Assembly: GCA_021108075.1 (NCBI GenBank)
Contig: JAIORP010000012.1
Coordinates: forward strand, 6,539 to 70,538
Length of the DNA: 64,000 nt
Source of the DNA: Candidatus Omnitrophota bacterium
GTDB lineage: Bacteria > Omnitrophota > Gorgyraeia > Zapsychrales > Zapsychraceae
Direction of reading: 5' to 3'
The translations under genes and the position numbers were made by a program. Below are positions 1-64,000 of this stretch, one piece after another. Under the pieces are notes generated by a model. That model searched no databases and was not told the origin of the DNA. It worked only from the letters and a program-made list of their open reading frames with translations. Numbering within the stretch: position 1 is the first letter of the stretch; the number at the start of each line of letters is the position of its first letter.

Positions 1-954
1 ACACATACGGCGCCTATCTACATCAGGCTGACGGGATTTTTGAGGTGAAGGCGGGGGAGAAGAAGACCCGGGTTTCACCGAAGAAGGTTCAGTCTATCGT
101 GATGACAACGGGCGTTAGTTTGTCTTCGGACGCGGTACAGTTGGCTGTCGAAAATAATATCGATATTTTGTTTTTGGATTATTTTGGAAATCCATACGGG
201 CGAGTATGGCACGGCCGTTTGGGGTCGACAGCCCGTATCCGGCGTGCTCAGCTTGAATTTGCGCTCTCGGACGAGGGGCTTAAAATCGGTCAAAAATTTG
301 TTGATAAGAAATTTGATAATCAAATTGTGTTCTTGCGTAATCTGCGGGATAGACGGACGGCTATGTCTGCGGAAATTACCGCTGCTATTAACATGATCAA
401 AGATGCCAGAGAGAAATTGATGACAGTAGAAGGGAATGCCAATGAGATGCGCGGCAGTATTATGGGTATTGAAGGTCAGGCCGGACGGCGTTATTGGATG
501 ATTTTAAGCCGGTTGCTCCCCGAGCGTTTCCGTTTCAACGGACGTAGCCGTAATCCTGCCCAGGACGAATTTAATTGTCTTTTAAATTATGCCTACGGAG
601 TTTTATACGGGATCGTCGAACGGGCCTGTGTTCTGGCTGGTATTGATCCGTATGTCGGTTTTATTCATACTGATCATTATGCTAAGACTTCAATGGTTTT
701 TGACGTGATCGAGGGCTACCGTATTTTTGCGGACGAAACGGTTTTTAATTTGTTTTCTCGTAAGAAAGTTAAAAAGGCGCTTTTTAACCGCATGCAGAAC
801 GGTTTTGTCTTGAATAAAGAAGGGAAGGCCGTTTTGCTGGTTGATTACAATGAATATCTGGATAACAGCATTCTATATAACGGACGCCGCTTGAAACGGC
901 GTGATACCATTCAGTTTGATTTGCATAAATTGGCTAATAGTTGGATAAAAACAA

Positions 955-968
<14 letters not shown>
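1..968 (+). CDS. cas1: CRISPR-associated endonuclease Cas1 (5'-truncated by window edge)
   Basis: ORF 45..968 (GTG) stays open to nt 3 with Cas1-like residues (YGAYLHQADGIFEV...VENNIDILFLD); Cas1-sized; followed by cas2, cas4 and the CRISPR array. Confidence 0.85.
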
Positions 969-1241
<273 letters not shown>

Positions 1242-1261
1242 CCTGAATCAGGTGGAGCTTC

Positions 1262-1867
1262 ATGCCTAGAACAAGCGATCCTCAGCAACAATTGATGATA
1301 ACACCCAGTGAAGTGATGGAGTACTTGTACTGTCCGCGCTTTACATATTATCTTAATGTTCTGCGGATTTCGCAATATGAGAAAAATCGATATAAAGTGC
1401 TGAAAGGAAGGCAAGTTCATGAGCAGCGTCTGCGGCATAATAAAAGTTATTTACCTAAAAAGATCCCTGTGTTAAAAAAAGAAATCGATGTTTATTTGGC
1501 GGATCCCGGGTTGAGAGTGCGGGGGATTGTTGATGAAATTTTATATCTGGAAGATGGAACACTTGCACCTGTCGACTATAAATTTAGCCCGTTTAAGGAA
1601 AGTGTATATAAGACCCATAAGGTGCAGATGTGCTTATACGCGCTTTTGATTGAAAGGACGTACGGTAGACCGGTTATAAAAGGTTATATCGCGTATATCC
1701 GCGGGGGCAGTAAGACCCTGGATGTAGATATAACAGAAGGTATGAAAGCGCACTCTCAAAAAATTGTTGATGATGTTTTTGATATAATTCTATCGGAGAA
1801 ATTGCCGGAGAAGACAAAAAGCAGGGTGCGGTGCGTTGACTGTACTTATAAAAATATTTGTGTCTAA
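1262..1867 (+). CDS. cas4: Cas4 RecB-like nuclease with Fe-S cluster
   Basis: 201 aa; N-terminal Cys (YLYCPRF) and C-terminal CVDCTYKNIC cysteine cluster typical of Cas4; lies between cas2 and the array. Confidence 0.8.
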   Translation: MPRTSDPQQQLMITPSEVMEYLYCPRFTYYLNVLRISQYEKNRYKVLKGRQVHEQRLRHNKSYLPKKIPVLKKEIDVYLADPGLRVRGIVDEILYLEDGTLAPVDYKFSPFKESVYKTHKVQMCLYALLIERTYGRPVIKGYIAYIRGGSKTLDVDITEGMKAHSQKIVDDVFDIILSEKLPEKTKSRVRCVDCTYKNICV

Positions 1868-2040
1868 TCAGAAAAATTTTCTAAGGTCATAAGAATGAAT
1901 AGTTTAGAATATGTTAGATGTAGAAATAGTGCTAAAAAATGCGATAAAAATTGCTTTTTTTATGCTAGTTCTTTGACATTTCGGTATAATATTTGGATAA
2001 AGGAACTGTTTGACATATATCAAGTTAGAGAAAATTTGCG
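1868..2040 (+). promoter_or_regulatory. CRISPR leader (AT-rich, promoter-like TTGACA/TATAAT elements)
   Basis: AT-rich 173 bp between cas4 and the first repeat; the degenerate repeat sits at the far end of the array, so the leader is proximal. Confidence 0.5.
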
Positions 2041-5000
2041 GTCGAGAAACCTCATCCAGTAAAACAAGGATTGAAACACTTTTGCTCTAACCCAATCGAT
2101 ATTTCCGTTATTGTCGAGAAACCTCATCCAGTAAAACAAGGATTGAAACTCCACAGGTTATCCACAGGGCACACAGATGTATGGGGTCGAGAAACCTCAT
2201 CCAGTAAAACAAGGATTGAAACTCCATGCAATTATCATAGCATAGTTCTTCAAATTTTTGTCGAGAAACCTCATCCAGTAAAACAAGGATTGAAACTCGT
2301 GAGTAAACAATGAACGAGAGAAATAATTTAGTCGAGAAACCTCATCCAGTAAAACAAGGATTGAAACTCGTGAGTAAACAATGAACGAGAGAAATAATTT
2401 AGTCGAGAAACCTCATCCAGTAAAACAAGGATTGAAACAGAATTTTACGTTTTTCTTGAGTAGTAAGATTGTTGTCGAGAAACCTCATCCAGTAAAACAA
2501 GGATTGAAACCTCGCTAACAGGTGTTGATACGTCCTTAATGGGGTGTCGAGAAACCTCATCCAGTAAAACAAGGATTGAAACTATCCGCGTCTGATGGCA
2601 ATTAATTATTAACAACCAAGTCGAGAAACCTCATCCAGTAAAACAAGGATTGAAACCGCGATTATTCTGTTTTTCGCCGCGATGAATAAACGTCGAGAAA
2701 CCTCATCCAGTAAAACAAGGATTGAAACCACATGGATATACACATGCAAGTAAGTATACAGCGTCGAGAAACCTCATCCAGTAAAACAAGGATTGAAACT
2801 CAGGTCATTACCTGCTGGATTGCGCGATAATCTACGTCGAGAAACCTCATCCAGTAAAACAAGGATTGAAACTTTTTTTGCCACGGCTGCCTGCATTACT
2901 GATGATTGTCGAGAAACCTCATCCAGTAAAACAAGGATTGAAACTTGAGCAACGTTTGCAAAACGTTCAGAATCAGCGATGTCGAGAAACCTCATCCAGT
3001 AAAACAAGGATTGAAACCAGATAATATCCTTATCAACCGCTATCTGTTTTGTGTCGAGAAACCTCATCCAGTAAAACAAGGATTGAAACTTAGCAACACT
3101 CAGCGACGATAGTCGACAATGGGGTGTCGAGAAACCTCATCCAGTAAAACAAGGATTGAAACAAAGAGTCCATTCCGCCGTCCCCTGGACAGCAAAGTCG
3201 AGAAACCTCATCCAGTAAAACAAGGATTGAAACAGCACAATGTCTATTCGCACAAGCCATCCACGCATTGTCGAGAAACCTCATCCAGTAAAACAAGGAT
3301 TGAAACTGCGTAACATGTTCGAATCGCGAGTTTCCGAAGAGGTCGAGAAACCTCATCCAGTAAAACAAGGATTGAAACCCGTTTGCGACGTAAACGCCGA
3401 TCACATCAGTATCGTCGAGAAACCTCATCCAGTAAAACAAGGATTGAAACATTCTGCCCAAACCGTTGCAAAATGGGCGGTCTATCGTCGAGAAACCTCA
3501 TCCAGTAAAACAAGGATTGAAACACCATTATCTCGCCGACATTGCAGACCCTAGTTACAGTCGAGAAACCTCATCCAGTAAAACAAGGATTGAAACCGGA
3601 TTGAGCCGTAGCAGGTTGTTGCGACTGCACGGGGTCGAGAAACCTCATCCAGTAAAACAAGGATTGAAACGCTGAGCACGGTACAATTATGATTATGGGT
3701 GTTGTGGTCGAGAAACCTCATCCAGTAAAACAAGGATTGAAACTATAGGGAAATCACCGGACTAAAAAAATACTGGCCAGTCGAGAAACCTCATCCAGTA
3801 AAACAAGGATTGAAACTGAATTGGGTCAGTGTACATGGGAAGAACGACGGAAAGTCGAGAAACCTCATCCAGTAAAACAAGGATTGAAACTAAATATGAA
3901 TCCACATGTTATCAGCATCCGTTGAGTCGAGAAACCTCATCCAGTAAAACAAGGATTGAAACACCGGAACGCAATCTTACGCTGACGATGTAGCAAGTCG
4001 AGAAACCTCATCCAGTAAAACAAGGATTGAAACCGAGGTGATTGCGAGGGTACTCTAATGTTGGAAGCGTGTCGAGAAACCTCATCCAGTAAAACAAGGA
4101 TTGAAACAATTTTCTTCACTGACTGTACAAATGCGATAAGCCGTCGAGAAACCTCATCCAGTAAAACAAGGATTGAAACTAAAAAGCGAGTCTAATCATT
4201 TCAACTCTCCTTCCGGTGTCGAGAAACCTCATCCAGTAAAACAAGGATTGAAACACCGGAACGAAGGGATTGAAGTTGAAGATAAAGCAGTCGAGAAACC
4301 TCATCCAGTAAAACAAGGATTGAAACTTGTATATCCCGTTAATAGCGTTACTGGGATCTTGGTCGAGAAACCTCATCCAGTAAAACAAGGATTGAAACAC
4401 TCTAGCGGTAACGTCTCTCAGCTTACTAGGGACCGTCGAGAAACCTCATCCAGTAAAACAAGGATTGAAACCATTTTTTCGCATTTTTTTTCGAAATTGT
4501 GGCAGCGGTCGAGAAACCTCATCCAGTAAAACAAGGATTGAAACAAAAAACGCGGGGTTTGCCTCGGCTGCAGGGTTCAAGTCGAGAAACCTCATCCAGT
4601 AAAACAAGGATTGAAACGCAAGAAATTACAGTCGCAGAATTACGAGATTTTCGTCGAGAAACCTCATCCAGTAAAACAAGGATTGAAACATAATCCAAAT
4701 AAACAAACTAAAGAAATGAAAATAAAGTCGAGAAACCTCATCCAGTAAAACAAGGATTGAAACGTTTTAGCTCCAGATTATCTTTTTTTGTGGTACCCAA
4801 GTCGAGAAACCTCATCCAGTAAAACAAGGATTGAAACCTCAAGCTCCTCGTCTCCGAAAGAATCCATATAAGGTCGAGAAACCTCATCCAGTAAAACAAG
4901 GATTGAAACCAAATAACGCAAAAAGTTATTGCAAAAGCGACAGAGTCGAGAAACCTCATCCAGTAAAACAAGGATTGAAACATCCTGGGGTTGAATGAAA

Positions 5001-5492
5001 TTTATTACAGTTTCGCGGGTCGAGAAACCTCATCCAGTAAAACAAGGATTGAAACATGATTTTATTTTTGCACTAATCCGGACAGGATCAAGTCGAGAAA
5101 CCTCATCCAGTAAAACAAGGATTGAAACATCCTATGCGTCAGTTCTCCGGGTGCGGTGTGATTGTCGAGAAACCTCATCCAGTAAAACAAGGATTGAAAC
5201 ATCAACCTGCGCATACCGGTTAACGCCCAATTAAATAGTCGAGAAACCTCATCCAGTAAAACAAGGATTGAAACAGTTCTTGCTTGGAAGAGTCCCCGGA
5301 TGCCGCTTGCGTCGAGAAACCTCATCCAGTAAAACAAGGATTGAAACGCGCAGCTCGAAGCGCAGATGGCGGAGTCGCAAGAAGTCGAGAAACCTCATCC
5401 AGTAAAACAAGGATTGAAACGATACAAGGACTTCATGACGGTACCAGCGAAGTTAGTCGAGAAATCTCATCCAGTAAAACAAGGATTGATTG
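2041..5492 (+). CRISPR. CRISPR array: 48 repeats of 37 nt (GTCGAGAAACCTCATCCAGTAAAACAAGGATTGAAAC), 47 spacers of ~34-37 nt, terminal repeat degenerate
   Basis: Exact 37-nt direct repeats with ~72-nt period, counted by hand. The last unit (5456..5492) carries substitutions (GAAATCTCAT...GATTGATTGAAG). The repeat 3' end ATTGAAAC matches the Cas6-type 8-nt crRNA handle. Confidence 0.97.
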
Positions 5493-5630
5493 AAGCTTAT
5501 CAAGGCCGCATATGGGCTGAAAGTGTTTCGCTTAAGGACTCTATCTGTTACATCTCCTTAACTATTAATTCAACTGCTGAAATTGTTTAAATGATTTTAT
5601 AGGAAAGCGTTATAGTGAATTTTTTGGTTT

Positions 5631-5648
5631 TTGTGATTTTTTTCACAA
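5631..5648 (+). promoter_or_regulatory. Candidate Rex operator TTGTGATTTTTTTCACAA
   Basis: 18-bp inverted repeat matching the Rex consensus TTGTGAA-N4-TTCACAA with one mismatch, immediately upstream of the rex -35 box. A second partial site, TTGTGAAATTTGGAACAA, lies at 5689..5706. Confidence 0.6.
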
Positions 5649-5654
5649 AACACC

Positions 5655-5682
5655 TTGATTTGTAGCGGGAATATGCTATAAT
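5655..5682 (+). promoter_or_regulatory. sigma70-like promoter of rex (-35 TTGATT, extended -10 TGCTATAAT)
   Basis: TTGATT at 5655..5660, 16-nt spacer, TGcTATAAT at 5674..5682, ~30 nt upstream of the rex start. Confidence 0.55.
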
Positions 5683-5713
5683 TTTGTAAAAATTGTGAAA
5701 TTTGGAACAAAAG

Positions 5714-6340
5714 ATGAAAACAACTAAAAATTGTATCACACGCCTTTATCAATATCGGGAGGCGTTGTATCGCATGAAGACATCAGGATGTCAAAAGGTA
5801 TTTTCTAATGATTTAGCTGAAGCAATCGGCGCGAATTCATCCCAGGTCCGTAAAGATTTTTCGCTCTTTGGTATCTCAGGAAATAAACGCGGTGGTTATG
5901 GTATTCATGAATTGATGGATCAGCTGGATACGCTGTTTAATAAGAATCAGATGCGAAAAATTATTGTTGTTGGCGTGGGGAATATCGGACGGGCCTTAAT
6001 GAATTATGAGAGCTTTGCCAGGGAGTTGATCCTTATTGAAGCCGCCTTTGATATCGATCCGATGAAGTATGACCGTGAAGCCCTGATTCCGGTCCTTCCG
6101 ATGGAAGAACTGCAGGATTACATTACCCATAACAAAATCAAGATGGCAATCATTGCTGTGCCGTATTTTGCCGCCCAGCAGGTGTTTGACCTGATGTCAG
6201 CTGCCGGTATCAGGGGCGTTGTTAATTTTTCACCTGTCAGCTTGAAAACTCCCGAGGATGTTTTTGTTAATAATGTGAATGTGCAGCTGGAAATAGATAT
6301 TGTTCATTACTTTGTTAATGCGTTAGATAAAAAAGAGTAA
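5714..6340 (+). CDS. rex: Redox-sensing transcriptional repressor Rex
   Basis: Winged-helix N-terminus (SNDLAEAIGANSSQVRKDFSLFG) followed by a Rossmann NADH-binding domain (IIVVGVGNIGRAL); Rex-family length (~208 aa); start taken at ATG 5714 (the ORF track uses TTG 5702). Confidence 0.85.
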   Translation: MKTTKNCITRLYQYREALYRMKTSGCQKVFSNDLAEAIGANSSQVRKDFSLFGISGNKRGGYGIHELMDQLDTLFNKNQMRKIIVVGVGNIGRALMNYESFARELILIEAAFDIDPMKYDREALIPVLPMEELQDYITHNKIKMAIIAVPYFAAQQVFDLMSAAGIRGVVNFSPVSLKTPEDVFVNNVNVQLEIDIVHYFVNALDKKE

Positions 6341-6564
6341 GAAAATATATTTTTTGAAGAATTGTTTGCGTTTTGATATATTTTTACCGGAGGAGTGGGT
6401 AACTTTTGGAAATCGTTCTAAAATTCAACACGTCATTCAGTTCTTTCAGCGCAATCAATGTGATCCTTAGATAATACATTTCGGTATTTTTAATGGAGTG
6501 AATTCCTCTGAGCTCTGCTGCGAGGAGATTCATTATATTACTCAAAAAACAGGAATAGGCCCAT

Positions 6565-8397
6565 ATGAAATTAAAAAGCAAAATGCTTTTTTCTGTAATC
6601 AGTATCATTGTTTTTTTGGGACTGTTTATTTCGTTTTTTGGCTTTCTCTTTGTTAAGAAGCACATTGTCGATCAAGCCCAACGTCAAATATCCATGGATT
6701 TGAAAGTCGCCCGATCTGTCTATGAAAAGCCTTTTGAACTGATGCGCGTCGGTTTTGATATGTACCGTACGGACCAATCCCTGGGCATGATCAAGGACAA
6801 TGTCGATCTGGATTATCTCGTTCTGCTTGATCAAAGTGGACTGGGCCAATTGACCGGCAATATTGCCCGTAAGGCCTACCGGACAAAACAGGCCTGTTTC
6901 GGAACACGCGTCATGGGGCATCAGGAACTGGAAGCTTTAGGCTCCCTGGACGCGTCGCCTTACGTGATCGCTCTTAAAGCGACCCCTGAATCGAGGCCCA
7001 CAGATCAGACGATTGTTAAAGATGTTATGGTGCTTGAGTATGCTAAGCCGCTGTTAGACGCTAACGGTGTCGTCCGGCAGTTATTGTACGGCGGCCGGAT
7101 TTTGACGCGCGATTATCCTTTTGTGGATGATATTGTCAAGGTGGTCTTTGAAAATAAAATTTACAACAATAAACCCGTTGGAACGGTCACGATTTTTCAG
7201 GACGATGTTCGTATTGCCACCAATGTGATCGACGATCAAGGCCAAAGGGCGATTGGAACACGGGTGTCTGATATCGTCTATGAAAAAGTTGTCGATCAAG
7301 GCGAAGTCTGGAATGACCGGGCTTTTGTTGTGACCGACTGGTATTTGACCGCCTATGAGCCAATAAGAAATATTGATGGAAATATCCTTGGTATTTTATA
7401 TGTCGGAATACTCGAGCAGCCTTACCACGACACGCAACGGAGTATCTTTTTAGCTTTTATCTCCCTTATTGCTGTCGCTTCTCTGATAGCCGCCGGGTTA
7501 GCGGTTTGGATCAGTGACCGGATATCAAACCCGATCAGTAGCCTCATGCAAACAATACGTAAGATCGGAGCGGGTGATTTGAAAAGCAAGGTTGAGAAGA
7601 GAACGGAGATTGATGAATTCAATGAATTGATTATCGCGCTCAATGATATGTCCGACCGGTTAAGTGAAAGGGAAAAGAATGTCGCGGATTCAAAGAACGC
7701 GATGGCTGAGATGAATAAGCGTTATTTGGATTTGATCGGGTTTGTTTCGCACGAACTGAAAGGATTGTTGTCGTCGATCGTTTTGAACACCTATTTATTG
7801 CAGCAGGGTATCTTAGGTCCTGTTAACGCCAAGCAGAAAAAGATACTGCAGTCGATCGCTCGAAATTTAGATTATTTGACGGTCACGGTCAGGAATTTTT
7901 TGAATTTGAGCCGGGTTGAAAAAGCGGAATTGGTTTTGAGCCGGACGGACCTGTTATTAAAGGAACATGTTTTTGATGTCTCAACCGAAGCGTTTATGCA
8001 TCAGGCCCTGGATAAAGAATTGAAGGTGACAAACAATATTGATCCCAGTATAGAAATCAACGGGGATGCGGGGTTGCTGCAAATTGTGGTCAATAATTTA
8101 TTGAGCAATGCTGTTAAGTACGCCCGCTCTGGCGGATGTATTCAAATCACCTCAAGGGTGATTGAGGGCGAAGTGGAGGTCACGGTTTACAACGATGGAA
8201 CACCGATCGCTTCCGTCGATTTAGATAAATTATTCAAGAAGTTTTCACGTATCGTTTACCGGGGACAAGAAAAAGTCAAAGGAACGGGAATAGGACTATT
8301 TATTACAAAGGAGATTATTGAACGTCATGGTGGTCGGATTTGGGTCGAACCACAGGCGGAAGGTAATGCTTTCAAATTTAGAATAAAGATGAAGTAA
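6565..8397 (+). CDS. Sensor histidine kinase with ~260-aa periplasmic sensor domain, HAMP, HisKA and HATPase
   Basis: Two TM segments (aa ~10-30 and ~290-313); HAMP-like linker; H-box FVSHELKGLL; G-box GTGIGLFITKEIIERHGGRIW. Confidence 0.85.
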   Translation: MKLKSKMLFSVISIIVFLGLFISFFGFLFVKKHIVDQAQRQISMDLKVARSVYEKPFELMRVGFDMYRTDQSLGMIKDNVDLDYLVLLDQSGLGQLTGNIARKAYRTKQACFGTRVMGHQELEALGSLDASPYVIALKATPESRPTDQTIVKDVMVLEYAKPLLDANGVVRQLLYGGRILTRDYPFVDDIVKVVFENKIYNNKPVGTVTIFQDDVRIATNVIDDQGQRAIGTRVSDIVYEKVVDQGEVWNDRAFVVTDWYLTAYEPIRNIDGNILGILYVGILEQPYHDTQRSIFLAFISLIAVASLIAAGLAVWISDRISNPISSLMQTIRKIGAGDLKSKVEKRTEIDEFNELIIALNDMSDRLSEREKNVADSKNAMAEMNKRYLDLIGFVSHELKGLLSSIVLNTYLLQQGILGPVNAKQKKILQSIARNLDYLTVTVRNFLNLSRVEKAELVLSRTDLLLKEHVFDVSTEAFMHQALDKELKVTNNIDPSIEINGDAGLLQIVVNNLLSNAVKYARSGGCIQITSRVIEGEVEVTVYNDGTPIASVDLDKLFKKFSRIVYRGQEKVKGTGIGLFITKEIIERHGGRIWVEPQAEGNAFKFRIKMK

Positions 8398-8629
8398 TAT
8401 CAATAACAAAATATAATTTGGAGTGATGATAAAACGGAATTGGAATAACGATGTGAGACTGACAGGATCAACCGAACAAGCCTGTTCGGTCCACCCCGGT
8501 GTGAGGACGAATTAATTTTTTCACTAATGGTGTGTGGAAGAGATTGTCTCCTGTGCTTCCTGGGGTGTTCAGTATCTCCTGGGATAATAACATAAGCTGT
8601 CGGTTAAAAAACAGCAAAGAGGAAAGAAG

Positions 8630-9481
8630 ATGAAAAATAAAATTTTACTTATTGATGATGATGCTGATTTTGTGGAAGCGACTCAATTATTGTTAGAAGC
8701 CAACGGTTATGATGTCTGTTGCGCGTCGAATGGAAAGGAAGGTTTCCAAAAGGTTAAGGAGGAATCTCCTGACCTGATCTTTCTTGATATGATGATGACG
8801 TATAAGACCGAGGGGGCGGAAACGGCGAAAGCGATGGCTGCTGATGCCGCCATCAAGATGATTCCCATTATTTTGATCACAGGAGCGGGCAAAGAAAAAG
8901 ATTTTCCGATGGATTTAAAAACATCGGACATACCTGTTAAGAGGATCCTCGAGAAACCGATCAACCCGGAAACACTTATTCAAGTAGCGAAGAGCTATAT
9001 CGGTTTGACAGGTAAAGAACGCCGTGAGTTTGTTGGGACATTAGACGCGATTGTTGGGAAATGGAAGGATAAAGAAGGCAATTTGATCATGATTTTGCAC
9101 GCGATTCAAAAGCATTACGGTTATGTGCCCCGAAATGTCTCCTTTGAATTGTGCCGGCTCTTGCATGTTCCGCTCGCGCGAATTTACGAAGTTATCACGT
9201 TCTACAACTATTTTAAATTAGAACCGCCGGGAAAAAATTTGATATCCATGTGTATGGGTACCGCTTGTTATTTAAAAGGAACACCGCAAATTCTTGACGA
9301 AATTAAAAATATCCTGGGGATTGAAGCCGGAGAGACAACGAAAGATGGATTTTTTCAATTGCAAAATGTCCGTTGTTTGGGCTGTTGCGGCCTGGCTCCC
9401 GTTATGATGATCAACGATAAGGTGTATGGTAAGGTCCAACGCGGTGAGGTCATGGATATTTTATCTGAATATACAAAATGA
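8630..9481 (+). CDS. hndA: Receiver (REC) domain fused to NuoE/HndA-like thioredoxin-fold [2Fe-2S] hydrogenase subunit
   Basis: N-terminal CheY-like domain with DDD acidic pocket, phospho-acceptor Asp in DLIFLDMMM, T in ILITGAG and K in EKPI. C-terminal NuoE motifs (CMGTACYLKG...CLGCCGLAPVMMIND). Confidence 0.8.
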   Translation: MKNKILLIDDDADFVEATQLLLEANGYDVCCASNGKEGFQKVKEESPDLIFLDMMMTYKTEGAETAKAMAADAAIKMIPIILITGAGKEKDFPMDLKTSDIPVKRILEKPINPETLIQVAKSYIGLTGKERREFVGTLDAIVGKWKDKEGNLIMILHAIQKHYGYVPRNVSFELCRLLHVPLARIYEVITFYNYFKLEPPGKNLISMCMGTACYLKGTPQILDEIKNILGIEAGETTKDGFFQLQNVRCLGCCGLAPVMMINDKVYGKVQRGEVMDILSEYTK

Positions 9482-9535
9482 TATTTGAAGACGGGCACTC
9501 CGTGAGGTCGCCTGGTTGATTGAAGGAGAAAAATA

Positions 9536-9883
9536 ATGAGTTCAAGTAAAGTCAATATAGATGAGATCAAAAAGAACATCAATAAGAAATCAGGTGATTG
9601 GATAAAGGTTGGGATGAGCACGTGCGGTATTGCCGCCGGGGCTGATAAAGTTTTAGAGAAATTTCAGGAAGAAAAAGAACGCCGAAATTTGGATATCCGT
9701 TTAGAAAAATGTGGCTGTGCCGGTATGTGTTACGCCGAGCCTTTAGTTGAAATTCGCGTTAAAGGAATGCCGCAGGTTGTATATGGAAAGGTTGACGCAA
9801 AAGTAGTTGTCGAAATCATTGATCGTCATGTTCTCCGGAAGCAATTACTGGATGATCATATATATAACATTAAGGTTCAATAA
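9536..9883 (+). CDS. hndB: Small HndB-like thioredoxin-fold [2Fe-2S] ferredoxin subunit
   Basis: 115 aa with Cys motifs STCGIAAGA...CGCAGMCYAEP; sits between the NuoE-like and NuoF-like genes as in hndABCD operons. Confidence 0.6.
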   Translation: MSSSKVNIDEIKKNINKKSGDWIKVGMSTCGIAAGADKVLEKFQEEKERRNLDIRLEKCGCAGMCYAEPLVEIRVKGMPQVVYGKVDAKVVVEIIDRHVLRKQLLDDHIYNIKVQ

Positions 9884-9964
9884 TACCAATTTCATTAAAT
9901 AATGACCAGAACCAATTCTGTTTTTCAGAGTTAAAATAGAACAATTTATTAATGGATTTGGCAT
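9883..9964 (+). repeat. MITE-like element, copy a (TIR ATACCAATTTCATTAAATAAT / TTATTAATGGATTTGGCAT)
   Basis: Terminal inverted repeats flanking a core related to copies b-h; ends 12 nt before the hndC start. Confidence 0.7.
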
Positions 9965-9976
9965 AAATGAGCGCAT

Positions 9977-11719
9977 ATGGGAGCAAATCAAATGAAAATA
10001 ATTCTGATTAAAGATACAGGACCAACTGAGAAGACGAAGATCATTTATGATCTTTTCAACGCCTTGTTGCGCGATGCCGGTATGCATGCAGATTACCAGG
10101 TTGTGCGCGCGGCGGATATCGGTATTTACGGGAAAGGCGTGGTTGTCAAGATTTTTCCAGGCGATATTGTTTATCAAAACGTCCAGGAAGATGATGTTAA
10201 CAATATTATTGATACAACATTAAAGCAAAATAAACCGATTAAAGATTTGCGGCTTGATTTTCAAAACAAACAAATTCGTATCGTCTTAAGGAATTGTGGT
10301 GTCATTGATCCGGAGAAGATTGATGATTACATCGGGCAAGACGGTTATCAGGGCATAAAGAAGGTTCTTCAGAAGTTTGATCCTGAAAAAGTCATTGACG
10401 AAATGAAAACGAGTGGACTCCGCGGCCGGGGAGGCGGTGGTTTTCCCACCTGGATGAAATGGAATTTCGCCCGGGGCGTCGAAATGGACCAAAAGTACAT
10501 TATCTGTAATGCCGACGAAGGTGATCCAGGCGCTTACATGGACCGTAGCGTTTTAGAAGGCGATCCCCATTCCGTATTGGAAGGGATGATGATCGCTGGA
10601 TACACGGTCGGCGCGTCGAAAGGTTACCTGTATATCCGCGCTGAATATCCTCTGGCGATAGAACGGTGTCAAAAAGCGATTGACCAGGCCCGCGTGTATG
10701 GTTTCCTGGGGGAAAATATTTTAGGGTGCGGCTTTAATTTTGATTTAGATATACGTTTAGGGGCCGGTGCTTTTGTTTGCGGCGAGGAGACGGCTTTGAT
10801 CGCGTCCATTGAAGGAAAACGCGGCTGTCCACAGCCCAGACCGCCGTACCCGTCGATAAAAGGATTGTGGGGAAAGCCGACGGTTATTAATAACGTTGAG
10901 ACATTAGCCAATGTGCCGGTTATCTTGCATAAAGGAGGGGCCTGGTTTTCTAAGATCGGAAGCGAGACATCAAAGGGCACAAAAGTTTTTGCCTTAACAG
11001 GGAAAGTTCAGAATTCCAGTCTGATCGAAGTTCCGATGGGGATCACCTTACGCGAAATCGTTTTTGATATCGGCGGTGGAGTTTTGGATAATAAAAAGAT
11101 CAAGGCGATTCAGACGGGCGGACCTTCCGGCGGCGTGGTCCCGGAGGACCTGTTTGACACCCCTGTCGATTATGAGAACTTGCTTAAATTAGGATCGATT
11201 ATGGGATCCGGTGGAATGATTGTTATGGACGAAGATGATTGTATGATCGATATTTCAAAATTTTATTTAGGTTTTTGCGTCGAGGAATCCTGCGGGAAAT
11301 GCGCTCCTTGCCGGATAGGCGGAACACAGCTGTTGAACATCCTCACAGATATTTCCGAAGGCAAAGCCACGATGTCAGACCTGGACCGCTTAACGAAAAT
11401 TTCTTCCGCGATGCAGAAGGCTTCTTTGTGCGGATTGGGGCAATCAGCGGCGAACCCTGTTCTGTCAACATTGAAATTTTTTAAAAAAGAATACCACGGA
11501 CATATCGTTGAAAAGACATGTCAGGCGGGCAAGTGTTCAGGCCTGTTTAAATATGAGATTATCCAGAAAAAATGTAAGCGTTGCGGCTTGTGTCAACGGA
11601 ACTGTCCTGTTGGCGCCATCCCGGGAGATAAAGATAAAGGCTATTTAATCGAACAAGAGAAATGTATCCGTTGTGGCCGGTGCTTTGATGTTTGTAAATT
11701 TGAGGCTGTTGCCAGGTAG
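9977..11719 (+). CDS. hndC: NAD(P)H-binding NuoF-like subunit of [FeFe]-hydrogenase (HndC/HydB)
   Basis: GLRGRGGGGFPTWMKW FMN/NADH motifs, ICNADEGDPGAYMDR, ESCGKCAPCRIGG, and two C-terminal 4Fe-4S ferredoxin motifs (CKRCGLCQRNCP, CIRCGRCFDVC). Confidence 0.9.
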   Translation: MGANQMKIILIKDTGPTEKTKIIYDLFNALLRDAGMHADYQVVRAADIGIYGKGVVVKIFPGDIVYQNVQEDDVNNIIDTTLKQNKPIKDLRLDFQNKQIRIVLRNCGVIDPEKIDDYIGQDGYQGIKKVLQKFDPEKVIDEMKTSGLRGRGGGGFPTWMKWNFARGVEMDQKYIICNADEGDPGAYMDRSVLEGDPHSVLEGMMIAGYTVGASKGYLYIRAEYPLAIERCQKAIDQARVYGFLGENILGCGFNFDLDIRLGAGAFVCGEETALIASIEGKRGCPQPRPPYPSIKGLWGKPTVINNVETLANVPVILHKGGAWFSKIGSETSKGTKVFALTGKVQNSSLIEVPMGITLREIVFDIGGGVLDNKKIKAIQTGGPSGGVVPEDLFDTPVDYENLLKLGSIMGSGGMIVMDEDDCMIDISKFYLGFCVEESCGKCAPCRIGGTQLLNILTDISEGKATMSDLDRLTKISSAMQKASLCGLGQSAANPVLSTLKFFKKEYHGHIVEKTCQAGKCSGLFKYEIIQKKCKRCGLCQRNCPVGAIPGDKDKGYLIEQEKCIRCGRCFDVCKFEAVAR

Positions 11720-11832
11720 GACCGGGGAGCTGATTATTAACGCGGATTGTCAGGGAACCATTGCTGAATACCATTCGCCATTTAAAAGATATTAAATGTA
11801 TTGTTGTTTATATTTATTGAGGAGGAATAGAA

Positions 11833-13578
11833 ATGATAAAAGCGCGTATTAACGGTATTACCGTTGAAGTCGAGAAAGGGACGACCATCCTTGACGCGGC
11901 CAGGACGGTTCAGATAGAGATACCGACATTATGTAAACACCAGGATTTACCGGCTTCCGCCGCCTGCGGTATTTGTATTGTTAAAGTGCGGGGCTCACGG
12001 AAAATGTTACGGGCCTGCTGTACGCCGATAGAAGACGGTCAGGAGGTTATTACCCATGATCCTGAAATCATTGAAACACGCCGCACGGTGGTTGAACTGA
12101 TTTTATCCAATCATCCCAATGATTGTTTGAAATGCGGTCGCAACAATAACTGCGAATTGCAGACGCTGGCGTCGGACTTTGCCATACGCGAAGATGTTTT
12201 TAAAAATATTGTCCGCGAAATACCAAAAGACAGTACGACCGGCACCATTGTTTTAGAACCGTCAAAATGCATCAAGTGTGGCCGTTGTGTTGAGGTGTGT
12301 CAGGGGATGCAGGACGTTTGGGCGTTGTCGTTTATTGACCGGGGGGTTGAGACGCGTATTTCTCCAGCCGGGGATATCCAATTGGGTGAATCACCCTGTG
12401 TTCGCTGTGGTCAATGTTCGGCCCATTGTCCGACGGGCGCGATTTTTGAGAAAGATGATACAATCAAAGTTTGGCGGGCATTGCAAGACGCGGATAAATA
12501 TTGTGTTGTTCAGATCGCGCCGTCCGTCCGTGTCGCTGTCGGCGAAGGATTTGGCTATGAACCGGGTACAAACTTGACCGGGAAGATTTATTCGATGTTG
12601 CGCCGGCTGGGTTTTAAAGCGGTCTTTGACACGAACTTCAGCGCTGACGTGACCATTATGGAAGAAGCCAGTGAGTTTGTCGAACGGTTTGTTCATAATA
12701 AAGGGCCCTTGCCACTCATCACGACGTGCTGCCCGGCCTGGGTTGATTTCATGGAAAAGTATGAAGCCGATATGATTGAACATTTTTCTTCCGCCAAATC
12801 ACCCCAACAGATGTTAAGCGTTTTAGCCAAGACCTATTATGCGGAAAAGATCGGAGTTGATCCTTCGAAGATTTACATGGTTTCGATCATGCCGTGCACC
12901 GCCAAGAAATATGAAATTACACGGAGTGAAGAGATGTTTATCGATGGCCGTCAAAACACGGATGTTGTTTTGACCACGCGTGAGTTTATCCGTATGATCA
13001 AACAGGCCGGAATCAATTTTAATGGGCTCAAAGATGAAGCTCCGGACCATATCCTCGGAGACTATTCCGGCGCGGGTGTTATTTTCGGCGCCACAGGTGG
13101 GGTCATGGAGGCCGCCTTAAGAACGGCGTATTATCTTGTGACCAATAAAAACCTCGACAAGTTTGAATTTGAAAATGTGCGGGGATTAAAGGGCGTGAAA
13201 GAAACGTCCATAACGATTGAAGGCACGGAAGTCAAGATCGCGATCGCGCATGGTTTAGGAAACGTCGAGTATGTGATCAATAAAGTCAAGGAAGCCAGGG
13301 CCAATAATCAACCTTTGCCTTATCACTTTATCGAGGTCATGGCCTGTCCAGGCGGGTGTGTCGGCGGCGGTGGGCAGCCTTACGGCGTCTCCGATGATGT
13401 GCGCATGAAAAGGGCTAAAGGTTTATACTCCGATGACGAAGGCAATGCCGTCCGCTGCAGTCATGATAATCCGTATGTTAAGAAATTGTATGAGGAATAT
13501 CTGGAAAAGCCCCTTAGTGAAAAAGCGCATCACCTGTTACATACAAAGTATATTCCTAAACCGGAATACCGGAAGTAA
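11833..13578 (+). CDS. hydA: [FeFe]-hydrogenase catalytic subunit (HndD/HydA)
   Basis: H-cluster signatures TTCCPAW (L1), MPCTAKKYE (L2), EVMACPGGCVGGGGQP (L3); N-terminal 2Fe-2S and accessory 4Fe-4S cysteine motifs. Confidence 0.93.
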   Translation: MIKARINGITVEVEKGTTILDAARTVQIEIPTLCKHQDLPASAACGICIVKVRGSRKMLRACCTPIEDGQEVITHDPEIIETRRTVVELILSNHPNDCLKCGRNNNCELQTLASDFAIREDVFKNIVREIPKDSTTGTIVLEPSKCIKCGRCVEVCQGMQDVWALSFIDRGVETRISPAGDIQLGESPCVRCGQCSAHCPTGAIFEKDDTIKVWRALQDADKYCVVQIAPSVRVAVGEGFGYEPGTNLTGKIYSMLRRLGFKAVFDTNFSADVTIMEEASEFVERFVHNKGPLPLITTCCPAWVDFMEKYEADMIEHFSSAKSPQQMLSVLAKTYYAEKIGVDPSKIYMVSIMPCTAKKYEITRSEEMFIDGRQNTDVVLTTREFIRMIKQAGINFNGLKDEAPDHILGDYSGAGVIFGATGGVMEAALRTAYYLVTNKNLDKFEFENVRGLKGVKETSITIEGTEVKIAIAHGLGNVEYVINKVKEARANNQPLPYHFIEVMACPGGCVGGGGQPYGVSDDVRMKRAKGLYSDDEGNAVRCSHDNPYVKKLYEEYLEKPLSEKAHHLLHTKYIPKPEYRK

Positions 13579-13803
13579 TATAAGAGGGAAAAAGGTGGAG
13601 AATAGCGGTATAATTTAAGCCATAAGTTGTTGTTTTATTCTGGATAATAATAAAGTATCCGGGAGCTCTTCAAATATTGAGAAGTTGGGTTAAATCCGGT
13701 AATATGTTAGTATTTCGAAAAATAGGCCAGACGTTTTTTGTTTTATTCGTATCACCATATTTTTATTTTACCTTTTACCGTTAACCTTTTTACTTTAGAA
13801 ATT

Positions 13804-14148
13804 ATGCACGAAATGTCGATCGTAACAGTTTTGATTGATCAAGTTATTGATATCGCTCAGCGGAACCGGCTGAAAGATGTTCAGGTCGTTGTGCTCGTGG
13901 CCGGACAGTTGCGTCAGGTCGTACCGGAAATGATGCAGGAAGCTTTTAAAGCGGTTATTCCTGGCACGATTGTTGAAGGCGCTGTTTTGCGGGTTGAAGC
14001 GGAAGCGGCCCTTGTCCGTTGTCGTGCTTGCCAGGCGGAGTACCAGCCGGACGTGGATGATTTTATTTGTCGGTCGTGCCAAAAGGCGGATGTCGAGATT
14101 TTGCGAGGGAATGATATTATATTAAAAACGATAGAAGGGAACAAATAG
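13804..14148 (+). CDS. hypA: Hydrogenase nickel-incorporation protein HypA
   Basis: Starts MHEMSI; zinc-ribbon CRAC...CRSC; ~114 aa. The real start is internal to the track ORF 13738..14148. Confidence 0.8.
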   Translation: MHEMSIVTVLIDQVIDIAQRNRLKDVQVVVLVAGQLRQVVPEMMQEAFKAVIPGTIVEGAVLRVEAEAALVRCRACQAEYQPDVDDFICRSCQKADVEILRGNDIILKTIEGNK

Positions 14149-14161
14149 CCGCCGGGTGATT

Positions 14162-14266
14162 ATACCAATGCCATTAAATAATGACAAAAAACCGATTCTG
14201 TTTTTCTCGACGCTAAGGCAAGAATATCAGAATTGAAATAGAATAATTAATGAATGGATTTGGTAT
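14162..14266 (+). repeat. MITE-like element, copy b (reference copy, intact TIRs)
   Basis: ATACCAATGCCATTAAATAATGAC...CTCGACGCTAAGGCAAGAATATCAGAATTGAAATAGAATAATTAATGAATGGATTTGGTAT, between hypA and hypB. Confidence 0.75.
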
Positions 14267-14293
14267 GAGTTTAAATATCGGGGAGGGGTTTTG

Positions 14294-14971
14294 ATGAAAG
14301 TGAATGTGGTAAAAAATGTTTTAAGGGCCAATGATATTGTCGCGCAGGAAAACAGATCGGTTTTTAAAGATAAAGGTGTTTTGGCCTTGAATTTGATCAG
14401 CTCCCCGGGCAGCGGGAAGACGACGTTATTAGAAAAGACATTGCCCGTGTTGAGTCCTGATAAATCGATTGTTTTAGTCGGTGATCTGGAAACCACCCGT
14501 GATGCCGAACGCGTCGCTCCACACGCCCTGAATGCCACCCAGATCAACACCGGCCTGAGCTGCCATCTTTACGCGAATCAGATCGCTCAAAGTTTGTCAG
14601 CTTTACCCCTTGATGACGCCCAATATTTGTTCATTGAGAACGTTGGCAATATGGTCTGCCCGGGAGAGTTTGATCTTGGTGAAAATTTGAAGATTATTTT
14701 GTTGAGCGTTCCGGAAGGGGATGATAAGGTCGCCAAATATCCCACGATTTTTCGTGTCGCGGACCTTATTTTGCTCACCAAATGCGAGTTGCTCGATATT
14801 TTGCCTTTTGATGTCCAACGTGTCAAAGAGGATTTAGCGAAACTCAATTCCAACACAACATTATTGCCGTTTTCATCCTTTAAAGGGGATGGCATGGATG
14901 TCTGGATCGACTGGCTGAAACAAAAGCGTCAAGAAAGCATCGGCGCCCAAGCGAAATTTGTGACGGAATAA
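14294..14971 (+). CDS. hypB: Hydrogenase maturation GTPase HypB
   Basis: P-loop GSGKTTLLEKT and HypB-family G-domain layout; GGGAGGGG Shine-Dalgarno 6 nt upstream of ATG 14294. Confidence 0.85.
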   Translation: MKVNVVKNVLRANDIVAQENRSVFKDKGVLALNLISSPGSGKTTLLEKTLPVLSPDKSIVLVGDLETTRDAERVAPHALNATQINTGLSCHLYANQIAQSLSALPLDDAQYLFIENVGNMVCPGEFDLGENLKIILLSVPEGDDKVAKYPTIFRVADLILLTKCELLDILPFDVQRVKEDLAKLNSNTTLLPFSSFKGDGMDVWIDWLKQKRQESIGAQAKFVTE

Positions 14972-15241
14972 AAAAAGTACCAACCGTCCCTACTTTTTTT
15001 ACAATGGATGATTAATAATATTTTCTTCTGGATTAGTTCTAAGTTTAACGGTATTCTTACTCATAAGGTATTCTTTTGATTTCGCGTGCGTTAACACACG
15101 GGTTTTATGGGTTCCTTTTTGAAAGGATACTCTTTTTTTTATTTTTATTTAAGCTCAAAATCACAACATTCAAGTATATCCCATATGTTATACGCGGTAG
15201 AAACCGTAATAGAAACATAAGAAAAGCAAAGGAGAAACAGC

Positions 15242-17200
15242 ATGTTTTCATTCAAAGATTTAAGTGTAAGGGCGAAAGTTTTATCAGCTGTGGGAAGTGT
15301 GTTGTTGATTTTGTTTTTTCTTGGCGCGCTGGCAATTACGAATTTTAACGCGATAAAGACAGAGATTGACGGACTTTTGCTCGCATCAGATATTCAGACA
15401 AACGCGTTTAGAATGAGGATGGAAGAGAAAAATTATCTTTTGCATCATAAGGATGAAAATTATAAAAAGGCAAAAGAAGATTTAAAGCATATTCATAAAG
15501 ATCTGGATACGATCAATGAAACATCAAAAGATAAAGGTCTTCTTGACCATGCGCGTAAAATGGGAGAAGAGGTTGAAAAATATGAAACTCTCTTTAGCCA
15601 GTTAGTGGAAGACAAAAGAAAAGAACTTCATGATGAAGAACTTATGAATAAAGAAGGAAGAAAGGTGGCAGATCTCTTTAGAGCATATTTTTCAGGGCAG
15701 GCGGCTGACATGAAAAAAGCGGTGGCAAGCGGTAATATCGAAGAGATTAAAATAAAAGAGTCACGTTATGCTAACGCGGTAAAAGGATTCAACTTAATCT
15801 CAAGTATTCGTCTCAGACAGAGAGAATATATAGTAGACCATGAGAAAGAGATATATGAAAGAATGAAAAAAGAATTAAAAGAACTTTTGGCCCTGTATGA
15901 TGAGATGCATGGGTATACAAGGCAGGAGAAAAATAAGAAGGCAATCCTTGGGGCTAAAAAGGTTACACTCGCGTATGTAAAGGAAATGGAAGAATGGGTG
16001 AAACTGGACCATGAGATCAGAGTAGAAATTTTGCCTGAGATGAGGGCATTAGGAAATGATGTTATTCATGTTGCTCAGGAATCTAACGATCACGCGGTGC
16101 ATTTAATGGTTTCAAAACAGAAGGAAGCCAAAAGCATTATTACCATAGGGTTGATTGTCGCGATATTAATAGGTGTGTTCCTTGGGTTTATGATAGGAAA
16201 TATGGTTTCGGGAGCTATTAAAAAAGTGGTTGATATGCTTAAAGATATTGCCGAAGGTGAAGGGGATTTAACCAAAAGGATACCGGTTGATTCAAAAGAT
16301 GAAACCGGCCAGCTTGCCCAGTGGTTTAATACCTTTATCGGTCAGGTTGAAGGCATTATTGGTCAGGTTGCAGACTCGGCGAATCAGCTTTCTGCCGCGA
16401 CAGAGGAGATATCATTGTCGGCACAGCAGATTTCAGACGGCGCGCAACAGCAATCATCAAGTTTTGAAGAATTATCCAGTTCTGTTCAATCTACCGCGGA
16501 AAATTCTATATTGGCAAATAAGATATCAAAAGAAGCTGAACAAAAAGCACATATAGCAGAGGAAGCTATGGGAAGCACCGTTGAGGCAATGACATCTATT
16601 GAAAAAGGCGCGGGACAGATTGCTGAGGCTGTCAGCTTGATCACTGATATCGCTGATCAAACCAACCTTTTGGCTCTTAATGCTGCGATTGAAGCGGCAC
16701 GCGCGGGTGAGCATGGAAAAGGGTTTGCTGTTGTCGCGGATGAAGTAAGGCGACTCGCGGAACGATCGGCTATCTCCGCGAAAGACATAGAAACTTTAAT
16801 AAAAGGTAGTTTAAAAGAAGTTGAAGATGGGGTGAAAGTTTCCCAAAAATCAGGTTCTGATGTCAAAGAAGTTGTTGGGAATATTAATACGATAGCGGGG
16901 CGACTGCAAGAAATTTCAAGTTCCACTCAAGAGCAGGCATCTGCAATGGAAGAAAACACTTCTATTGTTGAATCCAATGCTGCTGCTTCAGAAGAACTTG
17001 CAGCATCCGCGGAAGAGATGGCAGGGCAGGCAGAGGCGCTGCAGAATCTTGTTGCGCAGTTTAAGATAAGTGAAAGGGTGAATGCCTCGGGAATGGAAGC
17101 AACTGGCGTGAAGAAAGAGACGCCTAAGGTCCAAGCAGAAATTCCAAGAAAGGATAAAGATAGAGATAGAGATGAAGATGAAGAGTTAAGAATAGGCTGA
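15242..17200 (+). CDS. Methyl-accepting chemotaxis protein
   Basis: N-terminal TM/sensor region, HAMP, and conserved MCP signalling hairpin ([33 protein letters not shown]); AAGGAG RBS upstream. Confidence 0.9.
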
Positions 17201-17321
17201 AATATTATAGAGTAGGAGGGGATCAAAGAATATTTTTTGATCCCCTGGAAGAAAGATGCTAGCCTGTGAATGAATTTGAAAACGTCAAAAAATCCACTTG
17301 AGAAAAAAGTAAATTCTAATT

Positions 17322-17375
17322 ATATGAGGGGTCGGGGAGCTTTTCCGACCCCTCATATATATTTTAAAATTTTCA
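17322..17375 (+). terminator. Rho-independent terminator after the MCP gene
   Basis: Perfect 14-bp stem ATATGAGGGGTCGG/CCGACCCCTCATAT with an 11-nt loop, followed by a T-rich tract (ATATTTTAAAATTTTC). Confidence 0.75.
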
Positions 17376-17710
17376 GTTTTCCTCCAAAGAGAATGTCGGG
17401 ATTGTTTATCGCGACCCCATCAAGTATAGCTCCGCAACTCCAATGCCTGTGAAAGTGGGATGAGAGTTAAATCCAGAAACGAAGATTAGCGCCAATAGCG
17501 CTTGTAATAGTAAGTCCCCCGGGTGTGAACCCGTGGGAAGCTATTTTTCAGGCTCATTTTGCAGTAGAAAAGACTCTATTTTGATATATAATAATATATG
17601 TTGTATACTTATTTAGTTAAGTATTAATTTTCTTTATATTATGGCATTCATTGCAAGATGAGTTGCCATCCCTAATTCTACCATCGAATTTTTAACCGTT
17701 GATTATTTTT

Positions 17711-20700
17711 ATGCCGTCAAAATCTATGTCTTACAAATTGTTTTGCCTCTTTTTGATCCTCGCGCTCGGTGTTCATATGATCATGCCTGCCACGGGTTTT
17801 GCGCAAGGGATGATATCTTTGCCCATACCAGGTGAAATGGTGAGGGTCAGCCCGGTCTTTGATCCCATGATGATCCGGGGCGTGATGGTCAGTCCGGATA
17901 ACCCCTTTGAACTGAAATTTTTAATGGATAGCGGTGACGCGATCCTGGCTGATGAAGCCCTTAAGAAGGAGGGGCAGGGATTAATCAAGTATTTTTTGGC
18001 TACATTAACGACTCCGGATGAGGATCTGTGGGTTAATCTTTCTCCTTATGAAAACGACCGTATCATGGCCAATGAATTCGGTCAGACCGAAATGGGCCGG
18101 GATATGTTGGCCCAGGATTACTTGTTGAAGCAATTGACCGCCTCTTTAATGTATCCGGAAGAAGAACTGGGTAGACGGTTTTGGGAACGTGTTTACGAAG
18201 AAGCGTACAAACGCTTCCGCACGACGAATATTTTAGTCAACACGTTTAATAAGGTATGGATCATTCCTGAGTACGCGGATGTGTATGAAAAAGACGGTGT
18301 GGCGTATATTCTTGACTGCCGGCTAAAGGTTATGTTGGAGGAAGATTATATCGCCTCCCAGCAAGTGTTGGGTAATGCTGCTTGGGCCCGTAAGCTTGGC
18401 GTGGCTGACTTGACGGAAGAAGATAAAGCGAATTTGTTCGCCTCACAGAGCGATCCTTTAAAAGCCATCCTTAAGGAAATCATTGTTCCTGAAATTGAAC
18501 GGGAAGTCAATGAAGGACGAAATTTTGGACAGCTTCGTCAGATATTCTACTCGATGATTTTAGCGACATGGTACAAAGAGCGCCTGAAAAATTCCATCCT
18601 CAATCATGTCTACTCGAATCAAAAAAAAATAAACGGCATTGATGTCGAGGACAAAGACATTAAAGAAAAGATCTACCAACAGTATATCACCGCCTTTAAA
18701 CGTGGTGTTTACAATTACATTAAAGAGCAGTATGATCCGCAAAAAGGCGAGGTCATCCCACGCAAATATTTTTCCGGCGGGGCGACGTGGATCAATATCA
18801 AGGATGTGACCCGTTACCACAAAGAACTTCCATCAAATTTCGATAAGGTTCCCCGGTCCGATTTTGCCATGCTGACCAGGTTAGATGATTCCGCCCAAGC
18901 GGCGCCGCGCGCGATGGACGCGGCGATGCTCGACACCTCAGGCCGTCAAAGAGCCCGCCAGGATGCTTTTGAAAAGCTTGTCCGTGACCGTTTTGAGTTT
19001 GATAACGTGATCGCTTCTTTTAATGATTTGCTCAAGGGAGCTAATCTTAAAGTTTATCCATCCCGCGCGGATCTCTATCAGTATGAAGGCGGTCTGGATA
19101 CCGGAAGTTACTTCTTTACAAAATTAGTCGGGTATGGCCTCGACGCTCAGAGGAAATACATCGCGTTAAGGCGCTTGATTGAGCAGGATCAGTTTTTAGA
19201 TTTTATAAGTGGAGAGGCAACCTTTTCTCGTGGTGACCTATTGCGGATATTGAAAAATAAAGAATTGGACGATGAACTGGACCTGATATTAAAAGATCAA
19301 GACAGTTATGATGATTTTATTTCGATGTTAGCAGACCGGGACTATATGGATATTCTTTTCAGTCACACAGGGACCGCTGAGATTTATATTGAAAATAACA
19401 AGTTGGTTGCTCAATTACCCAATACTCAGCTCGTCGATGTACTGGGATTTATTTCTTTTTCCCCTGAGGATCGAAATATTGAGTTCCTCCTGTCCGAGAA
19501 TTCCATGGCCCAGTTCCTTTTTGATATCCGCCGACAAGTGCTGCCATTGTTAGTTGAGGCCGCGCAGGAATATGGATGGGGATTCCGCTCTCCGCTTGAA
19601 GTTGAGCTTTCGGATGCTGTCAGGCCAATCGCAAATGTGATTTCAAGAGTCCGGGAGCAGGAATTAGAACGGTTTTTAGGCCAGGATACGTTTAGCCGCC
19701 GGGTCGAAGACTTAGAACATGGGGCTTTTCAAAATTTAAAGGATTTGTTCCAGGAAAGGAAGCAGCAGGGGCAGCCGGTAATGATTGGCATCAGCGGTTT
19801 ACCCGGAGGCGGGAAAACGCAGAAAGATAAACGTGTCGCGGCAGCGATAGCAGAAGTTGTTAAGGAAGATATTGTGATCATCGACGAAGACCGGTTTATA
19901 AAACAGCGGGCGCCCGTGGACACCCGGGGGGAAGGATTGGGAGGGAAATTTGACTGGTCTGCGCATGATCAGAGCCTTAAGGACTTGCGGGAAGGCCGCT
20001 CCGTAATGGCACAGATGTATGATCCTGTGACGGGGGGGAATCCGATGTTGGCCCTCACGGAGGCCGGAAACATCATTATTTTGAATGGAAACAGGACGAT
20101 AACCATTGTCGCTGATAAAGACCAGAATCTTTTTGACTTGATCGAAGAAGAGCATCAACCCGGTCAACCAGCGCAAGTGATCAGGCATCATTTTAAGACG
20201 GAGAACTTGACGCAGAGCGGTCCGTTTACATCAGGTTCAACGGTCTATCAATTTAAAATAGAGAACGGAAAGTTAATGGTCGGATTTCAGGGGTATGATG
20301 TCTTACGATTGGAAGAACAGAACGCGCCCCGCAACATCTTGGCCATGACACAATATGAAATTGATTTAACACGTGAAGACCTCGTCGCGCGGATCCAACT
20401 GTCGGGAGAACATAAACATCTCGAAGCGCAAAGTGTTTTTCCCCTGAACGTCGTGTCTGACCGGATGGATGTGAACGCTGTGAGTCGTGCTATTCTCTTA
20501 AAGGAAGTCATCCCGACGGACAAACCGATTGTGTTTTCAGGAACGCATGCCTATACCCAGTATAAAGATAATAAGTTCGTGTCGAATGATCAGATCTTTG
20601 ATGTGAGTCTGTATTATCAGACGCCATGGATTGTGCGCTGGACGCGTGATTGGTTAAGGAGCCAAGAACGAGGCAAGCAAAGAGGGGAACAGCTCGGGAA

Positions 20701-23700
20701 TGCGGCACGTTTTTATGACCGTTTGAATGTGGAGGAAACGATTTCCTTACAGACAAAACCTCAGGTCGTTCGCGATATTAAAATTATGGGTGTCACGGAA
20801 GCTATCGCGTATTTGTTGCACGCGTCGCCTGAAAAATTATTTGTGCATGAAGCGTATCTTCGGCAATTAGGTCTGGACCTGAATACAATTCGTGAGTGGC
20901 AACGGGAATATCTTGTTAAGCCGGAGCTGCTGAGTCTTTTTAATGAATTTAGAGAGAAAACGGAATTTGTACGGACATATGACGGCCATGATGAGTATTC
21001 GATCGGAGATTTCATTTTCAACGTGAAGAGCGGACAGAGCGCGTTATCTCAGGCTGAGATTCTTCATCATGACCGGCTTCAGGACCGGTTAAGGGGGATT
21101 TGGGGCGGCAGCACGATTATTCATTTGGATCAGCTGGGTGATGTTGTTGTCGACGGGGATAAAAAAAGGTTCGGTTATGTTTCCGTCTGGAATAAAGGCG
21201 AGCTGGTCGGAGAACGTTTGAAGGCGCTGGCTCAAAGAACGGATCCAGACAGTTTGACTGAAGCGCAAATTCTGATCGATCAATTTGTAGAGCAAGAGCA
21301 GCAACTGCACCTGAGAGGGGTTGTCGATAAAAATCCTGATATTATGACGAATCGCCGGATTTTGCCGATGGATAATCAGATGAAAGTGATGGTCGCGAGT
21401 CCGGCCGCCCAGTTGACGATTTGGGAGAATGCGTTATCTGTGTACCAGTCCCGATATGCCTCACGCCGGGCGGATGAGAATATATATTTATCTCCTCAGA
21501 TTTTACAAAGCATTCCAGAGGCGTTCAGGCCCTATTATGAACAAAAAGTAACGGAACAATTGTTGCCTTCTGCCGGACAGACAAAAGAAGACGCTTTTCA
21601 GCAATTTTACAATAATGTCTTTGAACTCGCCTTACATGTCGCGGATCGATCTCCCTTCGGAGACCTGATAAAATTTGGTTTAGTCCGTAATGAACAGGCG
21701 CATTTGATTGTTGAGAATTTGAAGAATACAGACGTGGAACATCCGGCCCTATTTGAACGCCGACTGAATCATATCCGGTTTATTTTTACACGGGCCCTCA
21801 TCGATCAGACCCGTCGTGATTATTTTGATTACGTCAATACGTCAAAAGGAAATCCGCTGCTTGCCTGGACCATGCTTTTTGTTGATTCATACCCGGAAGT
21901 TTATAATAAATTTAATTTGCTCATTAAAATTTTTCTGAACGAATTGATGGAAAATGCGGGATTGTTACAGTCCTTCCCCTCGAATGAAGAACTCTGGCAG
22001 TACATTTCAGCACGGTATCAAGAGACTTATTCTGTTAGAGGGTTAGCGACTCCCGGGTTAAGTGCATATGTGCGGCGTTCTTTTGAATATTTTATCGATA
22101 TCGCCCGTCAAATGCCGTTAAGCTGGGACTTGATACAAGAACGGCCAGCGGTCACCGGTGATTTGGCCTCAGATCCATACGAGTTTTCCCTAACATCTTA
22201 TGCCAATGAAACGCAAGGGTATCCCGATATGATGGGGGTACAAGTTTTAGATGAGCGTGAGTTTGGTCGTCTCAGGACCTATATGGATCAACCGCGTAAA
22301 GCGGTCTTGACAGACCTCGACGGCACAGCAACACTCGTTGATCAGAAATCAGGTCGAGTTAGTGAAAGCGTAAAAGAATCGCATAAGGCCAATATTCAAC
22401 GCTTTGCTGAGCTGGTCACTGATGGCGTCTTAGTTGTTCCGACCACAAACCGCCGGGAGTCAAAAGCGGTTGCTTACGCTGAAGAAATTGATCAGGTCAT
22501 CCAGCAGACTCCCGGGTATCGGTATCGTCAAGATTCTAGGACGGGCGGATCGTTTTTATTGTTTTGGGCCTCTGGGATGAATGGCATGGATGTTGGTCAG
22601 AATAAATTATTAGATGATTTTCAGTTAAAATTTAATCCGCAACAACAGGAAGAGGTCGTTCAATCCTTGCTGAAGGATCAGGTTATCGCGTCACGCGCCA
22701 CAAGACATGTTGAGATCCTTGATGGAAAAATTAATGTTTATTATTCAGGTGGTACGCGCGTAAGCCGGGCAGGTTTTTTAGATGCTATCCGGGGTGTTTT
22801 AGATGGTTTGAATACCCTGGTCCGTCAAGACGGTTTTGCCCCAAAGGGCGAATATTCTTTGCTGCGGGTTGTCGACGGGGGAGAAAATGTCATCTCGATA
22901 CTGCCGCAGGACGCTAATAAGGCCCGGCCAAAGAATTATATTCAAAATCGTTATGCTATATCTGAAGATGAAACATTGATCCTTGTTGACCAACCGCAAC
23001 AAGGACGGGCGGACAATGACCTTGTCCGTTTGTCAGGTATTCATGTTGGGGATGATATCGATGATTTACCAGAAGGAGTTATCAGCACCAAGAAAGCAAT
23101 CGGCCTGGTTGGTCCGCAGGCGGTTCAATGGCTGCTAACAAACACAGAATTTTCTTCTCCTTTTATTGAAGAAGAAACCTTCCGCTCGATACTGGCAAAG
23201 AATATCCCACCGACACGGAATGTCGTCATTGAAAAGGTCGGAAACTTGCGTTTGGTGAGAACTCCCTGGCGCAAAAGACGTGTTAATCCGACAACCCCTT
23301 TTAGCGCGGTTGTTCTTCCCTTTGATCCTGGCCTTTTTAATTTTCGGAACGAAAACATTGATGAAAGCGATATCTTTTTCGAAGGCATTATCGAAGGGCA
23401 GGAAACAACGTTATTGTTGCAAAAGTCTCCCTTTGCCCCCGATCATTTTCTTGTAATTCCTGAGCGTGATCTTGAGCGTCCGCAGGTATTGCAGCCAAAG
23501 GACATCGCTTTTGGTGCCCGGTTTGTCCGTTCGCAAGCTTTGCCGCATTTGCGTTTGGGGTTTACAAGTTTAAAAGGCGGCGCATCTATTAATCAGCTGC
23601 ATATGCAGGCCTTCACGACGATCGAAGACCTTTCCGCGTTAGAATTGGTTCCTAAAAAAGAGGAGTACCGTATTCAAGGCGTCAGTGTGAATGTATTGGA

Positions 23701-26700
23701 AACAATGGAGGACTATCATTATAACGGCCTGATGTTCCATTCAGAGAACATTGAAGACCTTTCTGTTGTTGTTTATCGATACATCGAAATATTGAACCGG
23801 TTTGATATCCCCTATACCGTTAATTGGACCCAGGTCGGGGTGTATGTTATGCCGGTAAGAAGTTCCGTCGGGATACAAGGACGATTGGGTTTTTATGAAC
23901 ATATGGGTTTTGTTATTTCTAAAGATGTCAGCGAAAGCCGAGAGCAGGCTGTCGCAAAGTATGCTGATGAAATGCAATCAGCATCTCTGAACGATGCGGA
24001 CTTTATCCTAACGCATCAGTTTACCTTCTCGACCGAAGAGATTGAAGCTGCATCATTGAGGGAATTATCTTCCCGGTTAAATGAAGGAACGGACCGTCCG
24101 TCTGACGCGGCGATGTTGGGTGGCAGGGATGACAGGAATGAAGAGCGGCTTAATCTGGAGGCGTTAGAAAAGATAAATCTGCAAGCCTACGGGCCCGGGG
24201 GGCGCCATGGACTGATTGACCTGGAAAAATCTTACAATGATTCGCGTGTTTTTATGAGTTATATTTTCGGGTTAGCCGGGGCCGGGATGGTTGGTCTTCC
24301 GACAGCACTAATGACTCAGGACATCTATTCGTCCGCGACGGGGGCGCTCGTTGGTGCCGGGGTCGCGATCGCGACATATGTAAAATTATTTCCACAATCA
24401 AAATATAAAAATATTGAAGAGGGTATCCAGGCGTTGGAGAAAGCGCGTACTCAAGAGGAGATCCAGTCTGCGCGAGGTTTATTTATCGATGGAATGGCAG
24501 GCACAGATTCAGTATTGCTTCATCGTTTGGGCTTAACAGGTTTGGAAACATCGGAAAAATTATTTGCTAAAATGATGGGCGCAGAACAAACAGAGCTTGT
24601 TCTTCCTTCTGATATCCAACCCATCCAGGCTGATCAGATCAGGCAATTAGAAATAAATATGGGACTGGCTGGACTGGCTGATTTGTTAAAGATTGTTGTT
24701 CATGAAAAATTCGCGTACTTTTCCGTTGTTCCATCAATTCCGACCGATGAGCAACGGAAGTCATTAAGGGCCGCGATATCAGACCCTGATGTGATCAGGC
24801 GGCTTTTTAAAAACGTATCTGATGATAGCAATACGATAGAACGCCTGCAAGAAAGGGTATGGCACGGGATCTTTGATCTGTTGTACCGGCAGGATGGAGA
24901 CTCTATATTCTCTCCGGAGTATTTAGAGCTTTACAGGGATAATGAGATTTTTATGGAACAGGGGGTTTTGCGGGAGCTTGCCAATGATCAAGAACGCTCT
25001 CAGGAAGATTATCTGGTTGACGCGGTGAAATCAGAAATTAAAGCGGACAAACAGTATAAAATTCTTGTTTTCGCGACTGGCTCGGGAGCACTGATTAATA
25101 ATTTGTTGCAACAAATTTCAAATATTGGTGAGATCGTTGAATATGACCGTAGCGCTACTTCCAATGAAACGGCTGATCGCAAACGCAGAGAATTGTTGCC
25201 GCCCGATTTATATAATAAAGTTCGGCAGATTACAGCTGATGTTAGAGATTTTAAATCTGAGCTGAATGGCGAAGAGTTTGATTTTATTATTTCCACGGCA
25301 TCATTGCGCCTGATGAGTTCCGAAGCCCGGGAAAGCATATTAGAATTTTTGCAGGAAAAAGCAGGGTTGCGCAAGGGGGGATCGTTTATCTATATGGATA
25401 CCAGGGAGCATTCAGAAATCATGGGGCAGGCGGTCGACCAGATGCGGACGTCCGGTTTTAATGTGAGCGTTGATGATAAGTTTTTCGCGGGCCACAGAGA
25501 CGCGATGTTTTATATTTTTGTGCATCAATACCGAAAGAATCAAATCTTTAGAAATTTTATTGATCAGTTAATGAGCTTAAAGCGTAAAGATAATTTATAC
25601 AATTTTCTTTATGAGATGGCCGGTCACAGGAGAATCAAATTCGAATTATTAAAGGCGACGCAAACATCTGAGAGTTTGAGGAAAAAGAATTTTGAATCAA
25701 TGGTGAATCGATTTTCTGACGCCACAAAACAGATGTTTGGTTCTGTGTTTGAAGATGCACGGGTGACAGTCCAAAAGGGACCCAGTTCACGAATCACAAT
25801 CCGTTTATTTGAAAAGGATCCAGATGTTGATTATTTAGACAGCTATGATATCAGCGTCGATACCGCGCTGGGCCAGGTGTATGCGGTCACTCTTTATGAT
25901 GGGCGGAGTATCGGGAAAAACACTTTAATTGTTGGACGCGCGGTCTTGCAGGATCCAACAGTGGATAGAGTCATTCTGACGCAGCATGTGTTGTCTTCAA
26001 AATATGGATATGATGAAGCGTTAAAGGAATTGAAGTCCGTGTTATCTGAAATATTGCCTGAGGGGATGTTAAATTTTGATGAATCGGAAACATTGGATCG
26101 TTTAGCGACACATGCCGCGGGGTTAACAAAGAGTGATATGTCGGAGGCTATTAACGCCATTCCGGTCGATGCGGAAAATTACGAAGATATGATCATTGAA
26201 GCGTTTCGTTCATATTCTCGAACAGTCTATCCTTCACAAGAGCGTTTGCCTTTCCGGGGAGCGGCAAAGATTTTTCGAGAGAATGCCTCGATGGCGATGC
26301 GTTTGGCCGGCGAAGAGGGTTATTCATCAATTAGCGGACTCGTTTCTTTACCTGATGGTTTTCAAAATTTAGCGTTATATCAGAGGCTTGGTTTTAATCC
26401 GATAATCCCGGAAGGAAGAAGCGATTATTTTGGACAGGTGCAAGCAGCGTTAACAGATAAGAGCGCGGGCGCGACCTTAAAGGAAAAGGCCTGGTATTTG
26501 TCGCAACGTCTGGAGCAATTGATATTACTCGTTCAAAAAGATATTCCTGATCAAGACGCGGCGATGTTGGGCAAAATCAATCGTTATCAACTTAAAAATG
26601 GGGCAACGGTTTTAGGCCCGTTATCTGAGGACGCGTTTAATCAGATGGCAGGCGAAGACGCGTTTTTTCTTGTCAGAGATAAGGAAAAAGGAGTCTATGC

Positions 26701-29700
26701 TCAAAAGACAACCCCCGAGGAGCAGGGTTATAGTGTTGTTGCAACGGAATTTAGTGAGATCGAAACAATTTTTAAGGATGCCGGTGTGGATATGGTCACT
26801 CATATTTTGTCGACGTTATGGGAGAATCCAGATCGTGAAGTCGTCGTGTTAGCTGATGGAGTTGGCCGGGGAGTGGAATTGCAGGGACTTGTTGAAAAAT
26901 TAAAGAAAGAGGTAGAGGCTTTCGGCCTTGATATATCAAAAATCAAAATTTATGGTCTTTCAGACATGTATTTTCAGGACTGGCAGGACGCAGACCCGAT
27001 GATCAATTTTATTCTTGATGATCGAGAGAACTTGCCGGACTATTTCTCGAGAAGGCAAATTGACGTGATGATGAGTTATAAGGGCATTTCTCATATCGGT
27101 CAGCAAGCGGAATATATCAATCATATGAGAATGATGAAGCCGCACTTTAAATACAACGCCTTAATTGTCCATGATTTTTATTTTGGGAATTTAGACGCCG
27201 TTGAATCGATGCTGGAGCGGAATGGTTTTTCGGTTAAGAGGGAACGGTTGCCGGGTATGACGGAGTTATTTGTTCTGCGACCGGTCGATTTTAATAAAGA
27301 TGCGCCTGCCGATGTATCAGAAAACACGAATAGGGAGGTTAAAACGGTGCCGTATCAACAGGCGGAGTTTTTTGAACTCACGCCTGATTACAAACTAGCA
27401 GGAACATACACCACCCGAAAGGGAGAAGAATTCAATATTTATTTTAAAGATAATGATTTTGTGTTGATGAACGTTGAAGGGCAGTTTATCGGTAAGGTTG
27501 TATTTGATTTTACGGAAGAGGGTGTCGCGGAAATTGATTTAGTGCGCGTTTCAGAGTATGTTCAGGGGGAAGGATATCTGTATGATTTGATTGATGCTAT
27601 ATCTTTTTATTTAGGACAATTGGGAGCCGAAAGTATTGTCGTTACGGAAATTTATAATCCATTTTTGTCCTATGTTTTGACAAAAGAATATGGATTTCAT
27701 CCTGAGATTAAAGAGGGTGATGAACGCAAACAATTGATTATTGGTTCACGAGAGCCAGGTGAGAGACTGCCCGTTTATCTTTCCGGAGAAGGCGCTAAGA
27801 AAGTTTTCTCGCCGGGCTCAGGGTATGATGTTCTATTAGAAAAGTTAGATATCCTTGATACCCCTCCCGATGATGGCGTTGTCAGCTATGTGTTTGTTGA
27901 TTATGTTAAGGACGTTAATAACGCGCGATACCAACAGCAAATAAGTTCTGTCAAAAACAGGATGGCGATTGATGGAGAAATTCTTGAGCAAAGGAAGAAC
28001 GAATATCAAACAAAATTTCAGCGACGAGGAACAGACGACATGTCAGAAGATCACCGCGATCAAGCGATGTTGATAACCTATACGGAAAAAGAGTGGCAGC
28101 AAATAGACCAGACGTATCAAATTTTGCAGCAGTTGGCGCAGGTGGTTGATACTCAGATGGAACAGAGTGGTATGGTTGAAATTTTTGATGTCTTCCGTCA
28201 ATGGCTCAATCAAGGACCGCGGGATGCTTTGGCCCAAATCGAATTGATTGAGGACCCTCAGGAACAACAGGAAGCTTACCAGAAATTAAGCGCTGCCCTA
28301 TCACGTTTTGTTCATGAATTTGAGACAACATATGATCATGTATCGAAAAGATGGGGGCAGGAAATCGCGGGCGTTAACGGCCGGTCCTTTGTTCAATTTG
28401 ATACGGATGGGAAGGTCCTTTCTTATCCATGGTTTGATTTGACGTATGACCTGAATGACAAGTTGGATAAACTGGCCACCTTTATTCTTGGCTGGGGGAA
28501 GCTTTTGGTTACGGATGGCGCTGTTGCCAAAGATAATTTTTTGCTTTTGGTCAACAAATTGGAATCTACGTACCGCATATGGGATGGTTACCGGCAATAT
28601 TTGCGCCATGTTGCGGATCCGCTGTCAATTCAAGATAGTCAGATCGCGGATAATCAAGAAGAAAGAACACAGCCGCGTTTGGGTTATGATGAGTTTTTAT
28701 TGCCGTACCGCAATGCGTTATTAGCGCGCGATGCGGACCAGGATACTTTGGAGCAACCGCGTGAAGAATATGTTGCCCTGGTGGATGCGCAGGGGAATTT
28801 TTTGCGGGCTGTTCCACGTTCTGAGCGTAAAAATAAGGCGCCGGATGAATTTACTCAGGGTGCTGTTATTATTGTTGTCGATGAGGATGGGAATGTTTTG
28901 ATGCAGCAGCGATCAGAAGGGAAGATGGAAGGGCACGAAACCTTTGGCCCCATGGATTGGACCATCGGGGGGCATCGTTCTGATGAGGATGCCGACATTG
29001 AAGCCGCTGCTTTGCGCGAAGGCAATGAAGAGGCCGGGGGCATTATCAATTTTAAGAAATCAAATCTGGTGCAGATCGATCAGCGTCCTGTTAATCCGGA
29101 CACGGATGGCCGCTGGGTGCGCTCAACGTTCATTTATGTGGTCAGTGCAACAGAGAAGAACAATATTCAGGAACAGATGATCGAGGGCTGGCAAGGGAAT
29201 GACGAAGTTGACGGCTGGGAGTGGTGGGGGCAAGATGATTTTACAACAGAGGCAAAAACGAGCCAGAAATGGTCAACCGTGATTGATCTGTTAAGAGACA
29301 TTCCTGATTTTCCGGCGATGGTAGAAACGGCTGTTGTGGGTGTTACGCAGCGTCGCCGAGATAGCACGGTTCGAGACGGGGCAGCACTGACAACCTATAC
29401 GGAAAAAGAGTGGCAGCAAATCGACCGGACCTACCAGACGCTGCAGGAGATCGCCTTAAGCGTTCAGGGGAAATTGCAGGAAACAGGTATGACCACTCTC
29501 TTTCTACGCATCGACCAGTTCCTGGTCCAGGAGGACCCACGGCTGATGTTTGAACAATTACAAGACTTACCGAGCAAAGAGGCTCAAGATCGGGTTTATG
29601 CGGTAATAAACACGGCCATGCAGGGCTATGCCCTGAATATCAAAACCATGTATCAGGAAAACATATCAGAGATTGACGCTCAACTCGCCCGGATCAAAGG

Positions 29701-30313
29701 CCGATCCTTTGTTCAATTTAGCGCGGAGGGGGCATTGGAAGCATACTCTGCAGAGGAGTTGATCTATGACATCAAAGATAAGATAGGCAAAATAACGACT
29801 AATATTTTTTCCTGGTGGGATATGCTGTCATCAGACGGTGATCTCCCAAGGGAACAATTTTTGTTTATGCTGGATCAGTTTGAATATGCGAGTGAGGCAT
29901 TCCATCAGTACCGTTCTTATCTGGGACACATTCTTCAACCAATTCGTATTCTGGATGAAGATATCGTTGACAACCAAGAAGAACAAAGCCACCCACGGCA
30001 AAGCTATGATCAATTTTTACTGCCCTACCGTGATGCGTTGATCGCGCGTGATACCGCAGTCCAGGACGCTGCCATGCTGGGCAGAGAGCAAAGTGACAAT
30101 GTCGGTGGTATCGATCTTAATCCCGCCAATTTGAATCTGCGCATCAAGCGTGACGGGGATGGTCAGCCGTTGCCGTTTGATGCCCAACCGATCGATAGTA
30201 TTAACATTGAAGGACTGGTCCCTGTGATCATTAATGTTACACCGATCATAAACCTGCCGCTATTGCTTGGAGCGGCTGAGCCGGGTGAAGTCGATCAGGT
30301 CCTATCCCTTTAA
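17711..30313 (+). CDS. Giant (~4,200 aa) secreted or membrane-associated multidomain protein
   Basis: Uninterrupted 12.6-kb ORF with an N-terminal signal peptide. Domains by motif: PRK/uridine-kinase-like P-loop (GISGLPGGGKT...YDPVTG), HAD (LTDLDGTA...GDDIDD), HIT/GalT-like (HFLVIPERD, INQLHMQ), hydrophobic hairpin, class-I MTase-like (ILVFATGSGAL), GNAT-like (QGEGYLYDL), Nudix box (GGHRSDEDADIEAAALREGNEEAGG) and tandem ~230-aa repeats. The C-terminal ~75 aa are shared with the ORF at 47473. Confidence 0.8.
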   Translation: MPSKSMSYKLFCLFLILALGVHMIMPATGFAQGMISLPIPGEMVRVSPVFDPMMIRGVMVSPDNPFELKFLMDSGDAILADEALKKEGQGLIKYFLATLTTPDEDLWVNLSPYENDRIMANEFGQTEMGRDMLAQDYLLKQLTASLMYPEEELGRRFWERVYEEAYKRFRTTNILVNTFNKVWIIPEYADVYEKDGVAYILDCRLKVMLEEDYIASQQVLGNAAWARKLGVADLTEEDKANLFASQSDPLKAILKEIIVPEIEREVNEGRNFGQLRQIFYSMILATWYKERLKNSILNHVYSNQKKINGIDVEDKDIKEKIYQQYITAFKRGVYNYIKEQYDPQKGEVIPRKYFSGGATWINIKDVTRYHKELPSNFDKVPRSDFAMLTRLDDSAQAAPRAMDAAMLDTSGRQRARQDAFEKLVRDRFEFDNVIASFNDLLKGANLKVYPSRADLYQYEGGLDTGSYFFTKLVGYGLDAQRKYIALRRLIEQDQFLDFISGEATFSRGDLLRILKNKELDDELDLILKDQDSYDDFISMLADRDYMDILFSHTGTAEIYIENNKLVAQLPNTQLVDVLGFISFSPEDRNIEFLLSENSMAQFLFDIRRQVLPLLVEAAQEYGWGFRSPLEVELSDAVRPIANVISRVREQELERFLGQDTFSRRVEDLEHGAFQNLKDLFQERKQQGQPVMIGISGLPGGGKTQKDKRVAAAIAEVVKEDIVIIDEDRFIKQRAPVDTRGEGLGGKFDWSAHDQSLKDLREGRSVMAQMYDPVTGGNPMLALTEAGNIIILNGNRTITIVADKDQNLFDLIEEEHQPGQPAQVIRHHFKTENLTQSGPFTSGSTVYQFKIENGKLMVGFQGYDVLRLEEQNAPRNILAMTQYEIDLTREDLVARIQLSGEHKHLEAQSVFPLNVVSDRMDVNAVSRAILLKEVIPTDKPIVFSGTHAYTQYKDNKFVSNDQIFDVSLYYQTPWIVRWTRDWLRSQERGKQRGEQLGNAARFYDRLNVEETISLQTKPQVVRDIKIMGVTEAIAYLLHASPEKLFVHEAYLRQLGLDLNTIREWQREYLVKPELLSLFNEFREKTEFVRTYDGHDEYSIGDFIFNVKSGQSALSQAEILHHDRLQDRLRGIWGGSTIIHLDQLGDVVVDGDKKRFGYVSVWNKGELVGERLKALAQRTDPDSLTEAQILIDQFVEQEQQLHLRGVVDKNPDIMTNRRILPMDNQMKVMVASPAAQLTIWENALSVYQSRYASRRADENIYLSPQILQSIPEAFRPYYEQKVTEQLLPSAGQTKEDAFQQFYNNVFELALHVADRSPFGDLIKFGLVRNEQAHLIVENLKNTDVEHPALFERRLNHIRFIFTRALIDQTRRDYFDYVNTSKGNPLLAWTMLFVDSYPEVYNKFNLLIKIFLNELMENAGLLQSFPSNEELWQYISARYQETYSVRGLATPGLSAYVRRSFEYFIDIARQMPLSWDLIQERPAVTGDLASDPYEFSLTSYANETQGYPDMMGVQVLDEREFGRLRTYMDQPRKAVLTDLDGTATLVDQKSGRVSESVKESHKANIQRFAELVTDGVLVVPTTNRRESKAVAYAEEIDQVIQQTPGYRYRQDSRTGGSFLLFWASGMNGMDVGQNKLLDDFQLKFNPQQQEEVVQSLLKDQVIASRATRHVEILDGKINVYYSGGTRVSRAGFLDAIRGVLDGLNTLVRQDGFAPKGEYSLLRVVDGGENVISILPQDANKARPKNYIQNRYAISEDETLILVDQPQQGRADNDLVRLSGIHVGDDIDDLPEGVISTKKAIGLVGPQAVQWLLTNTEFSSPFIEEETFRSILAKNIPPTRNVVIEKVGNLRLVRTPWRKRRVNPTTPFSAVVLPFDPGLFNFRNENIDESDIFFEGIIEGQETTLLLQKSPFAPDHFLVIPERDLERPQVLQPKDIAFGARFVRSQALPHLRLGFTSLKGGASINQLHMQAFTTIEDLSALELVPKKEEYRIQGVSVNVLETMEDYHYNGLMFHSENIEDLSVVVYRYIEILNRFDIPYTVNWTQVGVYVMPVRSSVGIQGRLGFYEHMGFVISKDVSESREQAVAKYADEMQSASLNDADFILTHQFTFSTEEIEAASLRELSSRLNEGTDRPSDAAMLGGRDDRNEERLNLEALEKINLQAYGPGGRHGLIDLEKSYNDSRVFMSYIFGLAGAGMVGLPTALMTQDIYSSATGALVGAGVAIATYVKLFPQSKYKNIEEGIQALEKARTQEEIQSARGLFIDGMAGTDSVLLHRLGLTGLETSEKLFAKMMGAEQTELVLPSDIQPIQADQIRQLEINMGLAGLADLLKIVVHEKFAYFSVVPSIPTDEQRKSLRAAISDPDVIRRLFKNVSDDSNTIERLQERVWHGIFDLLYRQDGDSIFSPEYLELYRDNEIFMEQGVLRELANDQERSQEDYLVDAVKSEIKADKQYKILVFATGSGALINNLLQQISNIGEIVEYDRSATSNETADRKRRELLPPDLYNKVRQITADVRDFKSELNGEEFDFIISTASLRLMSSEARESILEFLQEKAGLRKGGSFIYMDTREHSEIMGQAVDQMRTSGFNVSVDDKFFAGHRDAMFYIFVHQYRKNQIFRNFIDQLMSLKRKDNLYNFLYEMAGHRRIKFELLKATQTSESLRKKNFESMVNRFSDATKQMFGSVFEDARVTVQKGPSSRITIRLFEKDPDVDYLDSYDISVDTALGQVYAVTLYDGRSIGKNTLIVGRAVLQDPTVDRVILTQHVLSSKYGYDEALKELKSVLSEILPEGMLNFDESETLDRLATHAAGLTKSDMSEAINAIPVDAENYEDMIIEAFRSYSRTVYPSQERLPFRGAAKIFRENASMAMRLAGEEGYSSISGLVSLPDGFQNLALYQRLGFNPIIPEGRSDYFGQVQAALTDKSAGATLKEKAWYLSQRLEQLILLVQKDIPDQDAAMLGKINRYQLKNGATVLGPLSEDAFNQMAGEDAFFLVRDKEKGVYAQKTTPEEQGYSVVATEFSEIETIFKDAGVDMVTHILSTLWENPDREVVVLADGVGRGVELQGLVEKLKKEVEAFGLDISKIKIYGLSDMYFQDWQDADPMINFILDDRENLPDYFSRRQIDVMMSYKGISHIGQQAEYINHMRMMKPHFKYNALIVHDFYFGNLDAVESMLERNGFSVKRERLPGMTELFVLRPVDFNKDAPADVSENTNREVKTVPYQQAEFFELTPDYKLAGTYTTRKGEEFNIYFKDNDFVLMNVEGQFIGKVVFDFTEEGVAEIDLVRVSEYVQGEGYLYDLIDAISFYLGQLGAESIVVTEIYNPFLSYVLTKEYGFHPEIKEGDERKQLIIGSREPGERLPVYLSGEGAKKVFSPGSGYDVLLEKLDILDTPPDDGVVSYVFVDYVKDVNNARYQQQISSVKNRMAIDGEILEQRKNEYQTKFQRRGTDDMSEDHRDQAMLITYTEKEWQQIDQTYQILQQLAQVVDTQMEQSGMVEIFDVFRQWLNQGPRDALAQIELIEDPQEQQEAYQKLSAALSRFVHEFETTYDHVSKRWGQEIAGVNGRSFVQFDTDGKVLSYPWFDLTYDLNDKLDKLATFILGWGKLLVTDGAVAKDNFLLLVNKLESTYRIWDGYRQYLRHVADPLSIQDSQIADNQEERTQPRLGYDEFLLPYRNALLARDADQDTLEQPREEYVALVDAQGNFLRAVPRSERKNKAPDEFTQGAVIIVVDEDGNVLMQQRSEGKMEGHETFGPMDWTIGGHRSDEDADIEAAALREGNEEAGGIINFKKSNLVQIDQRPVNPDTDGRWVRSTFIYVVSATEKNNIQEQMIEGWQGNDEVDGWEWWGQDDFTTEAKTSQKWSTVIDLLRDIPDFPAMVETAVVGVTQRRRDSTVRDGAALTTYTEKEWQQIDRTYQTLQEIALSVQGKLQETGMTTLFLRIDQFLVQEDPRLMFEQLQDLPSKEAQDRVYAVINTAMQGYALNIKTMYQENISEIDAQLARIKGRSFVQFSAEGALEAYSAEELIYDIKDKIGKITTNIFSWWDMLSSDGDLPREQFLFMLDQFEYASEAFHQYRSYLGHILQPIRILDEDIVDNQEEQSHPRQSYDQFLLPYRDALIARDTAVQDAAMLGREQSDNVGGIDLNPANLNLRIKRDGDGQPLPFDAQPIDSINIEGLVPVIINVTPIINLPLLLGAAEPGEVDQVLSL

Positions 30314-30503
30314 CACAACGCAGGGGTGTAGCATGCCAAGTCCTGACAGAAAACATTTTTGTTACACTCCGTCTCTGTTTCTTCCCACAAGAAATTTTTC
30401 TTGAAAAGAAATAATTAATAGTTATAATTTATTTAATTATATTATTACTAATAATTAGTGTTCTTTTCAAATTTTTTTTTCTACATGGAATTATTTAAAA
30501 TTA

Positions 30504-30557
30504 CGCGGGGTTTATTGTAAGTGCGTAACATGCGCATCCCCTACAATAAACCCCGCG
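30504..30557 (+). other. Long perfect hairpin (16-bp stem, 22-nt loop) between the giant ORF and hoxF
   Basis: CGCGGGGTTTATTGTA...TACAATAAACCCCGCG; a second short hairpin GGGTGTGTGCACCC follows at 30568..30581; no U-tract follows the hairpin. Confidence 0.5.
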
Positions 30558-30624
30558 ATGATCCTACGGGTGTGTGCACCCAAAGAATTAAATCCGTTTA
30601 ATTTCAATATCAAAGGTGAAGTCT

Positions 30625-32442
30625 ATGAGTGTAGAATTCAAGCAGACGATCAAAGAAATCTGTGAAGCCTGTGGTAACGACCGTTCCCTGATGATGGACG
30701 TTGTTATTGCGACGCAAAAGCGTTTTGGCTGTGTTTCCAATGAGGCGATGGATCTTATTGCTGAGAATATGAACGCCCATCGCGTCGAAGTAGAAGGCGT
30801 TGTTTCCTTCTATTCCTTCCTGTCGCCTGACCCCAAAGGTCAAGTCGTCATCCGGTTATGTAATGATGTTGTTGATCAAATGCAAGGCGTTCAAGCCGTT
30901 GCCGAGGCCTTCAAAAAAGAACTCGGCATTGATTTCGGCCAAACCACTCCGGACGGAAAAATTACCCTCGAATGGACTCCCTGTATCGGGATGTGCGATC
31001 AAGCCCCGGCCGCTCTCATCAATGATATGGTTTTTACCTATCTCTCCACAGATAAAGTCCGTGAAATTACGGATGAATTAAAAAAACATGGGGACCCGGA
31101 ACAGATTCCTATTCGCTATGGTGACGGGAATAACGCCCATGATCTGGTCAAATCCATGGTGAATAATGGACTGAGAAAAAAAGGCGCGGTTATCTTTGGC
31201 CAGCATGAAGCCGAAAAGGGTGTAAAGAATGCGCTGTCTATGAGTGCTGTTGAGGTCATTCGGGAAGTGAAGAACGCCCGTTTACGCGGTCGGGGAGGAG
31301 CCGGTTTTCCAACAGGGATGAAATGGGAATTCACCCGCGCGGCTGATGGCGATAAAAAGTATATCCTCTGTAATGCGGACGAAGGGGAGCCGGGCACATT
31401 TAAAGACCGTGTTATCCTCACGGAACGCGCGGATTTGCTTTTTGAAGGTATGACAATCGGCGGTTACGCGGTCGGATCAGATGAAGGAATTTTGTATTTG
31501 AGAGCTGAATATGCCTACTTACGCGCTTTCCTGGAAAATGTTTTGAAGGAAAGACGAGATAGGGGTCTTTTAGGAAAGAACGCTTGTGGTAAAGACGGTT
31601 TTGATTTTGACATCCGCATTCAGATGGGTGCGGGGGCCTATATATGCGGGGAAGAAACAGCCTTGATCAGTTCCTGTGAAGGCCTTAGAGGTGATCCGAA
31701 GAACCGGCCGCCTTTTCCCGCGCAAAAAGGTTATAAGGAGTGTCCGACATCGGTGAATAATGTTGAAACGTTCTGTGCTGTCGCCCGTATTTTGGATAAA
31801 GGGGCGGCCTGGTTTTCTGAAGTCGGTTCTCAGGGAAGCCCGAGCACGAAGTTGCTCAGTGTGTCCGGTGACTGCACGAATCCCGGCGTTTATGAATTTC
31901 CATTCGGGATGAGGGTCGATGATTTATTAAAAAAAGTTGGGGCGCAGGATGTCCAGGCTGTTTTGATTGGTGGTCCGTCTGGACAGCTGATCGGTTCAGC
32001 TGATTTTGAGAGAACGATTTGTTACGACGATTTGGCCACGGGCGGTTCGGTTATCGTTTTTAATTCCAAACGGAATATTCTTGAGATCGTTGGCCAGTAT
32101 ATGGACTTTTTCGTCGAAGAAAGTTGTGGATACTGCACGCCTTGCCGGGTGGGTAATGTTTTGCTCAGGAACGGTATTGAGAAAATTATTCATGGGCAGG
32201 GGGAAAAAGCAGACCTCGATTACCTTCAGGAATTGGGGGAAACCGTTAAATTGGCCAGCCGTTGTGGATTGGGGCAGACATCACCGAACCCTGTCTTAAC
32301 AAGCCTGAAAAATTTTAGAGCTGTTTACGAAGCCGTTTTGATTGAACCAACTGACGGACAGCAACCTTCGTTTGATATTAAAGCTGCCTTAAGCGTTTCA
32401 GAAGACTTAACAGGTCGTAAATCTGAGATATATAAAGATTAA
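30625..32442 (+). CDS. hoxF: NAD(P)-linked [NiFe]-hydrogenase diaphorase subunit HoxF (NuoE-NuoF fusion)
   Basis: N-terminal NuoE-like 2Fe-2S motifs (CNDVVDQ...CIGMCDQAPAALIND), then GRGGAGFPTGMKWEF, LCNADEGEPGTFKDR, EESCGYCTPCRVGN; AAAGGTGA RBS before ATG 30625. Confidence 0.88.
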   Translation: MSVEFKQTIKEICEACGNDRSLMMDVVIATQKRFGCVSNEAMDLIAENMNAHRVEVEGVVSFYSFLSPDPKGQVVIRLCNDVVDQMQGVQAVAEAFKKELGIDFGQTTPDGKITLEWTPCIGMCDQAPAALINDMVFTYLSTDKVREITDELKKHGDPEQIPIRYGDGNNAHDLVKSMVNNGLRKKGAVIFGQHEAEKGVKNALSMSAVEVIREVKNARLRGRGGAGFPTGMKWEFTRAADGDKKYILCNADEGEPGTFKDRVILTERADLLFEGMTIGGYAVGSDEGILYLRAEYAYLRAFLENVLKERRDRGLLGKNACGKDGFDFDIRIQMGAGAYICGEETALISSCEGLRGDPKNRPPFPAQKGYKECPTSVNNVETFCAVARILDKGAAWFSEVGSQGSPSTKLLSVSGDCTNPGVYEFPFGMRVDDLLKKVGAQDVQAVLIGGPSGQLIGSADFERTICYDDLATGGSVIVFNSKRNILEIVGQYMDFFVEESCGYCTPCRVGNVLLRNGIEKIIHGQGEKADLDYLQELGETVKLASRCGLGQTSPNPVLTSLKNFRAVYEAVLIEPTDGQQPSFDIKAALSVSEDLTGRKSEIYKD

Positions 32443-32467
32443 ATCATTGATAACATAAGGACGATTT

Positions 32468-33187
32468 ATGAGTGAAAAAACGATAACATTTACTATTGAT
32501 GGTGTTGAAGTCAAGGGGGCACCCGGTCAAACTATTCTTGATGCGGCTGATGCCGCGGGTATTTATATTCCCCGTCTGTGTCACTTCAAAGGCCTGAATC
32601 CGCACGGAAGTTGCCGCGTGTGTACCGTCATTGTGAACGGCCGGCCGCAAGCCGCCTGCACGCAACCCATCGCCGAAGGAACGACAGTTGAAAATGATAC
32701 GGAAGATATAAAGAAACACCGCAGCAACATCGTTGATATGATGTTTGTGGAGGGGAATCATTTTTGCATGTTCTGTGAAAAGAGCGGCAATTGTGAACTG
32801 CAGGCCCTTGCCTATCGTTTAGGTATCTGTGCCCCGAAATATCCGTTTCAATTCCCTGACTGCACGCTCGACGCGTCTCATCCGGATATCTTTATTGACC
32901 GCAATCGTTGTATATTATGTGGCCGCTGTGTTCAGGCGTCGAAAGATCTTGATGGGAAGTGTGTTTTTGAATTTGTCGGACGCGGCGCGGAAAAGAAAAT
33001 TGCTGTTAACGCCGAGGCGAAGTTATCTGACACGAATGTTGATGTGACGGATAGAGCGGTTAATATCTGTCCGGTTGGTGCCATTTTGAAGAAGCGTGAA
33101 GGCTTTAAAATTCCTATTGGGGAACGGATGTATGATGCTCAACCGATTGGTTCTGACATAGAGTCTGATACCAAATCCATTAAGTAA
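32468..33187 (+). CDS. hoxU: Hydrogenase diaphorase Fe-S subunit HoxU
   Basis: 2Fe-2S N-terminal domain (CHFKGLNPHGSCRVC), HFCMFCEKSGNCELQ and CILCGRCVQAS cluster motifs; ~239 aa. Confidence 0.82.
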   Translation: MSEKTITFTIDGVEVKGAPGQTILDAADAAGIYIPRLCHFKGLNPHGSCRVCTVIVNGRPQAACTQPIAEGTTVENDTEDIKKHRSNIVDMMFVEGNHFCMFCEKSGNCELQALAYRLGICAPKYPFQFPDCTLDASHPDIFIDRNRCILCGRCVQASKDLDGKCVFEFVGRGAEKKIAVNAEAKLSDTNVDVTDRAVNICPVGAILKKREGFKIPIGERMYDAQPIGSDIESDTKSIK

Positions 33188-33308
33188 TTGTTCTATTTTA
33201 ATTCTGATATTTTTGCCTTAGAGTCGAGGAAATCAGAACCGGTTTTGGTAATGATACCAATGATTGAATTTGGTCTCGTTATTCGTACTATTATTTAATG
33301 GAATGGGT
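33168..33308 (-). repeat. MITE-like element, copy c (reverse orientation, composite); left TIR overlaps the last codons and stop of hoxU
   Basis: GATACCAAATCCATTAAGTAATTGTTCTATTTTAATTCTGATATTTTTGCCTTAGAGTCGAG...ATTATTTAATGGAATGGGTCT matches the reverse complement of copy b. An extra partial TIR pair sits at 33250..33280. Confidence 0.65.
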
Positions 33309-33354
33309 CTAAATAACAATTTATATTAATTTATTTGGGAAAAGGTAAAGAATT

Positions 33355-33900
33355 ATGGAAAAACCAAAAATTGCTACTGCTTCGCTCGCGGGTTGTTTTG
33401 GCTGTCATATGTCTTTATTGGATATTGATGACCGCATCCTGAAACTTTTTGAGCTCGTTCAATTTGATAAATCCCCTATTGATGATATTAAGAAGTTTAC
33501 GGGCCAGTGCGCTATAGGCCTGATTGAGGGGGGATGTTGCAATGAAGAAAATGTTCATAACCTGCAGAATTTTCGTAAGCATTGTGGCATCCTGATCTCT
33601 GTCGGTGACTGCGCGATCAATGGCGGGATTCCAGCGATGCGCAATAACATTCCTTTAAAAGAATGCTTTGACGAGGCCTACAGGGATGGACCTTCGGTTT
33701 ATAATCCTGAAGGTATTATTCCGAATGACAAAGAAATCCCTCTTCTGTTAGATAAGGTTTATCCTTGCCATCATGTGGTTAAAGTTGATTATTATTTGCC
33801 AGGTTGTCCACCGCCTGCTGATACACTGTGGGAAGCGCTTGTGGCCTTGTTAAGCAATAAGCCGCTTGATTTACCTTATGAGTTAATAAAGTATGATTAA
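33355..33900 (+). CDS. hoxY: [NiFe]-hydrogenase small subunit HoxY
   Basis: CFGCHMS proximal-cluster cysteines, GGCCNEE, LPGCPP; ~181 aa as in bidirectional hydrogenase small subunits. Confidence 0.8.
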   Translation: MEKPKIATASLAGCFGCHMSLLDIDDRILKLFELVQFDKSPIDDIKKFTGQCAIGLIEGGCCNEENVHNLQNFRKHCGILISVGDCAINGGIPAMRNNIPLKECFDEAYRDGPSVYNPEGIIPNDKEIPLLLDKVYPCHHVVKVDYYLPGCPPPADTLWEALVALLSNKPLDLPYELIKYD

Positions 33901-33923
33901 TTTTTTAATGTGGAGATAAAGCC

Positions 33924-35366
33924 GTGAGCGATCAAAATTTAAAAAGAGTTATCATTGAGCCCGTCACTCGTGTTGAGGGGCATGGCAAAGTGTCGATCCT
34001 TTTGGATCAAGATAACAAAGTTAAACAGGCTCGGCTGCATATTGTCGAGTTCCGGGGCTTTGAACGTTTTATTCAAGGCCGACCTTATTGGGAAGTTCCC
34101 GTCCTGGTTCAACGTTTATGCGGTATCTGTCCGGTGAGTCATCATCTGGCGGCCGCTAAGGCCATGGACTGGATTGTGGGCGGAGAGAATCTGACTCCCA
34201 CCGCCGAGAAGATGCGCCGTTTGATGCATTACGGTCAGACGTTTCAATCCCATGCCTTACATTTTTTCCATCTCTGTTCACCTGATCTATTGTTTGGTTT
34301 TGACGCTGATCCATCCATCCGCAACGTGATCGGTGTCGCCCGGAAATATCCTGATTTGGCTGTGCAAGGGGTGATGATGCGCAAATATGGTCAGGAAATC
34401 ATTAAAGCCACCGCAGGGAAAAAGATCCATGGCACGGGCGCGATCCCCGGCGGGGTCAATAAGAATTTGTCCATTGAAGAACGGGATGTCTTTCTGAAAG
34501 ATATTGACCAGATGCTGGAATGGGGCAGAGGCGCTTTAAAAATCGCCAGAGATTACACGATTGAAAATTTGGATAAGGTGAAGGATTTTGGATCCTTTGA
34601 GTCGAACCATGCCGGTCTGGTCCGCAAAGATGGCTGCCTTGATTTGTATGACGGTTATTTGCGGGCTGTTGACTCCCAGGGCAATCGGATATTGGATGAC
34701 ATGGACCCTCAAAAATATACCGAGTTTATTCAAGAAGGTGTGAAGTCCTGGACATACATGAAATTCCCATTCTTGAAATCGATTGGGCCTGAAGATGGAT
34801 GGTATCGTGTCGGTCCGTTATCGCGTATCAATGTGTGTGATTTCATTGACACACCGGAAGCCGAAGCCGCCCGTAAAGAGTTTAAGGCCATTACAGATGA
34901 TAAACCGAATCATATCACGATGGCGTATCATTGGACGCGCATGATTGAGGTCCTGCACTCGATCGAAAAAATTAATGAATTGTTGCACGACACTGACCTG
35001 CAGGGGACTGATCTGGTTGTTAAAGGCCAGAGAAGAGAAGAGGCGGCCTCGATCCTTGAAGCGCCACGCGGATCCCTGTTCCATCATTATAAGGTCGATG
35101 AAAATGATCAAGTTGTGATGGCGAACCTGATTGTCTCGACGACAAATAACAATGAACCTATGAACCGCGCGGTGACAAAGGTCGCGGAAGATTATCTCAG
35201 CGGTCAGGCCGAGATCACGGAAGGTTTATTGAATCATATTGAAGTGGCTATCCGCGCCTATGATCCGTGTTTGTCTTGTGCGACGCATGCGATGGGTAAG
35301 ATGCCTTTGATTGTGAGCCTGTTTGATCATGAGGGTCAGTTGCTTGATAAGAAAGTTAAGGAATGA
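33924..35366 (+). CDS. hoxH: [NiFe]-hydrogenase large subunit HoxH
   Basis: N-terminal RVEGHG...RLCGICPVSHHLA (L1 Ni-binding) and C-terminal DPCLSCATHAMG (L2); 480 aa. Confidence 0.9.
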   Translation: MSDQNLKRVIIEPVTRVEGHGKVSILLDQDNKVKQARLHIVEFRGFERFIQGRPYWEVPVLVQRLCGICPVSHHLAAAKAMDWIVGGENLTPTAEKMRRLMHYGQTFQSHALHFFHLCSPDLLFGFDADPSIRNVIGVARKYPDLAVQGVMMRKYGQEIIKATAGKKIHGTGAIPGGVNKNLSIEERDVFLKDIDQMLEWGRGALKIARDYTIENLDKVKDFGSFESNHAGLVRKDGCLDLYDGYLRAVDSQGNRILDDMDPQKYTEFIQEGVKSWTYMKFPFLKSIGPEDGWYRVGPLSRINVCDFIDTPEAEAARKEFKAITDDKPNHITMAYHWTRMIEVLHSIEKINELLHDTDLQGTDLVVKGQRREEAASILEAPRGSLFHHYKVDENDQVVMANLIVSTTNNNEPMNRAVTKVAEDYLSGQAEITEGLLNHIEVAIRAYDPCLSCATHAMGKMPLIVSLFDHEGQLLDKKVKE

Positions 35367-35842
35367 TACCTGCTGAACCAAGGATTCTTTTGATCGGGTA
35401 TGGTAATCCCGGACGTTTGGATGATGGTTTGGGCCCGGCCGTGGCAGCCGCCGTCGAGAAGTTGGCCTTGCCGAACGTGACCATTGAGTCTGATTATCAA
35501 CTGACGGTAGAAGATGCTTCCCAGATCGCCGAGCACGATATTGTTATTTTTTGTGATGCCGCTGTTTCCGGGGCGGAACCATTTGATTTTTTTGAAATAG
35601 CACCTAAAAAGGATGATATTTCGTTCAGTACTCACAGCATTGATCCGAGCGCTGTTTTAGGTTTAGCCTGTACGTTATTTCAGGCAAAAACAAAGGCGTA
35701 CGTCCTGGCCATTCGCGGTTATGATTTTAACGAGTTTGGTGAGAAGCTGTCGGATAAAGCGCAAAATAATTTATTAGATGCTTTTAAATTTTTAGAGAAG
35801 CGCCTTAAAACCAGGGATTTTTCTCAGGTAAATAAAAGATGA
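35363..35842 (+). CDS. hoxW: Hydrogenase maturation endopeptidase (HoxW/HycI family)
   Basis: LLIGYGNPGRLDDGLGPAVAAAV motif; ~159 aa; start overlaps the hoxH stop (ATGA). Confidence 0.8.
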   Translation: MIPAEPRILLIGYGNPGRLDDGLGPAVAAAVEKLALPNVTIESDYQLTVEDASQIAEHDIVIFCDAAVSGAEPFDFFEIAPKKDDISFSTHSIDPSAVLGLACTLFQAKTKAYVLAIRGYDFNEFGEKLSDKAQNNLLDAFKFLEKRLKTRDFSQVNKR

Positions 35843-35918
35843 TGCGACGTTGACGCTGCTTTGTCCGCGTTATCAAAAAGAACGTAACCAACGAACCCGG
35901 AACGGTAAGGAGAGTAAA

Positions 35919-36299
35919 ATGCAAGATGGTAAATATGTGATTCTGGTTATTGATGATAACGCTGATTTCCGTGAAGCAGTCCGGCTTATCCTGGAGGCGA
36001 ATGATTATTTAATGGTCGAAGCAAGCAGTGCGGAGCAGGGTTTGAAGAAATATAAGGCTGAAACCCCTGATCTTATCATCGTTGATTTGATGATGGAAGA
36101 GGTCGACGCTGGCGCAAACTTCGCGAAAGAACTTAAACTTCTAAATAACACGGCACCCATTTATCTTCTTAGCGGAGCCGGGGATAGTATGGCGTCCAGC
36201 ACGGATTATAATGATCTGGGCTTTAATGGTGTTTTTCAAAAGCCGATTAATGCTCAAAGATTGCTGGGTGTGTTAAAGGCTAAGTTACCGGAAGCGTAG
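35919..36299 (+). CDS. Stand-alone response-regulator receiver protein (paralog of the HndA receiver)
   Basis: VIDDNADF...DLIIVDLMME...SGAGD...FQKPI; no output domain; AAGGAGAG RBS before ATG 35919. Confidence 0.75.
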   Translation: MQDGKYVILVIDDNADFREAVRLILEANDYLMVEASSAEQGLKKYKAETPDLIIVDLMMEEVDAGANFAKELKLLNNTAPIYLLSGAGDSMASSTDYNDLGFNGVFQKPINAQRLLGVLKAKLPEA

Positions 36300-36388
36300 G
36301 AACGATAGAAAATAGTAAACGTAGTGACAGAGACCATATTCAGACAGAAAATGGATTCTGTCACTATTTTTTTTAATGAAAGGAAATC

Positions 36389-38725
36389 GTGCAAGACACC
36401 AAACGTTTATATGTTGAAATATTCGGACTTGTCCAGGGGGTCGGTTTTCGTCCGTTTGTTCATCGGTTGGCGCGAGGATTGAACCTGTTGGGTTGGGTTA
36501 AGAATTCATCCCAGGGCGTGTTGATTGAGGCCGAAGGGCCAACCGACCGATTAGAGACATTTATTTTACGTTTGCCCCGGGAAAAACCCCTGGTTTCCGC
36601 TATTTACAGTTTTAAATATTCCTATCTCGACCCTGTCGGATACAAGGAGTTTCAAATTCTTACCAGTGATGTCTCAGCTAAAAAGACAACACTGATCATG
36701 CCGGATATTGCCACTTGTCCGGAATGCTTAAAAGAAATTTTTGATCCAAACGACCGCCGGTATTTCTATCCATTTGCAAATTGCACACATTGCGGGCCGC
36801 GTTATACGATCATTGAAGGGTTGCCGTATGACCGCCCGAATACCTCTATGCGGAGGTTTAAAATGTGTGATGAATGCCAGGCAGAGTATGATAATCCGAG
36901 CAGCCGAAGGTTTCACGCGCAACCAAACGCGTGTCCTCAATGCGGTCCAGTCGTTGAGTTATGGGATAAGAACGGAAGGCGCCTTTCCTTTAAACAACAG
37001 GCGATTGACGATGTTGTCGTTCATTTAAAGGAAGGCCGGATTGTCGCGGTCAAAGGTCTGGGTGGTTTTCACCTGGTCTGTGACGCGATGAATGAAGAGT
37101 CGATCAGGCAGTTGAGGAGGAGGAAACACCGCGAGGCTAAACCGTTCGCGCTTATGTTTCCCCGGCTTGAAGACGTCCGCGATATTGTTGAAGTGTCTTT
37201 GCTGGAGGAACAGTTATTAACCTCCATTGAGTCTCCGATTGTCCTGTTAAGAAAAAATAAACGTGATATGGGCATGTGTCTGTCTGATAACATCGCGCCG
37301 GACAACCCTCACATCGGGGTCATGTTGCCGTATACTCCGTTGCATCACATTTTATTAAAATTGTTTGATCGTCCGGTCATCGCGACGAGCGCGAATATTT
37401 CCGATGAGCCGATTTGTATTCATGAGCGGGACGCTGTTGAACGCTTGAACGGCATCGCGGATTTCTTTTTGGTCCACAATCGTCCTATCGTTCATCATTG
37501 CGATGATTCCATTGTGCGTCTCATGCATCAACGGCCCATGGTGCTGAGACGGGCGAGAGGGTATGCGCCATTGCCGGTACCTATTCGACAGGGAAGGGGG
37601 AATATCCTTGCTGTTGGGGCACATTTGAAGAATTCGATTGCCATGAGCGTTAATAACCATGTCTTTTTAAGTCAACATATCGGCGATTTGGAGACAAAAA
37701 TGTCTTATGACACATTTGAAAGGACGATTAATGCTTTTAAGAGTTTGTATGATATCCACGATATCCGGATTGTTCGCGATCAACATGATCATTATTTTTC
37801 GAGTCAATACGCGCAAAAGATGCGTTCGGATTGCGTAAAAGTGCAGCATCACCATGCTCATATCGTTTCGTGTATGGTGGAGAACCAATTGGAGGGCACT
37901 GTCCTGGGGGTGGCCTGGGATGGAACGGGGCTGGGATTAGATCATACCTTGTGGGGTGGCGAGTTCCTTAAAGCCTCGTTGGAGTCGTTTAAGCGGATCG
38001 GTACGATTTATCCTTTTTCTTTGCCTGGAGGTGAAGTCGCGATCAAAGAACCCCGCCGGACAGCTGTTTCTTTATTGTGGGTCACGTTGGGAGATGACAT
38101 TTGGGATTATCAGGATTTGCCCGCGTTGAAATCATTTACCGCTGAAGAGTTGAAAATTTTGATCCGGATGCTGACACAAGATGTGAACGCGCCCGCTTCA
38201 ACAAGTATCGGCCGTTTATTTGATGGTATCGCTTCTATTTGTGGTTTGAATCACATTAATCAATTTGAAGGACAGGCGCCGATGGCCCTGGAACATTGTG
38301 TCCGGCATCATGATGACAACGCCGCCTATTCGTTCTTAATTAATAACATGGGAGATGAACAAACTGATATTATTAACGATGATAATCTTATGTGGATTGT
38401 TGATTGGCGTCCCATCTTGCGGGAAATCATTTTTGATTTGCGAATTGAAAAAACAGTAGACATTATCGCTGAAAAATTTCATAATACGCTCGTTAATATT
38501 CTGATCGCTATCGCCAGGAAAGCCGGATTGTCAAAGGTTGTTTTGTCCGGTGGCTGTTTTCAGAATCAGTATTTGTTAGAACATGCCGTAGATCAGTTGT
38601 TAAAGGCCGGTTTTAGCCCGTACTGGCATCAACTGATCCCTCCAAACGATGGAGGCATCGCTTTAGGACAAGCGGCTGTTTGTCACTACCGCTTGATAAA
38701 AGAAAGAGGAGATCGGGAATCGTGA
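36389..38725 (+). CDS. hypF: Carbamoyltransferase HypF
   Basis: Acylphosphatase-like N-terminus, two Zn-finger repeats (CPEC...CTHCGPRYTI; CDEC...CPQCGP), YrdC-like and Kae1-like C-terminal domains; 778 aa. Confidence 0.92.
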   Translation: MQDTKRLYVEIFGLVQGVGFRPFVHRLARGLNLLGWVKNSSQGVLIEAEGPTDRLETFILRLPREKPLVSAIYSFKYSYLDPVGYKEFQILTSDVSAKKTTLIMPDIATCPECLKEIFDPNDRRYFYPFANCTHCGPRYTIIEGLPYDRPNTSMRRFKMCDECQAEYDNPSSRRFHAQPNACPQCGPVVELWDKNGRRLSFKQQAIDDVVVHLKEGRIVAVKGLGGFHLVCDAMNEESIRQLRRRKHREAKPFALMFPRLEDVRDIVEVSLLEEQLLTSIESPIVLLRKNKRDMGMCLSDNIAPDNPHIGVMLPYTPLHHILLKLFDRPVIATSANISDEPICIHERDAVERLNGIADFFLVHNRPIVHHCDDSIVRLMHQRPMVLRRARGYAPLPVPIRQGRGNILAVGAHLKNSIAMSVNNHVFLSQHIGDLETKMSYDTFERTINAFKSLYDIHDIRIVRDQHDHYFSSQYAQKMRSDCVKVQHHHAHIVSCMVENQLEGTVLGVAWDGTGLGLDHTLWGGEFLKASLESFKRIGTIYPFSLPGGEVAIKEPRRTAVSLLWVTLGDDIWDYQDLPALKSFTAEELKILIRMLTQDVNAPASTSIGRLFDGIASICGLNHINQFEGQAPMALEHCVRHHDDNAAYSFLINNMGDEQTDIINDDNLMWIVDWRPILREIIFDLRIEKTVDIIAEKFHNTLVNILIAIARKAGLSKVVLSGGCFQNQYLLEHAVDQLLKAGFSPYWHQLIPPNDGGIALGQAAVCHYRLIKERGDRES

Positions 38726-38786
38726 CGGGCAGGCAGGGATCGTTCCTTACGATTGTTTTTACGCAGGAACAGGAGGATGTGTTTAT

Positions 38787-39020
38787 ATGTGTTTAGCCGT
38801 ACCTGGAAAAATAATGAATATCGATGGAGAGGACCCGCTTACCCGTCAGGGCAAGATTGACTTTGGGGGCATATTTAAAGAATCTTCCCTGGCCTATGTG
38901 CCGGAAGCAAAGATCGGCGATTATGTGATTGTCCACGCGGGTTTTGCTATCAGCATTGTTGATGAAGAAGAAGCCGTAGAGACGTTAAAGATGTTGGCTG
39001 AGATGGGGGACTTGAGCTAG
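38787..39020 (+). CDS. hypC: Hydrogenase assembly chaperone HypC
   Basis: Starts MCLAVPGKI (HypC signature MC(L/I)(A/G)(I/V)P); 77 aa. Confidence 0.85.
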   Translation: MCLAVPGKIMNIDGEDPLTRQGKIDFGGIFKESSLAYVPEAKIGDYVIVHAGFAISIVDEEEAVETLKMLAEMGDLS

Positions 39021-39114
39021 GAGAAATAAAACTTAGCTCCAAACGTGATCGACCGGAAGACAACCAGGAGAGGTCATTCTTTTGCTCCGGCCGCCATGCT
39101 CAAAATTTATTACC

Positions 39115-40203
39115 ATGAAATATATCGACGAATTCAGAAATCCACAATTAGCTCAGGCATTAATCGCTCAAATCCAAAAGGTTGTCACTCGGCCCCATGT
39201 TATCATGGAGGTCTGTGGGGGGCAAACCCACGCGATTGTTAAATACGGCATTGATAAATTACTGCCCCGAGGAGTGGAACTGGTGCACGGTCCAGGATGT
39301 CCTGTGTGCGTGACTCCCGTGGAACTGATTGATAAAGCGGTTGAAATCGCCGCCTTACCGCATGTCATTTTTTGTTCTTTTGGGGATATGCTGCGGGTGC
39401 CGGGAACACAGAAAGATTTATTCTCGGTAAAGGCGGAAGGGGGAGATATTCGCGTTGTCTATTCCCCTCTGGATGCCCTGAAGATCGCTAAAGAAAATCA
39501 GGATAAAGAGGTCGTGTTCTTCGCGATAGGTTTTGAAACAACAGCTCCGGGCAATGCCATGGTTGTTTATCAAGCGCGGGAACAACATGTTTCAAATTTT
39601 TCTGTGCTTGTCTCACATGTACTTGTTCCTCCGGCCGTGGAAGCGGTGTTGTCCTCACCGGAAAATAAAGTGCAGGGGTTTTTAGCGGCAGGTCATGTTT
39701 GCACGGTTATGGGGCTGGAGGAATACGAGCGGCTGGCTGAAAAGTATCATGTGCCGTTTGTCATAACGGGCTTTGAGCCGCTGGACCTTCTGTGGGGAAT
39801 TTATCAATGCTTAAAACAATTAGAAGAACGGCGTTATGACGTCGAGAATGCCTACGCCCGGTCTGTTCGTCATGACGGAAATGTTCATGCCAAACAGATT
39901 ATGCGGAAAGTTTTTCGGATTGCGACGCGTAAATGGCGTGGTATCGGTCCGATCGAGAACAGTGGTTATGAATTAACAGAGGATTACGCGGCTTATGATG
40001 CCCAAAAAAAATTTGGTTTAACCTTGTATCAGGTTGAAGAGAACACAGAGTGTATCAGCGGACTGATTTTGCGGGGTTTGAAAAAACCGGATGAATGCCC
40101 TTTGTTCGCCCGTTCCTGTAGCCCGGAACATCCTTACGGGGCGACAATGGTTTCCAGTGAAGGGGCCTGCGCGGCATACTATTTGTACCGTGCGAGATCA
40201 TAG
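39115..40203 (+). CDS. hypD: Hydrogenase maturation factor HypD
   Basis: Begins [10 protein letters not shown] (HypD N-terminal signature); [13 protein letters not shown] and C-terminal CxxH motifs; the track ORF starts earlier at 39082. Confidence 0.88.
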
Positions 40204-40329
40204 GGTCCGGAAGGTCATCCTGTCTTTCCGTGCCTGATTTGAGTCGTATAAATAATCATGAACGTCCTTTGGATGGTATAAGAATATCTTTAAGAGCGCC
40301 TGTTTCAGGGGATATCAGATACAGGGTTT

Positions 40330-40438
40330 GTTATCCCTGTCTTATTAAATAATTTTTCTGTTTTCTCGTCGCTATTTTCGTAAAAGCGTTCGCAAAAAAC
40401 GATGAGAATTTTTGGCGATTCATTAATGGATTTGGTAT
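40330..40438 (+). repeat. MITE-like element, copy d (degenerate left part, intact right TIR CATTAATGGATTTGGTAT)
   Basis: ATTAAATAATTTTTCTGTTTTCTCGTCGCTATTTTCG...GCGATTCATTAATGGATTTGGTATGA, immediately upstream of the hypE start. Confidence 0.5.
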
Positions 40439-40456
40439 GACTGCCCGTGAGGTTTT

Positions 40457-41506
40457 ATGATGAATGATTTCAATGTTTCTTGTCCTATCCCGGTTAAGGA
40501 TTATCCCTATGTTTTGTTGTCGCACGGGAGCGGCGGGAAATTAATGTACCAGTTGATTAACAAAATGTTTTTAAAGGCCTTTGAGAATGATATTTTATTA
40601 CAAGGCCATGATGCCGCTGTTCTGCCGGCTGAGGCCGGGGAGCTGGCCTTCACAACAGACTCCTATGTCGTGCATCCGCTCTTTTTTCCCGGCGGTGATA
40701 TTGGCTCAATGGCCGTTTATGGAACGGTGAATGATTTATCCATGGCCGGGGCGCGGCCAAAGTATATCAGCGTCGGTTTTATCATTGAAGAAGGCTTAGC
40801 GATGGACACATTATGGCGGATCGTCCAATCCATGGGCCAGGCCGCTCAAAGAGTGGGCGTTCAAATCGCCACAGGTGACACGAAAGTTGTGGATAAAGGA
40901 CATGGCGATGGAATTTTTATTAACACCGCGGGTATCGGGGTGCTACCGGCTAATCAGGCCATTGGGCCAGGGCATATTCAATCCGGTGACGCCATCATTG
41001 TTAGCGGTGATATCGGTCGGCATGGGATCGCGATTATGAGCGTCCGTCAGGGCATCGCTTTTGAAACAGAGATTACGAGCGACTTAGCCCCGTTGCATCG
41101 CCTGGTCCAGTCCTTGCTTGACGCTGGTTTGAATATTCATTGTCTGCGTGATTTAACACGGGGAGGATTGGCCACAACCTTAAATGAATTCGCCCGGTCT
41201 TCTCATCGGGGGATGAAGATCGATGAAAACGCGGTGCCTGTTCGTCAGGATGTCGTGAATGCTTGCGAAATTTTAGGATTCGATCCTCTGCAGATGGCCT
41301 GCGAAGGCCGGTGTGTGATATGTGTTCCCCAGGATCAGGTTGAGCAAACATTGGCGATTTGCAGAGATTTTCCTGAAGGGCAATCCGCCAGTGTCGTGGG
41401 GCGGGTCATTGACTCGGCCCCCGGTCAAGTTGTTCTTCAAACGCCTTTAGGTGTTGACCGTTTGATTGACATGCCAACCGGGGAACAGCTTCCCCGTATT
41501 TGTTAG
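40457..41506 (+). CDS. hypE: Hydrogenase maturation factor HypE (carbamoyl dehydratase)
   Basis: PurM-like fold; HypE N-terminus LLSHGSGGK; C-terminal PRIC (the Cys carrying the thiocyanate). Confidence 0.9.
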   Translation: MMNDFNVSCPIPVKDYPYVLLSHGSGGKLMYQLINKMFLKAFENDILLQGHDAAVLPAEAGELAFTTDSYVVHPLFFPGGDIGSMAVYGTVNDLSMAGARPKYISVGFIIEEGLAMDTLWRIVQSMGQAAQRVGVQIATGDTKVVDKGHGDGIFINTAGIGVLPANQAIGPGHIQSGDAIIVSGDIGRHGIAIMSVRQGIAFETEITSDLAPLHRLVQSLLDAGLNIHCLRDLTRGGLATTLNEFARSSHRGMKIDENAVPVRQDVVNACEILGFDPLQMACEGRCVICVPQDQVEQTLAICRDFPEGQSASVVGRVIDSAPGQVVLQTPLGVDRLIDMPTGEQLPRIC

Positions 41507-41710
41507 CCGGGCATGTTTCCCCCGTGTGTTCTTTCTGATGACCCGGGCCATGTTTGATTCGGTTTCTTGTGATTGACAAGAGCTTTTAAGATAGTACAAT
41601 TGTTGGTATTCAAGGAGGGGGATCAGGAGACGGTTTATTCAACGTGAAAGGCCGCGTCTAAAAACAGTTTCCATATCAGCATTTTTTACTAATGCCAGTT
41701 TCTGTTTAAT

Positions 41711-42430
41711 ATGAGGTTTCCATTAATATTTTTTGTTTTTTGTGTCGCCGTTATTCTGGGCTTTTTGCTTTTAGGCCGAAGTCTTTGGTATCCGTGGTAT
41801 CTTTCGGCAAAAGGAGATAAGACGGTCGTCTCTGTCATCGAGGAATTATCTCCCGATGTTCGGCAAAGATTAATAATTCTTTTTCAAACGGCGGATATGA
41901 CTTATCCTCCGAAAGAGGTCGCCTTTTTAGCCATCAAAGATCTGAAGGTGTTAGAGTTGTGGGCAAAGGATAACAGCGTCTGGAAGCATATAACAACGTA
42001 TGACATCCAGGCGGCCAGTGGGCGATTAGGGCCTAAACTTAAAGAGGGGGATGGGCAAGTGCCTGAGGGGATTTATCAGATTGAAGGTTTGAACCCCAAT
42101 AGCGCGTATCATTTATCCATGAAAATAAATTACCCGAATGATTTTGACCTGAAATGGGCGAAAGTTGAAGGCCGGTCCCGGCCGGGTTCGGATATCTTTA
42201 TTCATGGTGAGGCTGTTTCCGTGGGGTGCCTGGCCATGGGCAATGAAGCGATCGAAGAATTATTTTTTCTCGCGGACGCGGTCGGTATCCCCAATGCCAC
42301 GGTCATCATTGCCCCGACAGATCCAAGAATATCAAGTTTGATCAAGTCGGAGTACCAAAGGAATTGGCATAAAGAACTTGATCAAATAATTGAATCGGCT
42401 TTTTCTGAAATAGTTTCAGGCGCGCGTTAA
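41711..42430 (+). CDS. L,D-transpeptidase-like (YkuD fold) protein with N-terminal signal anchor
   Basis: Catalytic motif FIHGEAVSVGCLAMGN (H...S.GC); N-terminal hydrophobic segment. Confidence 0.6.
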   Translation: MRFPLIFFVFCVAVILGFLLLGRSLWYPWYLSAKGDKTVVSVIEELSPDVRQRLIILFQTADMTYPPKEVAFLAIKDLKVLELWAKDNSVWKHITTYDIQAASGRLGPKLKEGDGQVPEGIYQIEGLNPNSAYHLSMKINYPNDFDLKWAKVEGRSRPGSDIFIHGEAVSVGCLAMGNEAIEELFFLADAVGIPNATVIIAPTDPRISSLIKSEYQRNWHKELDQIIESAFSEIVSGAR

Positions 42431-42565
42431 TACCCATCATTCCCCCGGAGTATTTTTCTCACGTAAGTTTCCTTGACATAATAATGTTCTCTACCTGCCC
42501 GGATAGAAATGATAAGTGCCATATTCATGAAGAAAAGGTATATTCAGTATGAAGGCTAAGGAAAT

Positions 42566-42631
42566 TTTTTTTCGACGCTAAGGCAAAAATATCAGAATTG
42601 AAATAGAACAATTCATTAATGGACTTGGTAT
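42566..42631 (+). repeat. MITE-like element, copy e (solo right half)
   Basis: TTTTCGACGCTAAGGCAAAAATATCAGAATTGAAATAGAACAATTCATTAATGGACTTGGTAT; left TIR absent. Confidence 0.6.
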
Positions 42632-42685
42632 AACACGCGAGCTTAAAAAAAGAGTCAGCAACCGAAGGTCGCCGGCTCTTTTTTA

Positions 42686-44143
42686 TCAGGACAATGAAGC
42701 CGGGTGTGTGCCGATAGGCCGGGCTTCTTGCCTTTGGGGTAAGTCATTTGGCAACATGTTTCTTAAACGTTTAAATAAAAAGTTCGGGTTAAAATCATTA
42801 AGGATGAGTTCCAGCAAAGGCAGCATGTATTTCAGCATTTTTTTTTGAATGACGATATCCCAGACCGGGTCGATTTTTTTCCAGCCGCCGGTATAAGCGA
42901 TTTGCCGGATGGCCTTTGGCAGTGAATCCTGCTTGAGCGCGCCTTTAAAAATGGAACGCCATTTGTAGAAATTGTCATGGGCGTCAATCAGCCCCTGGTC
43001 CAGCCTTTCAGGGCTCATTTTAGAGGGTTGAAAGACGGCATGTTTGGCGTCATAGAGTTTCCAGTTCTTATGAAGCAGCCTGTTTTGTTTTTCCAGTTGT
43101 GTGTATAGCGTCGTGCCCGGGTAGGGGGTCAGGATATGAAAGGAAGAGGTCTCGACGCTGTTTTTGATCGCCCAATCCACGGTCCTTTTGAAAACAGATT
43201 CATCATCATTGTCCATGCCAAAAACAAAACTGGCGTTGACCATAACACCCAATGAATGAAGTTTATGGATCGCGGCGACGTAATCGCGGTTTAAGTTTTG
43301 GTGTTTGTTATACGCCTTCAAATTTGACGCGCTCAATGTTTCAAACCCGACGAACAAACTTCGCAGGCCACAGGCGGCCGCTTTTTCAACGAGGTCCGTG
43401 TTTAAGATCGCGTGAACGGTACCGGCGGCTTGCCAGGCTTTTTTCATCGGACGCATTCCCTTAAATAAATCGGAAGCAAAGCGGGGATCTCCAAATAAAT
43501 TATCATCCAAAAAAAATAAATGTTTGCCTTCCAGGCTTTCGATTTCTTCTAAGGCCGCGTCGACACGCATCGTATAAAAAGAACGGCCGCCTTGATAAAA
43601 ATTGTTTTTGTAGCAAAAGTCACAACGGTGGGGGCATCCGCGTGAGACAACAATTGAGTTGGGTGTGAGGTAAAGGTCTTTTTTGAAAAGGTCCCGCCTG
43701 ATCCTCGGAGCGCCGACGAGCGTTCGGTGACACGATTGATATTTCTTTTGGGGATGACCGGCGCGGAAATCTTTGAGAAATACCGGCCAGATATCCTCCC
43801 CGGGTCCCAGGCAAATGGTGTCGGCGTGTCGCGCCGCTTCATCCGGCAGCGCGGTAACATGCAACCCGCCCATAACCACGTGAACAGATTTTTTTCGATA
43901 CGCGTCAGCGATCGCGTACGCCCGAAAAGCATTTGTTATATAGGTCTGAATGACGACCAAATCCGGGCGATCATCCAGATTCAGTTCCTGAACATGTTCG
44001 TCTTCAATGGTCACGTCGTCGTCCGGGTCAAGGTACCCGGCGAGGGTGGCTAAGCCTAGGGGCGGGAATCGGTAATAACCTATTTTTCGCCAATTTTCAT
44101 TTGTTTCATCGATAAGGGCGGGTAAAATCATTTTGATTTTCAT
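42686..44143 (-). CDS. B12-binding radical SAM protein
   Basis: CPHRCDFC (CxxxCxxC) radical SAM motif after an N-terminal cobalamin-binding Rossmann-like domain; start taken at MKIKMILP with AGGAG 8 nt upstream (the track ORF extends to 44179). Confidence 0.85.
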   Translation of the reverse strand: MKIKMILPALIDETNENWRKIGYYRFPPLGLATLAGYLDPDDDVTIEDEHVQELNLDDRPDLVVIQTYITNAFRAYAIADAYRKKSVHVVMGGLHVTALPDEAARHADTICLGPGEDIWPVFLKDFRAGHPQKKYQSCHRTLVGAPRIRRDLFKKDLYLTPNSIVVSRGCPHRCDFCYKNNFYQGGRSFYTMRVDAALEEIESLEGKHLFFLDDNLFGDPRFASDLFKGMRPMKKAWQAAGTVHAILNTDLVEKAAACGLRSLFVGFETLSASNLKAYNKHQNLNRDYVAAIHKLHSLGVMVNASFVFGMDNDDESVFKRTVDWAIKNSVETSSFHILTPYPGTTLYTQLEKQNRLLHKNWKLYDAKHAVFQPSKMSPERLDQGLIDAHDNFYKWRSIFKGALKQDSLPKAIRQIAYTGGWKKIDPVWDIVIQKKMLKYMLPLLELILNDFNPNFLFKRLRNMLPNDLPQRQEARPIGTHPASLS

Positions 44144-44277
44144 TGTCAATCTCCTGTGCGGGTAAAGTGAAGCCATCAATGATGAACTTCATTGTTTATG
44201 TTTTTTACCGGGCCCCGGGGGTATTTTTAACACTAGTGTATTAGTAGTATAATACACTAATACACGCATGTCAATAG

Positions 44278-44440
44278 TGATACCAAATCCATATGGCAGG
44301 ATTTGACAATTTGTTCTAACGCTATAAAATGATTAAACATTTGCTTTTTTATACCAAATCCATTAATGAATTGTTCTATTTCAATTTTGATATTTTTGCC
44401 GTAGCGTCGAGGAAAGCGGAACCGGTTCAGGTGTTAATCC
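44278..44440 (-). repeat. MITE-like element, copy f (reverse orientation, duplicated left TIR)
   Basis: ATACCAAATCCAT at 44280..44292 and again at 44351..44363, followed by ATTAATGAATTGTTCTATTTCAATTTTGATATTTTTGCCGTAGCGTCGAGGAAAGCGGAACCGG; sits in the divergent spacer between the rSAM and CPBP genes. Confidence 0.65.
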
Positions 44441-44614
44441 ATCCTCGCGTCGATCAGCCGGGATGTTGGCCTGTTTTATGACAATCCGGGTTTTCCGTTT
44501 GTGAACAAGATTGACAGCTTTGTCTGAAAAAAAATTGAGGTTCGGGTGCTGAAGCATTGTATGCGTCCGGGAGAAATGAGTCGACATTCCGTCAACAAAA
44601 TATAAGGAGAGCGC

Positions 44615-45937
44615 ATGGGAGGTTTTATTTTTTTATTTGTCATGATCGGCGTTATCTATATCGATGCGCGGTCGATGCAGCAAAAAGACAGCGGGTTGTA
44701 CCGGACGACCGTCAAATCACCGCCGGTCGCCTGGGCCTTGTTTTCATTCCTGTTTTTTATCGTGGTTGGCCCGATATATTATTATCTTCGCCGCCGGTTC
44801 CTTGAGGGATTAGAATTGAAAAGAGAGGAAGACGCGTTTTCAGGTGATGGTCCGCCTGTCGACCAGGACCGGTCAGATGCTTGTGAGGAGCATTTTTCAT
44901 GTGTTATGGAGTCGACCGGGGTTGTCATTCGATGGTTTTTTATTCTGGTGTGCGTCTCTTTGGCCTATGCCGCGCTCGCGTTATTTTTCCCGAATTTGAA
45001 CAGTATGCTCGTTCAGTTTGTTATTGTCGGACAGATAACGAGTCTTTCGATGCTTTTTCTTATTTATCAGGTGATAAAAAAGAACAGGGTCGCCGGGTTT
45101 TGGAAATCCTTGTCTGTGGTTAAGGTCGATCGTTTCTGGATAAAGGCGATTGTCATTCCGGTTGTGGCCGGGTGTGTGATGGCCGCTATCAACTATGCCA
45201 TTATTTCCAGCCGCGGGACAGATTCTCCCAGTCCTCTGGGGCAGGCGATGGTGGGCAGTGATGGTCTCACCATAACCATTTTTTTTCTGCTGGCGATTTT
45301 ATCCGCGCCGTTGGTCGAGGAATTGATTTTCCGGGGATATTTTTACGCGACAATAGCTCACGTGAAAGGCAAGGTCTATGCCTTTGTTGTGATTTCTTTG
45401 CTGTTTGCTTCCATACACATCGCGCAGTTATGGGGTGATTGGTTGGGGATCGGGGCTATTTTCTTTTTGGGCTTTTGTTTAACTTTTCTACGGTATTGGT
45501 CAGGGACAACAGTCGCGAGCATGATCGCCCACTTTGTTTATAATACCAGTATCGTGATTATTCCGTTGGTCTTTCTCGTCACCTCTTCTCCATCATTTTT
45601 TGAGTACACGTGGAAATATTCTCAGCTGGATTTTATTCAAAAAGAGGAGTTGTTGTTAACTAGTCTGGAAGAGGACCCTGATTTTCCAGCAGCATTGAAC
45701 GCCCTGGCCTGGCTGTATGCCGAACAGCATCAGGACCTGGAAAGGGCGTTGGAGCTGGTGGAAAAGGCCTTGACGCTTGAGCCGAATACCGCCGCCTATT
45801 TGGACACAAAGGCGGAGGTGCTGTATCAGTTGGACCGCTGTGAAGAAGCGGCCGCGATTGAAAGCAAACTTGTTGAACAATTTCCCGTTGTTGGTTTTTA
45901 TCAGGAGCAGTTAGAAAAGTTTGAGGCATGCCGGTAA
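44615..45937 (+). CDS. CPBP-family intramembrane metalloprotease (CAAX protease-like) with C-terminal TPR region
   Basis: Polytopic; motifs EELIFRGYFY, FASIHI, HFVYN (EExxxR / FxxxH / HxxxN); C-terminal soluble helical repeats (ALNALAWLYAEQHQDLERALELVEKAL). Confidence 0.75.
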   Translation: MGGFIFLFVMIGVIYIDARSMQQKDSGLYRTTVKSPPVAWALFSFLFFIVVGPIYYYLRRRFLEGLELKREEDAFSGDGPPVDQDRSDACEEHFSCVMESTGVVIRWFFILVCVSLAYAALALFFPNLNSMLVQFVIVGQITSLSMLFLIYQVIKKNRVAGFWKSLSVVKVDRFWIKAIVIPVVAGCVMAAINYAIISSRGTDSPSPLGQAMVGSDGLTITIFFLLAILSAPLVEELIFRGYFYATIAHVKGKVYAFVVISLLFASIHIAQLWGDWLGIGAIFFLGFCLTFLRYWSGTTVASMIAHFVYNTSIVIIPLVFLVTSSPSFFEYTWKYSQLDFIQKEELLLTSLEEDPDFPAALNALAWLYAEQHQDLERALELVEKALTLEPNTAAYLDTKAEVLYQLDRCEEAAAIESKLVEQFPVVGFYQEQLEKFEACR

Positions 45938-46230
45938 AAGAAGAGCGGGGTTCGGGCATGCCCGTTCCCTACAGGATTATTGATTATTATGCCATGTAGG
46001 TTTGGCATAATAATATATTGATCTAAATCGATATTGTTGAAATGTGCGGGTATTTCTAACCAGGTTTTTTTAATAATTTCTCCTGATTCGTTTAATATCA
46101 TTTTGTCATTACTGATTGTTCCAAATTTTTCAATTCTATTATGCGCACAAATTGTTACAAAATAATATCCCGGCATGCGATAATCATATTCTTTTAATCT
46201 GTTTTGTTTTCGTTTTGGTGATTTGTCCAT
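45901..46230 (-). pseudogene. IS200/IS605-like (RAYT-type) Y1 transposase, N-terminal fragment only
   Basis: YYFVTICAHNRIEKFG...IMPN motif, but the HuH box is disrupted (LHGII instead of HVHLL) and the ORF runs into the CPBP gene terminus; low-GC context. Confidence 0.45.
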
Positions 46231-46317
46231 TTTATTATTTTGATTATAACGAGAAAATCAGCCGCCTTTGGAGCCGTGAAGCGGCGGAAAAGGTCGGCTG
46301 TATTGCTTTGATATATG

Positions 46318-46923
46318 TTAATTTTCTATTTCACAAGCTCTAATTACCCCTTTAAGAATTATTTTGCGTAAATCATTAGTTGAGATTTTGGGGGAGACAG
46401 ATTGCTTGATTTTCCACTGGAAAATAATATTATCGTCATCGGGATTGTCATTAAAAAATATGATATCAAAATAAACTCCACGATGTACTATATCACAGCG
46501 TACCTTATATAGTAATGCTACAACTTCTTTCAGGGATAAATATGCGTCCTTTTGTAATTTTTCAGAGGGATATTTAATAAAAGATTTTTCTAACTTATCT
46601 TTTTCTTCCTCATTGAGAATATTTTCGAAAAATTTGTATACATACTTTTTGCTATCTCTTTCACCTGTATAATTAAATTTTATTTTTGCCGCCGCCTCAG
46701 CGATAATTATAAAAAATAAAACATCAAATGCTGGACGGCCTTGTTGATGTATTTTGTCTGCTAAATAGAGCATTCTTGCGCATTGGTGAACGATTATTCT
46801 TGAATTTCGATTTCCTCTTGCTTTCTTTACAAAGATTTTTGCATCTTTTTCAGAATTTAATACAGGTAAAAAATATTCCCACGGATCAATTTCTGCTATG
46901 TGTTTTTCTGTTTTAATTCTCAT
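46318..46923 (-). CDS. Hypothetical protein with HEPN-like R-x4-H motif (VRCDIVHRG)
   Basis: 201-aa ORF in a low-GC islet next to the transposase remnant; predicted all-alpha; Rx4HR near the C-terminus. Confidence 0.5.
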   Translation of the reverse strand: MRIKTEKHIAEIDPWEYFLPVLNSEKDAKIFVKKARGNRNSRIIVHQCARMLYLADKIHQQGRPAFDVLFFIIIAEAAAKIKFNYTGERDSKKYVYKFFENILNEEEKDKLEKSFIKYPSEKLQKDAYLSLKEVVALLYKVRCDIVHRGVYFDIIFFNDNPDDDNIIFQWKIKQSVSPKISTNDLRKIILKGVIRACEIEN

Positions 46924-47472
46924 ATAACAATTATTATACGACAGTCCGATTTACTTGCTTAACAGGACATCGCAGGTTGAGTTTGATTAAAATCATTAAG
47001 AATATATGCTTTTTATAACTAAAATAGCTGATAAATGGACAGTCGTTGAAGCTGTGCGTATTTGTATTCCGGACATTATTTCTGATATAAATCAATCCTT
47101 AAAAAACAAATTCCCTATCGACATACAAACATTCTAGTCTTCCCCTTAATTATTGTCAATGACTTGAATCGACTTAAAATGGACTAAAAGGTCAGTTTTT
47201 TGGACGCAAATCCATATCCGTTCATACGCGCGTATCGCGAAATTTATCACAAACTAAAATTCATCCGGTTTTGTGAGGGGGGCAATATTTTGATATGAAA
47301 GGCGCCTTTTAGGCCGGGGGAGGGGTGTTAAACGTCCCCATTTTGATTTTTTTCATCGGGAAGGTGAGCTGACAATAGGATCTTGTTAATAAATACAAAA
47401 TATGCTATTGTTCATATATAGAATATTTATACTAATATTTATTTCCAATTTCCAAAAAACAGGAGCAGACGT

Positions 47473-50400
47473 ATGAACGCGTTATTTTTCTCGAACCTTT
47501 CCACATTTTCTCGAAAAATTTTATCTGTTACTTTATGTCTTTTTCTCATTCTGATATCCACCCCGGTCCCGCTTGTCAGGGCCCAAACGCCATTGAATCT
47601 GCCCTTGCCAGGGGCGGCGGTCCCTTTAACCTCCGCGTATGAACCCGCGTTATTAAGGGGATTGACCATTTATCCGGATAATCCTTTGCAGTTTGAATTT
47701 TTGTTGGATGCGGGCGACACTTTTTTGCGAGGTCAAGCATTGCGAAAGCAAGGTGAAAAGTTAATCAAATATTTTTTGGCCGCCTTAACCATTCCTGAAG
47801 AAGAGATGTGGGTGAATCTTTCTCCCTATGAAGATAATCTTATCATTCCGGATAGTTTTGGTGACACGACCATGGGGAGCGACCTTTTAGCCCAGGATTA
47901 TTTGCTCAAGCAATTAACCGCTTCTTTAATGACCCCTGAAGATGAGATCGGCCGGATTTTTTGGGACCGTATTTATGAAAAAGTTTACAATATGTACAAG
48001 ACAACGGACATTCCATTGAACACGTTTAATAAAATTTGGATTGTGCCGGAATCAGCCACAGTCGTGGAGAAGGGTAATGATGTTTACCTTATGAATAGCC
48101 GGTTAAGCGTGATGCTGGAAGAAGATTATGTCGCCTTAAAACAAAATCTTGGCGACGAGAAATTCGGCACCGAGCAAATGGAAATGGATGAAGCTCAGGT
48201 AATCAGTCAGGTCGCGACAGAATTGGTGCGTGAGATTATTATCCCTGAAATTGAAAGAGAGGTCAATGAAGGCCAAACTTTCGCTCAGTTGCGGCAAATT
48301 TATCATGCCATGGTTTTATCCACCTGGTATAAGCAGAATTTAAAAGAATCATTCCTGGGGCAGGTCTATATCGATCAATCCAAGACAAAAGGTGTGGATA
48401 CCTGGGATAAACAGGTCACGAATAAGATTTATGATCAGTACATTCAAGCCTTTAAATCAGGAGTCCAAAATATCATCCGTGATGAGTATAATCAGCATGA
48501 TGGAGTTGTTGTGCCGCGGAAATATTTTTCCGGTGGTTTTACCACGCAACGTTTTGATGGCCGTGATTTGGCGATGTTGACCACCCGGATCAATTTGGAG
48601 TATTTCCAAAATGTTGACGCGAAGTCAAGAGCGGAAGTTCGGGATTGGCTGATGGAAGCGGATAATAGTGAGTTGTTTCAGTTTTCATTGTCTTTGATCG
48701 AATACACGGAAAATAATGAACTGCACATGGACGATGTTGTTAACGCCGGTTTTTTTGATAATGTGATTGATGAACTTCACTCACAAAGGATAAACTTACT
48801 AAAGGAGGCTCAGATCGCGCCTTTTATGCTGGAAATTCCTTTTGATCAGCGGATACAAGAAGACGGAATATCTCACCCTACGACCAAAGATGACCTGATT
48901 ATTATCGGGGAAAGATTTCGCAAGGGAATTGATCGTATTTCTAAAATCGTTCACCGGGATAAACTGACAGGTCTGTATAATTTAGATGGATACATGTTGC
49001 GGTTGCAAGAGATGGTCGATTGGATCAGACGTCAGGGTGATAAGGATGATCAGCTGCAGTATGTCTTTTTTGATATCGATCATTTTAAGGCGGTAAATGA
49101 TACTTTCGGTCACGATAATGGGGATATTGTCTTGCAGGAATTCGCCGAGATTTTAAGTTCAAACGTGCGCGCTTCAACCACAGTCGCCCGGATCGGCGGG
49201 GAAGAGTTCATCGTTATGATGTTTGATAAATCATCTGAAGATGCTGTTCTCGCCATGAAAAGAATGAAAGGCGTTTTGCGGGATCATTTTCAAACGCAGG
49301 TCAGCAAGACGGACAAGACATTTTTGTACGATAAAAAACAACTTGTTATCCAGGCGAAGAAAAGGATCGGTAAACTCCTTGAAGCAAAGACCGCCGGGCA
49401 GTCGGTTGGTTTTGATATAACAAAGTTACGGGACGCGATCGCGCACCAGGTTAAGGTCCAGGCAACCAATGACGCCGAAAGGCGATTCGCTCAAGCCCTC
49501 CAGTCGGAAGCTCTTTTTAACGCGGATGAAACCGGAGTTAATCCTGAAATTGAAAAGGCGCTTGACCTATTAGCGGGCTGGATGATCACGTTCAGCGCGG
49601 GGATAACGATTTTTGATTTGCCCCAGTATGAAAAGCTGCTTCAACGTGATGGCATCAAATCCGGTGACGCTTTGACGCAAGTGGCGACATTGCTTTATCG
49701 TCAGGGTCAAGCCGCTGTTGAGGTGGCTAAAAACAGTGGACGGGATGAAATAACGGTTTTTGATCCAGAGACAATGGAAATCGATGAAGACAGGGATCTG
49801 GGCAGTTATGCCAGTCCGGCCCCCTCTTATGAAGCGCATGACCTGGACAAAATGACGAGACGACGATTATTGAAAGAAGTCAACGGGCTCCGTAAGAGGT
49901 TTGTATCCTTGATAAATAAATCCGAGACCGATCCGTTAACAGGAATGAAAAACCGCAATGGCTTATATCAAAAGTATATTGAACGGGTGCATTACGGCGC
50001 GCGTTACCAGCCTGATACGAGTATGGCGTTAGCCTATACGGATATTGATTTCTTTAAGACCATTAATGATAGTTTTGGCCATGAAATAGGGGATGATGTT
50101 TTAAAGGCTTTAGCCGCTGGGTTTAAAGAAAATTTAAGAACGATTGATACCGTGGCCCGTTTCGGCGGCGAAGAAGTCATTATTTTTTTGCCGGCCATGA
50201 AGCGCATGGATGAGCAACGGACGATTTTAAAAGTTAGAGATATTGTCAGGAGAACAACAAAATACATTCGGGAAAATGTTTCTTTATTCGGGAACAAGAC
50301 TGAGGTGATTAAAAAAATTAGAGCGCGCATCGGGGCCCTCGACGAAAGTCAAAAAGAAGGGCTTGGCGTGGACGCTGATCTGGCGAATCTACGTAACGGT

Positions 50401-51309
50401 CTGGTTCATCAGTTAACCGTGCAGGAAGTTTTTACGGATGAAAATGAAGCAGAAAAGAAAAGATACCTTAACGATACGGGTATTGCCACCCTCTATGAAT
50501 TAGCCGATTTGCTTAATGGTTGGGACGTTACTTTAAGCGTCGGTGTTGAGATCGATGATTTTACGGAAGAGGGCAAGATCCAGTCTTATCTGAAAAAAGG
50601 AGATTTAGACACGGGGTTAACCTTGATGGTTGCCAAAGCGGAAATCGCCGCCGGTTATGTCAAAGAGACGGGCCGTAACCGCGCGGCTTATCACAGTGAG
50701 GTCCCTCGAGTGTCAAGACCCGCGCCAAATATCTTAGCGATCATCGAAAAGGAACAGGACCGTGACGGGTTCAAGGCTTATTTTGAAAATAAAGGTTATG
50801 TTGTGACAGTTGTTGGCGACTTAGAATCGGCTGAAGGTGAGTTAGCGGAACAATTAGCCAGGTATAGTTTTGTTTTAACGGAAAAACAATCCGCGGTTTC
50901 TGCCGACGATGATTCTTACCTTCCTGGCAATGAGGTGATTGATCGTTTAAGATCGATATTTCCCGGGATAAAGTCTTTGATTTTAGGCAGCCCGGAGGAA
51001 ATCTATGATGTTGATCATATTGAAGAGATGATCACAGGCGCGATTGGTGAGGGAAAAACAGATCAAGCCATGTTGACGGCTCGTTTGGATAACACCCCGG
51101 TCGGTGGTATCGATCTTGACCCGGCTCTGCTTGATTTGAAAATTAAACGCGATGGAGAGGGCATTGCCTTACCACTACTGCAACAACCGCCCGAAGCGCT
51201 GCAAATTGAGGGCTTTATCCCTGTGATCATGAACGTGACACCCGTGCAGACGCTGCCGATTTTTCTTGGAAACCTGGCGACTGAAGGGGATACGTTAGCC
51301 CAATTATAG
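47473..51309 (+). CDS. Signal-peptide protein with giant-protein-like N-domain, two GGDEF domains, a pseudo-receiver and a shared C-terminal domain
   Basis: N-terminal signal peptide; aa ~40-390 paralogous to the giant ORF N-domain; GGDEF-1 (RIGGEEF, no RxxD) and GGDEF-2 (RTID...RFGGEEV); C-terminal 75 aa paralogous to the giant ORF C-terminus. Confidence 0.85.
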   Translation: MNALFFSNLSTFSRKILSVTLCLFLILISTPVPLVRAQTPLNLPLPGAAVPLTSAYEPALLRGLTIYPDNPLQFEFLLDAGDTFLRGQALRKQGEKLIKYFLAALTIPEEEMWVNLSPYEDNLIIPDSFGDTTMGSDLLAQDYLLKQLTASLMTPEDEIGRIFWDRIYEKVYNMYKTTDIPLNTFNKIWIVPESATVVEKGNDVYLMNSRLSVMLEEDYVALKQNLGDEKFGTEQMEMDEAQVISQVATELVREIIIPEIEREVNEGQTFAQLRQIYHAMVLSTWYKQNLKESFLGQVYIDQSKTKGVDTWDKQVTNKIYDQYIQAFKSGVQNIIRDEYNQHDGVVVPRKYFSGGFTTQRFDGRDLAMLTTRINLEYFQNVDAKSRAEVRDWLMEADNSELFQFSLSLIEYTENNELHMDDVVNAGFFDNVIDELHSQRINLLKEAQIAPFMLEIPFDQRIQEDGISHPTTKDDLIIIGERFRKGIDRISKIVHRDKLTGLYNLDGYMLRLQEMVDWIRRQGDKDDQLQYVFFDIDHFKAVNDTFGHDNGDIVLQEFAEILSSNVRASTTVARIGGEEFIVMMFDKSSEDAVLAMKRMKGVLRDHFQTQVSKTDKTFLYDKKQLVIQAKKRIGKLLEAKTAGQSVGFDITKLRDAIAHQVKVQATNDAERRFAQALQSEALFNADETGVNPEIEKALDLLAGWMITFSAGITIFDLPQYEKLLQRDGIKSGDALTQVATLLYRQGQAAVEVAKNSGRDEITVFDPETMEIDEDRDLGSYASPAPSYEAHDLDKMTRRRLLKEVNGLRKRFVSLINKSETDPLTGMKNRNGLYQKYIERVHYGARYQPDTSMALAYTDIDFFKTINDSFGHEIGDDVLKALAAGFKENLRTIDTVARFGGEEVIIFLPAMKRMDEQRTILKVRDIVRRTTKYIRENVSLFGNKTEVIKKIRARIGALDESQKEGLGVDADLANLRNGLVHQLTVQEVFTDENEAEKKRYLNDTGIATLYELADLLNGWDVTLSVGVEIDDFTEEGKIQSYLKKGDLDTGLTLMVAKAEIAAGYVKETGRNRAAYHSEVPRVSRPAPNILAIIEKEQDRDGFKAYFENKGYVVTVVGDLESAEGELAEQLARYSFVLTEKQSAVSADDDSYLPGNEVIDRLRSIFPGIKSLILGSPEEIYDVDHIEEMITGAIGEGKTDQAMLTARLDNTPVGGIDLDPALLDLKIKRDGEGIALPLLQQPPEALQIEGFIPVIMNVTPVQTLPIFLGNLATEGDTLAQL

Positions 51310-51468
51310 GAACAAAAGAGAGGCAGCTGTTATCTGAGTAAAAAGGTAGCGGCTGTTTCCACTTTTTTCTTGCTCTCTTTGATATATCAGTTATAATATT
51401 TGAATTCTATCCTGCAAAACATAAAACTATCGTAAAACATTAGGTCTATTATACTTTCATCGTTAATG

Positions 51469-51571
51469 ATACCAAATCCATTAAATAATTACCAAAGTCA
51501 GTATGATATTCTCGACGTTTAAACGCGAATATTGGTATTCAGATAGGACAATTATTTAATGGATTTGGTAT
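51469..51571 (+). repeat. MITE-like element, copy g (intact TIRs ATACCAAATCCATTAAATAAT / TTATTTAATGGATTTGGTAT)
   Basis: ~20-bp terminal inverted repeats; divergent core; ends 25 nt before the trx start. Confidence 0.75.
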
Positions 51572-51595
51572 GACTTGTTTAAAAGGGAGTGAACT

Positions 51596-51916
51596 ATGTC
51601 TGTCCTTCATGCGACCAACGCGAATTTTGACAAAGAAGTTTTGCAGTCATCTATACCTGTCCTTGTCGATTTCTGGGCAGAATGGTGTAATCCCTGTAAA
51701 ATGATTGGTCCGATTATTGATGAGATTGAAACAGAAATGGCAGACAAGATAAAAGTCGTTAAAGTCAATATTGATGAAGCCGCTGATATTGCCGGCAAGT
51801 ATAATGTCATGTCTATCCCCACCATTATGGTTTTTAAGGGTGGTCAGATCGCGAATCAGACCGTCGGCGTTTTACCGAAAGAGGCGTTAATGGCGAAAGT
51901 CAATGAGGTTTTGTAA
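51596..51916 (+). CDS. trxA: Thioredoxin with atypical WCNPC active site
   Basis: Thioredoxin fold, 106 aa; VLVDFWAEWCNPCKMIGPIIDEI (canonical is WCGPC). Confidence 0.85.
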   Translation: MSVLHATNANFDKEVLQSSIPVLVDFWAEWCNPCKMIGPIIDEIETEMADKIKVVKVNIDEAADIAGKYNVMSIPTIMVFKGGQIANQTVGVLPKEALMAKVNEVL

Positions 51917-51965
51917 GGATAAGAGAGTTGAAACGTCATATTAAATGAGGAGTTAGAAGACGATC

Positions 51966-52316
51966 ATGATGATCCCCATGTTGAGAACGAAGATAGCCTA
52001 TGCGACGATTACGGAATCGAATCTATACTATGAAGGCAGTATTTCCATCGACCGGGATTTGATGGACACGGTTGGACTGATCCCGGGGCAGAAAGTTGAA
52101 ATTCTTAATATCAATAATGGTCAGCGTTTTGAGACGTACACCATTGTCGGTGAAAGAGGTAGTGGCCAAATTTGTTTGAATGGTCCCGCGGCACGTTTGG
52201 GTGTTATCGGCGATCAGATTATGATACTGAGTTACGTGTATGTTGATGTTGAGGAAGCAAAAAGCGTTAAACAGGAGATTGTGCATTTAGATGAGCGGAA
52301 TAAGGTTAAAAGTTAG
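51966..52316 (+). CDS. panD: Aspartate 1-decarboxylase
   Basis: MLRTKIAYATITESNLYYEGSISIDRDLMD...ICLNGPAARLGVIGDQIMILSY matches PanD including the self-processing G-S site. Confidence 0.85.
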   Translation: MMIPMLRTKIAYATITESNLYYEGSISIDRDLMDTVGLIPGQKVEILNINNGQRFETYTIVGERGSGQICLNGPAARLGVIGDQIMILSYVYVDVEEAKSVKQEIVHLDERNKVKS

Positions 52317-52785
52317 AATTTACGGTGACCCTTGCTTGCGGGAAAAGACCAGGCCGGTGGACAAGATAACACCCGCCTTGCGGTTGATGTTAAAGACAAT
52401 GGTCAATACGATGTACGAAGAGGATGGCGTTGGGTTGGCCGCTTCCCAGGTCGGGATCAATGAAAGTTTTTTTGTCGCTGATATGGGGGATGGTCCGGGA
52501 GTTTATATTAATCCGCAAATTTATAAACAATCGGGCGAAGAAACGATGGAAGAAGGATGTTTGAGTTTGCCCGGTTTGACGATCAAGGTCGCTCGCCCAA
52601 AGAATATTCAAGTGTCGTATAGAGATGTGAATTTTGAGAATATTACCAGAGACCTGGAAGGACTTCACGCCAGGATTTTTCTGCATGAATCAGATCATTT
52701 AATCGGTCGTCTTCTGCTTGATTACGTCGACGAAAAGGACCGGCCAGCCCTGGAGAAAAAGATTCAACCTAATCCGTCTGGATAA
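52291..52785 (+). CDS. def: Peptide deformylase
   Basis: Motifs GVGLAASQVG, EGCLSLPG, HESDHLIG. Confidence 0.9.
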   Translation: MSGIRLKVRIYGDPCLREKTRPVDKITPALRLMLKTMVNTMYEEDGVGLAASQVGINESFFVADMGDGPGVYINPQIYKQSGEETMEEGCLSLPGLTIKVARPKNIQVSYRDVNFENITRDLEGLHARIFLHESDHLIGRLLLDYVDEKDRPALEKKIQPNPSG

Positions 52786-52805
52786 CTTTTATTTCCCAGA
52801 AGAAC

Positions 52806-53711
52806 ATGCCATCTTCCCACACAAATTTGGAAGGATCTGACGACAAGATTTTACCTCCGTGGTTTTGTCAGCCTATTCCTGTTCCCTCCGCGGTTGATTC
52901 CATGCGAAGCCTTTTAGAGGAGTTCAACATCAATACGGTTTGTCAATCAGCCCGTTGCCCAAACAGTGGGCAATGTTGGTTGCGCAAGGCAGCCGCGTTT
53001 ATGATTTTAGGTGATGTGTGTACCCGTTCTTGCCGTTTCTGCGCTGTGCCATCCGGTCAAGCCCCGTCAGTCGTTGATCCATATGAACCTCAGCATATTG
53101 CCGAAGCTGTTAATCGTTTAGATCTGAATTATGTTGTGATGACATCTGTGACACGTGATGACCTGCCTGATTGTGGCGTGGGCCAATTCATTCAGACGAT
53201 TCAAGCTATTCGGCAATGGCATTCAAAGGCGAAGATTGAGGTCTTGATCCCTGATTTTCAGGGTGATGCGGACTTGCTGGATTCCCTGTTGCGGGTCAAA
53301 CCGGATGTTATCGGGCACAATATTGAGATGCCCGGAAGATTCTTTCCTGATTTGCGGCCGCAGGGGGATTACCGGAGATCCGTCGATGTATTAACTTATT
53401 TAAAAAAGAACCGTTCGCGAATGATTGTGAAAACAGGTTTTATGGTCGGTTTCGGCGAGACGGATGAAGAGATTGAGCGTCTTCTGGACGACCTGATCCA
53501 AACGGGTTGTGATATTTTAACGATCGGGCAGTATCTTAAACCCGTGAAAAATGAATCAATGGCGCAAGTCCAACGTTATGTGACACCGGCGGAGTTTGAT
53601 CAATTGCGTCTGCTCGCCCTGAACAAAGGCTTCAGGCATGTCGTGAGCGGTCCGCTTGTGCGCAGTTCTTTTTTAGCCGAAGAGAGTTTCAACGCTCTGA
53701 AGATCCACTAA
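52806..53711 (+). CDS. lipA: Lipoyl synthase
   Basis: Two cysteine clusters CQSARCPNSGQC and CTRSCRFC (radical SAM); LipA length. Confidence 0.88.
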   Translation: MPSSHTNLEGSDDKILPPWFCQPIPVPSAVDSMRSLLEEFNINTVCQSARCPNSGQCWLRKAAAFMILGDVCTRSCRFCAVPSGQAPSVVDPYEPQHIAEAVNRLDLNYVVMTSVTRDDLPDCGVGQFIQTIQAIRQWHSKAKIEVLIPDFQGDADLLDSLLRVKPDVIGHNIEMPGRFFPDLRPQGDYRRSVDVLTYLKKNRSRMIVKTGFMVGFGETDEEIERLLDDLIQTGCDILTIGQYLKPVKNESMAQVQRYVTPAEFDQLRLLALNKGFRHVVSGPLVRSSFLAEESFNALKIH

Positions 53712-53755
53712 ATATTTTCTACTGGGCATGGTGTTTTTTGCCCATCCGTTAGACT

Positions 53756-54799
53756 ATGGCAAATACAAAGAATGAATTTCAATTAAAATTTTTTATTGTT
53801 TATTTGATCTGTTTGTTTTTAATCCTGGAGGGAACCGCCCGTCTGTATCTTTGTTTTAGATACAAAATCAATCCACTCAATCCTGGAAGAACCATTTCTT
53901 CTTTTTATCCCGAGCTTTTTCCAGCAGCCGATCATCAGATTGTCCCTGATGACGCGTTTTTTGATGTCCTCCTGTTAGGTGCGTCTGTCGTTAATTATCG
54001 AATCAGTGACATTGATCGACGGCTGGTCGAGGGCCTAACAGAGCAATTAGGAAGAAAAGTCCGGATTTTTAATTTGTCCAAGTTCGCGCATTCTTCACGG
54101 GATAGCCTGATGAAGTATCAGTTTCTGCGGGACAAGAGTTTTGATTTAGTGCTGATTTATCACGGCATCAATGAGGTGAGATCCAATAATATTCCGGCCC
54201 ATCTGTTTAAAAGCGATTATTCTCATTGTCCTTTTTATGAAAGAGTGAATACATTTAACCGGCACCAGGAAATATCTTTTGTTGTTTTTCCCTGGCTTGT
54301 GCACGATTTGATCATTAACATGAAACAGCGTTTTTCTCCGGACAACTATATCCCTTTTGAACAACCCAGAGCCGGTTGGCTGCGGTATGGTAAAGAACTG
54401 AAGGCGACAGAATCTTTTAAACAAAATTTTGAGGATATAATAAACATCGCTGCCGCGAAGAATGAGCCCATTGTGTTATCCACCTTCGCCTATTATCTTC
54501 CGGAACAGTATTCAAGACAAAATTTTGAAGGAGGCCTTCTGGATTATACCCCTGGCGAGCAGGCGGTTCCGGCTGAAATATGGGGGCATCCGCAAAATGT
54601 TGTTTCGGGGTTGGATGCCCATAACACGGTCATCGAGAATTTACGGGATATGCCTGGCCAGATCATTTTTGTCGATCAAAGAAAGCTTATTCCCGCGTCA
54701 GGCGATTATTTTATCGATATCTGTCACTTCTCTCCTAAAGGCAATCAGCAGTTTATCAACAATATCATCTCTCCGGTTGTTGACTTCTTTAGGCCGTAG
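53756..54799 (+). CDS. Hypothetical membrane-anchored protein (possibly SGNH/GDSL-like hydrolase fold)
   Basis: N-terminal TM helix then a soluble domain; no strong catalytic motif recognised. Confidence 0.4.
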   Translation: MANTKNEFQLKFFIVYLICLFLILEGTARLYLCFRYKINPLNPGRTISSFYPELFPAADHQIVPDDAFFDVLLLGASVVNYRISDIDRRLVEGLTEQLGRKVRIFNLSKFAHSSRDSLMKYQFLRDKSFDLVLIYHGINEVRSNNIPAHLFKSDYSHCPFYERVNTFNRHQEISFVVFPWLVHDLIINMKQRFSPDNYIPFEQPRAGWLRYGKELKATESFKQNFEDIINIAAAKNEPIVLSTFAYYLPEQYSRQNFEGGLLDYTPGEQAVPAEIWGHPQNVVSGLDAHNTVIENLRDMPGQIIFVDQRKLIPASGDYFIDICHFSPKGNQQFINNIISPVVDFFRP

Positions 54800-54921
54800 T
54801 TATTAAGGGGAACGGAGAATCAGCATAGGCTTTAATAGAAAAGTTTGATTATATTCACTTTGTGATTATAATACATAAAAAATGATAGACAATCAATTCG
54901 ACAAACAAGGGTGAACGTAAC

Positions 54922-55914
54922 ATGAAAGATAAAGTAAAGAATATATTGAGTTTTGTTCTGCGGCTGGGGTTGAGCGGGCTTTTGTTGTGGTATTTATTCT
55001 CAAAGATTGATATGGAAAAGACCCTGGATATCTTACGGACCGCAGATTTAAACTATATTTATTTAGCGGGAGGGATATTTCTTGTTTGCCAATCTTTTTT
55101 ATTGCTGCGGTGGTTTATCTTTATTAAAGCCTTGAAACTGGAGGCCCATCCATTGGTTGTCACCCGTTTTTTCTTTATTGGTCTATTTGGGAATTTATTC
55201 CTGCCAAGTTCGATCGGGGGAGACCTCATAAAAATTATCGGGCTTTGCAAGAACAGTTCTCAAAAACCACGCGTGGTTGCCTCGGTGTTGCTGGACCGCC
55301 TGAGTGGCTTCGCCTCAATCGTCATTGTCGCGGTGGGGGCTTTTATTGTCGGGTATCGGTATGTTAATGAACCGCAATTGATTTTGCCGATTGCCCTGAT
55401 CGGGGTTGGTTCAATCGTTGTCGCTGCCGTTTTATTTAATGAGAGAATTTATGGTTTTGGCTGCCGGATTTTTAATTTTTTCCCAAAGGTTAAAGAAAGT
55501 TTAATGCAGATGCATTACGATATCATGTTAATGCAAGACAATAAGATGGAAGGATTCAAAGCGATCGCATTGTCTATCGTCGGTCAGCTGGTCTACGCGC
55601 TGACATTTTATTTAAGTGCTAAGGCGCTACACTCTGATATCCCGCTGCTTTATTTTTTTATTTTTGTTCCTCTTATTTGTGTCGCTTCATCATTGCCGTC
55701 AATCGGAGGGTTGGGTGTGCGTGAAGCAGGAGCGGCATATTTTTTTGGCAAAGTCGGGGTGGCGTCTGAGGTCGCGATCAGTATTTCCTTAATAAGTTTT
55801 CTTTTTATGATTATGATGGGTTTATTGGGTGGGGTGATTTATGTCTTTACATTATCTTCTGGACGGGTACAACATTGTTCATCAGATGCCGACGTTGATC
55901 CATCAACAACTTGA
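54922..55914 (+). CDS. Flippase-like (MprF-TM-type, UPF0104) polytopic membrane protein
   Basis: ~8 TM helices; N-terminal LLWYLFSKID...GGIFLVCQSFLLLRWFIF pattern of the lysyl-PG-synthase TM family. Confidence 0.55.
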   Translation: MKDKVKNILSFVLRLGLSGLLLWYLFSKIDMEKTLDILRTADLNYIYLAGGIFLVCQSFLLLRWFIFIKALKLEAHPLVVTRFFFIGLFGNLFLPSSIGGDLIKIIGLCKNSSQKPRVVASVLLDRLSGFASIVIVAVGAFIVGYRYVNEPQLILPIALIGVGSIVVAAVLFNERIYGFGCRIFNFFPKVKESLMQMHYDIMLMQDNKMEGFKAIALSIVGQLVYALTFYLSAKALHSDIPLLYFFIFVPLICVASSLPSIGGLGVREAGAAYFFGKVGVASEVAISISLISFLFMIMMGLLGGVIYVFTLSSGRVQHCSSDADVDPSTT

Positions 55915-56371
55915 GACGCAAAGGCATTCATTTGTTCATATGATTCACACCCGGCGGCCGCAGGGCAGTTCACGCAATAAGGTCACGGTCGTGTTTGACG
56001 GATATCCGGCCGGGTTTGGGGCGGACTTATCTTCCGGGCATGTTCAAATTCTTTATTCCTGCGACATAACAGCGGACGACCGTATTAAACAAATTGTCCA
56101 GAAGTCAATTTTAAAAAAGAACATTATTGTTGTTACCAATGATCGGGCGATACAATATGCTGTTCGGGCTCTGGGGGCAAAAGTTATTTCTGTCGAGAGT
56201 TTTCTGCAAAAGATAAACAAGTCCGCGTCTTCCGGTTCAGTTGACTCACAGAGAAATCAATCCGGTCTGAAAAAGAATATTTCAAACCGCGAAAAACAAC
56301 ATATCAATTTAGAATTGGAAGATCTCTGGCTTAAAAAAAAGTCTAACAAAAAGAATAAACGGGATGAATGA
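55841..56371 (+). CDS. NYN/YacP-like nuclease domain protein
   Basis: LLDGYNIVHQ...VTVVFDG...ADDRI pattern of the YacP/Rae1-like NYN family; overlaps the upstream gene by 74 nt. Confidence 0.55.
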   Translation: MSLHYLLDGYNIVHQMPTLIHQQLETQRHSFVHMIHTRRPQGSSRNKVTVVFDGYPAGFGADLSSGHVQILYSCDITADDRIKQIVQKSILKKNIIVVTNDRAIQYAVRALGAKVISVESFLQKINKSASSGSVDSQRNQSGLKKNISNREKQHINLELEDLWLKKKSNKKNKRDE

Positions 56372-56414
56372 TAAATCGTGTTGTGTTTGCTTCGGGAATT
56401 GGGCCCTGTGTTCA

Positions 56415-56512
56415 CGGCCTTTAGTTAGTTGTTCTATTTCAATTCTGATATTCTCACTGAAGCTTCGAGAAAAGCGGAAATCAGAAGAATTATTTATCGG
56501 ATTTGGTCTCGC
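56415..56512 (-). repeat. MITE-like element, copy h (reverse orientation, degenerate TIRs)
   Basis: GTTGTTCTATTTCAATTCTGATATTCTCACTGAAGCTTCGAGAAAAGCGGAAATCAGAAGAATTATTTATCGGATTTGGTCTCG. Confidence 0.6.
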
Positions 56513-57046
56513 TAGTTGTTCAATAATTTAGTGGAATTGGTATTATCGATGATTCAAGACAAAAGGGGGTTCATCAGGTGTCGGTCGTTTCACAACCCGG
56601 GCGGTTGTCTGCTCTTATATCCTCAGTATTTTTTAGAACGCATTATTAACAAAATTTATTTTGACTTTTTGGGGATAAGTACTATTTTAAGGGAAAAGGT
56701 TAAAGTCTTAATAATATGGAGCAGCGTATTATTGAGGGATGATTGTTCGGGGAAAATGATAATCCTTATCATGTTCAATTTGTGTCCTGGATTTTCAGGT
56801 TGCCGCTTGACTGGCGGAAATGTCGGTAAGGCGCGGAGTTATCCTTTTCCTTTTCAGGCGTCTCGCGGGCGGTCACGGACGCTTCAGAAGAGATGGAGTA
56901 TGTGGCCACGAAGTCAAAATAATTGCTGGACCGGGTTGAAGAAAAAATTGTTGATGGATCATCGTTTAAGGTTTTTTGACCCATTGGCAGGCAAATGTTC
57001 CACCTTCCGGAGGCAGGTTTAATAGATTTAAAGAAAGGGATCATGC

Positions 57047-57361
57047 ATGTTTATTTTAGGTAATTTTATTGGTTCAATTGGTTTTATCCTGGGTGTTATT
57101 TTGAACATTTTAAAATGGCTTGTCATTATCCGGGCTTTGATTAGCTGGGTTAACCCCGATCCCTTAAATCCGGTTGTCCAATTTTTAAGGCGCGCGACCG
57201 ACCCGATCCTTATTCCCATCCGCAACCGGATGCCGGTTACGGGGGGATTTGACCTCTCGCCTTTAGTCGCCTTGCTTATTATTCTTTTTCTGGACATTTT
57301 TTTGGTGAATACGATTTATGCCGTAGCGAATTCGTTAGGGGCAACCATCTATTTCAGGTGA
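57047..57361 (+). CDS. yggT: YggT-family membrane protein
   Basis: ISWVNPDPLNP...FLRRATDPILIPIRN...GGFDLSPL signature; 104 aa. Confidence 0.8.
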   Translation: MFILGNFIGSIGFILGVILNILKWLVIIRALISWVNPDPLNPVVQFLRRATDPILIPIRNRMPVTGGFDLSPLVALLIILFLDIFLVNTIYAVANSLGATIYFR

Positions 57362-57476
57362 TTTTGATAAAATAAATTAATTCTTGAAATATTTTTCATG
57401 AAGGTATATGATTGAACATCTTATTAAACAAAGAAAATAGAACTCATAAATGACAGAAAGGTTTAAGGTGTAGCGT

Positions 57477-57770
57477 ATGTTTGATAAAATGAAGCAACTG
57501 ATGGATATGAAGAAACAAGCGGACCGTTTAAAGAAAGAATTGGATGGAATTACGACTGAAGTTTCAGAAGTTCGTGGCATTACAATTGTTATTAACGGGT
57601 CGCAGAATTTTAAGTCCATTGAAGTTGATGAGTCATTATTACAGGCCGGCAATAAAAAAGGCTTTGAAGCGGATATGCTTAGGAGCATGAATGCTGCGAT
57701 TAAGAAGTCTCAGGAGTTAGCGGCAAAAAAGATGCGGGAATCAATGCCGGCAGGCTTTCCAGGTCTTTAA
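57477..57770 (+). CDS. ybaB: Nucleoid-associated protein YbaB/EbfC
   Basis: MKQLMDMKKQADRLKKELDGITTEVSEVRGITIVINGSQNFKSIEVDESLL...PAGFPGL. Confidence 0.85.
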   Translation: MFDKMKQLMDMKKQADRLKKELDGITTEVSEVRGITIVINGSQNFKSIEVDESLLQAGNKKGFEADMLRSMNAAIKKSQELAAKKMRESMPAGFPGL

Positions 57771-57824
57771 TCATAGATTCAGTAAGAGCAATGTATTATT
57801 AATATTAATTTTGAGGAGGAAGAA

Positions 57825-58058
57825 ATGCCATACGACCAATCATTAGATGTTGATTGTTTTAAGGAAGTTAAAGAATTTGAGGATACACGCATTACGGTTG
57901 GTGTCTTTTCATATAATGAAGGGCCAAAAAAATTACAGTTATCCCGGGAAAATAGAGGTCAGACCGGAGAATGGCGTTTTGCCAAATTAGGCCGGATGAC
58001 AAAGGATGAAGCAAAAGAAATTATGCCTGTCATTATGAAAGCTGTAGAAAATATGTAA
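57825..58058 (+). CDS. Small conserved hypothetical protein (possible PC4/YdbC-like ssDNA-binding fold)
   Basis: 77 aa with AGGAGGAAG RBS; TRITVGVFSYNEGPKKLQLSRE...WRFAKLGRMTKDEAKEI resembles bacterial PC4-like proteins. Confidence 0.45.
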   Translation: MPYDQSLDVDCFKEVKEFEDTRITVGVFSYNEGPKKLQLSRENRGQTGEWRFAKLGRMTKDEAKEIMPVIMKAVENM

Positions 58059-58127
58059 ATGAATTTTATCCTGGAAAGGCTACTTTTATTTTAAAAGTAG
58101 CCTTTCTTTTTTTAACAAGGAGGAAAT

Positions 58128-58601
58128 ATGGCTGATGATATTTATTTGACCAGAGAGGGAAATGAAAAAATGTATCAAGCCTTACAGGATCTCAAAACAG
58201 AGCGGGGAAAAATAGCTAAAGCCATTGAAGAGGCCCGTTTGCAGGGTGATTTATCAGAGAACGCTGAATACGATGCCGCCAAAGAGGCCCAGGGGCATAA
58301 TAATGCCCGCGTTCAAGATTTGGAAGACAAGTTGTCACGCGTCCGTGTTATTGAAGACGTGGATATCCCCGGAGACCGGATTTACATCGGCGCGATTGCT
58401 AAATTGCTGGACAGGCAATCAAATGAAGAAGTTGTTTATCAACTGCTATCTGAAGAAGAATCCAACTATGAAGAGAATAAGATTTCTATTTATTCTCCGA
58501 TCGGTAAAGCCCTGATGGGGAAAGCTGAAGGGGAAGAAGTGACCGCTCATGTGCCGGCCGGCATATTAAAGTACAAGGTCTTAAAGATTGACCGCCCATA
58601 G
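58128..58601 (+). CDS. greA: Transcription elongation factor GreA
   Basis: YLTREGNEKMYQALQDL...GDLSENAEYDAAKEAQ coiled-coil plus C-terminal FKBP-like domain; 157 aa. Confidence 0.9.
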   Translation: MADDIYLTREGNEKMYQALQDLKTERGKIAKAIEEARLQGDLSENAEYDAAKEAQGHNNARVQDLEDKLSRVRVIEDVDIPGDRIYIGAIAKLLDRQSNEEVVYQLLSEEESNYEENKISIYSPIGKALMGKAEGEEVTAHVPAGILKYKVLKIDRP

Positions 58602-58723
58602 TTTTTTTGTCGTTTTTTGCGAGTTCATTGTCCCGGGATATTTTGATCGCGTAGGATATAGGATTGAATATTATTTCGAAACGTTCAGTTTGGATGAAGA
58701 CAGGGGTTCAAAAAGAAATGACA

Positions 58724-60088
58724 CTACTCCATTCGTTCCCTCCAGAAGGAATAAAAACACCAAAAAGTAATGATCGGTAATAAGGACAGTTCAATCCGGT
58801 TAAAAGAGACCGACAACCACCACTCGATCTTGAAGTGCGTGTTAACATAGTAGTACATTGTGACGATGCCGATATAGCTGAGCAGGAACAATGGAATGAC
58901 GAGGGTCTCGCTCCTGAAGATTTTTTTTCCGCTTAACAAGAGTCCGAAGATAATGACAATCCAAAGACCATTCCATCCCTGTTTCCCCACTTTAAATATT
59001 TCATGGAAGTAAAAGGAGAGGATTGTTTGCAGCCTCGGCCATGTTGAGGGATTTGTCTGAGATGTCAGTCCGTTGGTCATCGTGATGTTGTCAGGGGCAT
59101 AAAAATATTTAAAAACAAACGGAATGATGGAAAATAGAAACAGGGAACCGAAAAAGAAGCGTAAGCATTTCGGCCGGTCAAATTTTTGGATGGTTTTCCA
59201 GAGGATACCGGGGATGATGATCAAGAGGATCCCTGTCGCGACATAACCTTCCGGTTTCACAAAACTCAGGAAACCTAAGAAAGCGCCGGTTAACAACAGA
59301 TACCGGGGATTATGATGGCGTATGTTTAAAATGAAGCAAAGCATGCCGGCAAACAGATAAAAGCTGAGGACGATATCGGCATACTGGGCACTACTCAGGG
59401 TGAGAAAATAGGGTTGCAGAAAAAACAGAAAAACAACCAGACTTGACCAATATGACCGCGTCAGATCTTTCAGGGCGGAAAATATGAGGCCGATAGTTAT
59501 GAGATTGAAAATGACGGTGGTTATTTGTGTTGTTGTATGTGTGGGGCTGTGATGAAAGATCCAACCCCAAACATTGATTAAAGGCAAAAGCAATGGATAG
59601 TGCGGACTTGATCTCCAGAGGGTGGGGTGGAAGATGTTTTCCCAATAGACTCCTGCTTCAAATAAAAATTTTGCCTTAAAGTTCCAAACGCTCCAGGCGT
59701 CCCAACCTCCGTAAGGGTGGATGTGGATGTTTAATAATACCGTGCCGGACATTATCAGCAATAACGTTAAACCGATGACGTCATCTTTTGTGATGGGTGC
59801 GAGGGTCCAGAAAGGAATACGGAGTTTACGGCAACGGTAAATAAGAGCGGCTAAAATAGCCCCGAGAAATGTCATGTGCAGGATGATGACAAGATTTTTA
59901 TTCAGTTGCCAGATAAAAAGGTAACTGAGGAATGTCAGATAGGAACTGATTCCAAGGCCTAATCCCCCGCCCAAGCAGAACGCTGTTAAAAAGGATATTT
60001 GCGGGCGTTTCTGAAAGATTAAATTTAGCAGGCCTAGACCTATCATAAAGGATAGGAGAAAAGGCGTTATCGTTTTTAATAATACCAT
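58724..60088 (-). CDS. Polytopic membrane protein, probable GT-C fold glycosyltransferase (ArnT/PMT-like)
   Basis: 454 aa with >10 TM helices and aromatic-rich loops; adjacent to sugar-modification genes. Confidence 0.45.
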   Translation of the reverse strand: MVLLKTITPFLLSFMIGLGLLNLIFQKRPQISFLTAFCLGGGLGLGISSYLTFLSYLFIWQLNKNLVIILHMTFLGAILAALIYRCRKLRIPFWTLAPITKDDVIGLTLLLIMSGTVLLNIHIHPYGGWDAWSVWNFKAKFLFEAGVYWENIFHPTLWRSSPHYPLLLPLINVWGWIFHHSPTHTTTQITTVIFNLITIGLIFSALKDLTRSYWSSLVVFLFFLQPYFLTLSSAQYADIVLSFYLFAGMLCFILNIRHHNPRYLLLTGAFLGFLSFVKPEGYVATGILLIIIPGILWKTIQKFDRPKCLRFFFGSLFLFSIIPFVFKYFYAPDNITMTNGLTSQTNPSTWPRLQTILSFYFHEIFKVGKQGWNGLWIVIIFGLLLSGKKIFRSETLVIPLFLLSYIGIVTMYYYVNTHFKIEWWLSVSFNRIELSLLPIITFWCFYSFWRERME

Positions 60089-60510
60089 GGTTTCTTTTCA
60101 GCCAATATAATGTTTAAGCTGTTTTTAACGTGCGGTGTTGCCCTGATTTTATTGATAATCGCGAGAGCTTTTTCGTCAGAGTTATAGGCAAAAAAGATAT
60201 AGTTATGATTTAAGCTATTGGGCACTAGAATAATAGGGGCTAATTCATATTGGGCTTGAGTGAAAATAGCGTTATGATAGGGTTCGTTAAGATTTTTGTC
60301 GGTGCAGTACCCGATAAATTGGTTCTTTTTTAGTCTGTCCTTAACTTCTGTGAAATAATGAGCATAGAACTGGTAGGGCCCCCTGGCGCGTTTATTTAAA
60401 GATACCTTAAGGTGCGGGATCAGATAAAAGAGGTTCACCGCGATACAGATGAAAATAACAATAATAAATGCCGTTTGCTTGTATCGAACTGTCCGGGGAT
60501 TTTTGTTCAT
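60076..60510 (-). CDS. Hypothetical protein with N-terminal TM anchor
   Basis: 144-aa ORF co-directional with, and overlapping, the upstream membrane protein. Confidence 0.4.
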   Translation of the reverse strand: MNKNPRTVRYKQTAFIIVIFICIAVNLFYLIPHLKVSLNKRARGPYQFYAHYFTEVKDRLKKNQFIGYCTDKNLNEPYHNAIFTQAQYELAPIILVPNSLNHNYIFFAYNSDEKALAIINKIRATPHVKNSLNIILAEKKPWYY

Positions 60511-61113
60511 TATGATTCCGTTATTTGATGAGATCTTCAGTCAGGGTGTCGGGAAAGGATCAAATCCTGGCTTTTGTTTAAGTTTAAATCATTGTTTAGA
60601 CTCTACTTTATTATCAGAAAAATTTTGATATACTAATATGACGTTAACCGGTAAACAAGAAGGATGGGCAGATTTCAATAGAACTTTAAAAGCAAGGCCA
60701 CGTCGCAACTGTTTTTATTTAAATAAACATTTCCATTGTACTATAAAGAGAATCTATTGCCAATAGGAGCATCACAAAGTTATAAAAAAAATGATTAGCT
60801 GATTTGCGGACATAGGTTTGTGCGCCGACCGGGGGACATGAATTCGCCGTTTAACCCGGATTTTTCAATAGAAGAGGTAATCCGGCTTGAACCGCTGCTT
60901 TTCTCGTCAGTAATTGAGGAAGCAGACGATTTTGTAATAAAACCTTTTTTTCCCGTCCGTTTATGTCGAGAAAAAGATTCTATTGCAAAATTTCGGTTTA
61001 TTCATGCCTGTCTGTTTTGTTTCAAAAGTCATCAATGATGACATGTTGTTTTGTTCAATTTTATCAAATAAATCATTTTTGTCATTTGCAATCTCAGACC
61101 ATAGGAGTAAATA

Positions 61114-62126
61114 TGATTAATGTTGGAATCATCGGTTGTGGCCATTGGGGGCCAAACCATATCAGGATTTTTTCTCAATTACCAAACACGTGTAGTTTGA
61201 TGTGTGCTGATTTAGAACCGAAAAGATTAGGTTTTGTGAAGTCGTTATTCCCGGATATTCAAACAACACAGGACTATAAAGAGATGTTAACGAATGCTGA
61301 CATTGATGCTGTTTGTATCGCGTCTCCGACCAAAACGCATTATGAAATTGCCCTTCAGGCCCTTGCTCAGGGCAAACATGTTCTTTGTGAAAAACCATTA
61401 ACTCTTAAACCGGAAGAAAGCCTTAAATTGAAGGATTTCGCCGAAGAAAAAGGACTTGTTTTAATGGTCGGCCATATTTTTTTGTTTAATTCCGGAATAA
61501 GATGGTTGAAGGAATACATCAAGTCCGGGGCTTTGGGCCAGGTCTATTACGCCTATGCAACGAGGACGAATTTAGGTCCATTCCGTTATGATGTCAATGC
61601 GTTGTGGGACTTAGCCCCTCATGACATTTCCATTTTTAATTACCTGTTCGATTCCTGCCCGACCACTGTTGCCGCTACAGGGCATAAATTTATTGGCGAC
61701 ACGCATGATGATGTGACGTTTGCGACATTGTCTTATCCCAATAACATCGCTGCAAATGTGCATGTCAGTTGGCTTGACCCGAAGAAAGTCCGTCAGATGA
61801 CGATTGTCGGCGATCAACAAATGGTTGTTTGGGACGATTTAGATAATTTAGGACCGATTAAAGTATACGATAAACATGTTGAGAAGACGTCAACCTATTA
61901 CGAGACATATGGCGAGTTTCAACTGTTGTCACGGGAAGGAAGCATCACGATTCCGAAGATTGCTTCCAGCGAACCGTTAAAAGCTCAGGGGCAATATTTT
62001 ATCAACTGTGTTGAGGAGAATCAATATCCCGCGTTGACGGATGCCCAAAAAGGGATGGAAGTGGTCCGGGTTTTATGCGCGATCGATGAGTCCGTTAAGA
62101 ACAAAGGGGCGTGTATAAATATTTAA
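61114..62126 (+). CDS. Gfo/Idh/MocA-family NAD-dependent sugar oxidoreductase (WbpB-like)
   Basis: Rossmann start MINVGIIGCGHWGPNHIR; AGGAGT RBS; the track ORF 60963 is an unsupported 5' extension. Confidence 0.8.
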
Positions 62127-62201
62127 GGCGGGTTAGTTTTTTTTAGGTCATTCATCGCCTGAGCGCTTGCCGGCGTATGGCGGTATAAGACAGGAGTTCT
62201 T

Positions 62202-62759
62202 ATGAGTTTTTTTAAACATGAACTGGCTACGGTTTCTTTAGAAGCGGATATTGGTGAAGGAACACGCATATGGGCTCGCACCAATATTCAGTCCGGAGCG
62301 AAAATCGGACAGCATTGCAATATTTGTGATGGGACTTTTGTTGAAAAAGGGGCGATCATTGGTGACCATGTGACCGTTAAACATAATGTTTCCGTGTTTA
62401 ACGGCGTTGTCATTGGTGATGATGTTTTTATCGGCTCCAATATCGCTTTTATCAATGACCGCTATCCCCGCAGCCATCGGCAAGATGAATGGACGTTAGA
62501 AAAGACATGGATAAAGAAAGGGGCAACGTTAGGGGCGAATGTTACTATCCTTTGCGGTTTAACCGTTGGTGAATACGCCGTTGTCGGGGCTGGAAGCGTG
62601 GTGACTGGAGATGTTCCCGCTTATACGATTGTTTGTGGGAACCCCGCTCGAGAAAAAGGGTTTGCCTGTCAGTGTGGTCGGCCGTTAAATGATTATCTTA
62701 AATGTCATTGTGAAAAACAGTATTTTTTAACTGAGGAAGGAAGGATCGTTGAAAAATAA
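62202..62759 (+). CDS. Left-handed beta-helix (hexapeptide) sugar N-acetyltransferase (WbpD/PglD-like) with C-terminal Cys4 zinc ribbon
   Basis: Hexapeptide repeats (IGDHVTVKHNVSVFNGVVIGDDVFIGSNIAF); C-terminal CQCGRP...CHCEKQ. Confidence 0.75.
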   Translation: MSFFKHELATVSLEADIGEGTRIWARTNIQSGAKIGQHCNICDGTFVEKGAIIGDHVTVKHNVSVFNGVVIGDDVFIGSNIAFINDRYPRSHRQDEWTLEKTWIKKGATLGANVTILCGLTVGEYAVVGAGSVVTGDVPAYTIVCGNPAREKGFACQCGRPLNDYLKCHCEKQYFLTEEGRIVEK

Positions 62760-63486
62760 CCGTATCTTGGTCACGCCGGTGGCGTACAATGAGTGCGTTA
62801 AGTTAAAAAATGTGATTGAACGTTTTCTGCTCAGTCCTGTTCGAAAAGATGTTGATTACATGGTCGTTGATGACGGATCGACGGACGGGACGTCTGAGCT
62901 TATTCAACAGTACTCAGACCAGGGTGTTATGCATTTGAAACATGAGCAGCGTCAGGGCGTGGGTTCGGCGATTCGGACCGCCATTAAATATGCCTGTGAA
63001 AATCATTATGAAATTTTGGTTATCATGGCTGGAAATGATAAAGACAATCCTGAAGAAATTCCGCAGCTCATTGATCCCATCCTTAAAGATAATTTTGACT
63101 TTGTCCAGGGATCACGTTATAAAGGGGGAAAAGGTATCGGTGGGGATATGCCTTTTTATAGAAAGATAGCGACCAGAATCCATCCCCTTCTCATGTCGGC
63201 ATTCACCGGGAAGAAACTGACGGACACGACTAATGGTTTTCGCGCTTTTCGCCTGGCGATATTTGAAGATAATCGCATTAATATTGACCAGGATTGGCTT
63301 GATAAGTATGAATTAGAACCCTATTTGTTGTTTAAGGCCATTGCATTAAACTACCGTTTTACAGAAGCATTTGTGACGAAGATATATCCTCCTAAGAAAT
63401 TAGGCTATACGAAGATGAAACCCCTGATCGGTTGGTGGAGCATCTTACGCCCGGTCTTTTATTTAGGCTTTAGATTAAAGAAATAG
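62749..63486 (+). CDS. Family 2 glycosyltransferase (dolichyl-phosphate-mannose synthase-like)
   Basis: VVDDGSTDGTSEL (DxD region) and GT2 fold length. Confidence 0.8.
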   Translation: MKNNRILVTPVAYNECVKLKNVIERFLLSPVRKDVDYMVVDDGSTDGTSELIQQYSDQGVMHLKHEQRQGVGSAIRTAIKYACENHYEILVIMAGNDKDNPEEIPQLIDPILKDNFDFVQGSRYKGGKGIGGDMPFYRKIATRIHPLLMSAFTGKKLTDTTNGFRAFRLAIFEDNRINIDQDWLDKYELEPYLLFKAIALNYRFTEAFVTKIYPPKKLGYTKMKPLIGWWSILRPVFYLGFRLKK

Positions 63487-63519
63487 GTGATATTAACAAT
63501 AATACAGGGGAAGAATATT

Positions 63520-63765
63520 ATGAAGAAGGGGGCCATATTAATTTTTTTATTGTTAGTTAGCACTCCGGGCTGTCAATATCTTGAAAATCCACGAACCTTA
63601 ATAAGAGACCCACACTTTGCTGAATATAAAAAACAACGGGATGAATTAGAACGCGAGTATTTACGAAAGGAAATCATGTACGATGATTATATTTTGCGGC
63701 GGGACGAGCTGGATAATATTTATTCAAAAGAGGTTCAAGAGCGCCAGGAAAAAATGAATTATTAG
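63520..63765 (+). CDS. Small putative lipoprotein
   Basis: MKKGAILIFLLLVSTPGC lipobox-like signal peptide; charged helical remainder. Confidence 0.45.
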   Translation: MKKGAILIFLLLVSTPGCQYLENPRTLIRDPHFAEYKKQRDELEREYLRKEIMYDDYILRRDELDNIYSKEVQERQEKMNY

Positions 63766-63830
63766 AAATCATTGAGTTAAACTTGCCATTGGAGGGATTA
63801 TTCCCTTGAATGCCGTCAGATGGATGTCAT

Positions 63831-64000
63831 ATGAAATTATACGGAAGAAATCCAGTTATTGAAAGGTTACGTTTTAACCCAAATAGCGTTATTAAAATTT
63901 ATTTGCAGGAAGGCTTGAGAAAGGCGGGATATATTCGGCAACGGGCAAAGAAGTTTGGAATTCCGCTTTTTACCGTGCCGAAGTCAAAAATTCAGAAGAT
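63831..64000 (+). CDS. rlmB: SpoU/TrmH-family rRNA 2'-O-methyltransferase (RlmB-like), 3'-truncated by window edge
   Basis: MKLYGRNPVIERLRFNPNSVIKIYLQEGLRKAGYIRQRAKKFGIPLFTV matches the RlmB N-terminal substrate-binding domain. Confidence 0.65.
   Translation, partial: MKLYGRNPVIERLRFNPNSVIKIYLQEGLRKAGYIRQRAKKFGIPLFTVPKSKIQK

Follow-up and report, generated by a model that had tools for sequence, protein, structure and literature searches.

A two-component receiver fused to the HydC subunit of an [FeFe]-hydrogenase in Candidatus Omnitrophota suggests control of the enzyme by an adjacent sensor kinase

Known modes of hydrogenase control and the layout of the locus

Several modes of hydrogenase regulation are known: Rex, an NADH/NAD+-sensing transcriptional repressor, acts on hyd operons; H2 is sensed through HoxBC-HoxJ-HoxA and HupUV-HupT-HupR; and putative sensory HydS/HfsB are accompanied by kinases and phosphatases. 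These systems act on transcription (Rex and the NtrC-type HoxA/HupR) or have no known target, and their sensors are cytoplasmic PAS proteins or hydrogenase-like. To our knowledge, HydABC/Bfu hydrogenases have been described as regulated solely at transcription, by Rex and sensory hydrogenases. Receivers are also known on, or docking to, effectors that do not bind DNA (CheB, PleD/WspR, RpfG, CheY, DivK, CpdR), these effectors being signalling enzymes and motor or protease adaptors. Kinase-type genes, including hisK-like ATPase genes within hydABC operons, have already been linked to bifurcating operons, hisK being mentioned for those of T. maritima and A. mobile (PMC9304861). We found no description of a receiver–NuoE architecture in the literature.

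The window analysed here is a 64-kb stretch of DNA from Candidatus Omnitrophota, an uncultivated anaerobe. The following genes are considered:

5702-6340, + strand, rex (ORF listing)
6565-8397, + strand, kinase gene, 610 aa (ORF listing, Pfam)
8630-9481, + strand, receiver–HydC (NuoE/HndA-type) fusion gene, 283 aa (ORF listing, Pfam, NCBIfam, AF2)
9536-9883, + strand, HndB-like gene, 115 aa (ORF listing, structure-chain match, weak PF01257)
9977-11719, + strand, HydB/HndC (NuoF-like) gene (ORF listing, Pfam, NCBIfam)
11833-13578, + strand, HydA/HndD gene, catalytic subunit of the [FeFe]-hydrogenase (ORF listing, Pfam, NCBIfam)

All six genes, from rex to HydA, are co-directional on the + strand in the ORF listing, and the gaps between the fusion, HndB-like, HydB and HydA genes are 54-113 nt. 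Judging by the encoded proteins, this is a four-subunit HydABC/Hnd-type (Bfu-family) [FeFe]-hydrogenase linked to NAD(H) and probably also to ferredoxin. The subunit set is the same as in HydABC of T. maritima, A. woodii and T. kivui, Hnd of Solidesulfovibrio (Desulfovibrio) fructosovorans and the Bfu family. However, none of the solved or characterised HydC/HndA proteins has a receiver domain, whereas the HydC of the window does. An MCP gene is situated near the hydrogenase operon, at 15242-17200.

The locus resembles the known cases of hydrogenase regulation in having Rex together with its operator. The Rex protein comprises PF06971 and PF02629 and scores 221.6 bits with the NCBIfam Rex equivalog NF003996 (cut-off 138).

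5631-5648, unstranded, predicted Rex operator TTGTGA-N6-TCACAA, perfect (motif match)

This is the only zero-mismatch match to the Rex operator in the 64 kb. Upstream of rex, the top-scoring promoter-like site spans 5655-5682, and the operator adjoins its -35 hexamer; a second operator-like site with two mismatches is found at 5693-5710.

The sensor kinase and the fusion protein

The kinase has the Pfam domains sCache_3_3, HAMP, HisKA and HATPase_c, arranged as follows:

Kinase residues ~8-30, + strand, first transmembrane segment, the second one following sCache (read from the sequence directly)
7102-7440, + strand, extracytoplasmic sCache, kinase residues 180-292 (Pfam)
7507-7665, + strand, HAMP (Pfam)
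7750-7752, + strand, codon of the HisKA phospho-acceptor H396 (Pfam, alignment)
8062-8391, + strand, HATPase_c (Pfam)
8398-8629, + strand, 232-nt spacer between the kinase and the fusion (sequence)

In an alignment of 20 kinase orthologs from several phyla, H396 and the N, G1, F and G2 boxes are invariant. In contrast to the known hydrogenase sensors, this kinase is membrane-bound and has an extracytoplasmic sCache domain; as AAA+/HTH output is also lacking, assignment to the HoxJ/HoxA or HupT/HupR type was rejected.

The equivalent kinase–fusion spacers in related loci are 7-111 nt long, compared with 232 nt here, so the two genes are less tightly coupled in the window. We observed neither a Rex box nor a known RNA family in the 8398-8629 spacer, and its RNA fold was not significant (z-score -1.56). 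The fusion ATG is preceded, at a distance of 9 nt, by a GAGGA ribosome-binding site.

The fusion ORF runs through 8630-9481 without an internal stop, and its product has the following parts:

8642-8986, + strand, receiver domain, residues 5-119 (Pfam)
8786-8788, + strand, codon of the phospho-acceptor D53 (sequence)
8966-9064, + strand, continuous helix, residues 113-145 (AF2)
9044-9472, + strand, NuoE/HydC thioredoxin-like [2Fe-2S] module, residues 139-281 (Pfam)

The receiver matches positions 1-109 of the 111 of the PF00072 profile (residues 5-119, 66.4 bits, cut-off 30.2, E=3.1e-18) and has all of D9-D10-D11, D53 (in FLDMMM), T84 and K109-P110. With D9/D10 forming the acidic pocket, it thus has the full DDDTK quintet (D9/D10/D53/T84/K109). 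The AF2 model (mean pLDDT 82, pTM 0.62) has a (beta-alpha)5 receiver, with strands at residues 4-8, 28-32, 49-53, 80-84 and 105-108 and helices between them; in the alpha4 region (residues 88-97), pLDDT is below 50, and the helix is not modelled, being predicted as disordered. The best solved matches are single-domain response regulators, e.g. 3dge_C (E ~1e-14). The top-scoring NCBIfam receiver model for residues 1-124 is NF045717, but membership in this DVU0259/DivK family was rejected (67.5 bits, cut-off 160).

The second half matches PF01257 at residues 139-281 (164.8 bits, cut-off 24.8, E=1.5e-48), and its [2Fe-2S] ligands C208, C213, C249 and C253, corresponding to the "C1" cluster of HydABC, are invariant in 120/120 homologs. 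The HydC proteins of T. kivui (8a6t_C, E=6e-40), A. woodii (7q4v_C) and T. maritima (7p5h_C) match it, as does 2auv_A, a "potential NAD-reducing hydrogenase subunit" (E=2e-22), which we take to be the HndA C-terminal domain; the PDB matches to this half cover only residues ~136-282. Foldseek with the fusion retrieved the same three HydC chains (E ~1e-15, target TM-score 0.68-0.70), and Foldseek and the AF2 secondary structure agree on an N-terminal helical bundle followed by a C-terminal thioredoxin-like fold, as in solved HydC.

In the AF2 model, alpha5 of the receiver continues directly as helix 1 of the HydC N-terminal bundle; beyond this helix, the model shows no confidently predicted contact of the receiver with the NuoE-like domain. 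The connector is the least conserved stretch of the protein (0.49, versus 0.70 and 0.79), while the span from K109 to W145 equals 37 residues in 117/120 homologs.

These results bear out what the sequence-only reading had claimed about the architecture: a receiver with an intact pocket, its in-frame fusion to the NuoE/HndA-type subunit, a periplasmic-sensing HAMP kinase immediately upstream, and Rex upstream of the kinase. The profile search that it had proposed placed both PF00072 and PF01257 above their cut-offs, and neither of the observations it had named as fatal, a missing receiver fold or a frameshift, was made, given the (beta-alpha)5 fold and the unbroken ORF.

Distribution of the fusion and of the kinase

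The arrangement is widespread in metagenomes. The survey suggested in the same reading yielded 120 or more protein clusters (90% identity), each with PF00072 and PF01257 (55-81% identity), mostly from Omnitrophota and Auribacterota. The fusion is a single ORF in 15 species-level genomes (Omnitrophota, Auribacterota, and MAGs labelled Planctomycetia), and the architecture was found in 27 independently assembled loci. The DDDTK quintet is present in 101/120 homologs; in 16/120 (~13%, a count that leaves out two N-terminally truncated sequences) the site is degenerate, and the domain is nonetheless kept.

The fusion is thus conserved, and the presence of the kinase co-occurs with an intact receiver site. 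Among the assessable loci chosen by the fusion, an sCache kinase is adjacent upstream in 13/13 of those that keep the acceptor Asp, Thr and Lys. For fusion-ascertained loci with readable upstream DNA, we counted canonical sites with the kinase (n = 12) and without it (n = 0), and non-canonical sites with the kinase (n = 1, D10N only) and without it (n = 7; quintets DNDKK, DGNTK, DAETK, DNETK, DDDIK, VNDSK and DDHAK). The association of site integrity with the kinase has a one-sided Fisher p of ~1e-4, kinship between loci being ignored and the co-occurrence sample having been chosen partly by site state or by kinase. When fused loci with a kinase from both samplings are taken together, the acceptor Asp, Thr and Lys are intact in 25/25, two of which are D10N. 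The kinase-less fusion lineages are scattered on the HydB tree as at least four separate lineages, hence at least four separate events; as they keep a degenerate domain, the receiver must also have a structural role independent of phosphorylation.

In the reverse direction, we considered 80 metagenomic loci selected solely for their kinase, 76 of them with enough downstream DNA. HndB/NuoF/HydA or NuoE genes directly follow the kinase in 75/76, that is, the kinase family is near-obligately linked to such hydrogenase operons, and in 69/80 the kinase is immediately preceded by Rex. Twelve kinase-chosen loci with a hydrogenase operon are fused (11 DDDTK and one DNDTK). Upstream of closely related but unfused, receiver-less NuoE-type operons (62-72% identity) no kinase was seen in the 6-8 kb scored; in one locus, L161, the kinase lies ahead of an unfused NuoE-type gene.

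Operons headed by the same kinase in Phycisphaerae, Raymondbacteria and other groups encode the receiver separately, in a gene that immediately follows the NuoE-type gene or comes after hydA. These stand-alone receiver ORFs (66/66) are 116-178 aa long with intact sites, and no output, DNA-binding or AAA+ domain was found in them or in the fusion. Since the split versions place the receiver beside the NuoE-type gene, its partner, by the Rosetta-stone argument, would be the HydC module. The fused and stand-alone receivers have alpha1 motifs in common, e.g. DDDxDFVEA..LLEA.GY, hence both are possible substrates of the kinase.

A second, stand-alone receiver follows hydA in many fused loci (L001, L003, L005, L006, L008, L009, L012, L090-092 and L096); none is present in the operons of the fused loci L002, L004 and L097 and of the window. 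Across the 64 kb of the window, only two receiver domains, neither with an output domain, and a single kinase can be detected, the other receiver being at the end of an NAD-linked [NiFe] Hox operon:

30616-32442, HoxEF fusion gene of the Hox operon
33924-35366, HoxH gene, the operon also having HoxU and HoxY
35850-36299, + strand, stand-alone receiver gene without an output domain

Among all receivers collected, its closest relative is the fused receiver (41% identity). That it is linked to the same kinase as the fusion is speculation on our part; if so, the kinase may co-ordinate the Hox enzyme as well, via this second receiver.

Possible modes of regulation

In agreement with the sequence-only reading, no DNA-binding two-component output is present within the module, and no DNA-binding response regulator was found in ~100 modules inspected. 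As such an output is lacking, direct phospho-control is the best reading. We consider it rather probable that the two-component receiver carried by the HydC subunit is a working one and that the paired kinase acts on the hydrogenase complex itself, in addition to transcriptional control by Rex. The fused receiver and the adjacent kinase suggest that an outside signal switches the enzyme rather than its gene. The earlier idea of the kinase and the receiver as a pair acting on the hydrogenase has gained comparative support from their co-occurrence, the kinase–operon linkage and the split receivers without output. Its exclusion of transcriptional control goes too far, as the Rex operator at 5631-5648 adds a transcriptional layer.

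By cryo-EM, the N-terminal four-helix bundle of HydC sits at the HydB/HydA interface, and in/out swinging of the HydC C1 domain was proposed as a gate of the ferredoxin branch (PMC10021017; PMC9304861); hence a regulator attached to HydC is well placed. In the mechanism that we propose, the membrane kinase would sense an extracytoplasmic small molecule via sCache, autophosphorylate at H396 and hand the phosphoryl group to D53 of the receiver. Rearrangement of the alpha4-beta5-alpha5 face would then be passed to HydC through the continuous helix of fixed length, in which alpha5 is helix 1 of the four-helix bundle, and would shift either the seating of HydC on HydB/HydA or, via receiver dimerisation, the association of HydABC protomers. 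As a result, the activity or the NADH/ferredoxin coupling could be tuned or switched within seconds, while Rex, bound at the rex-promoter operator, would form a slower NADH-dependent transcriptional layer. Here we infer the phosphotransfer from the kinase to the fusion, the effect on the enzyme and its direction, and the nature of the signal.

Like CheB, PleD/WspR, RpfG, CheY, DivK and CpdR, the module has a canonical phospho-receiver and would control a protein directly, with no transcriptional output, and the stand-alone single-domain receiver of related lineages is of the CheY type. Here, however, the putative effector is a structural subunit, with an iron-sulfur cluster, of a redox enzyme central to energy metabolism, and the receiver is inside the enzyme, unlike in the known hydrogenase systems. 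If true, this would be a sensory pathway wired directly to a core redox enzyme; this level of control bears on the question of how the reversible bifurcating enzyme is stopped or redirected fast. The HydC-borne receiver would also be a handle (D53 variants, BeF3- activation) on the proposed gating by HydC movement. As Omnitrophota, Auribacterota and Planctomycetota (Phycisphaerae) from anoxic sediments and sludges commonly carry the module, it may shape the H2 exchange of these uncultured anaerobes with their partners. We tentatively go further, with somewhat less than even confidence: Rex, an sCache kinase and an output-less or HydC-fused receiver could form an undescribed widespread class that directly controls bifurcating [FeFe]-hydrogenases, where phosphorylation locks or releases HydC "in" or "out", or changes oligomerisation, so that an extracellular cue toggles between the coupled (NADH and ferredoxin) state and the off or uncoupled one. 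This would then be the first case of flavin-based electron bifurcation being gated post-translationally by a signal.

There are several alternatives to direct control of the enzyme. As many related loci have a second receiver after hydA, the fused one may not be the only or main acceptor. It could be a phosphate sink or branch point, or signal could flow in reverse, the stand-alone receiver (after hydA in relatives, after Hox here) being the real effector; the redox or conformational state of HydC would then affect competition for the phosphoryl group and perhaps tune a signalling output such as motility, c-di-GMP or the other hydrogenase. The alpha1 motifs common to both kinds of receivers fit this possibility, as do the Hox-operon receiver and the MCP gene of the window. 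Nevertheless, we consider it unlikely, since several fused loci and the window have no second receiver in the operon, stand-alone receivers are always beside hydrogenase genes, and the module lacks a conserved signalling partner downstream; moreover, the fixed length of the helical connector would be expected for transmission into HydC and needless for a sink.

The receiver could instead be a structural or assembly pseudo-receiver, with the kinase unrelated or acting via an unlinked DNA-binding regulator, and the control purely transcriptional, by Rex and possibly others. The retention of the domain in degenerate homologs and the perfect Rex box are consistent with this, and the 232-nt gap suggests separate transcription of the kinase and the fusion. 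On the other hand, degenerate sites are confined to loci lacking the kinase (7/7), whereas the acceptor Asp, Thr and Lys are intact where it is present (25/25), members of the kinase family hardly ever occur apart from such operons (75/76), the inspected modules contain no DNA-binding response regulator, and the window protein has the complete quintet, all of which makes the pseudo-receiver quite improbable.

We give similarly little credence to regulation by direct control of an enzyme that is non-bifurcating and NADH-only, in which case the receiver would be an on/off switch for NADH-dependent H2 production. HydA (PF02906, 305 bits; PF02256; N-terminal Fer2_4, NADH-G_4Fe-4S_3 and Fer4 in Pfam) indeed falls into NCBIfam NF040763, "NADH-dependent [FeFe] hydrogenase, group A6", above the cut-off (799.5 bits versus 765), and the N-terminal thioredoxin-like domain of HydB, although present, has lost its cysteines. 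Unlike in HydABC/Bfu, however, these are carried by a separate small subunit, the HndB-like protein, a candidate supplier of the missing cluster: it is a small thioredoxin-like [2Fe-2S] protein that matches the N-terminus of NfnB/BfuB 9bov_B (E=1.6e-18) with the cysteines aligned, which makes it the counterpart of the N-terminal cluster domain in Bfu B subunits. HydB itself, the FMN/NAD(H) subunit (A. woodii HydB 7q4v_B, E=2e-210), retains the C-terminal 2x[4Fe-4S] ferredoxin domain (clusters B3/B4; Fer4 motifs at residues 527-577), which aligns to the very end of A. woodii and A. mobile HydB. It also retains the Cys/His ligands of the extra [2Fe-2S] cluster, aligned with A. mobile HydB C438, H525, C531 and C536; according to Schut et al., these ligands are absent from non-bifurcating homologs (PMC9304861). 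The window residue at position 476 of the A. mobile HydB alignment is Ser; Thr is reported there for FeFe enzymes (PMC9304861). The cluster motifs of HydB support the electron-bifurcating type, and the closest relatives with solved structures are without exception characterised bifurcating enzymes.

Finally, an assembly or gene-calling artefact (a frameshift or lost stop), for which one could cite only a near-identical cluster member annotated as 190 aa, with most of the receiver missing, is refuted by the unbroken ORF, the at least 120 clusters and 27 independent loci with the same architecture, and the conserved linker length. The annotation names of these proteins are "NAD(P)H-dependent oxidoreductase subunit E" or "response regulator", so that the feature is hidden.

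The receiver-HydC fusion and its distribution

The sequence-only reading had proposed a receiver fused to the NuoE-like subunit of an [FeFe]-hydrogenase and encoded beside a sensor kinase. The ORF listing, Pfam, NCBIfam and the individual residues confirmed this arrangement, with the kinase at 6565-8397 and the fusion at 8630-9481. According to the ORF listing, the whole set from rex to hydA lies on the plus strand, with a CRISPR array immediately upstream.

Genes of the hydrogenase locus (window coordinates, strand, product and source)
5702-6340, +, rex (ORF listing; NCBIfam Rex, 221.6 bits)
6565-8397, +, histidine kinase, 610 aa (Pfam sCache_3_3, HAMP, HisKA, HATPase_c)
8630-9481, +, fusion ORF, 283 aa (Pfam Response_reg and 2Fe-2S_thioredx/NuoE)
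9536-9883, +, HndB-like ORF, 115 aa (ORF listing)
9977-11719, +, NuoF-like HydB, 580 aa (ORF listing)
11833-13578, +, [FeFe] HydA, 581 aa (ORF listing; NCBIfam group A6)
3' of hydA, +, hypA, hypB, then an MCP gene (ORF listing)

In the fusion protein, Response_reg covers residues 5-119 (Pfam, E = 3e-18) and 2Fe-2S_thioredx/NuoE covers residues 139-281 (E = 1.5e-48). The pocket residues earlier read from the sequence are all there (D9/D10/D11, D53 in FLDMMM, T84 and K109-P110), and the four [2Fe-2S] cysteines are retained. In the AF2 model based on 54 homologs (mean pLDDT 82, pTM 0.62), the receiver adopts the (beta-alpha)5 fold with a disordered alpha4 region (88-97), and alpha5 forms a single helix, 113-145, running on into the NuoE-like helical bundle. 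The idea that the length of the alpha4 segment tracks the integrity of the phospho-site was not supported and was rejected. Each solved structure among the matches aligns with one half of the protein and none with both: the C-terminal half is covered by HydC from T. kivui, from A. woodii, from T. maritima and from the NiFe-Bfu enzyme and by 2auv_A, which we take to be HndA, and the N-terminal half by single-domain regulators.

The survey of public genomes suggested by the same reading recovered the fusion in at least 120 clusters and 15 species-level loci. The clusters are the best 120 (55-100% identity) from a search of 5.8 billion proteins that gave 4937 hits; all of them carry both PF01257 and PF00072, and they come chiefly from Candidatus Omnitrophota and also from Auribacterota. 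The loci, each with the fusion in a single ORF, come from GTDB with one genome per species. All 120 homologs keep the four cysteines; the receiver quintet D9/D10/D53/T84/K109 reads DDDTK in 101, and the spacing between K109 and W145 is 37 residues in 117, this stretch being the least conserved sequence of the protein. A fixed length together with poor sequence conservation fits a connector in which the helical register matters.

One cluster, from Omnitrophota MAGs, matches the window protein at 100% identity, and publicly the homologs are named merely "NAD(P)H-dependent oxidoreductase subunit E" or "response regulator". A near-identical NCBI entry, MCD4779109.1, is annotated as 190 aa, that is, 93 residues shorter, and therefore cannot contain both domains whole; thus, public annotation may hide the fusion in some assemblies.

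Comparative evidence linking kinase, receiver and hydrogenase

Sensing outside the cytoplasm, also claimed earlier for the kinase, was borne out: two hydrophobic segments flank about 265 residues containing the Cache domain, and hence the sensor is extracytoplasmic. The phospho-acceptor histidine (H396) and the ATP-binding boxes are invariant in the ortholog alignment. When the periplasmic domain was searched by sequence against the PDB, the only matches were weak ones, to two ligand-binding domains of chemoreceptors (8py1, 8py0; E about 1e-4), from which no ligand could be inferred.

Among loci chosen by the fusion in which the upstream DNA is readable and the receiver retains its acceptor Asp, Thr and Lys, an sCache-HAMP kinase ortholog is located directly upstream in every case (13/13), the quintet being DDDTK in 12 of them and carrying D10N in one. 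Conversely, the receiver site is damaged in all seven fused genes without an adjacent kinase (DNDKK, DGNTK, DAETK, DNETK, DDDIK, VNDSK and DDHAK at the five positions). The table of site against kinase (12/0/1/7) yields a Fisher p of about 1e-4 when the phylogenetic kinship of the loci is ignored. Lineages without the kinase do not group on the HydB tree but are interspersed with kinase-bearing ones, and therefore the kinase was lost and the site decayed together on at least four occasions. Closely related operons whose NuoE-type gene is unfused and which have no receiver lack the kinase too, within the 6-8 kb of upstream sequence covered in the loci scored. One related locus (L016, 3348-4366) without a kinase contains a receiver remnant (only residues 1-84 aligning), 309 nt 5' of an unfused NuoE-type gene, which looks like an intermediate in receiver loss.

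A metagenome scan with a single kinase sequence gave no confirmed relative; repeated with a 20-sequence alignment as the query, it gave 80 contigs (40-54% identity), 76 of them with at least 450 nt downstream. With the kinase as the sole criterion for choosing these loci, genes of a multimeric [FeFe]-hydrogenase directly follow it in 75 of 76 cases, and Rex directly precedes it in 69 of 80. In Phycisphaerae, Anaerohalosphaeraceae, Raymondbacteria and some Omnitrophota, the kinase heads operons in which the receiver is a separate gene that follows either the NuoE-type gene directly or hydA. These stand-alone receivers, 66 in number, are all 116-178 aa long, with intact sites and no output domain; fused and stand-alone receivers have common alpha1 and beta5 motifs and group together. 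On the three comparative tests taken together, kinase, receiver and hydrogenase make up one conserved module without a DNA-binding output, and their fusion in the window's lineage points to the HydC module as the physical partner of the receiver.

Some Omnitrophota have tandem hydrogenase operons, the first lying 5' of the kinase (loci L007, L010, L014, L093, L099, L112, L113 and L131). The first operon comprises Rex, a separate receiver, a NuoE-type gene (28-32% identical), and NuoF and HydA (42-44% identical), with the receiver 112-123 nt 5' of its NuoE-type gene; the second, immediately following, comprises the kinase, the receiver-NuoE fusion, HndB, NuoF and HydA.

The fused receiver could instead be a phosphate sink, or report the state of HydC to a stand-alone receiver; relatives do have a second receiver 3' of hydA, and the window has one 3' of the Hox operon, yet we regard this reading as unlikely. 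It is more doubtful still that the receiver is a purely structural pseudo-receiver and the kinase unrelated: this is true of the kinase-less lineages, but for the window's lineage the co-occurrence of kinase and intact site contradicts it.

The two hydrogenases of the window

HydA is assigned to "NADH-dependent [FeFe] hydrogenase, group A6" (NCBIfam, 799.5 bits against a cut-off of 765). HydB matches A. woodii HydB over almost its entire length (703.9 bits, E = 2e-210), retaining the C-terminal 2x[4Fe-4S] domain and the Cys/His ligands of the extra [2Fe-2S] cluster, which are reported to occur in bifurcating Bfu enzymes and not in non-bifurcating homologs (Schut et al., PMC9304861). In its N-terminal thioredoxin-like domain (9977-10300) the cysteines are gone, whereas A. 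woodii HydB has cysteines at the aligned positions. The HndB-like protein encoded just 5' of hydB aligns with this domain and has all four cysteines intact; apparently the cluster domain was duplicated and a separate subunit took over its function. Given the HydB match, the ligands and the HndB-like protein, the enzyme is Bfu/Hnd-like by sequence. We consider an NADH-only hydrogenase improbable; it would change what gets gated, not whether gating occurs.

Whereas HydF and HydG follow hydA in related loci, the window showed no HydE/F/G maturase genes. Directly 3' of the [FeFe] hydA are hypA and hypB (13738-14971), nickel-insertion genes of [NiFe]-hydrogenases, 16 kb away from the structural genes of a second, NAD-linked [NiFe] Hox-type operon (30616-36299).

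Genes of the Hox operon (window coordinates)
30616-32442, HoxE-HoxF, one fused 608-aa protein
32468-33187, HoxU
33355-33900, HoxY
33924-35366, HoxH
35363-35842, ORF, 159 aa
35850-36299, stand-alone output-less receiver at the operon end (PF00072, E = 6e-20)

HypF, HypD and HypE follow this receiver. Its best match is the fused receiver (41% identity), and in the receiver tree it stands apart as an outlier; hence orthology to the post-hydA receivers was rejected. Thus, two NuoE-containing hydrogenases in the window are each receiver-associated, whereas there is only one kinase.

A possible gate, its novelty and the surrounding sequence

The invariant H396 and ATP-binding boxes and the intact receiver pocket provide the observed groundwork for the most likely mechanism. 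An extracytoplasmic ligand would control the kinase or phosphatase activity, and phosphorylation of D53 would alter the alpha4-beta5-alpha5 face of the receiver, the change reaching helix 1 of the four-helix bundle of HydC by way of the continuous helix. This bundle sits at the HydB/HydA interface, and the C-terminal C1 domain of HydC has been proposed to swing "in" and "out", gating electron flow to the ferredoxin branch (Katsyv et al., PMC10021017). The phospho-switch could bias the C1 equilibrium; alternatively, receiver dimerisation could change the way HydABC protomers associate. Signal control of electron bifurcation by such a gate, widespread in uncultured anaerobes, is put forward tentatively, as a serious possibility somewhat short of probable.

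An artefactual fusion is excluded by the uninterrupted ORF and by the same architecture in many independent clusters and loci. The parts are already known (CheY-like receiver, NuoE/HydC subunit, Bfu-type hydrogenase, Rex and Cache kinase); what appears new is their combination, a receiver in, or docking on, a structural Fe-S subunit of a putatively bifurcating hydrogenase and driven by an extracytoplasmic sensor kinase of its own. The literature searched, including papers on Bfu, HydABC and multimeric hydrogenases, yielded nothing on a NuoE/HydC-borne receiver; this being absence of evidence, "undescribed" means "not found" there. Unexplained "hisK" genes are already known in Bfu operons (PMC9304861), so the kinase-enzyme link is not wholly unexpected.

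A single perfect Rex box (TTGTGA-N6-TCACAA, 5631-5648) occurs in the window and adjoins the -35 element of the predicted rex promoter, and no box was found 5' of the kinase or fusion gene. Rex is predicted to add a transcriptional layer of control. The 232-nt spacer 5' of the fusion gene has no Rfam match to a riboswitch or leader and folds no better than shuffles (z = -1.56); a hairpin at about 8470-8490 does not have the form of a canonical terminator.

In 5300-9000 the only Rfam matches are CRISPR-DR7 repeats, those of the array, which follows Cas1 (45-968) and Cas4 (1262-1867), extends to about 5489 and ends about 140 nt 5' of the Rex box. The spurious repeated-peptide ORFs of the listing derive from this array. 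A giant ORF of 4204 aa with a TTG start (17699-30313, plus strand) separates the MCP gene from the Hox operon. Farther on, in the region 46001-51309, GC falls sharply to 0.35 (46001-48000) from about 0.45 in the surroundings, and just 3' of the drop a 1278-aa protein with GGDEF domains is encoded (47473-51309).

Follow-up and report, generated by a model that had tools for sequence, protein, structure and literature searches.

Within the window, the whole stretch of 64,000 nucleotides that was analysed, positions 17711 to 30313 of the plus strand form one uninterrupted open reading frame (ORF) of 4,200 codons and a stop, with alternative starts at TTG 17699 and ATG 17726. This 12.6-kb ORF is a real gene of an uncultivated Omnitrophota bacterium. 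The identical product comes from an ENA contig (118,899 bp, coverage 15.7), a Logan contig (19,002 bp) and an 88,531-bp contig of a Candidatus Omnitrophica MAG, from which it is deposited at NCBI as MCD4779116.1 (4,200 aa), and since the same protein occurs in three public assemblies, a chimera or frameshift artefact of one assembler is very unlikely. The wider suspicion that so long an ORF arose by mis-assembly, from a fused pseudogene or in non-coding DNA that is free of stops by chance reflects the general caution due to very long metagenomic ORFs and nothing specific to this locus. It is highly improbable given the agreement of the assemblies, a composition that is even along the whole ORF, profile-supported domains over its full length in one frame, a head and a tail typical of a protein family at either end, and internal repeats that at 40% amino acid identity are too diverged for an assembly collapse. 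The ORF is preceded by a strong terminator-like hairpin (17321-17359) and by promoter-like sites (17565-17609), and to judge from these sequences looks like its own transcription unit. Its context is cellular and chromosomal, with CRISPR-cas, hydrogenases, def and greA. An earlier note on this DNA had proposed a single giant gene and had guessed Omnitrophota as its lineage; the first is borne out by the uninterrupted frame and the three assemblies, and the second by the MAG of origin and by relatives of the protein in Omnitrophota MAGs. The positions that it gave were all correct on recheck against the motifs (Walker A, DLDGT, GDDIDD, NQLHMQ, motif I, motif A and the Nudix box). The features of the giant ORF, and of a second related ORF in the window, are the following.

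17711..17803, plus strand: Sec-type signal peptide, aa 1-31 (MPSKSMSYK / LFCLFLILALGVHMIM / PATGFA, cleavage before Q), from sequence and family statistics
17804..18781, plus strand: family-defining N-domain, aa 32-357, ending in invariant YFSGG
18860..18931, plus strand: delimiters DFAML (aa 384) and DAAML (aa 403), just past the N-domain
19715..20089, plus strand: P-loop kinase-like region, Walker A GLPGGGKT at 19796 and IVIIDEDR at 19871, profiles below cutoff
22298..23065, plus strand: HAD-like phosphatase region, motif I DLDGT at 22313 and motif IV GDDIDD at 23048, Hydrolase_3 10.7 bits
23198..24040, plus strand: GDPGP1-like module (HIT superfamily, GalT branch), NQLHMQ at 23591, precomputed PF26217 match
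24104..24118, plus strand: delimiter DAAML (aa 2132)
24248..24391, plus strand: two glycine-rich hydrophobic segments, aa 2180-2201 and 2209-2227, weak in a Kyte-Doolittle scan (maximum 1.5)
25046..25447, plus strand: class I SAM methyltransferase domain, motif I at 25067, above the Pfam cutoff
26555..26569, plus strand: delimiter DAAML (aa 2949)
26573..27340, plus strand: second methyltransferase-like module, recurrent in the family, a second Methyltransf_25 stretch
27440..27703, plus strand: GNAT-like region, motif A VQGEGY at 27560, profiles below cutoff
28058..28750, plus strand: delimiter DQAML (aa 3450), then repeat unit 1 (~230 aa)
28856..29248, plus strand: NUDIX hydrolase domain, box at 28967-29041, PF00293 41.7 bits against a cutoff of 21.1
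29375..30064, plus strand: degenerate delimiter DGAAL (aa 3889), then repeat unit 2, 40% identical to unit 1 (E 8e-60)
30065..30079, plus strand: last delimiter DAAML (aa 4119), 13 aa ahead of the C-domain
30104..30271, plus strand: family C-domain GGIDLNP...PVIINVTPIINLPLLLG, aa 4132-4187, from the family alignment
47473..51309, plus strand: second family member, 1,278 aa, with signal peptide, N-domain, DLAML, two GGDEF domains, DQAML and C-domain, found with tblastn

Head, tail and delimiter of a large protein family

Throughout the family the architecture consists of a signal peptide, an N-domain (head), a variable enzyme cargo and a C-domain (tail), with a short delimiter peptide between every part. 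The signal peptide is predicted from its sequence to be of the canonical, cleavable Sec type, in agreement with the earlier proposal of an N-terminal signal peptide. Among 230 family N-termini, 214 have the A-Q junction after the hydrophobic core and 86% a small -3 residue, in keeping with the -3/-1 rule, and the n-region carries a mean charge of +3.5. In the N-domain alignment A31 and Q32 reach a conservation of 90% or more. The N-domain of ~325 aa, which carries the motifs WVNLSPYE, MGRDxLAQDYxLKQ, LRQ and YFSGG at residues ~35-360, shares 45-55% identity with 23 aligned members and has 58 invariant columns. It has no Pfam match in aa 1-400 and no NCBIfam model either, and its predicted structure, which is of the mixed alpha/beta type with long helices, gave no fold match, a soft result as the model is only moderately confident (pLDDT 66). 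Because the alignment holds no invariant His or Cys, the N-domain itself does not appear to be an obvious protease.

Far from being the unrecognised orphan of its first description, the N-domain defines a huge family. An HMM of the domain retrieved 8,353 clusters, 6,693 of them at E<=1e-30, and among the matches listed it occupies residues 1-360 in 150 out of 150. A word-index search with the giant protein gave 730 matches, the next best of which are alike only over the N-terminal 8-10% at ~50% identity. Family proteins are 1-6 kaa in length and fall into more than 6,000 sequence clusters, with at least 588 loci in GTDB species genomes and several paralogues per genome. Among the best 80 of the GTDB loci, the label is Omnitrophota, Omnitrophica or Ca. 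Aceula for 50, 'uncultured Planctomycetales' for 28 and only 'bacterium' for 2. The family is unnamed, very large and so far appears to be Omnitrophota-specific. Its second member in the window (NCBI entry MCD4779131.1) is 53% identical to the giant protein in the N-domain and 56% in the C-domain by tblastn, and its GGDEF score is 175.7 bits. Neither this member nor the frame of head, tail and delimiter, by which these proteins are in fact organised, had been mentioned in the earlier note.

The C-domain is a proline-rich stretch of ~56 aa with the consensus GGI(D/N)LNP...PVIINxxPxxxLPLLLG. It is present in 99 of the 120 listed members, where it lies 59-110 aa from the C-terminus (69 aa in the giant protein). 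In its AF2 model (core pLDDT 77-84, pTM 0.21) secondary structure is missing, and the domain is predicted to be non-globular; the C-terminus has no NCBIfam match at E<=1. Searches with the C-domain profile returned mostly contig-end fragments. A 153-aa 'J-domain + C-domain' protein (P0193), which would have suggested a role of the tail in small cytoplasmic proteins, turned out to be a wrongly called fragment of a full member of 1,047 aa, and the short matches that might have been 'empty carriers' are without a tail and look truncated.

The delimiter reads (A/S/P)-D-x-A-M-L in this genome and the giant protein contains seven D-x-A-(M/A)-L sites in all. D.AML occurs in six copies against 0.046 expected (0 of 5,000 shuffles), with 0 in the 11,606 residues of the window's other ORFs. 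Across 121 proteins, made up of 120 listed matches (the giant protein's database copy among them) and the ORF's own translation, D.AM was observed 454 times against 47.5 expected. It is the commonest gapped 4-mer in ~35 proteins; other lineages have other motifs, namely D-x-A-V-L, DPAAIG, N-x-A-M-L or (A/S)SSP(V/I/L), which vary genome by genome, and the motif type is common to the paralogues within one genome. The delimiter brackets the N-domain in 70 of 110 members (~24% expected) at a median gap of 23.5 aa, and the C-domain in 51 of 99 (~10% expected). Both 230-aa repeats start exactly at a delimiter, and in the three members scanned the delimiters are found 5-23 aa away from the borders of complete Pfam enzyme domains, none of which they interrupt. 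An identical 17-nt stretch, GACGCGGCGATGTTGGG, is common to two delimiters of the giant gene. The codons differ among its seven sites, from which it follows that selection acts on the delimiter peptide, and a DNA-level recombination signal is thereby ruled out as the main explanation. A role as internal translation start was also rejected, as the site codons have no Shine-Dalgarno-like sequence and the motifs of other lineages include ones without Met.

Enzymes carried between head and tail

The cargo modules are near-complete enzymes or signalling proteins. In the giant protein they comprise a P-loop kinase-like, a HAD-like and a GDP-hexose-phosphorylase-like HIT unit, two methyltransferase-like units, a GNAT-like unit, a Nudix hydrolase and the duplicated 230-aa unit. 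The proposed class I methyltransferase scores above the Pfam cutoff of 27 with both Methyltransf_25 (33.7 bits) and Methyltransf_31 (29.4 bits), and the second methyltransferase-like module has kin in four other members (P0003, P0005, P0007 and P0117). The reading of a HIT/GalT-like unit with a degenerate HxHxQ motif is supported by a PF26217 GDPGP1_N match precomputed on the exact giant protein and by a profile of the module that places HIT-family proteins at the top of the PDB, at only E 0.02. The NQLHMQ motif has Gln in place of the first His and retains the second, which is invariant across the family's alignment of this module and which, by what is known of GalT, is presumably the nucleophile. 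Homologous modules occur in P0002, P0004, P0006, P0011 and P0067. The NUDIX domain is confirmed by its score, but the box that had been called textbook is not, as it reads Gx5Ex9REGxEExGG with a 2-residue insertion and Gly at both hydrophobic positions. The two ~230-aa repeats are likewise real, but the Nudix domain lies between them and they are not strictly tandem.

For three further units of the earlier note the motifs are intact but the profiles are not decisive. The P-loop region with its Walker A motif scores 18.5 bits with Zeta_toxin and 20 bits with uridine kinase NF004018, both below the curated cutoff, and a single-sequence phmmer search of the PDB with the whole giant protein found a zeta toxin alone (E 0.21), so the kinase is weakly supported. 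The HAD region with DLDGT and GDDIDD stays below cutoff with Hydrolase_3, and so does the GNAT region with VQGEGY (Acetyltransf_1 14.8 bits, IDM1_C 19.2 bits). Because every one of these profile scores is below cutoff, the three units should, as far as sequence goes, be labelled '-like'. The hydrophobic segments at aa 2180-2227 are a possible membrane hairpin. No glycosyl transferase (GT), glycosyl hydrolase (GH) or peptidase domain was found in the Pfam scan of the giant protein, and no protease domain with Pfam or NCBIfam profiles.

Elsewhere in the family the cargo includes receiver domains, kinases, glycolytic enzymes, a B12 mutase with MeaB and, in member L083, a J domain with HPD. Enolase begins 16-20 aa after the delimiter Met in P0069 and P0084, and position 3 of the PGK profile lies 8 aa past the delimiter Met in P0041. 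In at least one Omnitrophota genome (L083) a stand-alone enolase adjoins the family member. Some modules directly after a delimiter have signal-peptide-like, lipobox-like or Tat-like segments of their own.

Possible export and processing of the cargo

Omnitrophota are widespread, ultrasmall and largely uncultivated bacteria that are thought to be predators or parasites (West-Roberts et al. 2023; Nielsen and Lui 2026). A signal peptide or TM helices are found in 94% of their long proteins (Nielsen and Lui 2026, 10.64898/2026.06.07.730766), and for the giants among them proteolytic processing is suspected with the cleavage points stated to be unknown (West-Roberts et al. 2023, 10.1101/2023.11.21.568195). 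Whether and where these proteins are cleaved, and how cytoplasm-type enzymes can stand behind a signal peptide, is a recognised puzzle. It is tentatively proposed, with a probability of about 0.45, that the giant protein and its relatives are Sec-exported modular enzyme carriers that are processed at their delimiters, where export, cleavage and final location are all predictions. The long hydrophobic signal peptide would lead the chain through Sec during synthesis, and head and tail, alike in all paralogues, would serve for sorting or anchoring. At the delimiters, which may mark cleavage sites, a genome-specific protease would then cut to free head, tail and single enzymes in a polyprotein-like manner. 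The freed enzymes would act outside the cytoplasm, be it within the periplasm, at the surface of the cell, or at a prey cell or within it, which would suit a predatory or parasitic epibiont that scavenges nucleotide sugars, sugar phosphates and nucleotides. Nudix, HAD and GDPGP1-like families are hydrolases or phosphorylases that need neither ATP nor NAD, and such units are consistent with work outside the cytoplasm. Family cargo of the cytoplasmic type that needs ATP, GTP, NAD, SAM or DnaK, such as the GGDEF domains of the second member, the J domain of L083, the receivers, kinases, glycolytic enzymes and the B12 mutase, is hard to square with the periplasm or surface, and the signal, lipobox and Tat-like segments after delimiters are easier to reconcile with a cytoplasmic release than with one that follows export.

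The signal peptide, head and tail would apply equally to a protein that is exported and stays in one piece, as a periplasmic or cell-coat array of enzymes like beads on a string, with the delimiters as hinges, docking peptides or fusion scars. That the Met of D-x-A-M stands at the native initiator position of captured enolase and PGK fits such a scar, and the 17-nt stretch common to two delimiters could serve recombination. No protease partner was found in the protein, and the 3 kb upstream of at least 75 family loci hold no conserved protease or translocator but only further family members in tandem; giant Omnitrophota proteins have moreover been seen as membrane-associated extracellular assemblies (West-Roberts et al. 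2023). However, a passive scar would not persist as a peptide while its codons vary, nor would it change to the Met-free SSPV or DPAAIG elsewhere and yet stay uniform within a genome, and the motif brackets head and tail too. Uniformity within each genome together with switching between genomes points instead to co-evolution with a trans-acting reader, and an uncleaved array is rather doubtful. The cytoplasmic type of cargo that burdens the export model would be explained if only the signal peptide and N-domain crossed or were tethered and cleavage freed the cargo into the bacterium's own cytoplasm, as a protein-level operon. The family cargo is overwhelmingly of this type, the delimiter that follows the N-domain so closely in most members would lie in the right place, the signal-anchor, lipobox and Tat-like starts after a delimiter Met would need a free cytoplasmic N-terminus, and 87 of the 120 listed members have no hydrophobic segment besides the signal peptide. 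Against it, Sec as a rule carries across whatever follows a signal peptide, unless a stop-transfer segment stands in the way. Release into the cytoplasm would also give no reason for thousands of paralogues to retain heads of 50% identity along with a conserved tail, and the stand-alone enolase beside L083 implies that the fused glycolytic copies are not simply a housekeeping set, which makes this arrangement unlikely.

Export with processing at the delimiters, the preferred reading, has a more far-reaching version that is improbable as it stands, in which these proteins are phylum-wide bacterial polyproteins: whole genes, initiator Met included, would have been captured in frame between a universal head and tail, and their products would be released by a genome-specific protease that recognises the delimiter, and delivered across the predator envelope. 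The cargo would then represent glycolysis, nucleotide-sugar and nucleotide turnover, c-di-GMP and phospho-signalling and a J-domain chaperone partner, it would arrive in the prey cell or in some separate compartment with ATP and cofactors, and the same delimiters would be the cleavage points of the phylum's giants of 10,000-147,000 aa. To the puzzle of these giants the locus adds a manageable family of 1-6 kaa with one head, one tail and a genome-specific delimiter between complete enzymes. The delimiters provide exact candidate cleavage sites and a rule for splitting such proteins into units for structure prediction, head and tail are candidate sorting signals, and co-evolution of motif and protease becomes a testable prediction. 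If the processing is true, it would be a rare cellular polyprotein strategy at genomic scale.

Comparison with known giant and secreted proteins

The combination of enzymes on one exported polypeptide had been held not to be a described architecture, which is incorrect as such cargo is known from long Omnitrophota proteins. The 'Archaeovorins' carry methyltransferase, NUDIX, GNAT, HAD, GGDEF and glycolytic domains (West-Roberts et al. 2023), and 'multi-enzyme metabolic clusters' include methyltransferase, NUDIX and HIT (Nielsen and Lui 2026). The published giants thus resemble the giant ORF product in phylum, kind of cargo, predicted signal peptide and suspected processing. Unlike the 4,200-aa protein they measure at least 10,000 aa (Nielsen and Lui 2026) or up to more than 85,000 aa (West-Roberts et al. 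2023, with 39,678 aa for the Archaeovorin type protein and '>=30,000 aa' for Dockerin-type examples). They have many TM helices, where the giant ORF product shows, apart from its signal peptide, one weak hairpin at most. They also have C39 or S8 peptidase domains and SecA-like domains, which in the Archaeovorin type stand near the N-terminus and near the C-terminus respectively and none of which is found in the giant ORF (Pfam and NCBIfam, E<=1). The Archaeovorin cargo set comprises glycosyl transferases or hydrolases, peptidases, methyltransferases and NUDIX; the giant ORF has methyltransferase and NUDIX and, weakly, GNAT and HAD, and its Pfam scan showed no GT, GH or peptidase domain. A homologue search with aa 2949-3449, meant to link the protein to the giants, gave no scoring match, the protein's own database copy included. 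A term search of both papers found no mention of a conserved N-domain, delimiter or C-domain (West-Roberts et al. 2023; Nielsen and Lui 2026). No description was found of the frame around the cargo, formed by signal peptide, N-domain, delimiter and C-domain.

Parts of this frame have counterparts in other systems. The MARTX proteins of Vibrio and relatives are secreted, span several thousand residues and have conserved ends around shuffled enzyme modules that are set free by linker cleavage. The carrier family similarly encloses variable modules between conserved N- and C-terminal regions, but MARTX proteins use a type I C-terminal signal and have no Sec signal peptide, and neither their glycine-rich repeats nor their internal C80 cysteine protease or toxin cargo were detected in the giant ORF. 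Type IX cargo has a Sec signal peptide and a conserved C-terminal domain (CTD) of less than 100 aa, is often giant and loses the CTD on secretion, and like the family it joins an N-terminal signal peptide and a short conserved C-domain to otherwise unrelated cargo. To our knowledge, the type IX system (T9SS) is confined to the Bacteroidota group and its cargo has no common N-domain; its CTDs are beta-sandwiches with NCBIfam/TIGRFAM models (TIGR04183, TIGR04131), whereas the C-domain of the giant ORF matches none and is predicted to be non-globular. Viral and other polyproteins also hold complete proteins in one frame with a short lineage-specific consensus peptide between them, but the carrier is a cellular chromosomal gene, no protease was identified and cleavage is here a prediction. 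TpsA proteins, including CdiA, are very long and have a Sec signal peptide and a common N-terminal domain, and the payload of CdiA is demarcated by VENN. The likeness to the family extends to the signal peptide with common N-domain, the great length and the short peptide that demarcates a variable payload. The TPS domain, however, is a beta-helix (Pfam Haemagg_act), in contrast to the alpha/beta model of the N-domain, which has no Pfam match. No TpsB-like neighbour lies within 3 kb upstream of the family loci, and where CdiA carries one C-terminal toxin as its payload, the giant ORF carries many enzymes.

The giant ORF and its enzyme cargo

The giant gene is the window's sole ORF of more than 1,300 aa and lies on the + strand, with a start at TTG 17699 or ATG 17711 and an end at 30313. 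Its translation runs for 4,204 codons with zero stops, and both GC content (0.42-0.47) and GC skew are uniform across it and the same as in the flanks. The exact product was recovered independently from a 118,899-bp metagenome contig in ENA and from a Logan contig (19,002 bp) of separate assembly, and NCBI lists it as MCD4779116.1 (4,200 aa, 'NUDIX domain-containing protein [Candidatus Omnitrophica bacterium]', contig of 88,531 bp). The one uninterrupted ORF claimed in the earlier note is thus borne out by the absence of stops and by identical products in independent assemblies, and an assembly artefact is very unlikely. The neighbours of the gene are chromosomal housekeeping genes, including def, greA and the cas and hydrogenase genes among the features listed here.

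45-968: cas1 (247.8 bits)
1262-1867: cas4
2041-5420: CRISPR array, 47 identical-scoring 37-nt repeats (Rfam CRISPR-DR7)
9977-13578: hydrogenase set one, HydB/HydA-type [FeFe]
17321-17359: hairpin terminator closing the chemoreceptor gene upstream of the giant gene
about 100 nt ahead of the ATG of the giant gene: promoter-like hexamers
30616-41506: hydrogenase set two, Hox-type NiFe (NuoF-like, NuoG-like, small and large subunits) with hypA, hypB, hypF, hypC and hypD

The region 45-5420 constitutes a CRISPR-Cas adaptation module. Hydrogenase gene sets lie on both sides of the giant gene, and no functional connection between them and the gene is apparent.

The motif positions named in the earlier note are all correct. 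The NUDIX domain (41.7 bits) and the Methyltransf_25 and Methyltransf_31 matches (33.7 and 29.4 bits) exceed their Pfam cutoffs; the P-loop kinase, HAD and GNAT modules have profile scores under cutoff and intact motifs. The HIT/GalT-like module carries a precomputed GDPGP1_N match, and in PDB a profile built from it together with five relatives in the family matches HIT proteins best (E 0.02); the histidine retained in its QLHMQ motif is the invariant one. The two units of 230 aa are genuine repeats (40% identity, E 8e-60) but are not arranged in tandem as had been thought, since the Nudix domain lies between them. Judged by sequence comparison the cargo is highly individual, with relatives among 364 other family proteins only for the GDPGP1-like and second methyltransferase-like modules.

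Head, tail and delimiter of the family

The giant protein shares with thousands of others a frame that the earlier note did not mention, composed of a head (signal peptide and N-domain), a tail (C-domain) and a short delimiter peptide repeated between the modules of the enzyme cargo. A whole-protein search matched 730 proteins; apart from the self-match, their similarity to the query, at about 50% identity, is confined to its first 8-10%. The 120 best matches listed range from 2,300 to 5,800 aa and, where source names are given, derive nearly all from Omnitrophica/Omnitrophota. Their central enzymes are very diverse and include glycolytic enzymes (PGK, enolase, PGM, PGI, TPI and aldolase), isocitrate lyase, malate synthase, PEPCK, PPDK, acyl-CoA enzymes and B12 mutase with MeaB, as well as UbiB kinases, receiver domains, PP2C and MoxR ATPases. 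A profile built on the first 360 residues retrieves 8,353 clusters (50% identity), 6,693 of them at E<=1e-30, and the N-domain, for which Pfam and NCBIfam hold no model, sits at the extreme N-terminus in 150/150 clusters listed. It occurs at no fewer than 588 loci (>=588) in GTDB species genomes; the best 80 of these comprise 50 in MAGs labelled Omnitrophota, Omnitrophica or Ca. Aceula, 28 TPA-labelled 'uncultured Planctomycetales' and 2 labelled only 'bacterium'. Genomes carry several copies, and at 10 loci another copy lies immediately upstream.

The signal peptide ahead of the N-domain is of textbook form with a positive n-region and a long hydrophobic core, and is followed by an A|Q site in 214/230 members (median position 37); position -3 carries a small residue in 86%. 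The C-domain closes 99/120 members with the consensus GGI(D/N)LNP..L.LQIKRDG.G.PLP...QP....I.G..PVIINI.P...LPLLLG and a short acidic tail. An AF2 model shows it as extended, proline-rich and without secondary structure (core pLDDT ~80, pTM 0.21), and it probably folds only upon meeting a partner. In alignments of the N-domain (A1) and C-domain (A3) an invariant Gly-Gly ends the head (YFSGG) and opens the tail (GGIDLNP), which is reminiscent of double-glycine processing sites and may serve as a lead; giant proteins of Omnitrophota are reported to carry C39 peptidases (10.1101/2023.11.21.568195).

Seven copies of D-x-A-(M/A)-L divide the giant protein into head, modules of 1,729, 817, 501, 439 and 230 aa, and tail. 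D.AML is observed 6 times where 0.046 is expected (0/5,000 shuffles) and is absent from the window's other 11,606 ORF residues. Family-wide, D.AM is observed 454 times against 47.5 expected in 121 proteins, namely the 120 listed matches, which include the database copy of the giant protein, and the giant ORF's own translation. The delimiter logo reads (A/S/P)-D-x-A-M-(L/T/V/M)-(A/T/S/G) followed by polar residues. Delimiter type is bimodal, and the commonest short words found de novo in other proteins are D.AV, DPAA(I/L)G, N.AML and (A/S)SSP(V/I/L). The type is common to paralogues of one genome, as on contigs 375661 (three proteins), 3360633 (two) and 29258 (two), within the JBFWOS, JACKFL and DATDQB genomes and between the window's two family genes. 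Codons vary across the seven sites of the giant gene, and therefore it is the peptide that is conserved. The sites at 24104-24120 and 26555-26571 share an identical 17 nt, GACGCGGCGATGTTGGG, and the remaining five differ in codons.

In three well-annotated relatives all delimiters lie 5-23 aa beyond the edges of complete Pfam enzyme domains and none within; one example is the family protein P0069, where the end of PGK (2065) is followed by the delimiter at 2075 and by enolase from 2090. A delimiter follows the head in 70/110 cases (~24% expected, median 23.5 aa) and precedes the tail in 51/99 (~10% expected, median 14 aa). The Met of D-x-A-M falls approximately at the position expected for the enzyme's own initiator Met, and in several proteins a signal-anchor-like, lipobox-like or Tat-like sequence directly follows it, so that the modules resemble whole captured genes.

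Proposed mechanism and alternatives

The architecture set out above is what the sequences show. A trans-acting reader would best account for a short genome-specific peptide that is kept at the protein level at every junction, and the simplest candidate for such a reader would be a processing protease, as in polyproteins. The canonical signal peptide with its long hydrophobic core would direct co-translational Sec export of the downstream chain, and 87/120 members have no later hydrophobic segment able to stop transfer. Because the junction peptide suggests a reader and the signal peptide predicts export, the reading favoured here, for which we infer export, cleavage and site of action, is a carrier exported through Sec: its head and tail would provide sorting or anchoring common to the family, and its cargo would be released at the delimiters (probability roughly 0.45). 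The Nudix, HAD-like and GDP-hexose-phosphorylase-like units of the giant protein require no energy cofactor and would suit a cell that scavenges nucleotides, nucleotide sugars and sugar phosphates from prey that is lysed or tapped. This fits the proposal that Omnitrophota live as predators or parasites.

The chief difficulty for an exported carrier is that ATP-, GTP-, NAD-, SAM- or DnaK-dependent cargo is common in the family (GGDEF, J domain, kinases, receiver domains, glycolytic enzymes), and this keeps two rivals alive. An uncleaved enzyme array at the surface or in the periplasm, with delimiters as hinges or fusion scars, is rather unlikely, and export of the head alone, with cargo set free in the cytoplasm, is the least likely of the three. 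The fused copies do not appear to be simply the housekeeping set, since in one Omnitrophota genome, a single data point, an ordinary stand-alone enolase lies beside a family member.

Known giant proteins and further family members

The closest described proteins are the Archaeovorin and 'multi-enzyme metabolic' Omnitrophota giants, which share the phylum and cargo repertoire and for which cleavage is likewise suspected. The earlier interpretation was correct in part, as regards the domains, the export signal and the lineage, but the enzyme combination it held to be undescribed had already been described for these giants. The published proteins are far longer, at >=10,000 aa (10.64898/2026.06.07.730766) and up to >85,000 aa (10.1101/2023.11.21.568195) compared with 4,200 aa, and have many TM helices and C39/S8 and SecA-like domains, none of which was found in the giant protein. 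A search by terms of the two texts found no mention of head, delimiter or tail, and 10.1101/2023.11.21.568195 gives the cleavage points of Omnitrophota giants as unknown. MARTX toxins, TpsA/CdiA proteins and T9SS cargo show functional resemblance only, their defining features having been tested for in the giant protein and found lacking; viral polyproteins likewise resemble it in function only, the giant gene being a cellular, chromosomal one whose product showed no protease domain in the profile searches. The giant gene is best classed as encoding a compact Omnitrophota multi-enzyme protein, a class defined by the frame. The value of the frame is that it makes explicit predictions about whether, and at which points, such proteins are cut.

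A further member, at locus L083 (GCA_015232565.1, JADFZK010000032.1), is suited to whole-protein structure prediction by its size of <1,200 aa. Its public annotation covers the last 153 aa only, as 'J domain-containing protein'; the full ORF comprises signal peptide, N-domain, cargo, J domain with HPD, DYAM and C-domain.

L083 2945-4213: ordinary stand-alone enolase, 422 aa, adjoining ftsH on the same Omnitrophota contig
L083 5319-8462: family member, 1,047 aa

P0129, a C-domain fragment labelled 'Candidatus Bathyarchaeia archaeon' by NCBI, probably comes from an 8.5-kb Omnitrophota contig that was mis-binned. A second family member lies in the window itself.

44615-45937 (+): CPBP/Rce1-like intramembrane protease domain fused to TPR repeats
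46318-46923 (-): 200-aa ORF, no Pfam match
47473-51309: second family member, cargo of two strong GGDEF domains

The protease gene lies 1.5 kb upstream of the second member, and only this position makes its product a candidate processing enzyme. Just ahead of the second family gene GC dips locally to 0.35 (46001-48000), a stretch which contains the 200-aa ORF.

What the first reader, a model, noticed from the sequence alone, without database searches (positions are those of the whole stretch)
17800..18870. Novel ~350-aa N-terminal domain shared by the giant protein and the dual-GGDEF protein
Residues ~40-390 of the giant ORF and ~40-390 of the ORF at 47473 align over their whole length. The counterpart nt range is 47590..48640. 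Shared blocks include PDNP(F/L)xFxFL(M/L)D(S/A)GD, LIKYFLA(T/A)LT(T/I)P(D/E)E(D/E)(L/M)WVNLSPYE, LAQDYLLKQLTASLM, IPEIEREVNEG, QLRQI(F/Y), WYK and PRKYFSGG. I cannot assign this module to a known family. Its position directly after a signal peptide in two otherwise unrelated proteins suggests a common anchoring, targeting or ligand-binding function.
Basis: seen in the sequence. Interest (0 to 1): 0.75.

Follow-up and report, generated by a model that had tools for sequence, protein, structure and literature searches.

The report
New Omnitrophota leader domain framing exported enzymes
The shared ~325-residue block is real and is the constant front end of a very large, undescribed protein family restricted to the candidate phylum Omnitrophota. 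It sits behind a secretion signal, has a predicted fold with no known relative, is paired with a constant ~75-residue tail, and brackets swappable enzyme cargo of the kind normally found inside cells.

Summary

The domain defines a large family:
- 8,410 clusters at 50% identity, with every named hit from Omnitrophota-type MAGs.
- Several copies per genome, often in tandem.
- The domain always follows a long Sec-type signal peptide (A-x-A|Q).
- In 63 of 70 complete members it co-occurs with the C-terminal module GGIDLNP...PVIINxTP..LPxLLG. Four of the seven exceptions are split genes.

Cargo between the two ends is unrelated from member to member. It includes GGDEF, kinase, methyltransferase, NUDIX, enolase, PEPCK and glutamate dehydrogenase. 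In 73% of members the cargo has no membrane-spanning segment.

A short motif, D-x-A-M-[LVI], is enriched about 20-fold. It marks the junctions after the N-domain, between cargo modules and before the C-module.

My best reading is inferred, not shown. The N-domain is a constant handle that a conserved envelope partner uses to target, anchor or assemble exported modular enzyme arrays. It is unlikely to be a ligand sensor. I found no published description. The function remains untested.

The parts
17699..30313 (+). Giant ORF (4204 codons from TTG 17699; likely start ATG 17711). Family member with multi-module cargo.
   Evidence: Cargo Pfam hits: Zeta_toxin/P-loop, SAM-methyltransferase, GNAT-like, NUDIX.
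17711..17803 (+). Sec/SPase-I-type signal peptide of the giant (MPSKSMSYK-LFCLFLILALGVHMIMPATGFA | Q).
   Evidence: Family-wide: n-region net charge +3.3, uncharged stretch of about 18 residues, A at -1 and Q at +1.
17804..18781 (+). N-domain of the giant (residues 36-361, QGMISLPIPG ... PRKYFSGG).
   Evidence: (HMM E 1.7e-150).
18860..18874 (+). First linker motif, DFAML (D-x-A-M-L).
18917..18931 (+). Linker motif DAAML.
24104..24118 (+). Inter-module motif DAAML, before the methyltransferase module.
26555..26569 (+). Inter-module motif DAAML.
28058..28072 (+). Inter-module motif DQAML. It is the first residues of the duplicated 226-aa module.
29375..29389 (+). Variant motif DGAAL. It is the first residues of the second copy of the duplicated module.
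30062..30301 (+). C-terminal module of the giant (QDAAML...VGGIDLNP...GLVPVIINVTPIINLPLLLG...). It is followed by the tail LSL and the stop codon.
   Evidence: (HMM E 2.7e-27).
47473..51309 (+). Dual-GGDEF ORF (1278 aa). NCBI MCD4779131.1, annotated 'diguanylate cyclase [Candidatus Omnitrophota bacterium]'.
47473..47583 (+). Signal peptide of the GGDEF protein (...LILISTPVPLVRA | Q).
47584..48537 (+). N-domain of the GGDEF protein (residues 38-355).
   Evidence: (HMM E 2.2e-153).
48565..48579 (+). Linker motif DLAML.
51055..51282 (+). C-terminal module of the GGDEF protein. It begins with DQAML (51061-51075), then VGGIDLDP...GFIPVIMNVTPVQTLPIFLG.
   Evidence: (HMM E 3.9e-23).

Best explanation
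The block is the N-terminal constant domain (~325 aa, new alpha+beta fold) of an Omnitrophota-specific family of Sec-exported modular proteins.

Every member is built the same way:
1. A long cleavable signal peptide.
2. The N-domain.
3. A disordered linker, usually carrying D-x-A-M-[LVI].
4. One to many unrelated cargo modules, often separated by the same motif.
5. The motif again.
6. A ~75-aa C-terminal module (GGIDLNP...PVIINxTP..LPxLLG).
7. A short polar tail.

I propose that the N-domain is not catalytic and not a sensor. I read it as a constant 'handle' that, after Sec export, is recognised by one conserved envelope partner. Its role would be to target, retain or assemble the cargo at or beyond the outer envelope. 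The C-module would be the second half of the same frame, and the DxAM motifs would be sites where a common factor, most simply a protease, recognises or releases cargo modules.

Shown: the architecture, the phylum restriction, the copy number, the signal-peptide features, the N/C co-occurrence, the motif enrichment and position, and the absence of any known homologue or fold neighbour.

Inferred: export itself, the existence of a partner machine, the role of the C-module, and cleavage at DxAM.
For: - **Homology and scale.** The two window copies match at E 2e-119. The family has 1,577 hits among 90%-identity clusters and 8,410 representatives at 50% identity, 6,817 of them with E <= 1e-30. The domain is always at residues ~1-370 of proteins up to 5,312 aa. 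In GTDB species genomes at least 585 loci were confirmed. The best 80 are all Omnitrophota-type MAGs, with at least 4-7 copies per MAG and up to 4 copies within 25 kb.
- **Source of the window.** It is an Omnitrophota MAG contig.
- **Signal peptide.** In 190 members the n-region carries a net +3.3 charge, the uncharged stretch is about 18 residues, the cleavage motif is A-x-A|Q, and the net charge after it is 0.
- **N/C frame.** 63 of 70 complete ORFs carry the C-module at the extreme C-terminus. Four of the seven exceptions have a C-module ORF just downstream. The remaining C-only ORFs are those cut at their 5' end by the edge of the fetched locus. Among independent metagenome representatives, 105 of 135 carry it.
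- **Constancy.** N-domain pairwise identity is 58 +/- 5% across 173 members whose cargo is unrelated. N and C distances co-vary (r 0.41, Mantel 0/500).
- **Cargo diversity.** Cargo includes enolase, glutamate dehydrogenase, PEPCK, UDPGP, PGM, RmlD, PP2C, histidine kinase, response regulator, methyltransferases, and HEAT and TPR repeats.
- **No membrane coupling.** 48 of 66 members have no TM-like segment in the cargo.
- **DxAM motif.** About 116 occurrences against about 5.5 expected. The first sits 311-360 aa after the N-domain start and the last 6-15 aa before GGIDL. It begins both copies of a duplicated module in the giant. It lies in low-pLDDT linker.
Against: - No partner machinery was identified. 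Clustering neighbour genes across 81 loci recovers only generic response regulators, histidine kinases and ABC ATPases.
- Export of nucleotide-dependent enzymes (GGDEF, kinases, PEPCK, NUDIX) has no obvious purpose in a periplasm or on a surface.
- No experimental localisation or processing data exist for any member.
- About 40% of members lack an exact DxAM motif.
- No protease domain was recognised in the family or as a conserved neighbour.
- The signal-peptide call rests on sequence rules that I computed myself, not on a trained predictor.
- The AFDB fold library was unavailable, so uncharacterised structural relatives cannot be excluded.
Confidence: 0.45

Rival explanations
1. Self-assembly frame. 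The N-domain and the C-module bind each other, either in cis as a clasp or in trans head-to-tail. Because both are near-identical across paralogues, different members could co-polymerise into an enzyme-decorated surface coat or scaffold, working like cohesin-dockerin or donor-strand complementation.
For: - N and C co-occur almost obligately and co-diverge.
- In the AF2 model of the minimal member P0090, the short C-module strands reach pLDDT up to 95. Whole-chain pTM is 0.72 although 19% of residues are disordered, which suggests the C-module is placed against the N-domain.
- Velamenicoccus, an Omnitrophota genus, is described as a 'coated coccus' (PMC10066038).
Against: - No coordinates or PAE were available, so the N-C contact is inferred from scores only.
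- No multimer prediction was possible.
- The co-divergence can be explained by simple whole-gene ancestry.
Confidence: 0.2
2. Membrane-tethered cytoplasmic enzymes. The N-terminal hydrophobic segment is an uncleaved anchor, the whole protein stays on the cytoplasmic face, and the N-domain is a membrane-proximal scaffold that organises metabolic and signalling enzymes.
For: - The cargo is overwhelmingly cytoplasm-type and nucleotide- or cofactor-dependent.
- Most members have no further TM segment.
- A 2026 preprint reads many long Omnitrophota proteins as membrane-anchored with cytoplasmic content (10.64898/2026.06.07.730766).
Against: - The positive-inside rule predicts the opposite orientation: the n-region is +3.3 and the flank after it is 0.
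- A canonical A-x-A|Q cleavage motif follows an uncharged stretch of about 18 residues in nearly all members.
Confidence: 0.13
3. Processing or folding domain. The N-domain is an intramolecular chaperone or an autoprotease that acts on the DxAM junctions of its own polyprotein.
For: - DxAM motifs sit exactly at module borders and next to both constant ends.
- The N-domain has many invariant polar residues: N85, D112, K116, E241, N243, R252, Q253, K265.
Against: - There is no invariant Cys or His, and Ser is only nearly invariant.
- It has no similarity to any peptidase family or fold.
- About 40% of members have no exact DxAM motif, yet their N-domain is equally conserved.
Confidence: 0.1
4. 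Periplasmic sensor or ligand-binding domain that controls the downstream output domains. This was one of the reader's options.
For: - It lies after a signal peptide and upstream of GGDEF, histidine-kinase and response-regulator domains in some members.
- 8 of 66 members have a TM-like segment within 150 aa after the domain.
Against: - 48 of 66 members have no TM segment to relay a signal.
- Much of the cargo is metabolic enzymes or repeats.
- Conservation is uniform across thousands of paralogues, unlike diversifying sensor domains.
- The obligate C-terminal module is unexplained by this model.
- There is no match to Cache, CHASE, PBP or other sensor families.
Confidence: 0.07

Closest known systems
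TPS domain of TpsA exoproteins (two-partner secretion, type Vb)
   Same: A ~250-300-aa constant domain sits directly after a long Sec signal peptide at the N-terminus of very large, modular, cargo-variable exoproteins. It serves as a secretion handle rather than an enzyme. This is what I think the N-domain works like.
   Different: - TPS is a right-handed beta-helix, whereas this domain is predicted alpha+beta.
- It has no Pfam match and no fold match.
- No recurrent dedicated partner gene of any kind was found among the neighbours; they were not screened specifically for Omp85/TpsB.
- TpsA proteins have no obligate conserved C-terminal module.
C-terminal sorting domains of secreted protein families (T9SS CTD; also LPXTG, PEP-CTERM)
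   Same: A conserved module of about 70 aa sits at the extreme C-terminus of many otherwise unrelated signal-peptide proteins in one genome. In T9SS it is removed at a linker just upstream, which resembles the DxAM motif sitting 6-15 aa before GGIDL.
   Different: - No match to any Pfam or NCBIfam sorting-signal model.
- There is no TM helix plus basic tail as in LPXTG or PEP-CTERM.
- The hydrophobic stretch is proline-rich.
- None of those systems has a paired N-terminal constant domain.
MARTX toxins and other polyprotein-like effector arrays
   Same: Conserved N- and C-terminal regions frame a variable array of cytoplasm-type enzymatic effector modules. Short conserved junction motifs lie between the modules; in MARTX these are cut after Leu by the cysteine protease domain (my own knowledge).
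   Different: - MARTX toxins use type I secretion and have no signal peptide.
- Their frames are glycine-rich repeats.
- They carry a recognisable CPD protease.
- None of these features is present here.
Omnitrophota giant proteins ('Archaeovorins', dockerin-type giants; West-Roberts et al. 2023, 10.1101/2023.11.21.568195)
   Same: Same phylum and the same odd cargo repertoire: GGDEF, NUDIX, HAD, methyltransferase, HATPase, PPDK_N, and TPR and HEAT repeats. The window's 4204-aa protein resembles a small version of these.
   Different: - Those proteins exceed 25 kb and have many TM helices, SecA-like domains and C39/S8 peptidase domains.
- The searched passages of the papers that reached me do not mention this N-domain, the C-module or the DxAM motif.
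DUF896 (PF05979)
   Same: A weak match of about 50 residues to a helical hairpin inside the N-domain, seen in 8 of 57 members (best E 5e-5; 0.037 for the giant).
   Different: - In the window protein the match is below Pfam's gathering score (14.3 vs 24.2 bits).
- It covers 15% of the domain.
- It is absent from most members.
- I treat it as a chance helical resemblance.

Membership tests
Sec/SPase I signal peptide | Positively charged n-region, hydrophobic h-region, small residues at -3 and -1 before the cleavage site | tested here: met
   190 family N-termini: net charge +3.3, uncharged stretch median 18, A at -1 and Q at +1. Giant ...TGFA|Q, GGDEF protein ...VRA|Q. This is a rule-based test; no trained predictor was available.
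TPS domain (PF05860, two-partner secretion) | Sequence match to the Haemagg_act model, with its NPNL/NPNGI motifs | tested here: not met
   No Pfam hit at E <= 1 in the two window copies or in 57 family members.
TPS domain (PF05860, two-partner secretion) | Right-handed parallel beta-helix fold | tested here: not met
TPS domain (PF05860, two-partner secretion) | Adjacent TpsB/Omp85 transporter gene | tested here: inconclusive
   No recurrent neighbour cluster other than response regulators, histidine kinases and ABC ATPases in 81 loci. The neighbours were not individually scanned for Omp85 or POTRA domains.
T9SS C-terminal domain (PF18962 / TIGR04183), for the paired C-module | Match to the Por_Secre_tail model | tested here: not met
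   No Pfam or NCBIfam hit on the C-terminal regions of either protein at E <= 1.
LPXTG, PEP-CTERM and other sortase-type signals, for the paired C-module | Short motif, then a TM helix, then a basic tail at the extreme C-terminus | tested here: not met
   The hydrophobic stretch GLVPVIINVTPIINLPLLL holds three prolines. It is followed by acidic or polar tails 8-87 aa long, counted from the hydrophobic core. No NCBIfam sorting-signal model was hit.
Periplasmic sensor domains (Cache, CHASE, PBP-like) | Match to a sensor-domain family, and a TM helix linking it to a cytoplasmic output | tested here: not met
   No Pfam match. No TM-like segment between the N-domain and cargo in the window proteins, and none in the cargo of 48 of 66 complete members.
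RTX / LapA-like type I secretion adhesins | No Sec signal peptide, RTX nonapeptide repeats, C-terminal T1SS signal, di-alanine LapG site in the N-terminal retention module | tested here: not met
   A Sec-type signal peptide is present. No RTX or HemolysinCabind hit. The first Ala of DAAML is not conserved (D-x-A-M).
DUF896 (PF05979) | Score at or above the Pfam gathering threshold (24.2 bits) | tested here: not met
   13.7-14.3 bits for the giant. It is hit in only 8 of 57 members, over about 50 residues.

The most novel reading that the evidence does not exclude
Omnitrophota possess a phylum-specific protein export or delivery system of a previously unknown type. In this reading, a new-fold N-terminal domain and a matching C-terminal module act as a universal carrier frame for polyprotein-like strings of cytoplasm-type enzymes. 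The strings are exported by Sec, handled by unknown envelope machinery and cut at D-x-A-M junctions. The released enzymes are deployed on the cell surface or inside prey or host cells, which would make this family the main effector arsenal of these ultra-small predators or symbionts.
Probability: 0.3. Interest if true: 0.88.

Novelty: categorically new. Interest (0 to 1): 0.74.

Why it matters
Omnitrophota are widespread, uncultured, ultra-small bacteria thought to be predators or symbionts. How they act on other cells is unknown, and attention has gone to their giant genes.

This finding identifies a simple, searchable signature: signal peptide, N-domain, DxAM junctions and C-module. The signature unites thousands of mid-sized and large proteins, several per genome. 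It shows that enzymes normally confined to the cytoplasm (enolase, PEPCK, diguanylate cyclases, kinases, NUDIX hydrolases) are systematically placed behind an export signal.

It gives three concrete handles for experiments and annotation:
- A new domain family and fold to solve.
- A candidate processing motif that can be tested directly in existing metaproteomes.
- A defined candidate 'secretome' or effector set for every Omnitrophota genome.

If the frame is a delivery system, it would be a new bacterial secretion or sorting principle. If the proteins are instead retained, it would point to an unusual way of organising metabolism at the envelope.

Tried and rejected
- **Known families.** Pfam, NCBIfam, PHROGs and PADLOC scans gave nothing for the two window copies and the C-module. 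A further Pfam scan of 57 family members gave only a sub-threshold DUF896 match. A profile search of PDB sequences returned one irrelevant hit outside the domain.
- **Conserved neighbour gene as a candidate transporter or protease.** Clustering about 900 neighbour ORFs from 81 loci gave only generic response-regulator, histidine-kinase and ABC families. The CPBP/Rce1-like protease with TPR repeats two genes upstream of the GGDEF protein (44615-45937) does not recur.
- **DxAM as an internal translation start or DNA-level element.** Rejected. There is no Shine-Dalgarno-like enrichment (9.8% vs 15% at other internal Met codons) and no synonymous-site conservation.
- **Viral origin.** Only 3 hits in 2.9 million IMG/VR contigs.
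- **Literature.** Motif strings such as WVNLSPYE, PRKYFSGG and GGIDLN returned no paper. Term searches within three Omnitrophota papers returned no passage describing the domain. The paper on SpeD fusion proteins in Omnitrophica is unrelated.
- **LapG-type di-alanine site.** Rejected because the first Ala is not conserved.
- **Extreme C-terminal [LIVM]S.[LIVM](N) ending as a universal signal.** It occurs in only 36 of 143 members.
Full report

Yes. The giant ORF (17699..30313, 4204 codons) and the ORF at 47473..51309 (1278 aa) were translated. BLASTP aligns giant residues 15-363 with residues 21-357 of the second protein at 52% identity, 72% positives and E 2e-119.

tblastn of the domain against all six frames of the window finds only these two copies. 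The same comparison shows that the two proteins also share about 70 C-terminal residues (56% identity, E 3e-18).

The window comes from a 118.9-kb metagenome contig. NCBI names its GGDEF protein 'diguanylate cyclase [Candidatus Omnitrophota bacterium]', MCD4779131.1.

**2. Anatomy in the window**

Coordinates were checked by translation.

| Feature | Giant | GGDEF protein |
|---|---|---|
| Signal peptide | 17711-17803 (...ATGFA\|Q) | 47473-47583 (...LVRA\|Q) |
| N-domain | 17804-18781, ends PRKYFSGG | 47584-48537 |
| D-x-A-M-L motifs | 18860, 18917, 24104, 26555, 28058, 29375 (variant DGAAL), 30065 | DLAML 48565, DQAML 51061 |
| C-module | 30062-30301 | 51055-51282 |

- The giant's cargo has recognisable P-loop/zeta-toxin-like, SAM-methyltransferase, GNAT-like and NUDIX modules. 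The motif positions partition them.
- A 226-aa module is duplicated in the giant (residues 3454-3679 and 3893-4118, 39% identity, E 7e-59). Both copies begin exactly at the motif.
- The second protein carries two GGDEF domains.
- Neither protein has a transmembrane-like segment between the N-domain and the cargo.

**3. No known family or fold**

- Pfam, NCBIfam, PHROGs and PADLOC give no significant hit to the N-domain or the C-module.
- Scanning 57 family members individually against Pfam at E <= 1 yields only a sub-threshold match of about 50 residues to DUF896, in 8 members.
- A family profile finds nothing relevant among PDB sequences.
- AlphaFold2 with a 122-sequence alignment gives a confident alpha+beta model: mean pLDDT 83.2, pTM 0.81, six strands and about ten helices.
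- Foldseek gives a best E of 0.31 against 350,542 PDB chains and 0.11 against BFVD.
- The AFDB library was not available.

**4. It is a very large, phylum-restricted family**

- A profile search of the 90%-identity protein collection finds 1,577 proteins. The best 120 are all 48-59% identical to the query. Nearly all named ones are Candidatus Omnitrophica or Omnitrophota MAGs, and the few carrying other labels are equally similar, so they are probably binning errors.
- An exhaustive HMMER search of 1.84 billion 50%-identity representatives finds 8,410 proteins at E <= 1e-3 and 6,817 at E <= 1e-30. Among the 150 best hits listed, the domain always lies within the first ~525 residues of the protein, usually starting at residue 1. 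Those proteins are 420 to 5,312 aa long.
The best 80 are all Omnitrophota-type MAGs, some mislabelled 'uncultured Planctomycetales'.
- Single MAGs contribute 4-7 copies within those 80 loci alone. Copies are often tandem: 16 of the 80 loci hold 2-3 copies within about 20 kb, and one contig has four copies in 25 kb.
- Only 3 hits occur in 2.9 million viral contigs.

**5. Signal peptide**

In 190 members that begin with Met:
- The pre-sequence before the conserved LNLPxPG motif is most often 41-45 aa.
- The n-region has a mean net charge of +3.3.
- The uncharged stretch has a median length of 18.
- The c-region reads A-x-A|Q.
- The net charge just after it is about 0.

This is a long, classical Sec/SPase-I signal by the (-3,-1) and positive-inside rules. 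I applied those rules myself, because no trained predictor was available.

**6. The N-domain is half of a frame**

An HMM of the C-module finds it at the extreme C-terminus of 63 of 70 N-domain ORFs that end in a stop codon. Four of the seven exceptions have a C-module ORF immediately downstream on the same strand, so they are split or masked genes. The remaining ORFs with only a C-module are those cut at their 5' end by the edge of the fetched locus. Among 135 independent metagenome representatives, 105 carry it. The rest are short and probably truncated.

The C-module profile finds 395 proteins, and the few named ones are mostly labelled Omnitrophota (one carries a Bathyarchaeia label, probably a binning error). 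Its second half (G-F/L-x-PVIINxTPxxNLPxLLG) is hydrophobic but proline-rich. It is followed by a polar tail 8-87 aa long, measured from the hydrophobic core.

Across 173 paired members:
- N-domain identity is strikingly uniform: mean 58%, SD 5%, 1-99% quantiles 46-69%.
- C-module identity averages 34%.
- The two distance matrices correlate (r 0.41; 0 of 500 Mantel permutations reach this value).

**7. Cargo**

Pfam scanning of the post-N-domain regions of 47 complete members finds 51 different families, each in only 1-3 members. They include:
- Enolase, glutamate dehydrogenase, GTP-PEPCK, RmlD, alanine dehydrogenase, UDP-glucose pyrophosphorylase and phosphoglucomutase.
- PPDK_N, PP2C, HATPase_c, response-regulator receiver and methyltransferases.
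- HEAT and TPR repeats.

One example was checked in full. L022 9878..14593 (Ca. Aceula lacicola MAG) reads signal peptide, N-domain, enolase (Enolase_C E 5e-67), DxAM, C-module.

48 of 66 complete members have no TM-like segment in the cargo. Only 8 have one within 150 aa after the N-domain.

**8. The junction motif**

An unbiased count of gapped pentamers in the 126,115 residues downstream of the N-domains puts D.AM[LVITMA] at the top, alongside the C-module motifs. There are about 116 occurrences against about 5.5 expected. D.AML alone occurs 40 times against 1.4 expected, and only 5 times in 239,890 residues of neighbouring ORFs.

- The flanks of the motif are not conserved.
- The first occurrence lies 311-360 residues after the N-domain start, just after PRKYFSGG.
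- The last lies 6-15 residues before GGIDL.
- Long members have up to 13 occurrences.
- In the AF2 model it lies in low-confidence linker.
- It is a peptide-level signal. There is no Shine-Dalgarno-like enrichment upstream of its ATG (9.8% vs 15% background) and no extra conservation at synonymous positions.
- About 40% of members lack the exact motif.

**9. How it most likely works**

What is shown is a constant signal peptide, N-domain and C-module bracketing freely exchangeable cargo, in many paralogues per genome, with a shared junction motif.

That pattern is the hallmark of substrate families of a dedicated sorting, secretion or assembly pathway. Comparable cases are TPS domains in TpsA proteins, T9SS C-terminal domains and the conserved arms of MARTX toxins. 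The uniform conservation of the N-domain argues that it contacts one conserved partner rather than diverse ligands.

I therefore propose that it is a post-Sec targeting, retention or assembly handle, and that the DxAM sites are recognition or release points (confidence about 0.45).

The main alternatives are:
- **N-to-C self-association into a coat or scaffold.** This is supported indirectly by the P0090 model, where C-module strands reach pLDDT 95 and whole-chain pTM is 0.72 despite 19% disorder. I had no coordinates or PAE.
- **An uncleaved anchor with cytoplasmic cargo.** This fits the cargo but contradicts the charge distribution and the cleavage motif.
- **A processing or chaperone domain.**
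- **A sensor domain.** This is the least likely.

No conserved neighbouring gene points to the machinery.

The paradox of nucleotide-dependent enzymes placed behind an export signal is unresolved. Delivery into prey or host cells would resolve it. That idea fits the predatory or symbiotic lifestyle proposed for the phylum (PMC10066038; 10.1101/2023.11.21.568195), but it is speculation.

**10. Comparison with what is known, and novelty**

Term searches within the papers on Omnitrophota giant proteins returned passages on the same odd cargo repertoire, C39/S8 peptidase domains, SecA-like domains and TM helices. None of those passages mentions this N-domain, the C-module or the DxAM motif. Motif strings return no paper.

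By sequence, structure and architecture the frame matches no described sorting or secretion signal (see the membership table). I rate it as categorically new at the level of domain family and system.

Three caveats apply:
- AFDB and HHpred could not be run.
- The function is inferred.
- No experimental data exist.

Noticed in passing
window 45-5500: Cas1 (45..968) and Cas4 (1262..1867) are followed by a CRISPR array of about 48 copies of the 37-nt repeat GTCGAGAAACCTCATCCAGTAAAACAAGGATTGAAAC (about 2033-5500, spacing 71-74). Two adjacent spacers are identical (2297-2326 and 2368-2397).
   Followed up: partly
window 28058-28735 and 29375-30052: A 226-aa module of unknown function is duplicated inside the giant protein (39% identity, E 7e-59). 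Each copy starts at a DxA(M/A)L motif with TYTEKEWQQID and ends with FLLPYRxALxARD. The first copy is followed by the NUDIX domain.
   Followed up: partly
window 44615-45937: A CPBP/Rce1-like intramembrane protease fused to TPR repeats lies two genes upstream of the GGDEF family member. It would be an attractive candidate processing enzyme, but it does not recur next to family genes in the other 80 loci.
   Followed up: partly
window 48950-51000 (GGDEF protein residues ~494-930): Pfam's best stretches cover only profile positions about 2-110 of 161 in each of the two GGDEF domains. By eye, the remaining strand (for example ITFSAGITIF) follows after roughly 90 residues, which suggests a large insertion in each cyclase domain. 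The active-site motifs read GGEEF and GGEEV.
   Followed up: no
window 30302-30313 and 51283-51309; family-wide C-termini: After the C-module, tails cluster at about 22-25 or about 39-48 residues, measured from the hydrophobic core. About a quarter end in [LIVM]-S-x-[LIVM](-N), for example LSL, ISLLN, VSSLN. This may be a further terminal signal.
   Followed up: partly
L022 9878-14593: In the enolase-bearing family member, Enolase_C (946-1260) is followed by an Enolase_N match (1279-1373), with a second Enolase_N stretch elsewhere. This suggests a duplicated or permuted enolase arrangement inside the frame.
   Followed up: no
L082 (ENA ERZ26872896 NODE_3007) vs window 46318-47472: On a second contig, an identical copy of the GGDEF protein is preceded by a DDE_3 transposase and a TIR/SEFIR gene instead of the window's 201-aa ORF. 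This indicates strain-level rearrangement immediately upstream.
   Followed up: no
window 8630-13578 and 30616-41506: The giant gene is inserted between two hydrogenase clusters. Upstream lie a response-regulator-2Fe2S fusion, a NuoF-like protein, a [FeFe] hydrogenase, a HypB-like protein and an MCP. Downstream lie NuoE/F- and NuoG-like proteins, NiFe hydrogenase small and large subunits, and HypF/D/E.
   Followed up: no
L001-L080 record titles; names: Many MAGs carrying this Omnitrophota-specific family are labelled 'uncultured Planctomycetales', and single proteins are labelled Heimdallarchaeota, Pacearchaeota or Bathyarchaeia. These are probably mislabelling or bin contamination. The domain could serve as a phylum marker.
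   Followed up: no
giant residues 2184-2227 (window ~24248-24379): Two adjacent weakly hydrophobic Gly/Ala-rich segments (YIFGLAGAGMVGLPT and ATGALVGAGVAIATY; KD 1.2-1.45) follow the third DAAML motif. This may be a membrane hairpin inside the cargo.
   Followed up: no

Follow-up and report, generated by a model that had tools for sequence, protein, structure and literature searches.

The window (the whole 64 kb stretch of DNA that was analysed) carries two large ORFs of related layout; both ORFs and their parts lie on the + strand. The giant ORF (17699..30313) encodes 4204 aa arranged as a signal peptide, an N-module, four cassettes and a C-module, and is identical to the database protein P0336 (contig NODE_16_length_118899, ENA ERZ26872899). 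It is located inside a hydrogenase cluster, and the next gene downstream encodes a NuoEF-like protein. The second ORF (47473..51309; 1278 aa), hereafter the GGDEF protein, consists of a signal peptide, an N-module, one cassette with two GGDEF domains, and a C-module. Neither protein had a match to a protease family in Pfam or NCBIfam, and much of their sequence is unannotated.

In the giant ORF, a hydrophobic Sec-type signal ending in GFA|QG precedes the N-module (17741..18787, aa 15-363), which shares 52% identity with its counterpart in the GGDEF protein. Past it lies a doublet of a short D-x-A-M-L motif: DFAML (18860..18874, aa 388), then DAAML (18917..18931, aa 407), where cassette 1 begins. 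Cassette 1 (18932..24103) is a multidomain segment of ~1730 aa with a weak P-loop kinase-like match (aa ~687-800), a GDPGP1/HIT-like part and, read by eye, a HAD-like DxDGT signature. There is no internal motif in these ~1730 aa, so not all domain joints are marked. A DAAML copy (24104..24118, aa 2136) leads into cassette 2 (24119..26554), which holds a SAM methyltransferase domain (aa 2450-2583) and, at about aa 2190-2231, a weakly hydrophobic and possibly membrane-spanning stretch. Another DAAML (26555..26569, aa 2953) precedes cassette 3 (26570..28057), in which aa 3249-3335 give a weak GNAT-like match. DQAML (28058..28072, aa 3454) is followed by cassette 4 (28073..30064), composed of a helical domain, a NUDIX domain (aa 3720-3850) and a duplicated helical domain. 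A degenerate copy, DGAAL (29375..29389, aa 3893), lies inside this internal duplication, at its boundary. The last DAAML (30065..30079, aa 4123) stands 8 residues ahead of the GGIDL that opens the C-module (30104..30310; GGIDLNP...PVIINVTP...LLLG plus a tail). In the GGDEF protein, DLAML (48565..48579, aa 365) comes directly after the N-module and DQAML (51061..51075, aa 1197) comes 9 residues before the C-module (51103..51306), which matches that of the giant ORF in sequence; the closeness of the last copy to the shared C-module had been recognized in the first-pass annotation.

A six-frame scan of the window for D.AML gave eight matches, all within the two ORFs (the six and two complete copies above, whose coordinates open on the D codon). 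Composition predicts 0.069 matches in the 5,482 residues of both ORFs against the 8 observed (Poisson P ~1e-14), and none of 1,000 shuffles contained more than 2. In the remaining window ORFs of at least 100 aa (17 kaa), D.AM occurs once and D.AML never. All seven sites of the first-pass annotation, the degenerate DGAALT among them, are real, although displaced by 1-5 nt, and two further copies were missing from its list: DFAMLT (18860) and DLAMLT (48565), each directly after the shared N-module. Its placement of the motif between predicted domains also stands, as 0 sites fall inside any Pfam domain, and in an AF2 model of the N-module of the GGDEF protein the stretch with the following motif has a pLDDT <50. 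The motif is real, specific to one protein family and situated in unconserved linker.

The N-module/C-module family in Omnitrophota

Judged by their sequences, both ORFs belong to a large, so far undescribed family of modular Omnitrophota polyproteins, which is absent from Pfam and NCBIfam. Its members are laid out as a Sec-type signal, an N-module of ~340 aa, variable cassettes (one to more than 10) and an extended C-module of ~60 aa. Most of the cassettes are enzymes or signalling domains of a cytoplasmic kind. The N-module is recognized by WVNLSPYE, LAQDYxLKQLTAS, FNKxWIxP and RKYFSGG, with both window ORFs 46-59% identical to family members; a comparison of its fold with the PDB gave no match. 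Both ORFs also carry the C-module signature GGIDLNP...PVIINxTP...LLG within ~110 aa of the protein end. The C-module is predicted to be extended, without secondary structure or a β-sandwich (AF2, pTM 0.23), and its tail is acidic, proline-rich and not predicted to be helical. We counted 899 N-module matches named Omnitrophica or Omnitrophota and, in GTDB genomes, no fewer than 575 genes. The C-module forms 6,570 clusters at 50% identity and was C-terminal in 150/150 among the matches listed; of 60 complete proteins with an N-module, 55 have it at their end.

Throughout the family the motif is found after the N-module, before most cassettes and before the C-module. Its copies may be numerous, with 11 in the 3,535 aa of the L060 protein, 11 in L058 and 17 in P0306. 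Family ORFs contain 1.87 D.AM per 1,000 aa and neighbouring ORFs 0.40, and nearly all neighbouring ORFs with two or more D.AM are additional family members. The same kind of putative mark is found in thousands of related Omnitrophota proteins. Because it marks joints and recurs across the phylum, it is a candidate for the position at which these long proteins might be cut into separate enzymes.

The family consensus is [TSGA]-D-x-A-M-[LVTIM]-[ATGSV]-[ED] with unconserved flanks, and x is Ala in only 21% of sites. The motif exists in three interchangeable forms, D-x-A-M-Φ, D-x-A-V/L-Φ and S-S-P-Φ, D-x-A-M-L being the version of this genome; S-S-P occurs in 9-10 copies in L009 and L017. By protein, 62 carried only the D type, 43 only the S type and 3 both (Fisher P=2e-4). 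The form is characteristic of the genome, even though N-module paralogues diverge as much within a genome as between genomes; some genomes have none of the three forms, and a few proteins mix them. No column of the N-module alignment tracks the D-type or S-type form (maximum 0.33 of 0.94 bits), which makes the N-module an unlikely protease or reader and points to a separate factor as the reader.

Cassette exchange at the motif and the level of its conservation

Homology to relatives breaks off at the motif. Cassette 4 is 64% identical to P0338, the product of the syntenic locus L083; the homology begins at the D of aa 3454, so that DQAML forms its left edge. L083 has an extra cassette between two DQDAAML copies where the window has one copy, and its orthologue of cassette 4 has lost the degenerate DGAAL. 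Cassette 3 recurs in P0383 (53% identity), with homology starting one residue before the D of DQAMM. A database search with cassette 3 returned one relative only, and a search for cassette homologues within the related loci matched the NUDIX part alone. Since homology begins exactly at the motif, cassettes are exchanged there, and the motif marks the points of cassette gain, loss and exchange. The suggestion in the first-pass annotation that the motif sits in linkers is thereby borne out: the low-pLDDT stretch and the homology edges place it at joints of independently exchangeable blocks.

Such edges could also arise if the motif were a mere by-product of cassette joining at the DNA level, through microhomology or a site-specific junction, and had no role in the protein. 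The first-pass annotation described the motif as conserved at the nucleotide level, and this is true in part: the 17-mer GACGCGGCGATGTTGGG is exact at two sites (24104 and 26555), its first 12 nt are shared by 18917, and GACGCGGCGATG is common to three window sites. Third codon positions beside the ATG are moreover G/C-skewed (0.79 at the Ala codon and 0.70 at the following codon against a background of 0.47; 124 family sites). The DNA flanking the window sites is unrelated, however, and the remaining sites use other synonymous codons; one genome has 24 distinct 12-mers among 29 sites, and the motif sites of L083 use three different DNA strings. DNA conservation as the main signal is therefore not supported, and we rejected a DNA-level repeat or recombination site. 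Amino acids are kept while synonymous codons vary within and between genomes, so selection acts on the peptide. Homologous recombination requires longer identical strings than these, and a scar under no selection would erode, as the DGAALT copy did. Although the edges of gained and lost cassettes coincide exactly with the motif, we regard an origin as a recombination scar as highly unlikely.

What follows the motif is also informative. Pfam domain starts for REC, GDPD and PRTase-CE lie 6-35 aa downstream of it. Sec-like segments begin at the motif Met in 6 of 166 sites, whereas control positions have them in ~1% of cases, and Tat-like signals are 9.8-fold enriched within 25 aa past the motif (P=6e-4; example, P0383 DQAMMGRRDFLKAMG; L054 and L035 have internal Tat signals as well), both comprising few cases. 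In some relatives the motif Met, going by these predicted features, behaves like residue 1 of the next cassette.

A literal reading is that this Met initiates translation of each cassette, giving separate proteins from one mRNA without proteolysis. The Sec- and Tat-like signals would fit, the Met aligns by eye with the first residue expected for REC and GDPD in typical free-standing proteins, and in L001 and L083 gene callers open an ORF at the motif or close to it. Yet only 1 of 8 motif ATGs has a Shine-Dalgarno-like sequence ahead of it, a feature of 11 of 20 ordinary starts of window genes, and the ATG context is G/C-rich. The forms S-S-P-[IVL] and D-x-A-[VL] have no ATG at all, and their fourth codon has no start-codon bias. 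The mostly missing Shine-Dalgarno and the ATG-less forms led us to reject internal initiation, which we consider very unlikely.

The motif as a proposed signal for separating cassettes

We tentatively favour a model in which a factor of its own recognizes the motif and splits the cassettes from one another, probably by proteolysis, a proposal that falls a little short of an even chance. D-x-A-M-L would be a "punctuation" peptide, the recognition site for a separate, genome-encoded factor, most likely an endoprotease. The separating cut would probably fall near the motif Met, leaving pieces that could each function or be targeted independently. The short site with unconserved flanks, the form set by the genome and the Sec/Tat signals at the Met make up indirect support by which proteolytic maturation is plausible. 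Several points count against cleavage. Co-evolution with a single protease could hardly switch the form at dozens of sites in a genome, a few proteins mix forms and some genomes have none of the three, and the joints within cassette 1 are unmarked. Sec export of the whole chain, if driven by its N-terminal signal, is also difficult to square with cytoplasmic cleavage and internal Tat signals. The wider proposition of phylum-wide polyprotein expression, in which complete proteins, some with Sec or Tat signals of their own, would be lined up between a shared N-module and C-module, cut apart at genome-specific punctuation by a dedicated factor and joined by new ones at the same points, seems to us rather unlikely as a whole.

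A nearby candidate for the protease is the CPBP (Rce1-like) intramembrane protease encoded at 44615-45937, which the first-pass annotation proposed as cleaving DAAML sites. About 1.5 kb separate this CPBP/TPR gene from the GGDEF family gene downstream of it, but the giant gene is 14 kb off within the hydrogenase cluster. Across 79 related loci (10 kb flanks) we found a single weak match to it, in the C-terminal TPR-containing part only, so it is not a conserved neighbour; the chance that this enzyme cuts the sites is close to negligible. Only additional family genes, REC proteins and sensor kinases recur as neighbours at these loci, and no conserved protease, CPBP or other, accompanies the family genes.

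The motif might instead be kept in the full-length protein as an uncleaved docking or hinge element, present once per cassette, whose partner might be the N- or C-module of the same protein, a chaperone, or a component that serves secretion or anchoring. A short site in a disordered linker with unconserved flanks would suit such a role, and so would the failure to find a protease in the two proteins or conserved among the neighbours; a form common to a whole genome suits any reader that is a separate factor. Because the C-module is predicted to be extended and is probably partner-dependent, contacts between peptide and partner are plausible in this family. An uncleaved linker leaves unexplained, however, why the Met stands as residue 1, with Sec/Tat signals and domain starts directly after it, and why a docking site should be present at most joints, that of the C-module included. 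We judge it unlikely, though well ahead of a scar or an internal start.

Separation at the motif, if it takes place, would explain how nucleotide-dependent enzymes and units with Tat or Sec signals come to stand behind a single N-terminal signal peptide, and would answer whether the long and giant proteins of Omnitrophota work as one chain or many. Either way, the motif provides exact candidate cut sites, a rule for splitting long proteins into units for structure prediction, and a direct proteomic test of separation. The analysis also defines a large family, as measured by its C-module clusters, and shows how relatives exchange cassettes.

Comparison with known systems

The C-module is unlike the known C-terminal sorting signals. 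No NCBIfam or Pfam match to the type IX secretion CTD (Por_Secre_tail/CTD models) was found, and it has no predicted β-sandwich. Sortase and exosortase signals (LPXTG, PEP) are absent in the window proteins, where the motif recurs internally and the C-module tail forms no predicted helix.

LapA adhesins have an N-terminal module followed by a short Ala-Ala site cut by LapG, a long passenger and a C-terminal signal. The Omnitrophota N-module is likewise closely followed by a short Ala-containing motif. However, the window proteins have no (T/P/A)AA(G/V) site, TAAG and PAAG included, Ala occupies x at only that 21% of sites, the sites recur, and features of type I secretion are absent; among 20 window ORFs scanned against Pfam there was no LapG-like match.

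MARTX toxins have conserved N- and C-terminal arms between which strain-specific effector cassettes are shuffled, with inter-domain cleavage at Leu sites. The Omnitrophota family also has variable cassettes between conserved N- and C-terminal regions. Unlike MARTX toxins, the window proteins lack RTX or glycine-rich repeats (no RTX/HemolysinCabind in Pfam/NCBIfam), GGxGxD and a match to an internal cysteine protease (Peptidase_C80). The Omnitrophota family has a Sec-type N-terminal signal in place of type I secretion, its N- and C-modules are unrelated to the MARTX arms, and its motif is a defined 5-6-mer with genome-specific forms.

In polymorphic toxins, VENN (CdiA) and PxxxxDPxGL (Rhs) sit where the constant part meets the exchangeable one, which is also where recombination breakpoints fall. 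Here, too, a short conserved peptide marks the joint and the edges of exchange coincide with it, but VENN and DPxGL are absent from the window proteins, NuoEF and hydrogenase genes rather than an immunity gene lie downstream, and the motif occurs many times per protein without conservation of its DNA.

The closest description within the phylum is that of long "multi-enzyme" Omnitrophota proteins, in which a signal peptide is followed by tiled methyltransferase, NUDIX, HIT, REC, radical SAM and kinase domains (class 1 of a preprint, 10.64898/2026.06.07.730766). The giant ORF resembles this class, with NUDIX, methyltransferase, GDPGP1/HIT-like and kinase-like domains behind an N-terminal signal, whereas the window proteins (1.3 and 4.2 kaa) are smaller than the size cut-offs of this preprint and of that on Omnitrophota giant genes. 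The latter states that cleavage points are unknown and that this prevents structural as well as functional dissection of the long proteins (10.1101/2023.11.21.568195). A look-up by terms in both preprints (10.64898/2026.06.07.730766; 10.1101/2023.11.21.568195) found no joint motif, defined cleavage site or conserved N- or C-module. A full-text search of the literature on Omnitrophota giant proteins and polyproteins found no description of the motif or modules, and a wider search on polyproteins in bacteria yielded nothing pertinent.

Viral polyproteins differ from the present case in that the setting here is cellular and no known protease domain was found in the ORF. The likeness is that one long ORF holds several complete proteins, joined at short sites that have a lineage-specific consensus and variable flanks. 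If the proposition of phylum-wide polyprotein expression holds, one ORF would yield many independently targeted enzymes, and the Omnitrophota would have a cellular parallel to the processing of viral polyproteins.

A recurrent peptide in the two large proteins

The window encodes two large proteins on the forward strand, one of 4,204 aa (17699-30313; the giant protein) and one of 1,278 aa (47473-51309; the GGDEF protein). In a six-frame scan of the 64 kb we found the peptide D-x-A-M-L eight times, all eight within these two proteins (aa 388, 407, 2136, 2953, 3454, and 4123 of the giant protein; aa 365 and 1197 of the GGDEF protein), which bears out the recurrence noticed in the first-pass annotation. 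Composition predicts 0.069 copies (Poisson P=1e-14), and 1,000 shuffled controls contained two at most. Two of the sites, DFAMLT and DLAMLT, had been overlooked; each directly follows a module common to both proteins. A variant listed near 29379, DGAALT (aa 3893), does exist, but it is degenerate and not a D-x-A-M-L copy.

The proposed placement in linkers at domain boundaries is supported, as no motif lies inside a Pfam domain (NUDIX, aa 3720-3850, methyltransferase, aa 2450-2583, and weak kinase-like and GNAT-like matches in the giant protein; two GGDEF domains in the GGDEF protein) and cassette edges coincide with the motif. The last copy precedes the GGIDL of the shared C-terminal module by 8 residues in the giant protein and 9 in the GGDEF protein, in keeping with the 8-10 first given. 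The first of the giant protein's four cassettes (1,730 aa) holds several domains and no internal motif, so the motif delimits cassettes and not every domain. Within the last cassette (window 28058-30064), a helical domain (aa 3454-~3690) recurs at aa 3894-4122, on the far side of the NUDIX domain, and this second copy bears the decayed DGAALT.

Conservation at the nucleotide level had also been claimed. An exact 17-mer is indeed shared by two sites, with 12 nt at a third, but the flanks are unrelated and the codons vary. Across the window and four related genomes, motif sites differ in their codons for Asp, Ala, and Leu, and most 12-mers are unique; at L083, the orthologous locus of the giant gene, three motif sites are three different DNA strings. 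The DNA claim is thus not upheld: synonymous variation and unrelated flanks argue that selection acts on the peptide, which makes it improbable that the motif is a recombination scar.

At 124 family sites, third-position G/C around the motif ATG is 0.63, 0.79, and 0.70, vs. 0.47 in the background and both flanks; this family-wide skew reads GCS-ATG-STG (e.g., window 24104-24118). Internal translation initiation at the motif is quite unlikely given these G/C-rich surroundings, the rarity of an upstream Shine-Dalgarno-like sequence (1 of 8 motif ATGs vs. 11 of 20 ordinary gene starts in the window), and the lack of start-codon bias in motif forms without ATG.

Elsewhere in the window, a CRISPR array (2041-5420; a 37-nt repeat present 47 times, matching Rfam CRISPR-DR7) is adjoined by ORFs 45-968 and 1262-1867. 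Upstream of the GGDEF family gene, positions 46001-48000 have 35% GC vs. a window mean of ~44% and include an ORF on the minus strand (46318-46923) that matches nothing in Pfam.

An Omnitrophota family with genome-specific motif forms

The observation is real and far broader than first seen. The giant protein, identical to database protein P0336 on a 119-kb metagenomic contig, and the GGDEF protein have two modules in common, an N-module at aa ~15-363 that is 52% identical between them and a C-module, formed by their last ~70 aa, that is 56% identical; neither module matches Pfam or NCBIfam. A search with the N-module returned 899 proteins, and among 120 matches listed all but two of those with taxon names are Candidatus Omnitrophica/Omnitrophota; GTDB genomes hold at least 575 such genes. 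The C-module profile retrieved 6,570 clusters (50% identity), in proteins as long as 5,808 aa. The C-module is C-terminal in 150/150 of the matches listed and terminates 55 of 60 complete N-module proteins.

The AF2 model of the N-module is confident (pLDDT 85, pTM 0.80) and resembles no fold in the PDB; order ends at RKYFSGG, beyond which, in the motif region, pLDDT is <50. For the C-module, AF2 predicts an extended chain and no secondary structure (pLDDT 72, pTM 0.23); the module probably needs a partner for folding. Judging from sequence, family proteins seem to begin with a cleavable Sec signal, in which A-x-A|Q is conserved. Past the C-module, the proteins often carry an acidic stretch and end in ...(S/L)-L-(N) or ...Q-L (...QVLSL and ...LAQL in the window, 30290-30310 and 51286-51306; ...SSLN in many relatives), which may be a further terminal signal.

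The corresponding sites of homologues carry D-x-A-M-Φ, D-x-A-(V/A/L)-Φ, or (A/S)-S-P-(I/V/L), three alternative peptides that stand directly behind the N-module, 5-35 residues ahead of the C-module, and several times between the two; they are 10-35 times as frequent as composition predicts. In D-type genomes, D-x-A-M occurs 1.87 times per 1,000 aa in family ORFs vs. 0.40 in neighboring ORFs, and almost all neighbors with at least two copies are further family members. Long members carry periodic copies (11 in L060 and L058, 17 in P0306, 9-10 of S-S-P in L009/L017). Conservation stops at the extended consensus [TSGA]-D-x-A-M-[LVTIM]-[ATGSV]-[ED]. Motif doublets 14-75 residues apart are common after the N-module (window 18860-18931; aa 366/404 in L058, 357/409 in L046, 381/395 in L009), and their spacer often has a β-strand-like V-x-V-x-L-x-E element, judged by eye.

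D and S forms are mutually exclusive within a protein (62 D, 43 S, 3 mixed; P=2e-4), and the form tracks the genome. N-module paralogues within one genome are 53-74% identical, as divergent as those between genomes, and no column of the N-module alignment separates the classes. The form is therefore set genome-wide by something besides the N-module.

Cassette exchange and signals at the motif

L083 and the giant protein's locus are syntenic: the same NuoEF and hydrogenase genes lie downstream of each. Of the cassettes, the two loci have just the last in common (helical, NUDIX, helical; 64% identity), and their alignment begins with the motif's D, window aa 3454; upstream of it, L083 carries a different cassette, B12/radical SAM, which is spread over other frames. 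An additional cassette of ~250 aa is present in L083, with a DQDAAML copy on either side, at a point where the window has a single copy. DGAALT has been deleted from L083. The giant protein's third cassette recurs in the related protein P0383 (53% identity), where it starts at DQAMM and the C-module comes immediately after it. The giant gene lies within a cluster of FeFe-hydrogenase, NuoEF-like, NiFe-hydrogenase, and Hyp maturation genes (window 9977-13578, 30616-41506); L083 (5246-10318) and L085 (9896-17076) have the same downstream NuoEF/NiFe-hydrogenase genes beside family genes of different cassette content.

The motif lies 6-35 residues upstream of REC, GDPD, and PRTase-CE domain starts (Pfam), and by eye residue 1 of the next domain falls on its Met (or on I/V/L), e.g., S-S-P-I-NKILLVDD for REC. 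Sec-like segments follow 6/166 motif sites vs. ~1% of controls, starting exactly at the Met in some relatives. Tat-like signals show a 9.8-fold enrichment in the 25 residues that follow the motif (P=6e-4), e.g., DQAMMGRRDFLKAMG in P0383, and canonical ones stand mid-protein directly after it (P0383 aa 82-110; L054 aa 435-470; L035 aa ~410-445). A Tat signal is useful only at a free N-terminus.

At L001 (9551-10243), a response-regulator ORF beside a sensor kinase runs into an in-frame stop, after which comes ...NSAMLGEKGGIDL... with the motif and the C-module; gene calling makes the C-module a gene of its own, 80 aa long and starting at the motif Met, and no N-module is present. A split gene, a pseudogene, or read-through could account for this arrangement.

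Possible role and comparison with known systems

Tentatively, and from sequence patterns, the best explanation is proteolytic separation of the cassettes at the motif. The motif would then be a recognition site, and a separate factor would read its genome-specific form. It is compact, lies in a disordered linker, occurs once per joint, differs in form between genomes, and is under selection as a peptide, as would be expected of such a site; the alignment of Met with residue 1 and the Sec/Tat signals starting at the motif also fit. Separation, if true, would make sense of one Sec signal preceding enzymes that depend on GTP, SAM, or nucleotides. A docking or hinge motif that stays uncleaved is a somewhat unlikely alternative. 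The adjacent CPBP protease, raised in the first-pass annotation as one enzyme that might cleave the motif, is a very improbable candidate, since its synteny with family genes is not conserved in 79 related loci.

Giant and "multi-enzyme" Omnitrophota proteins are described in two preprints (bioRxiv 10.64898/2026.06.07.730766; 10.1101/2023.11.21.568195), the latter stating that their cleavage points are unknown; a term look-up in both turned up neither the motif nor the N- and C-modules. We tested the demarcation motifs of polymorphic toxins, type IX signals, sortase-type signals, and the LapG di-alanine site, and none of them matched. The defining repeats of MARTX toxins, their protease domain, and type I secretion are absent from the window proteins, yet MARTX is the closest analogue in working principle: conserved arms surround exchangeable enzyme cassettes, which are cut apart at short linker sites.
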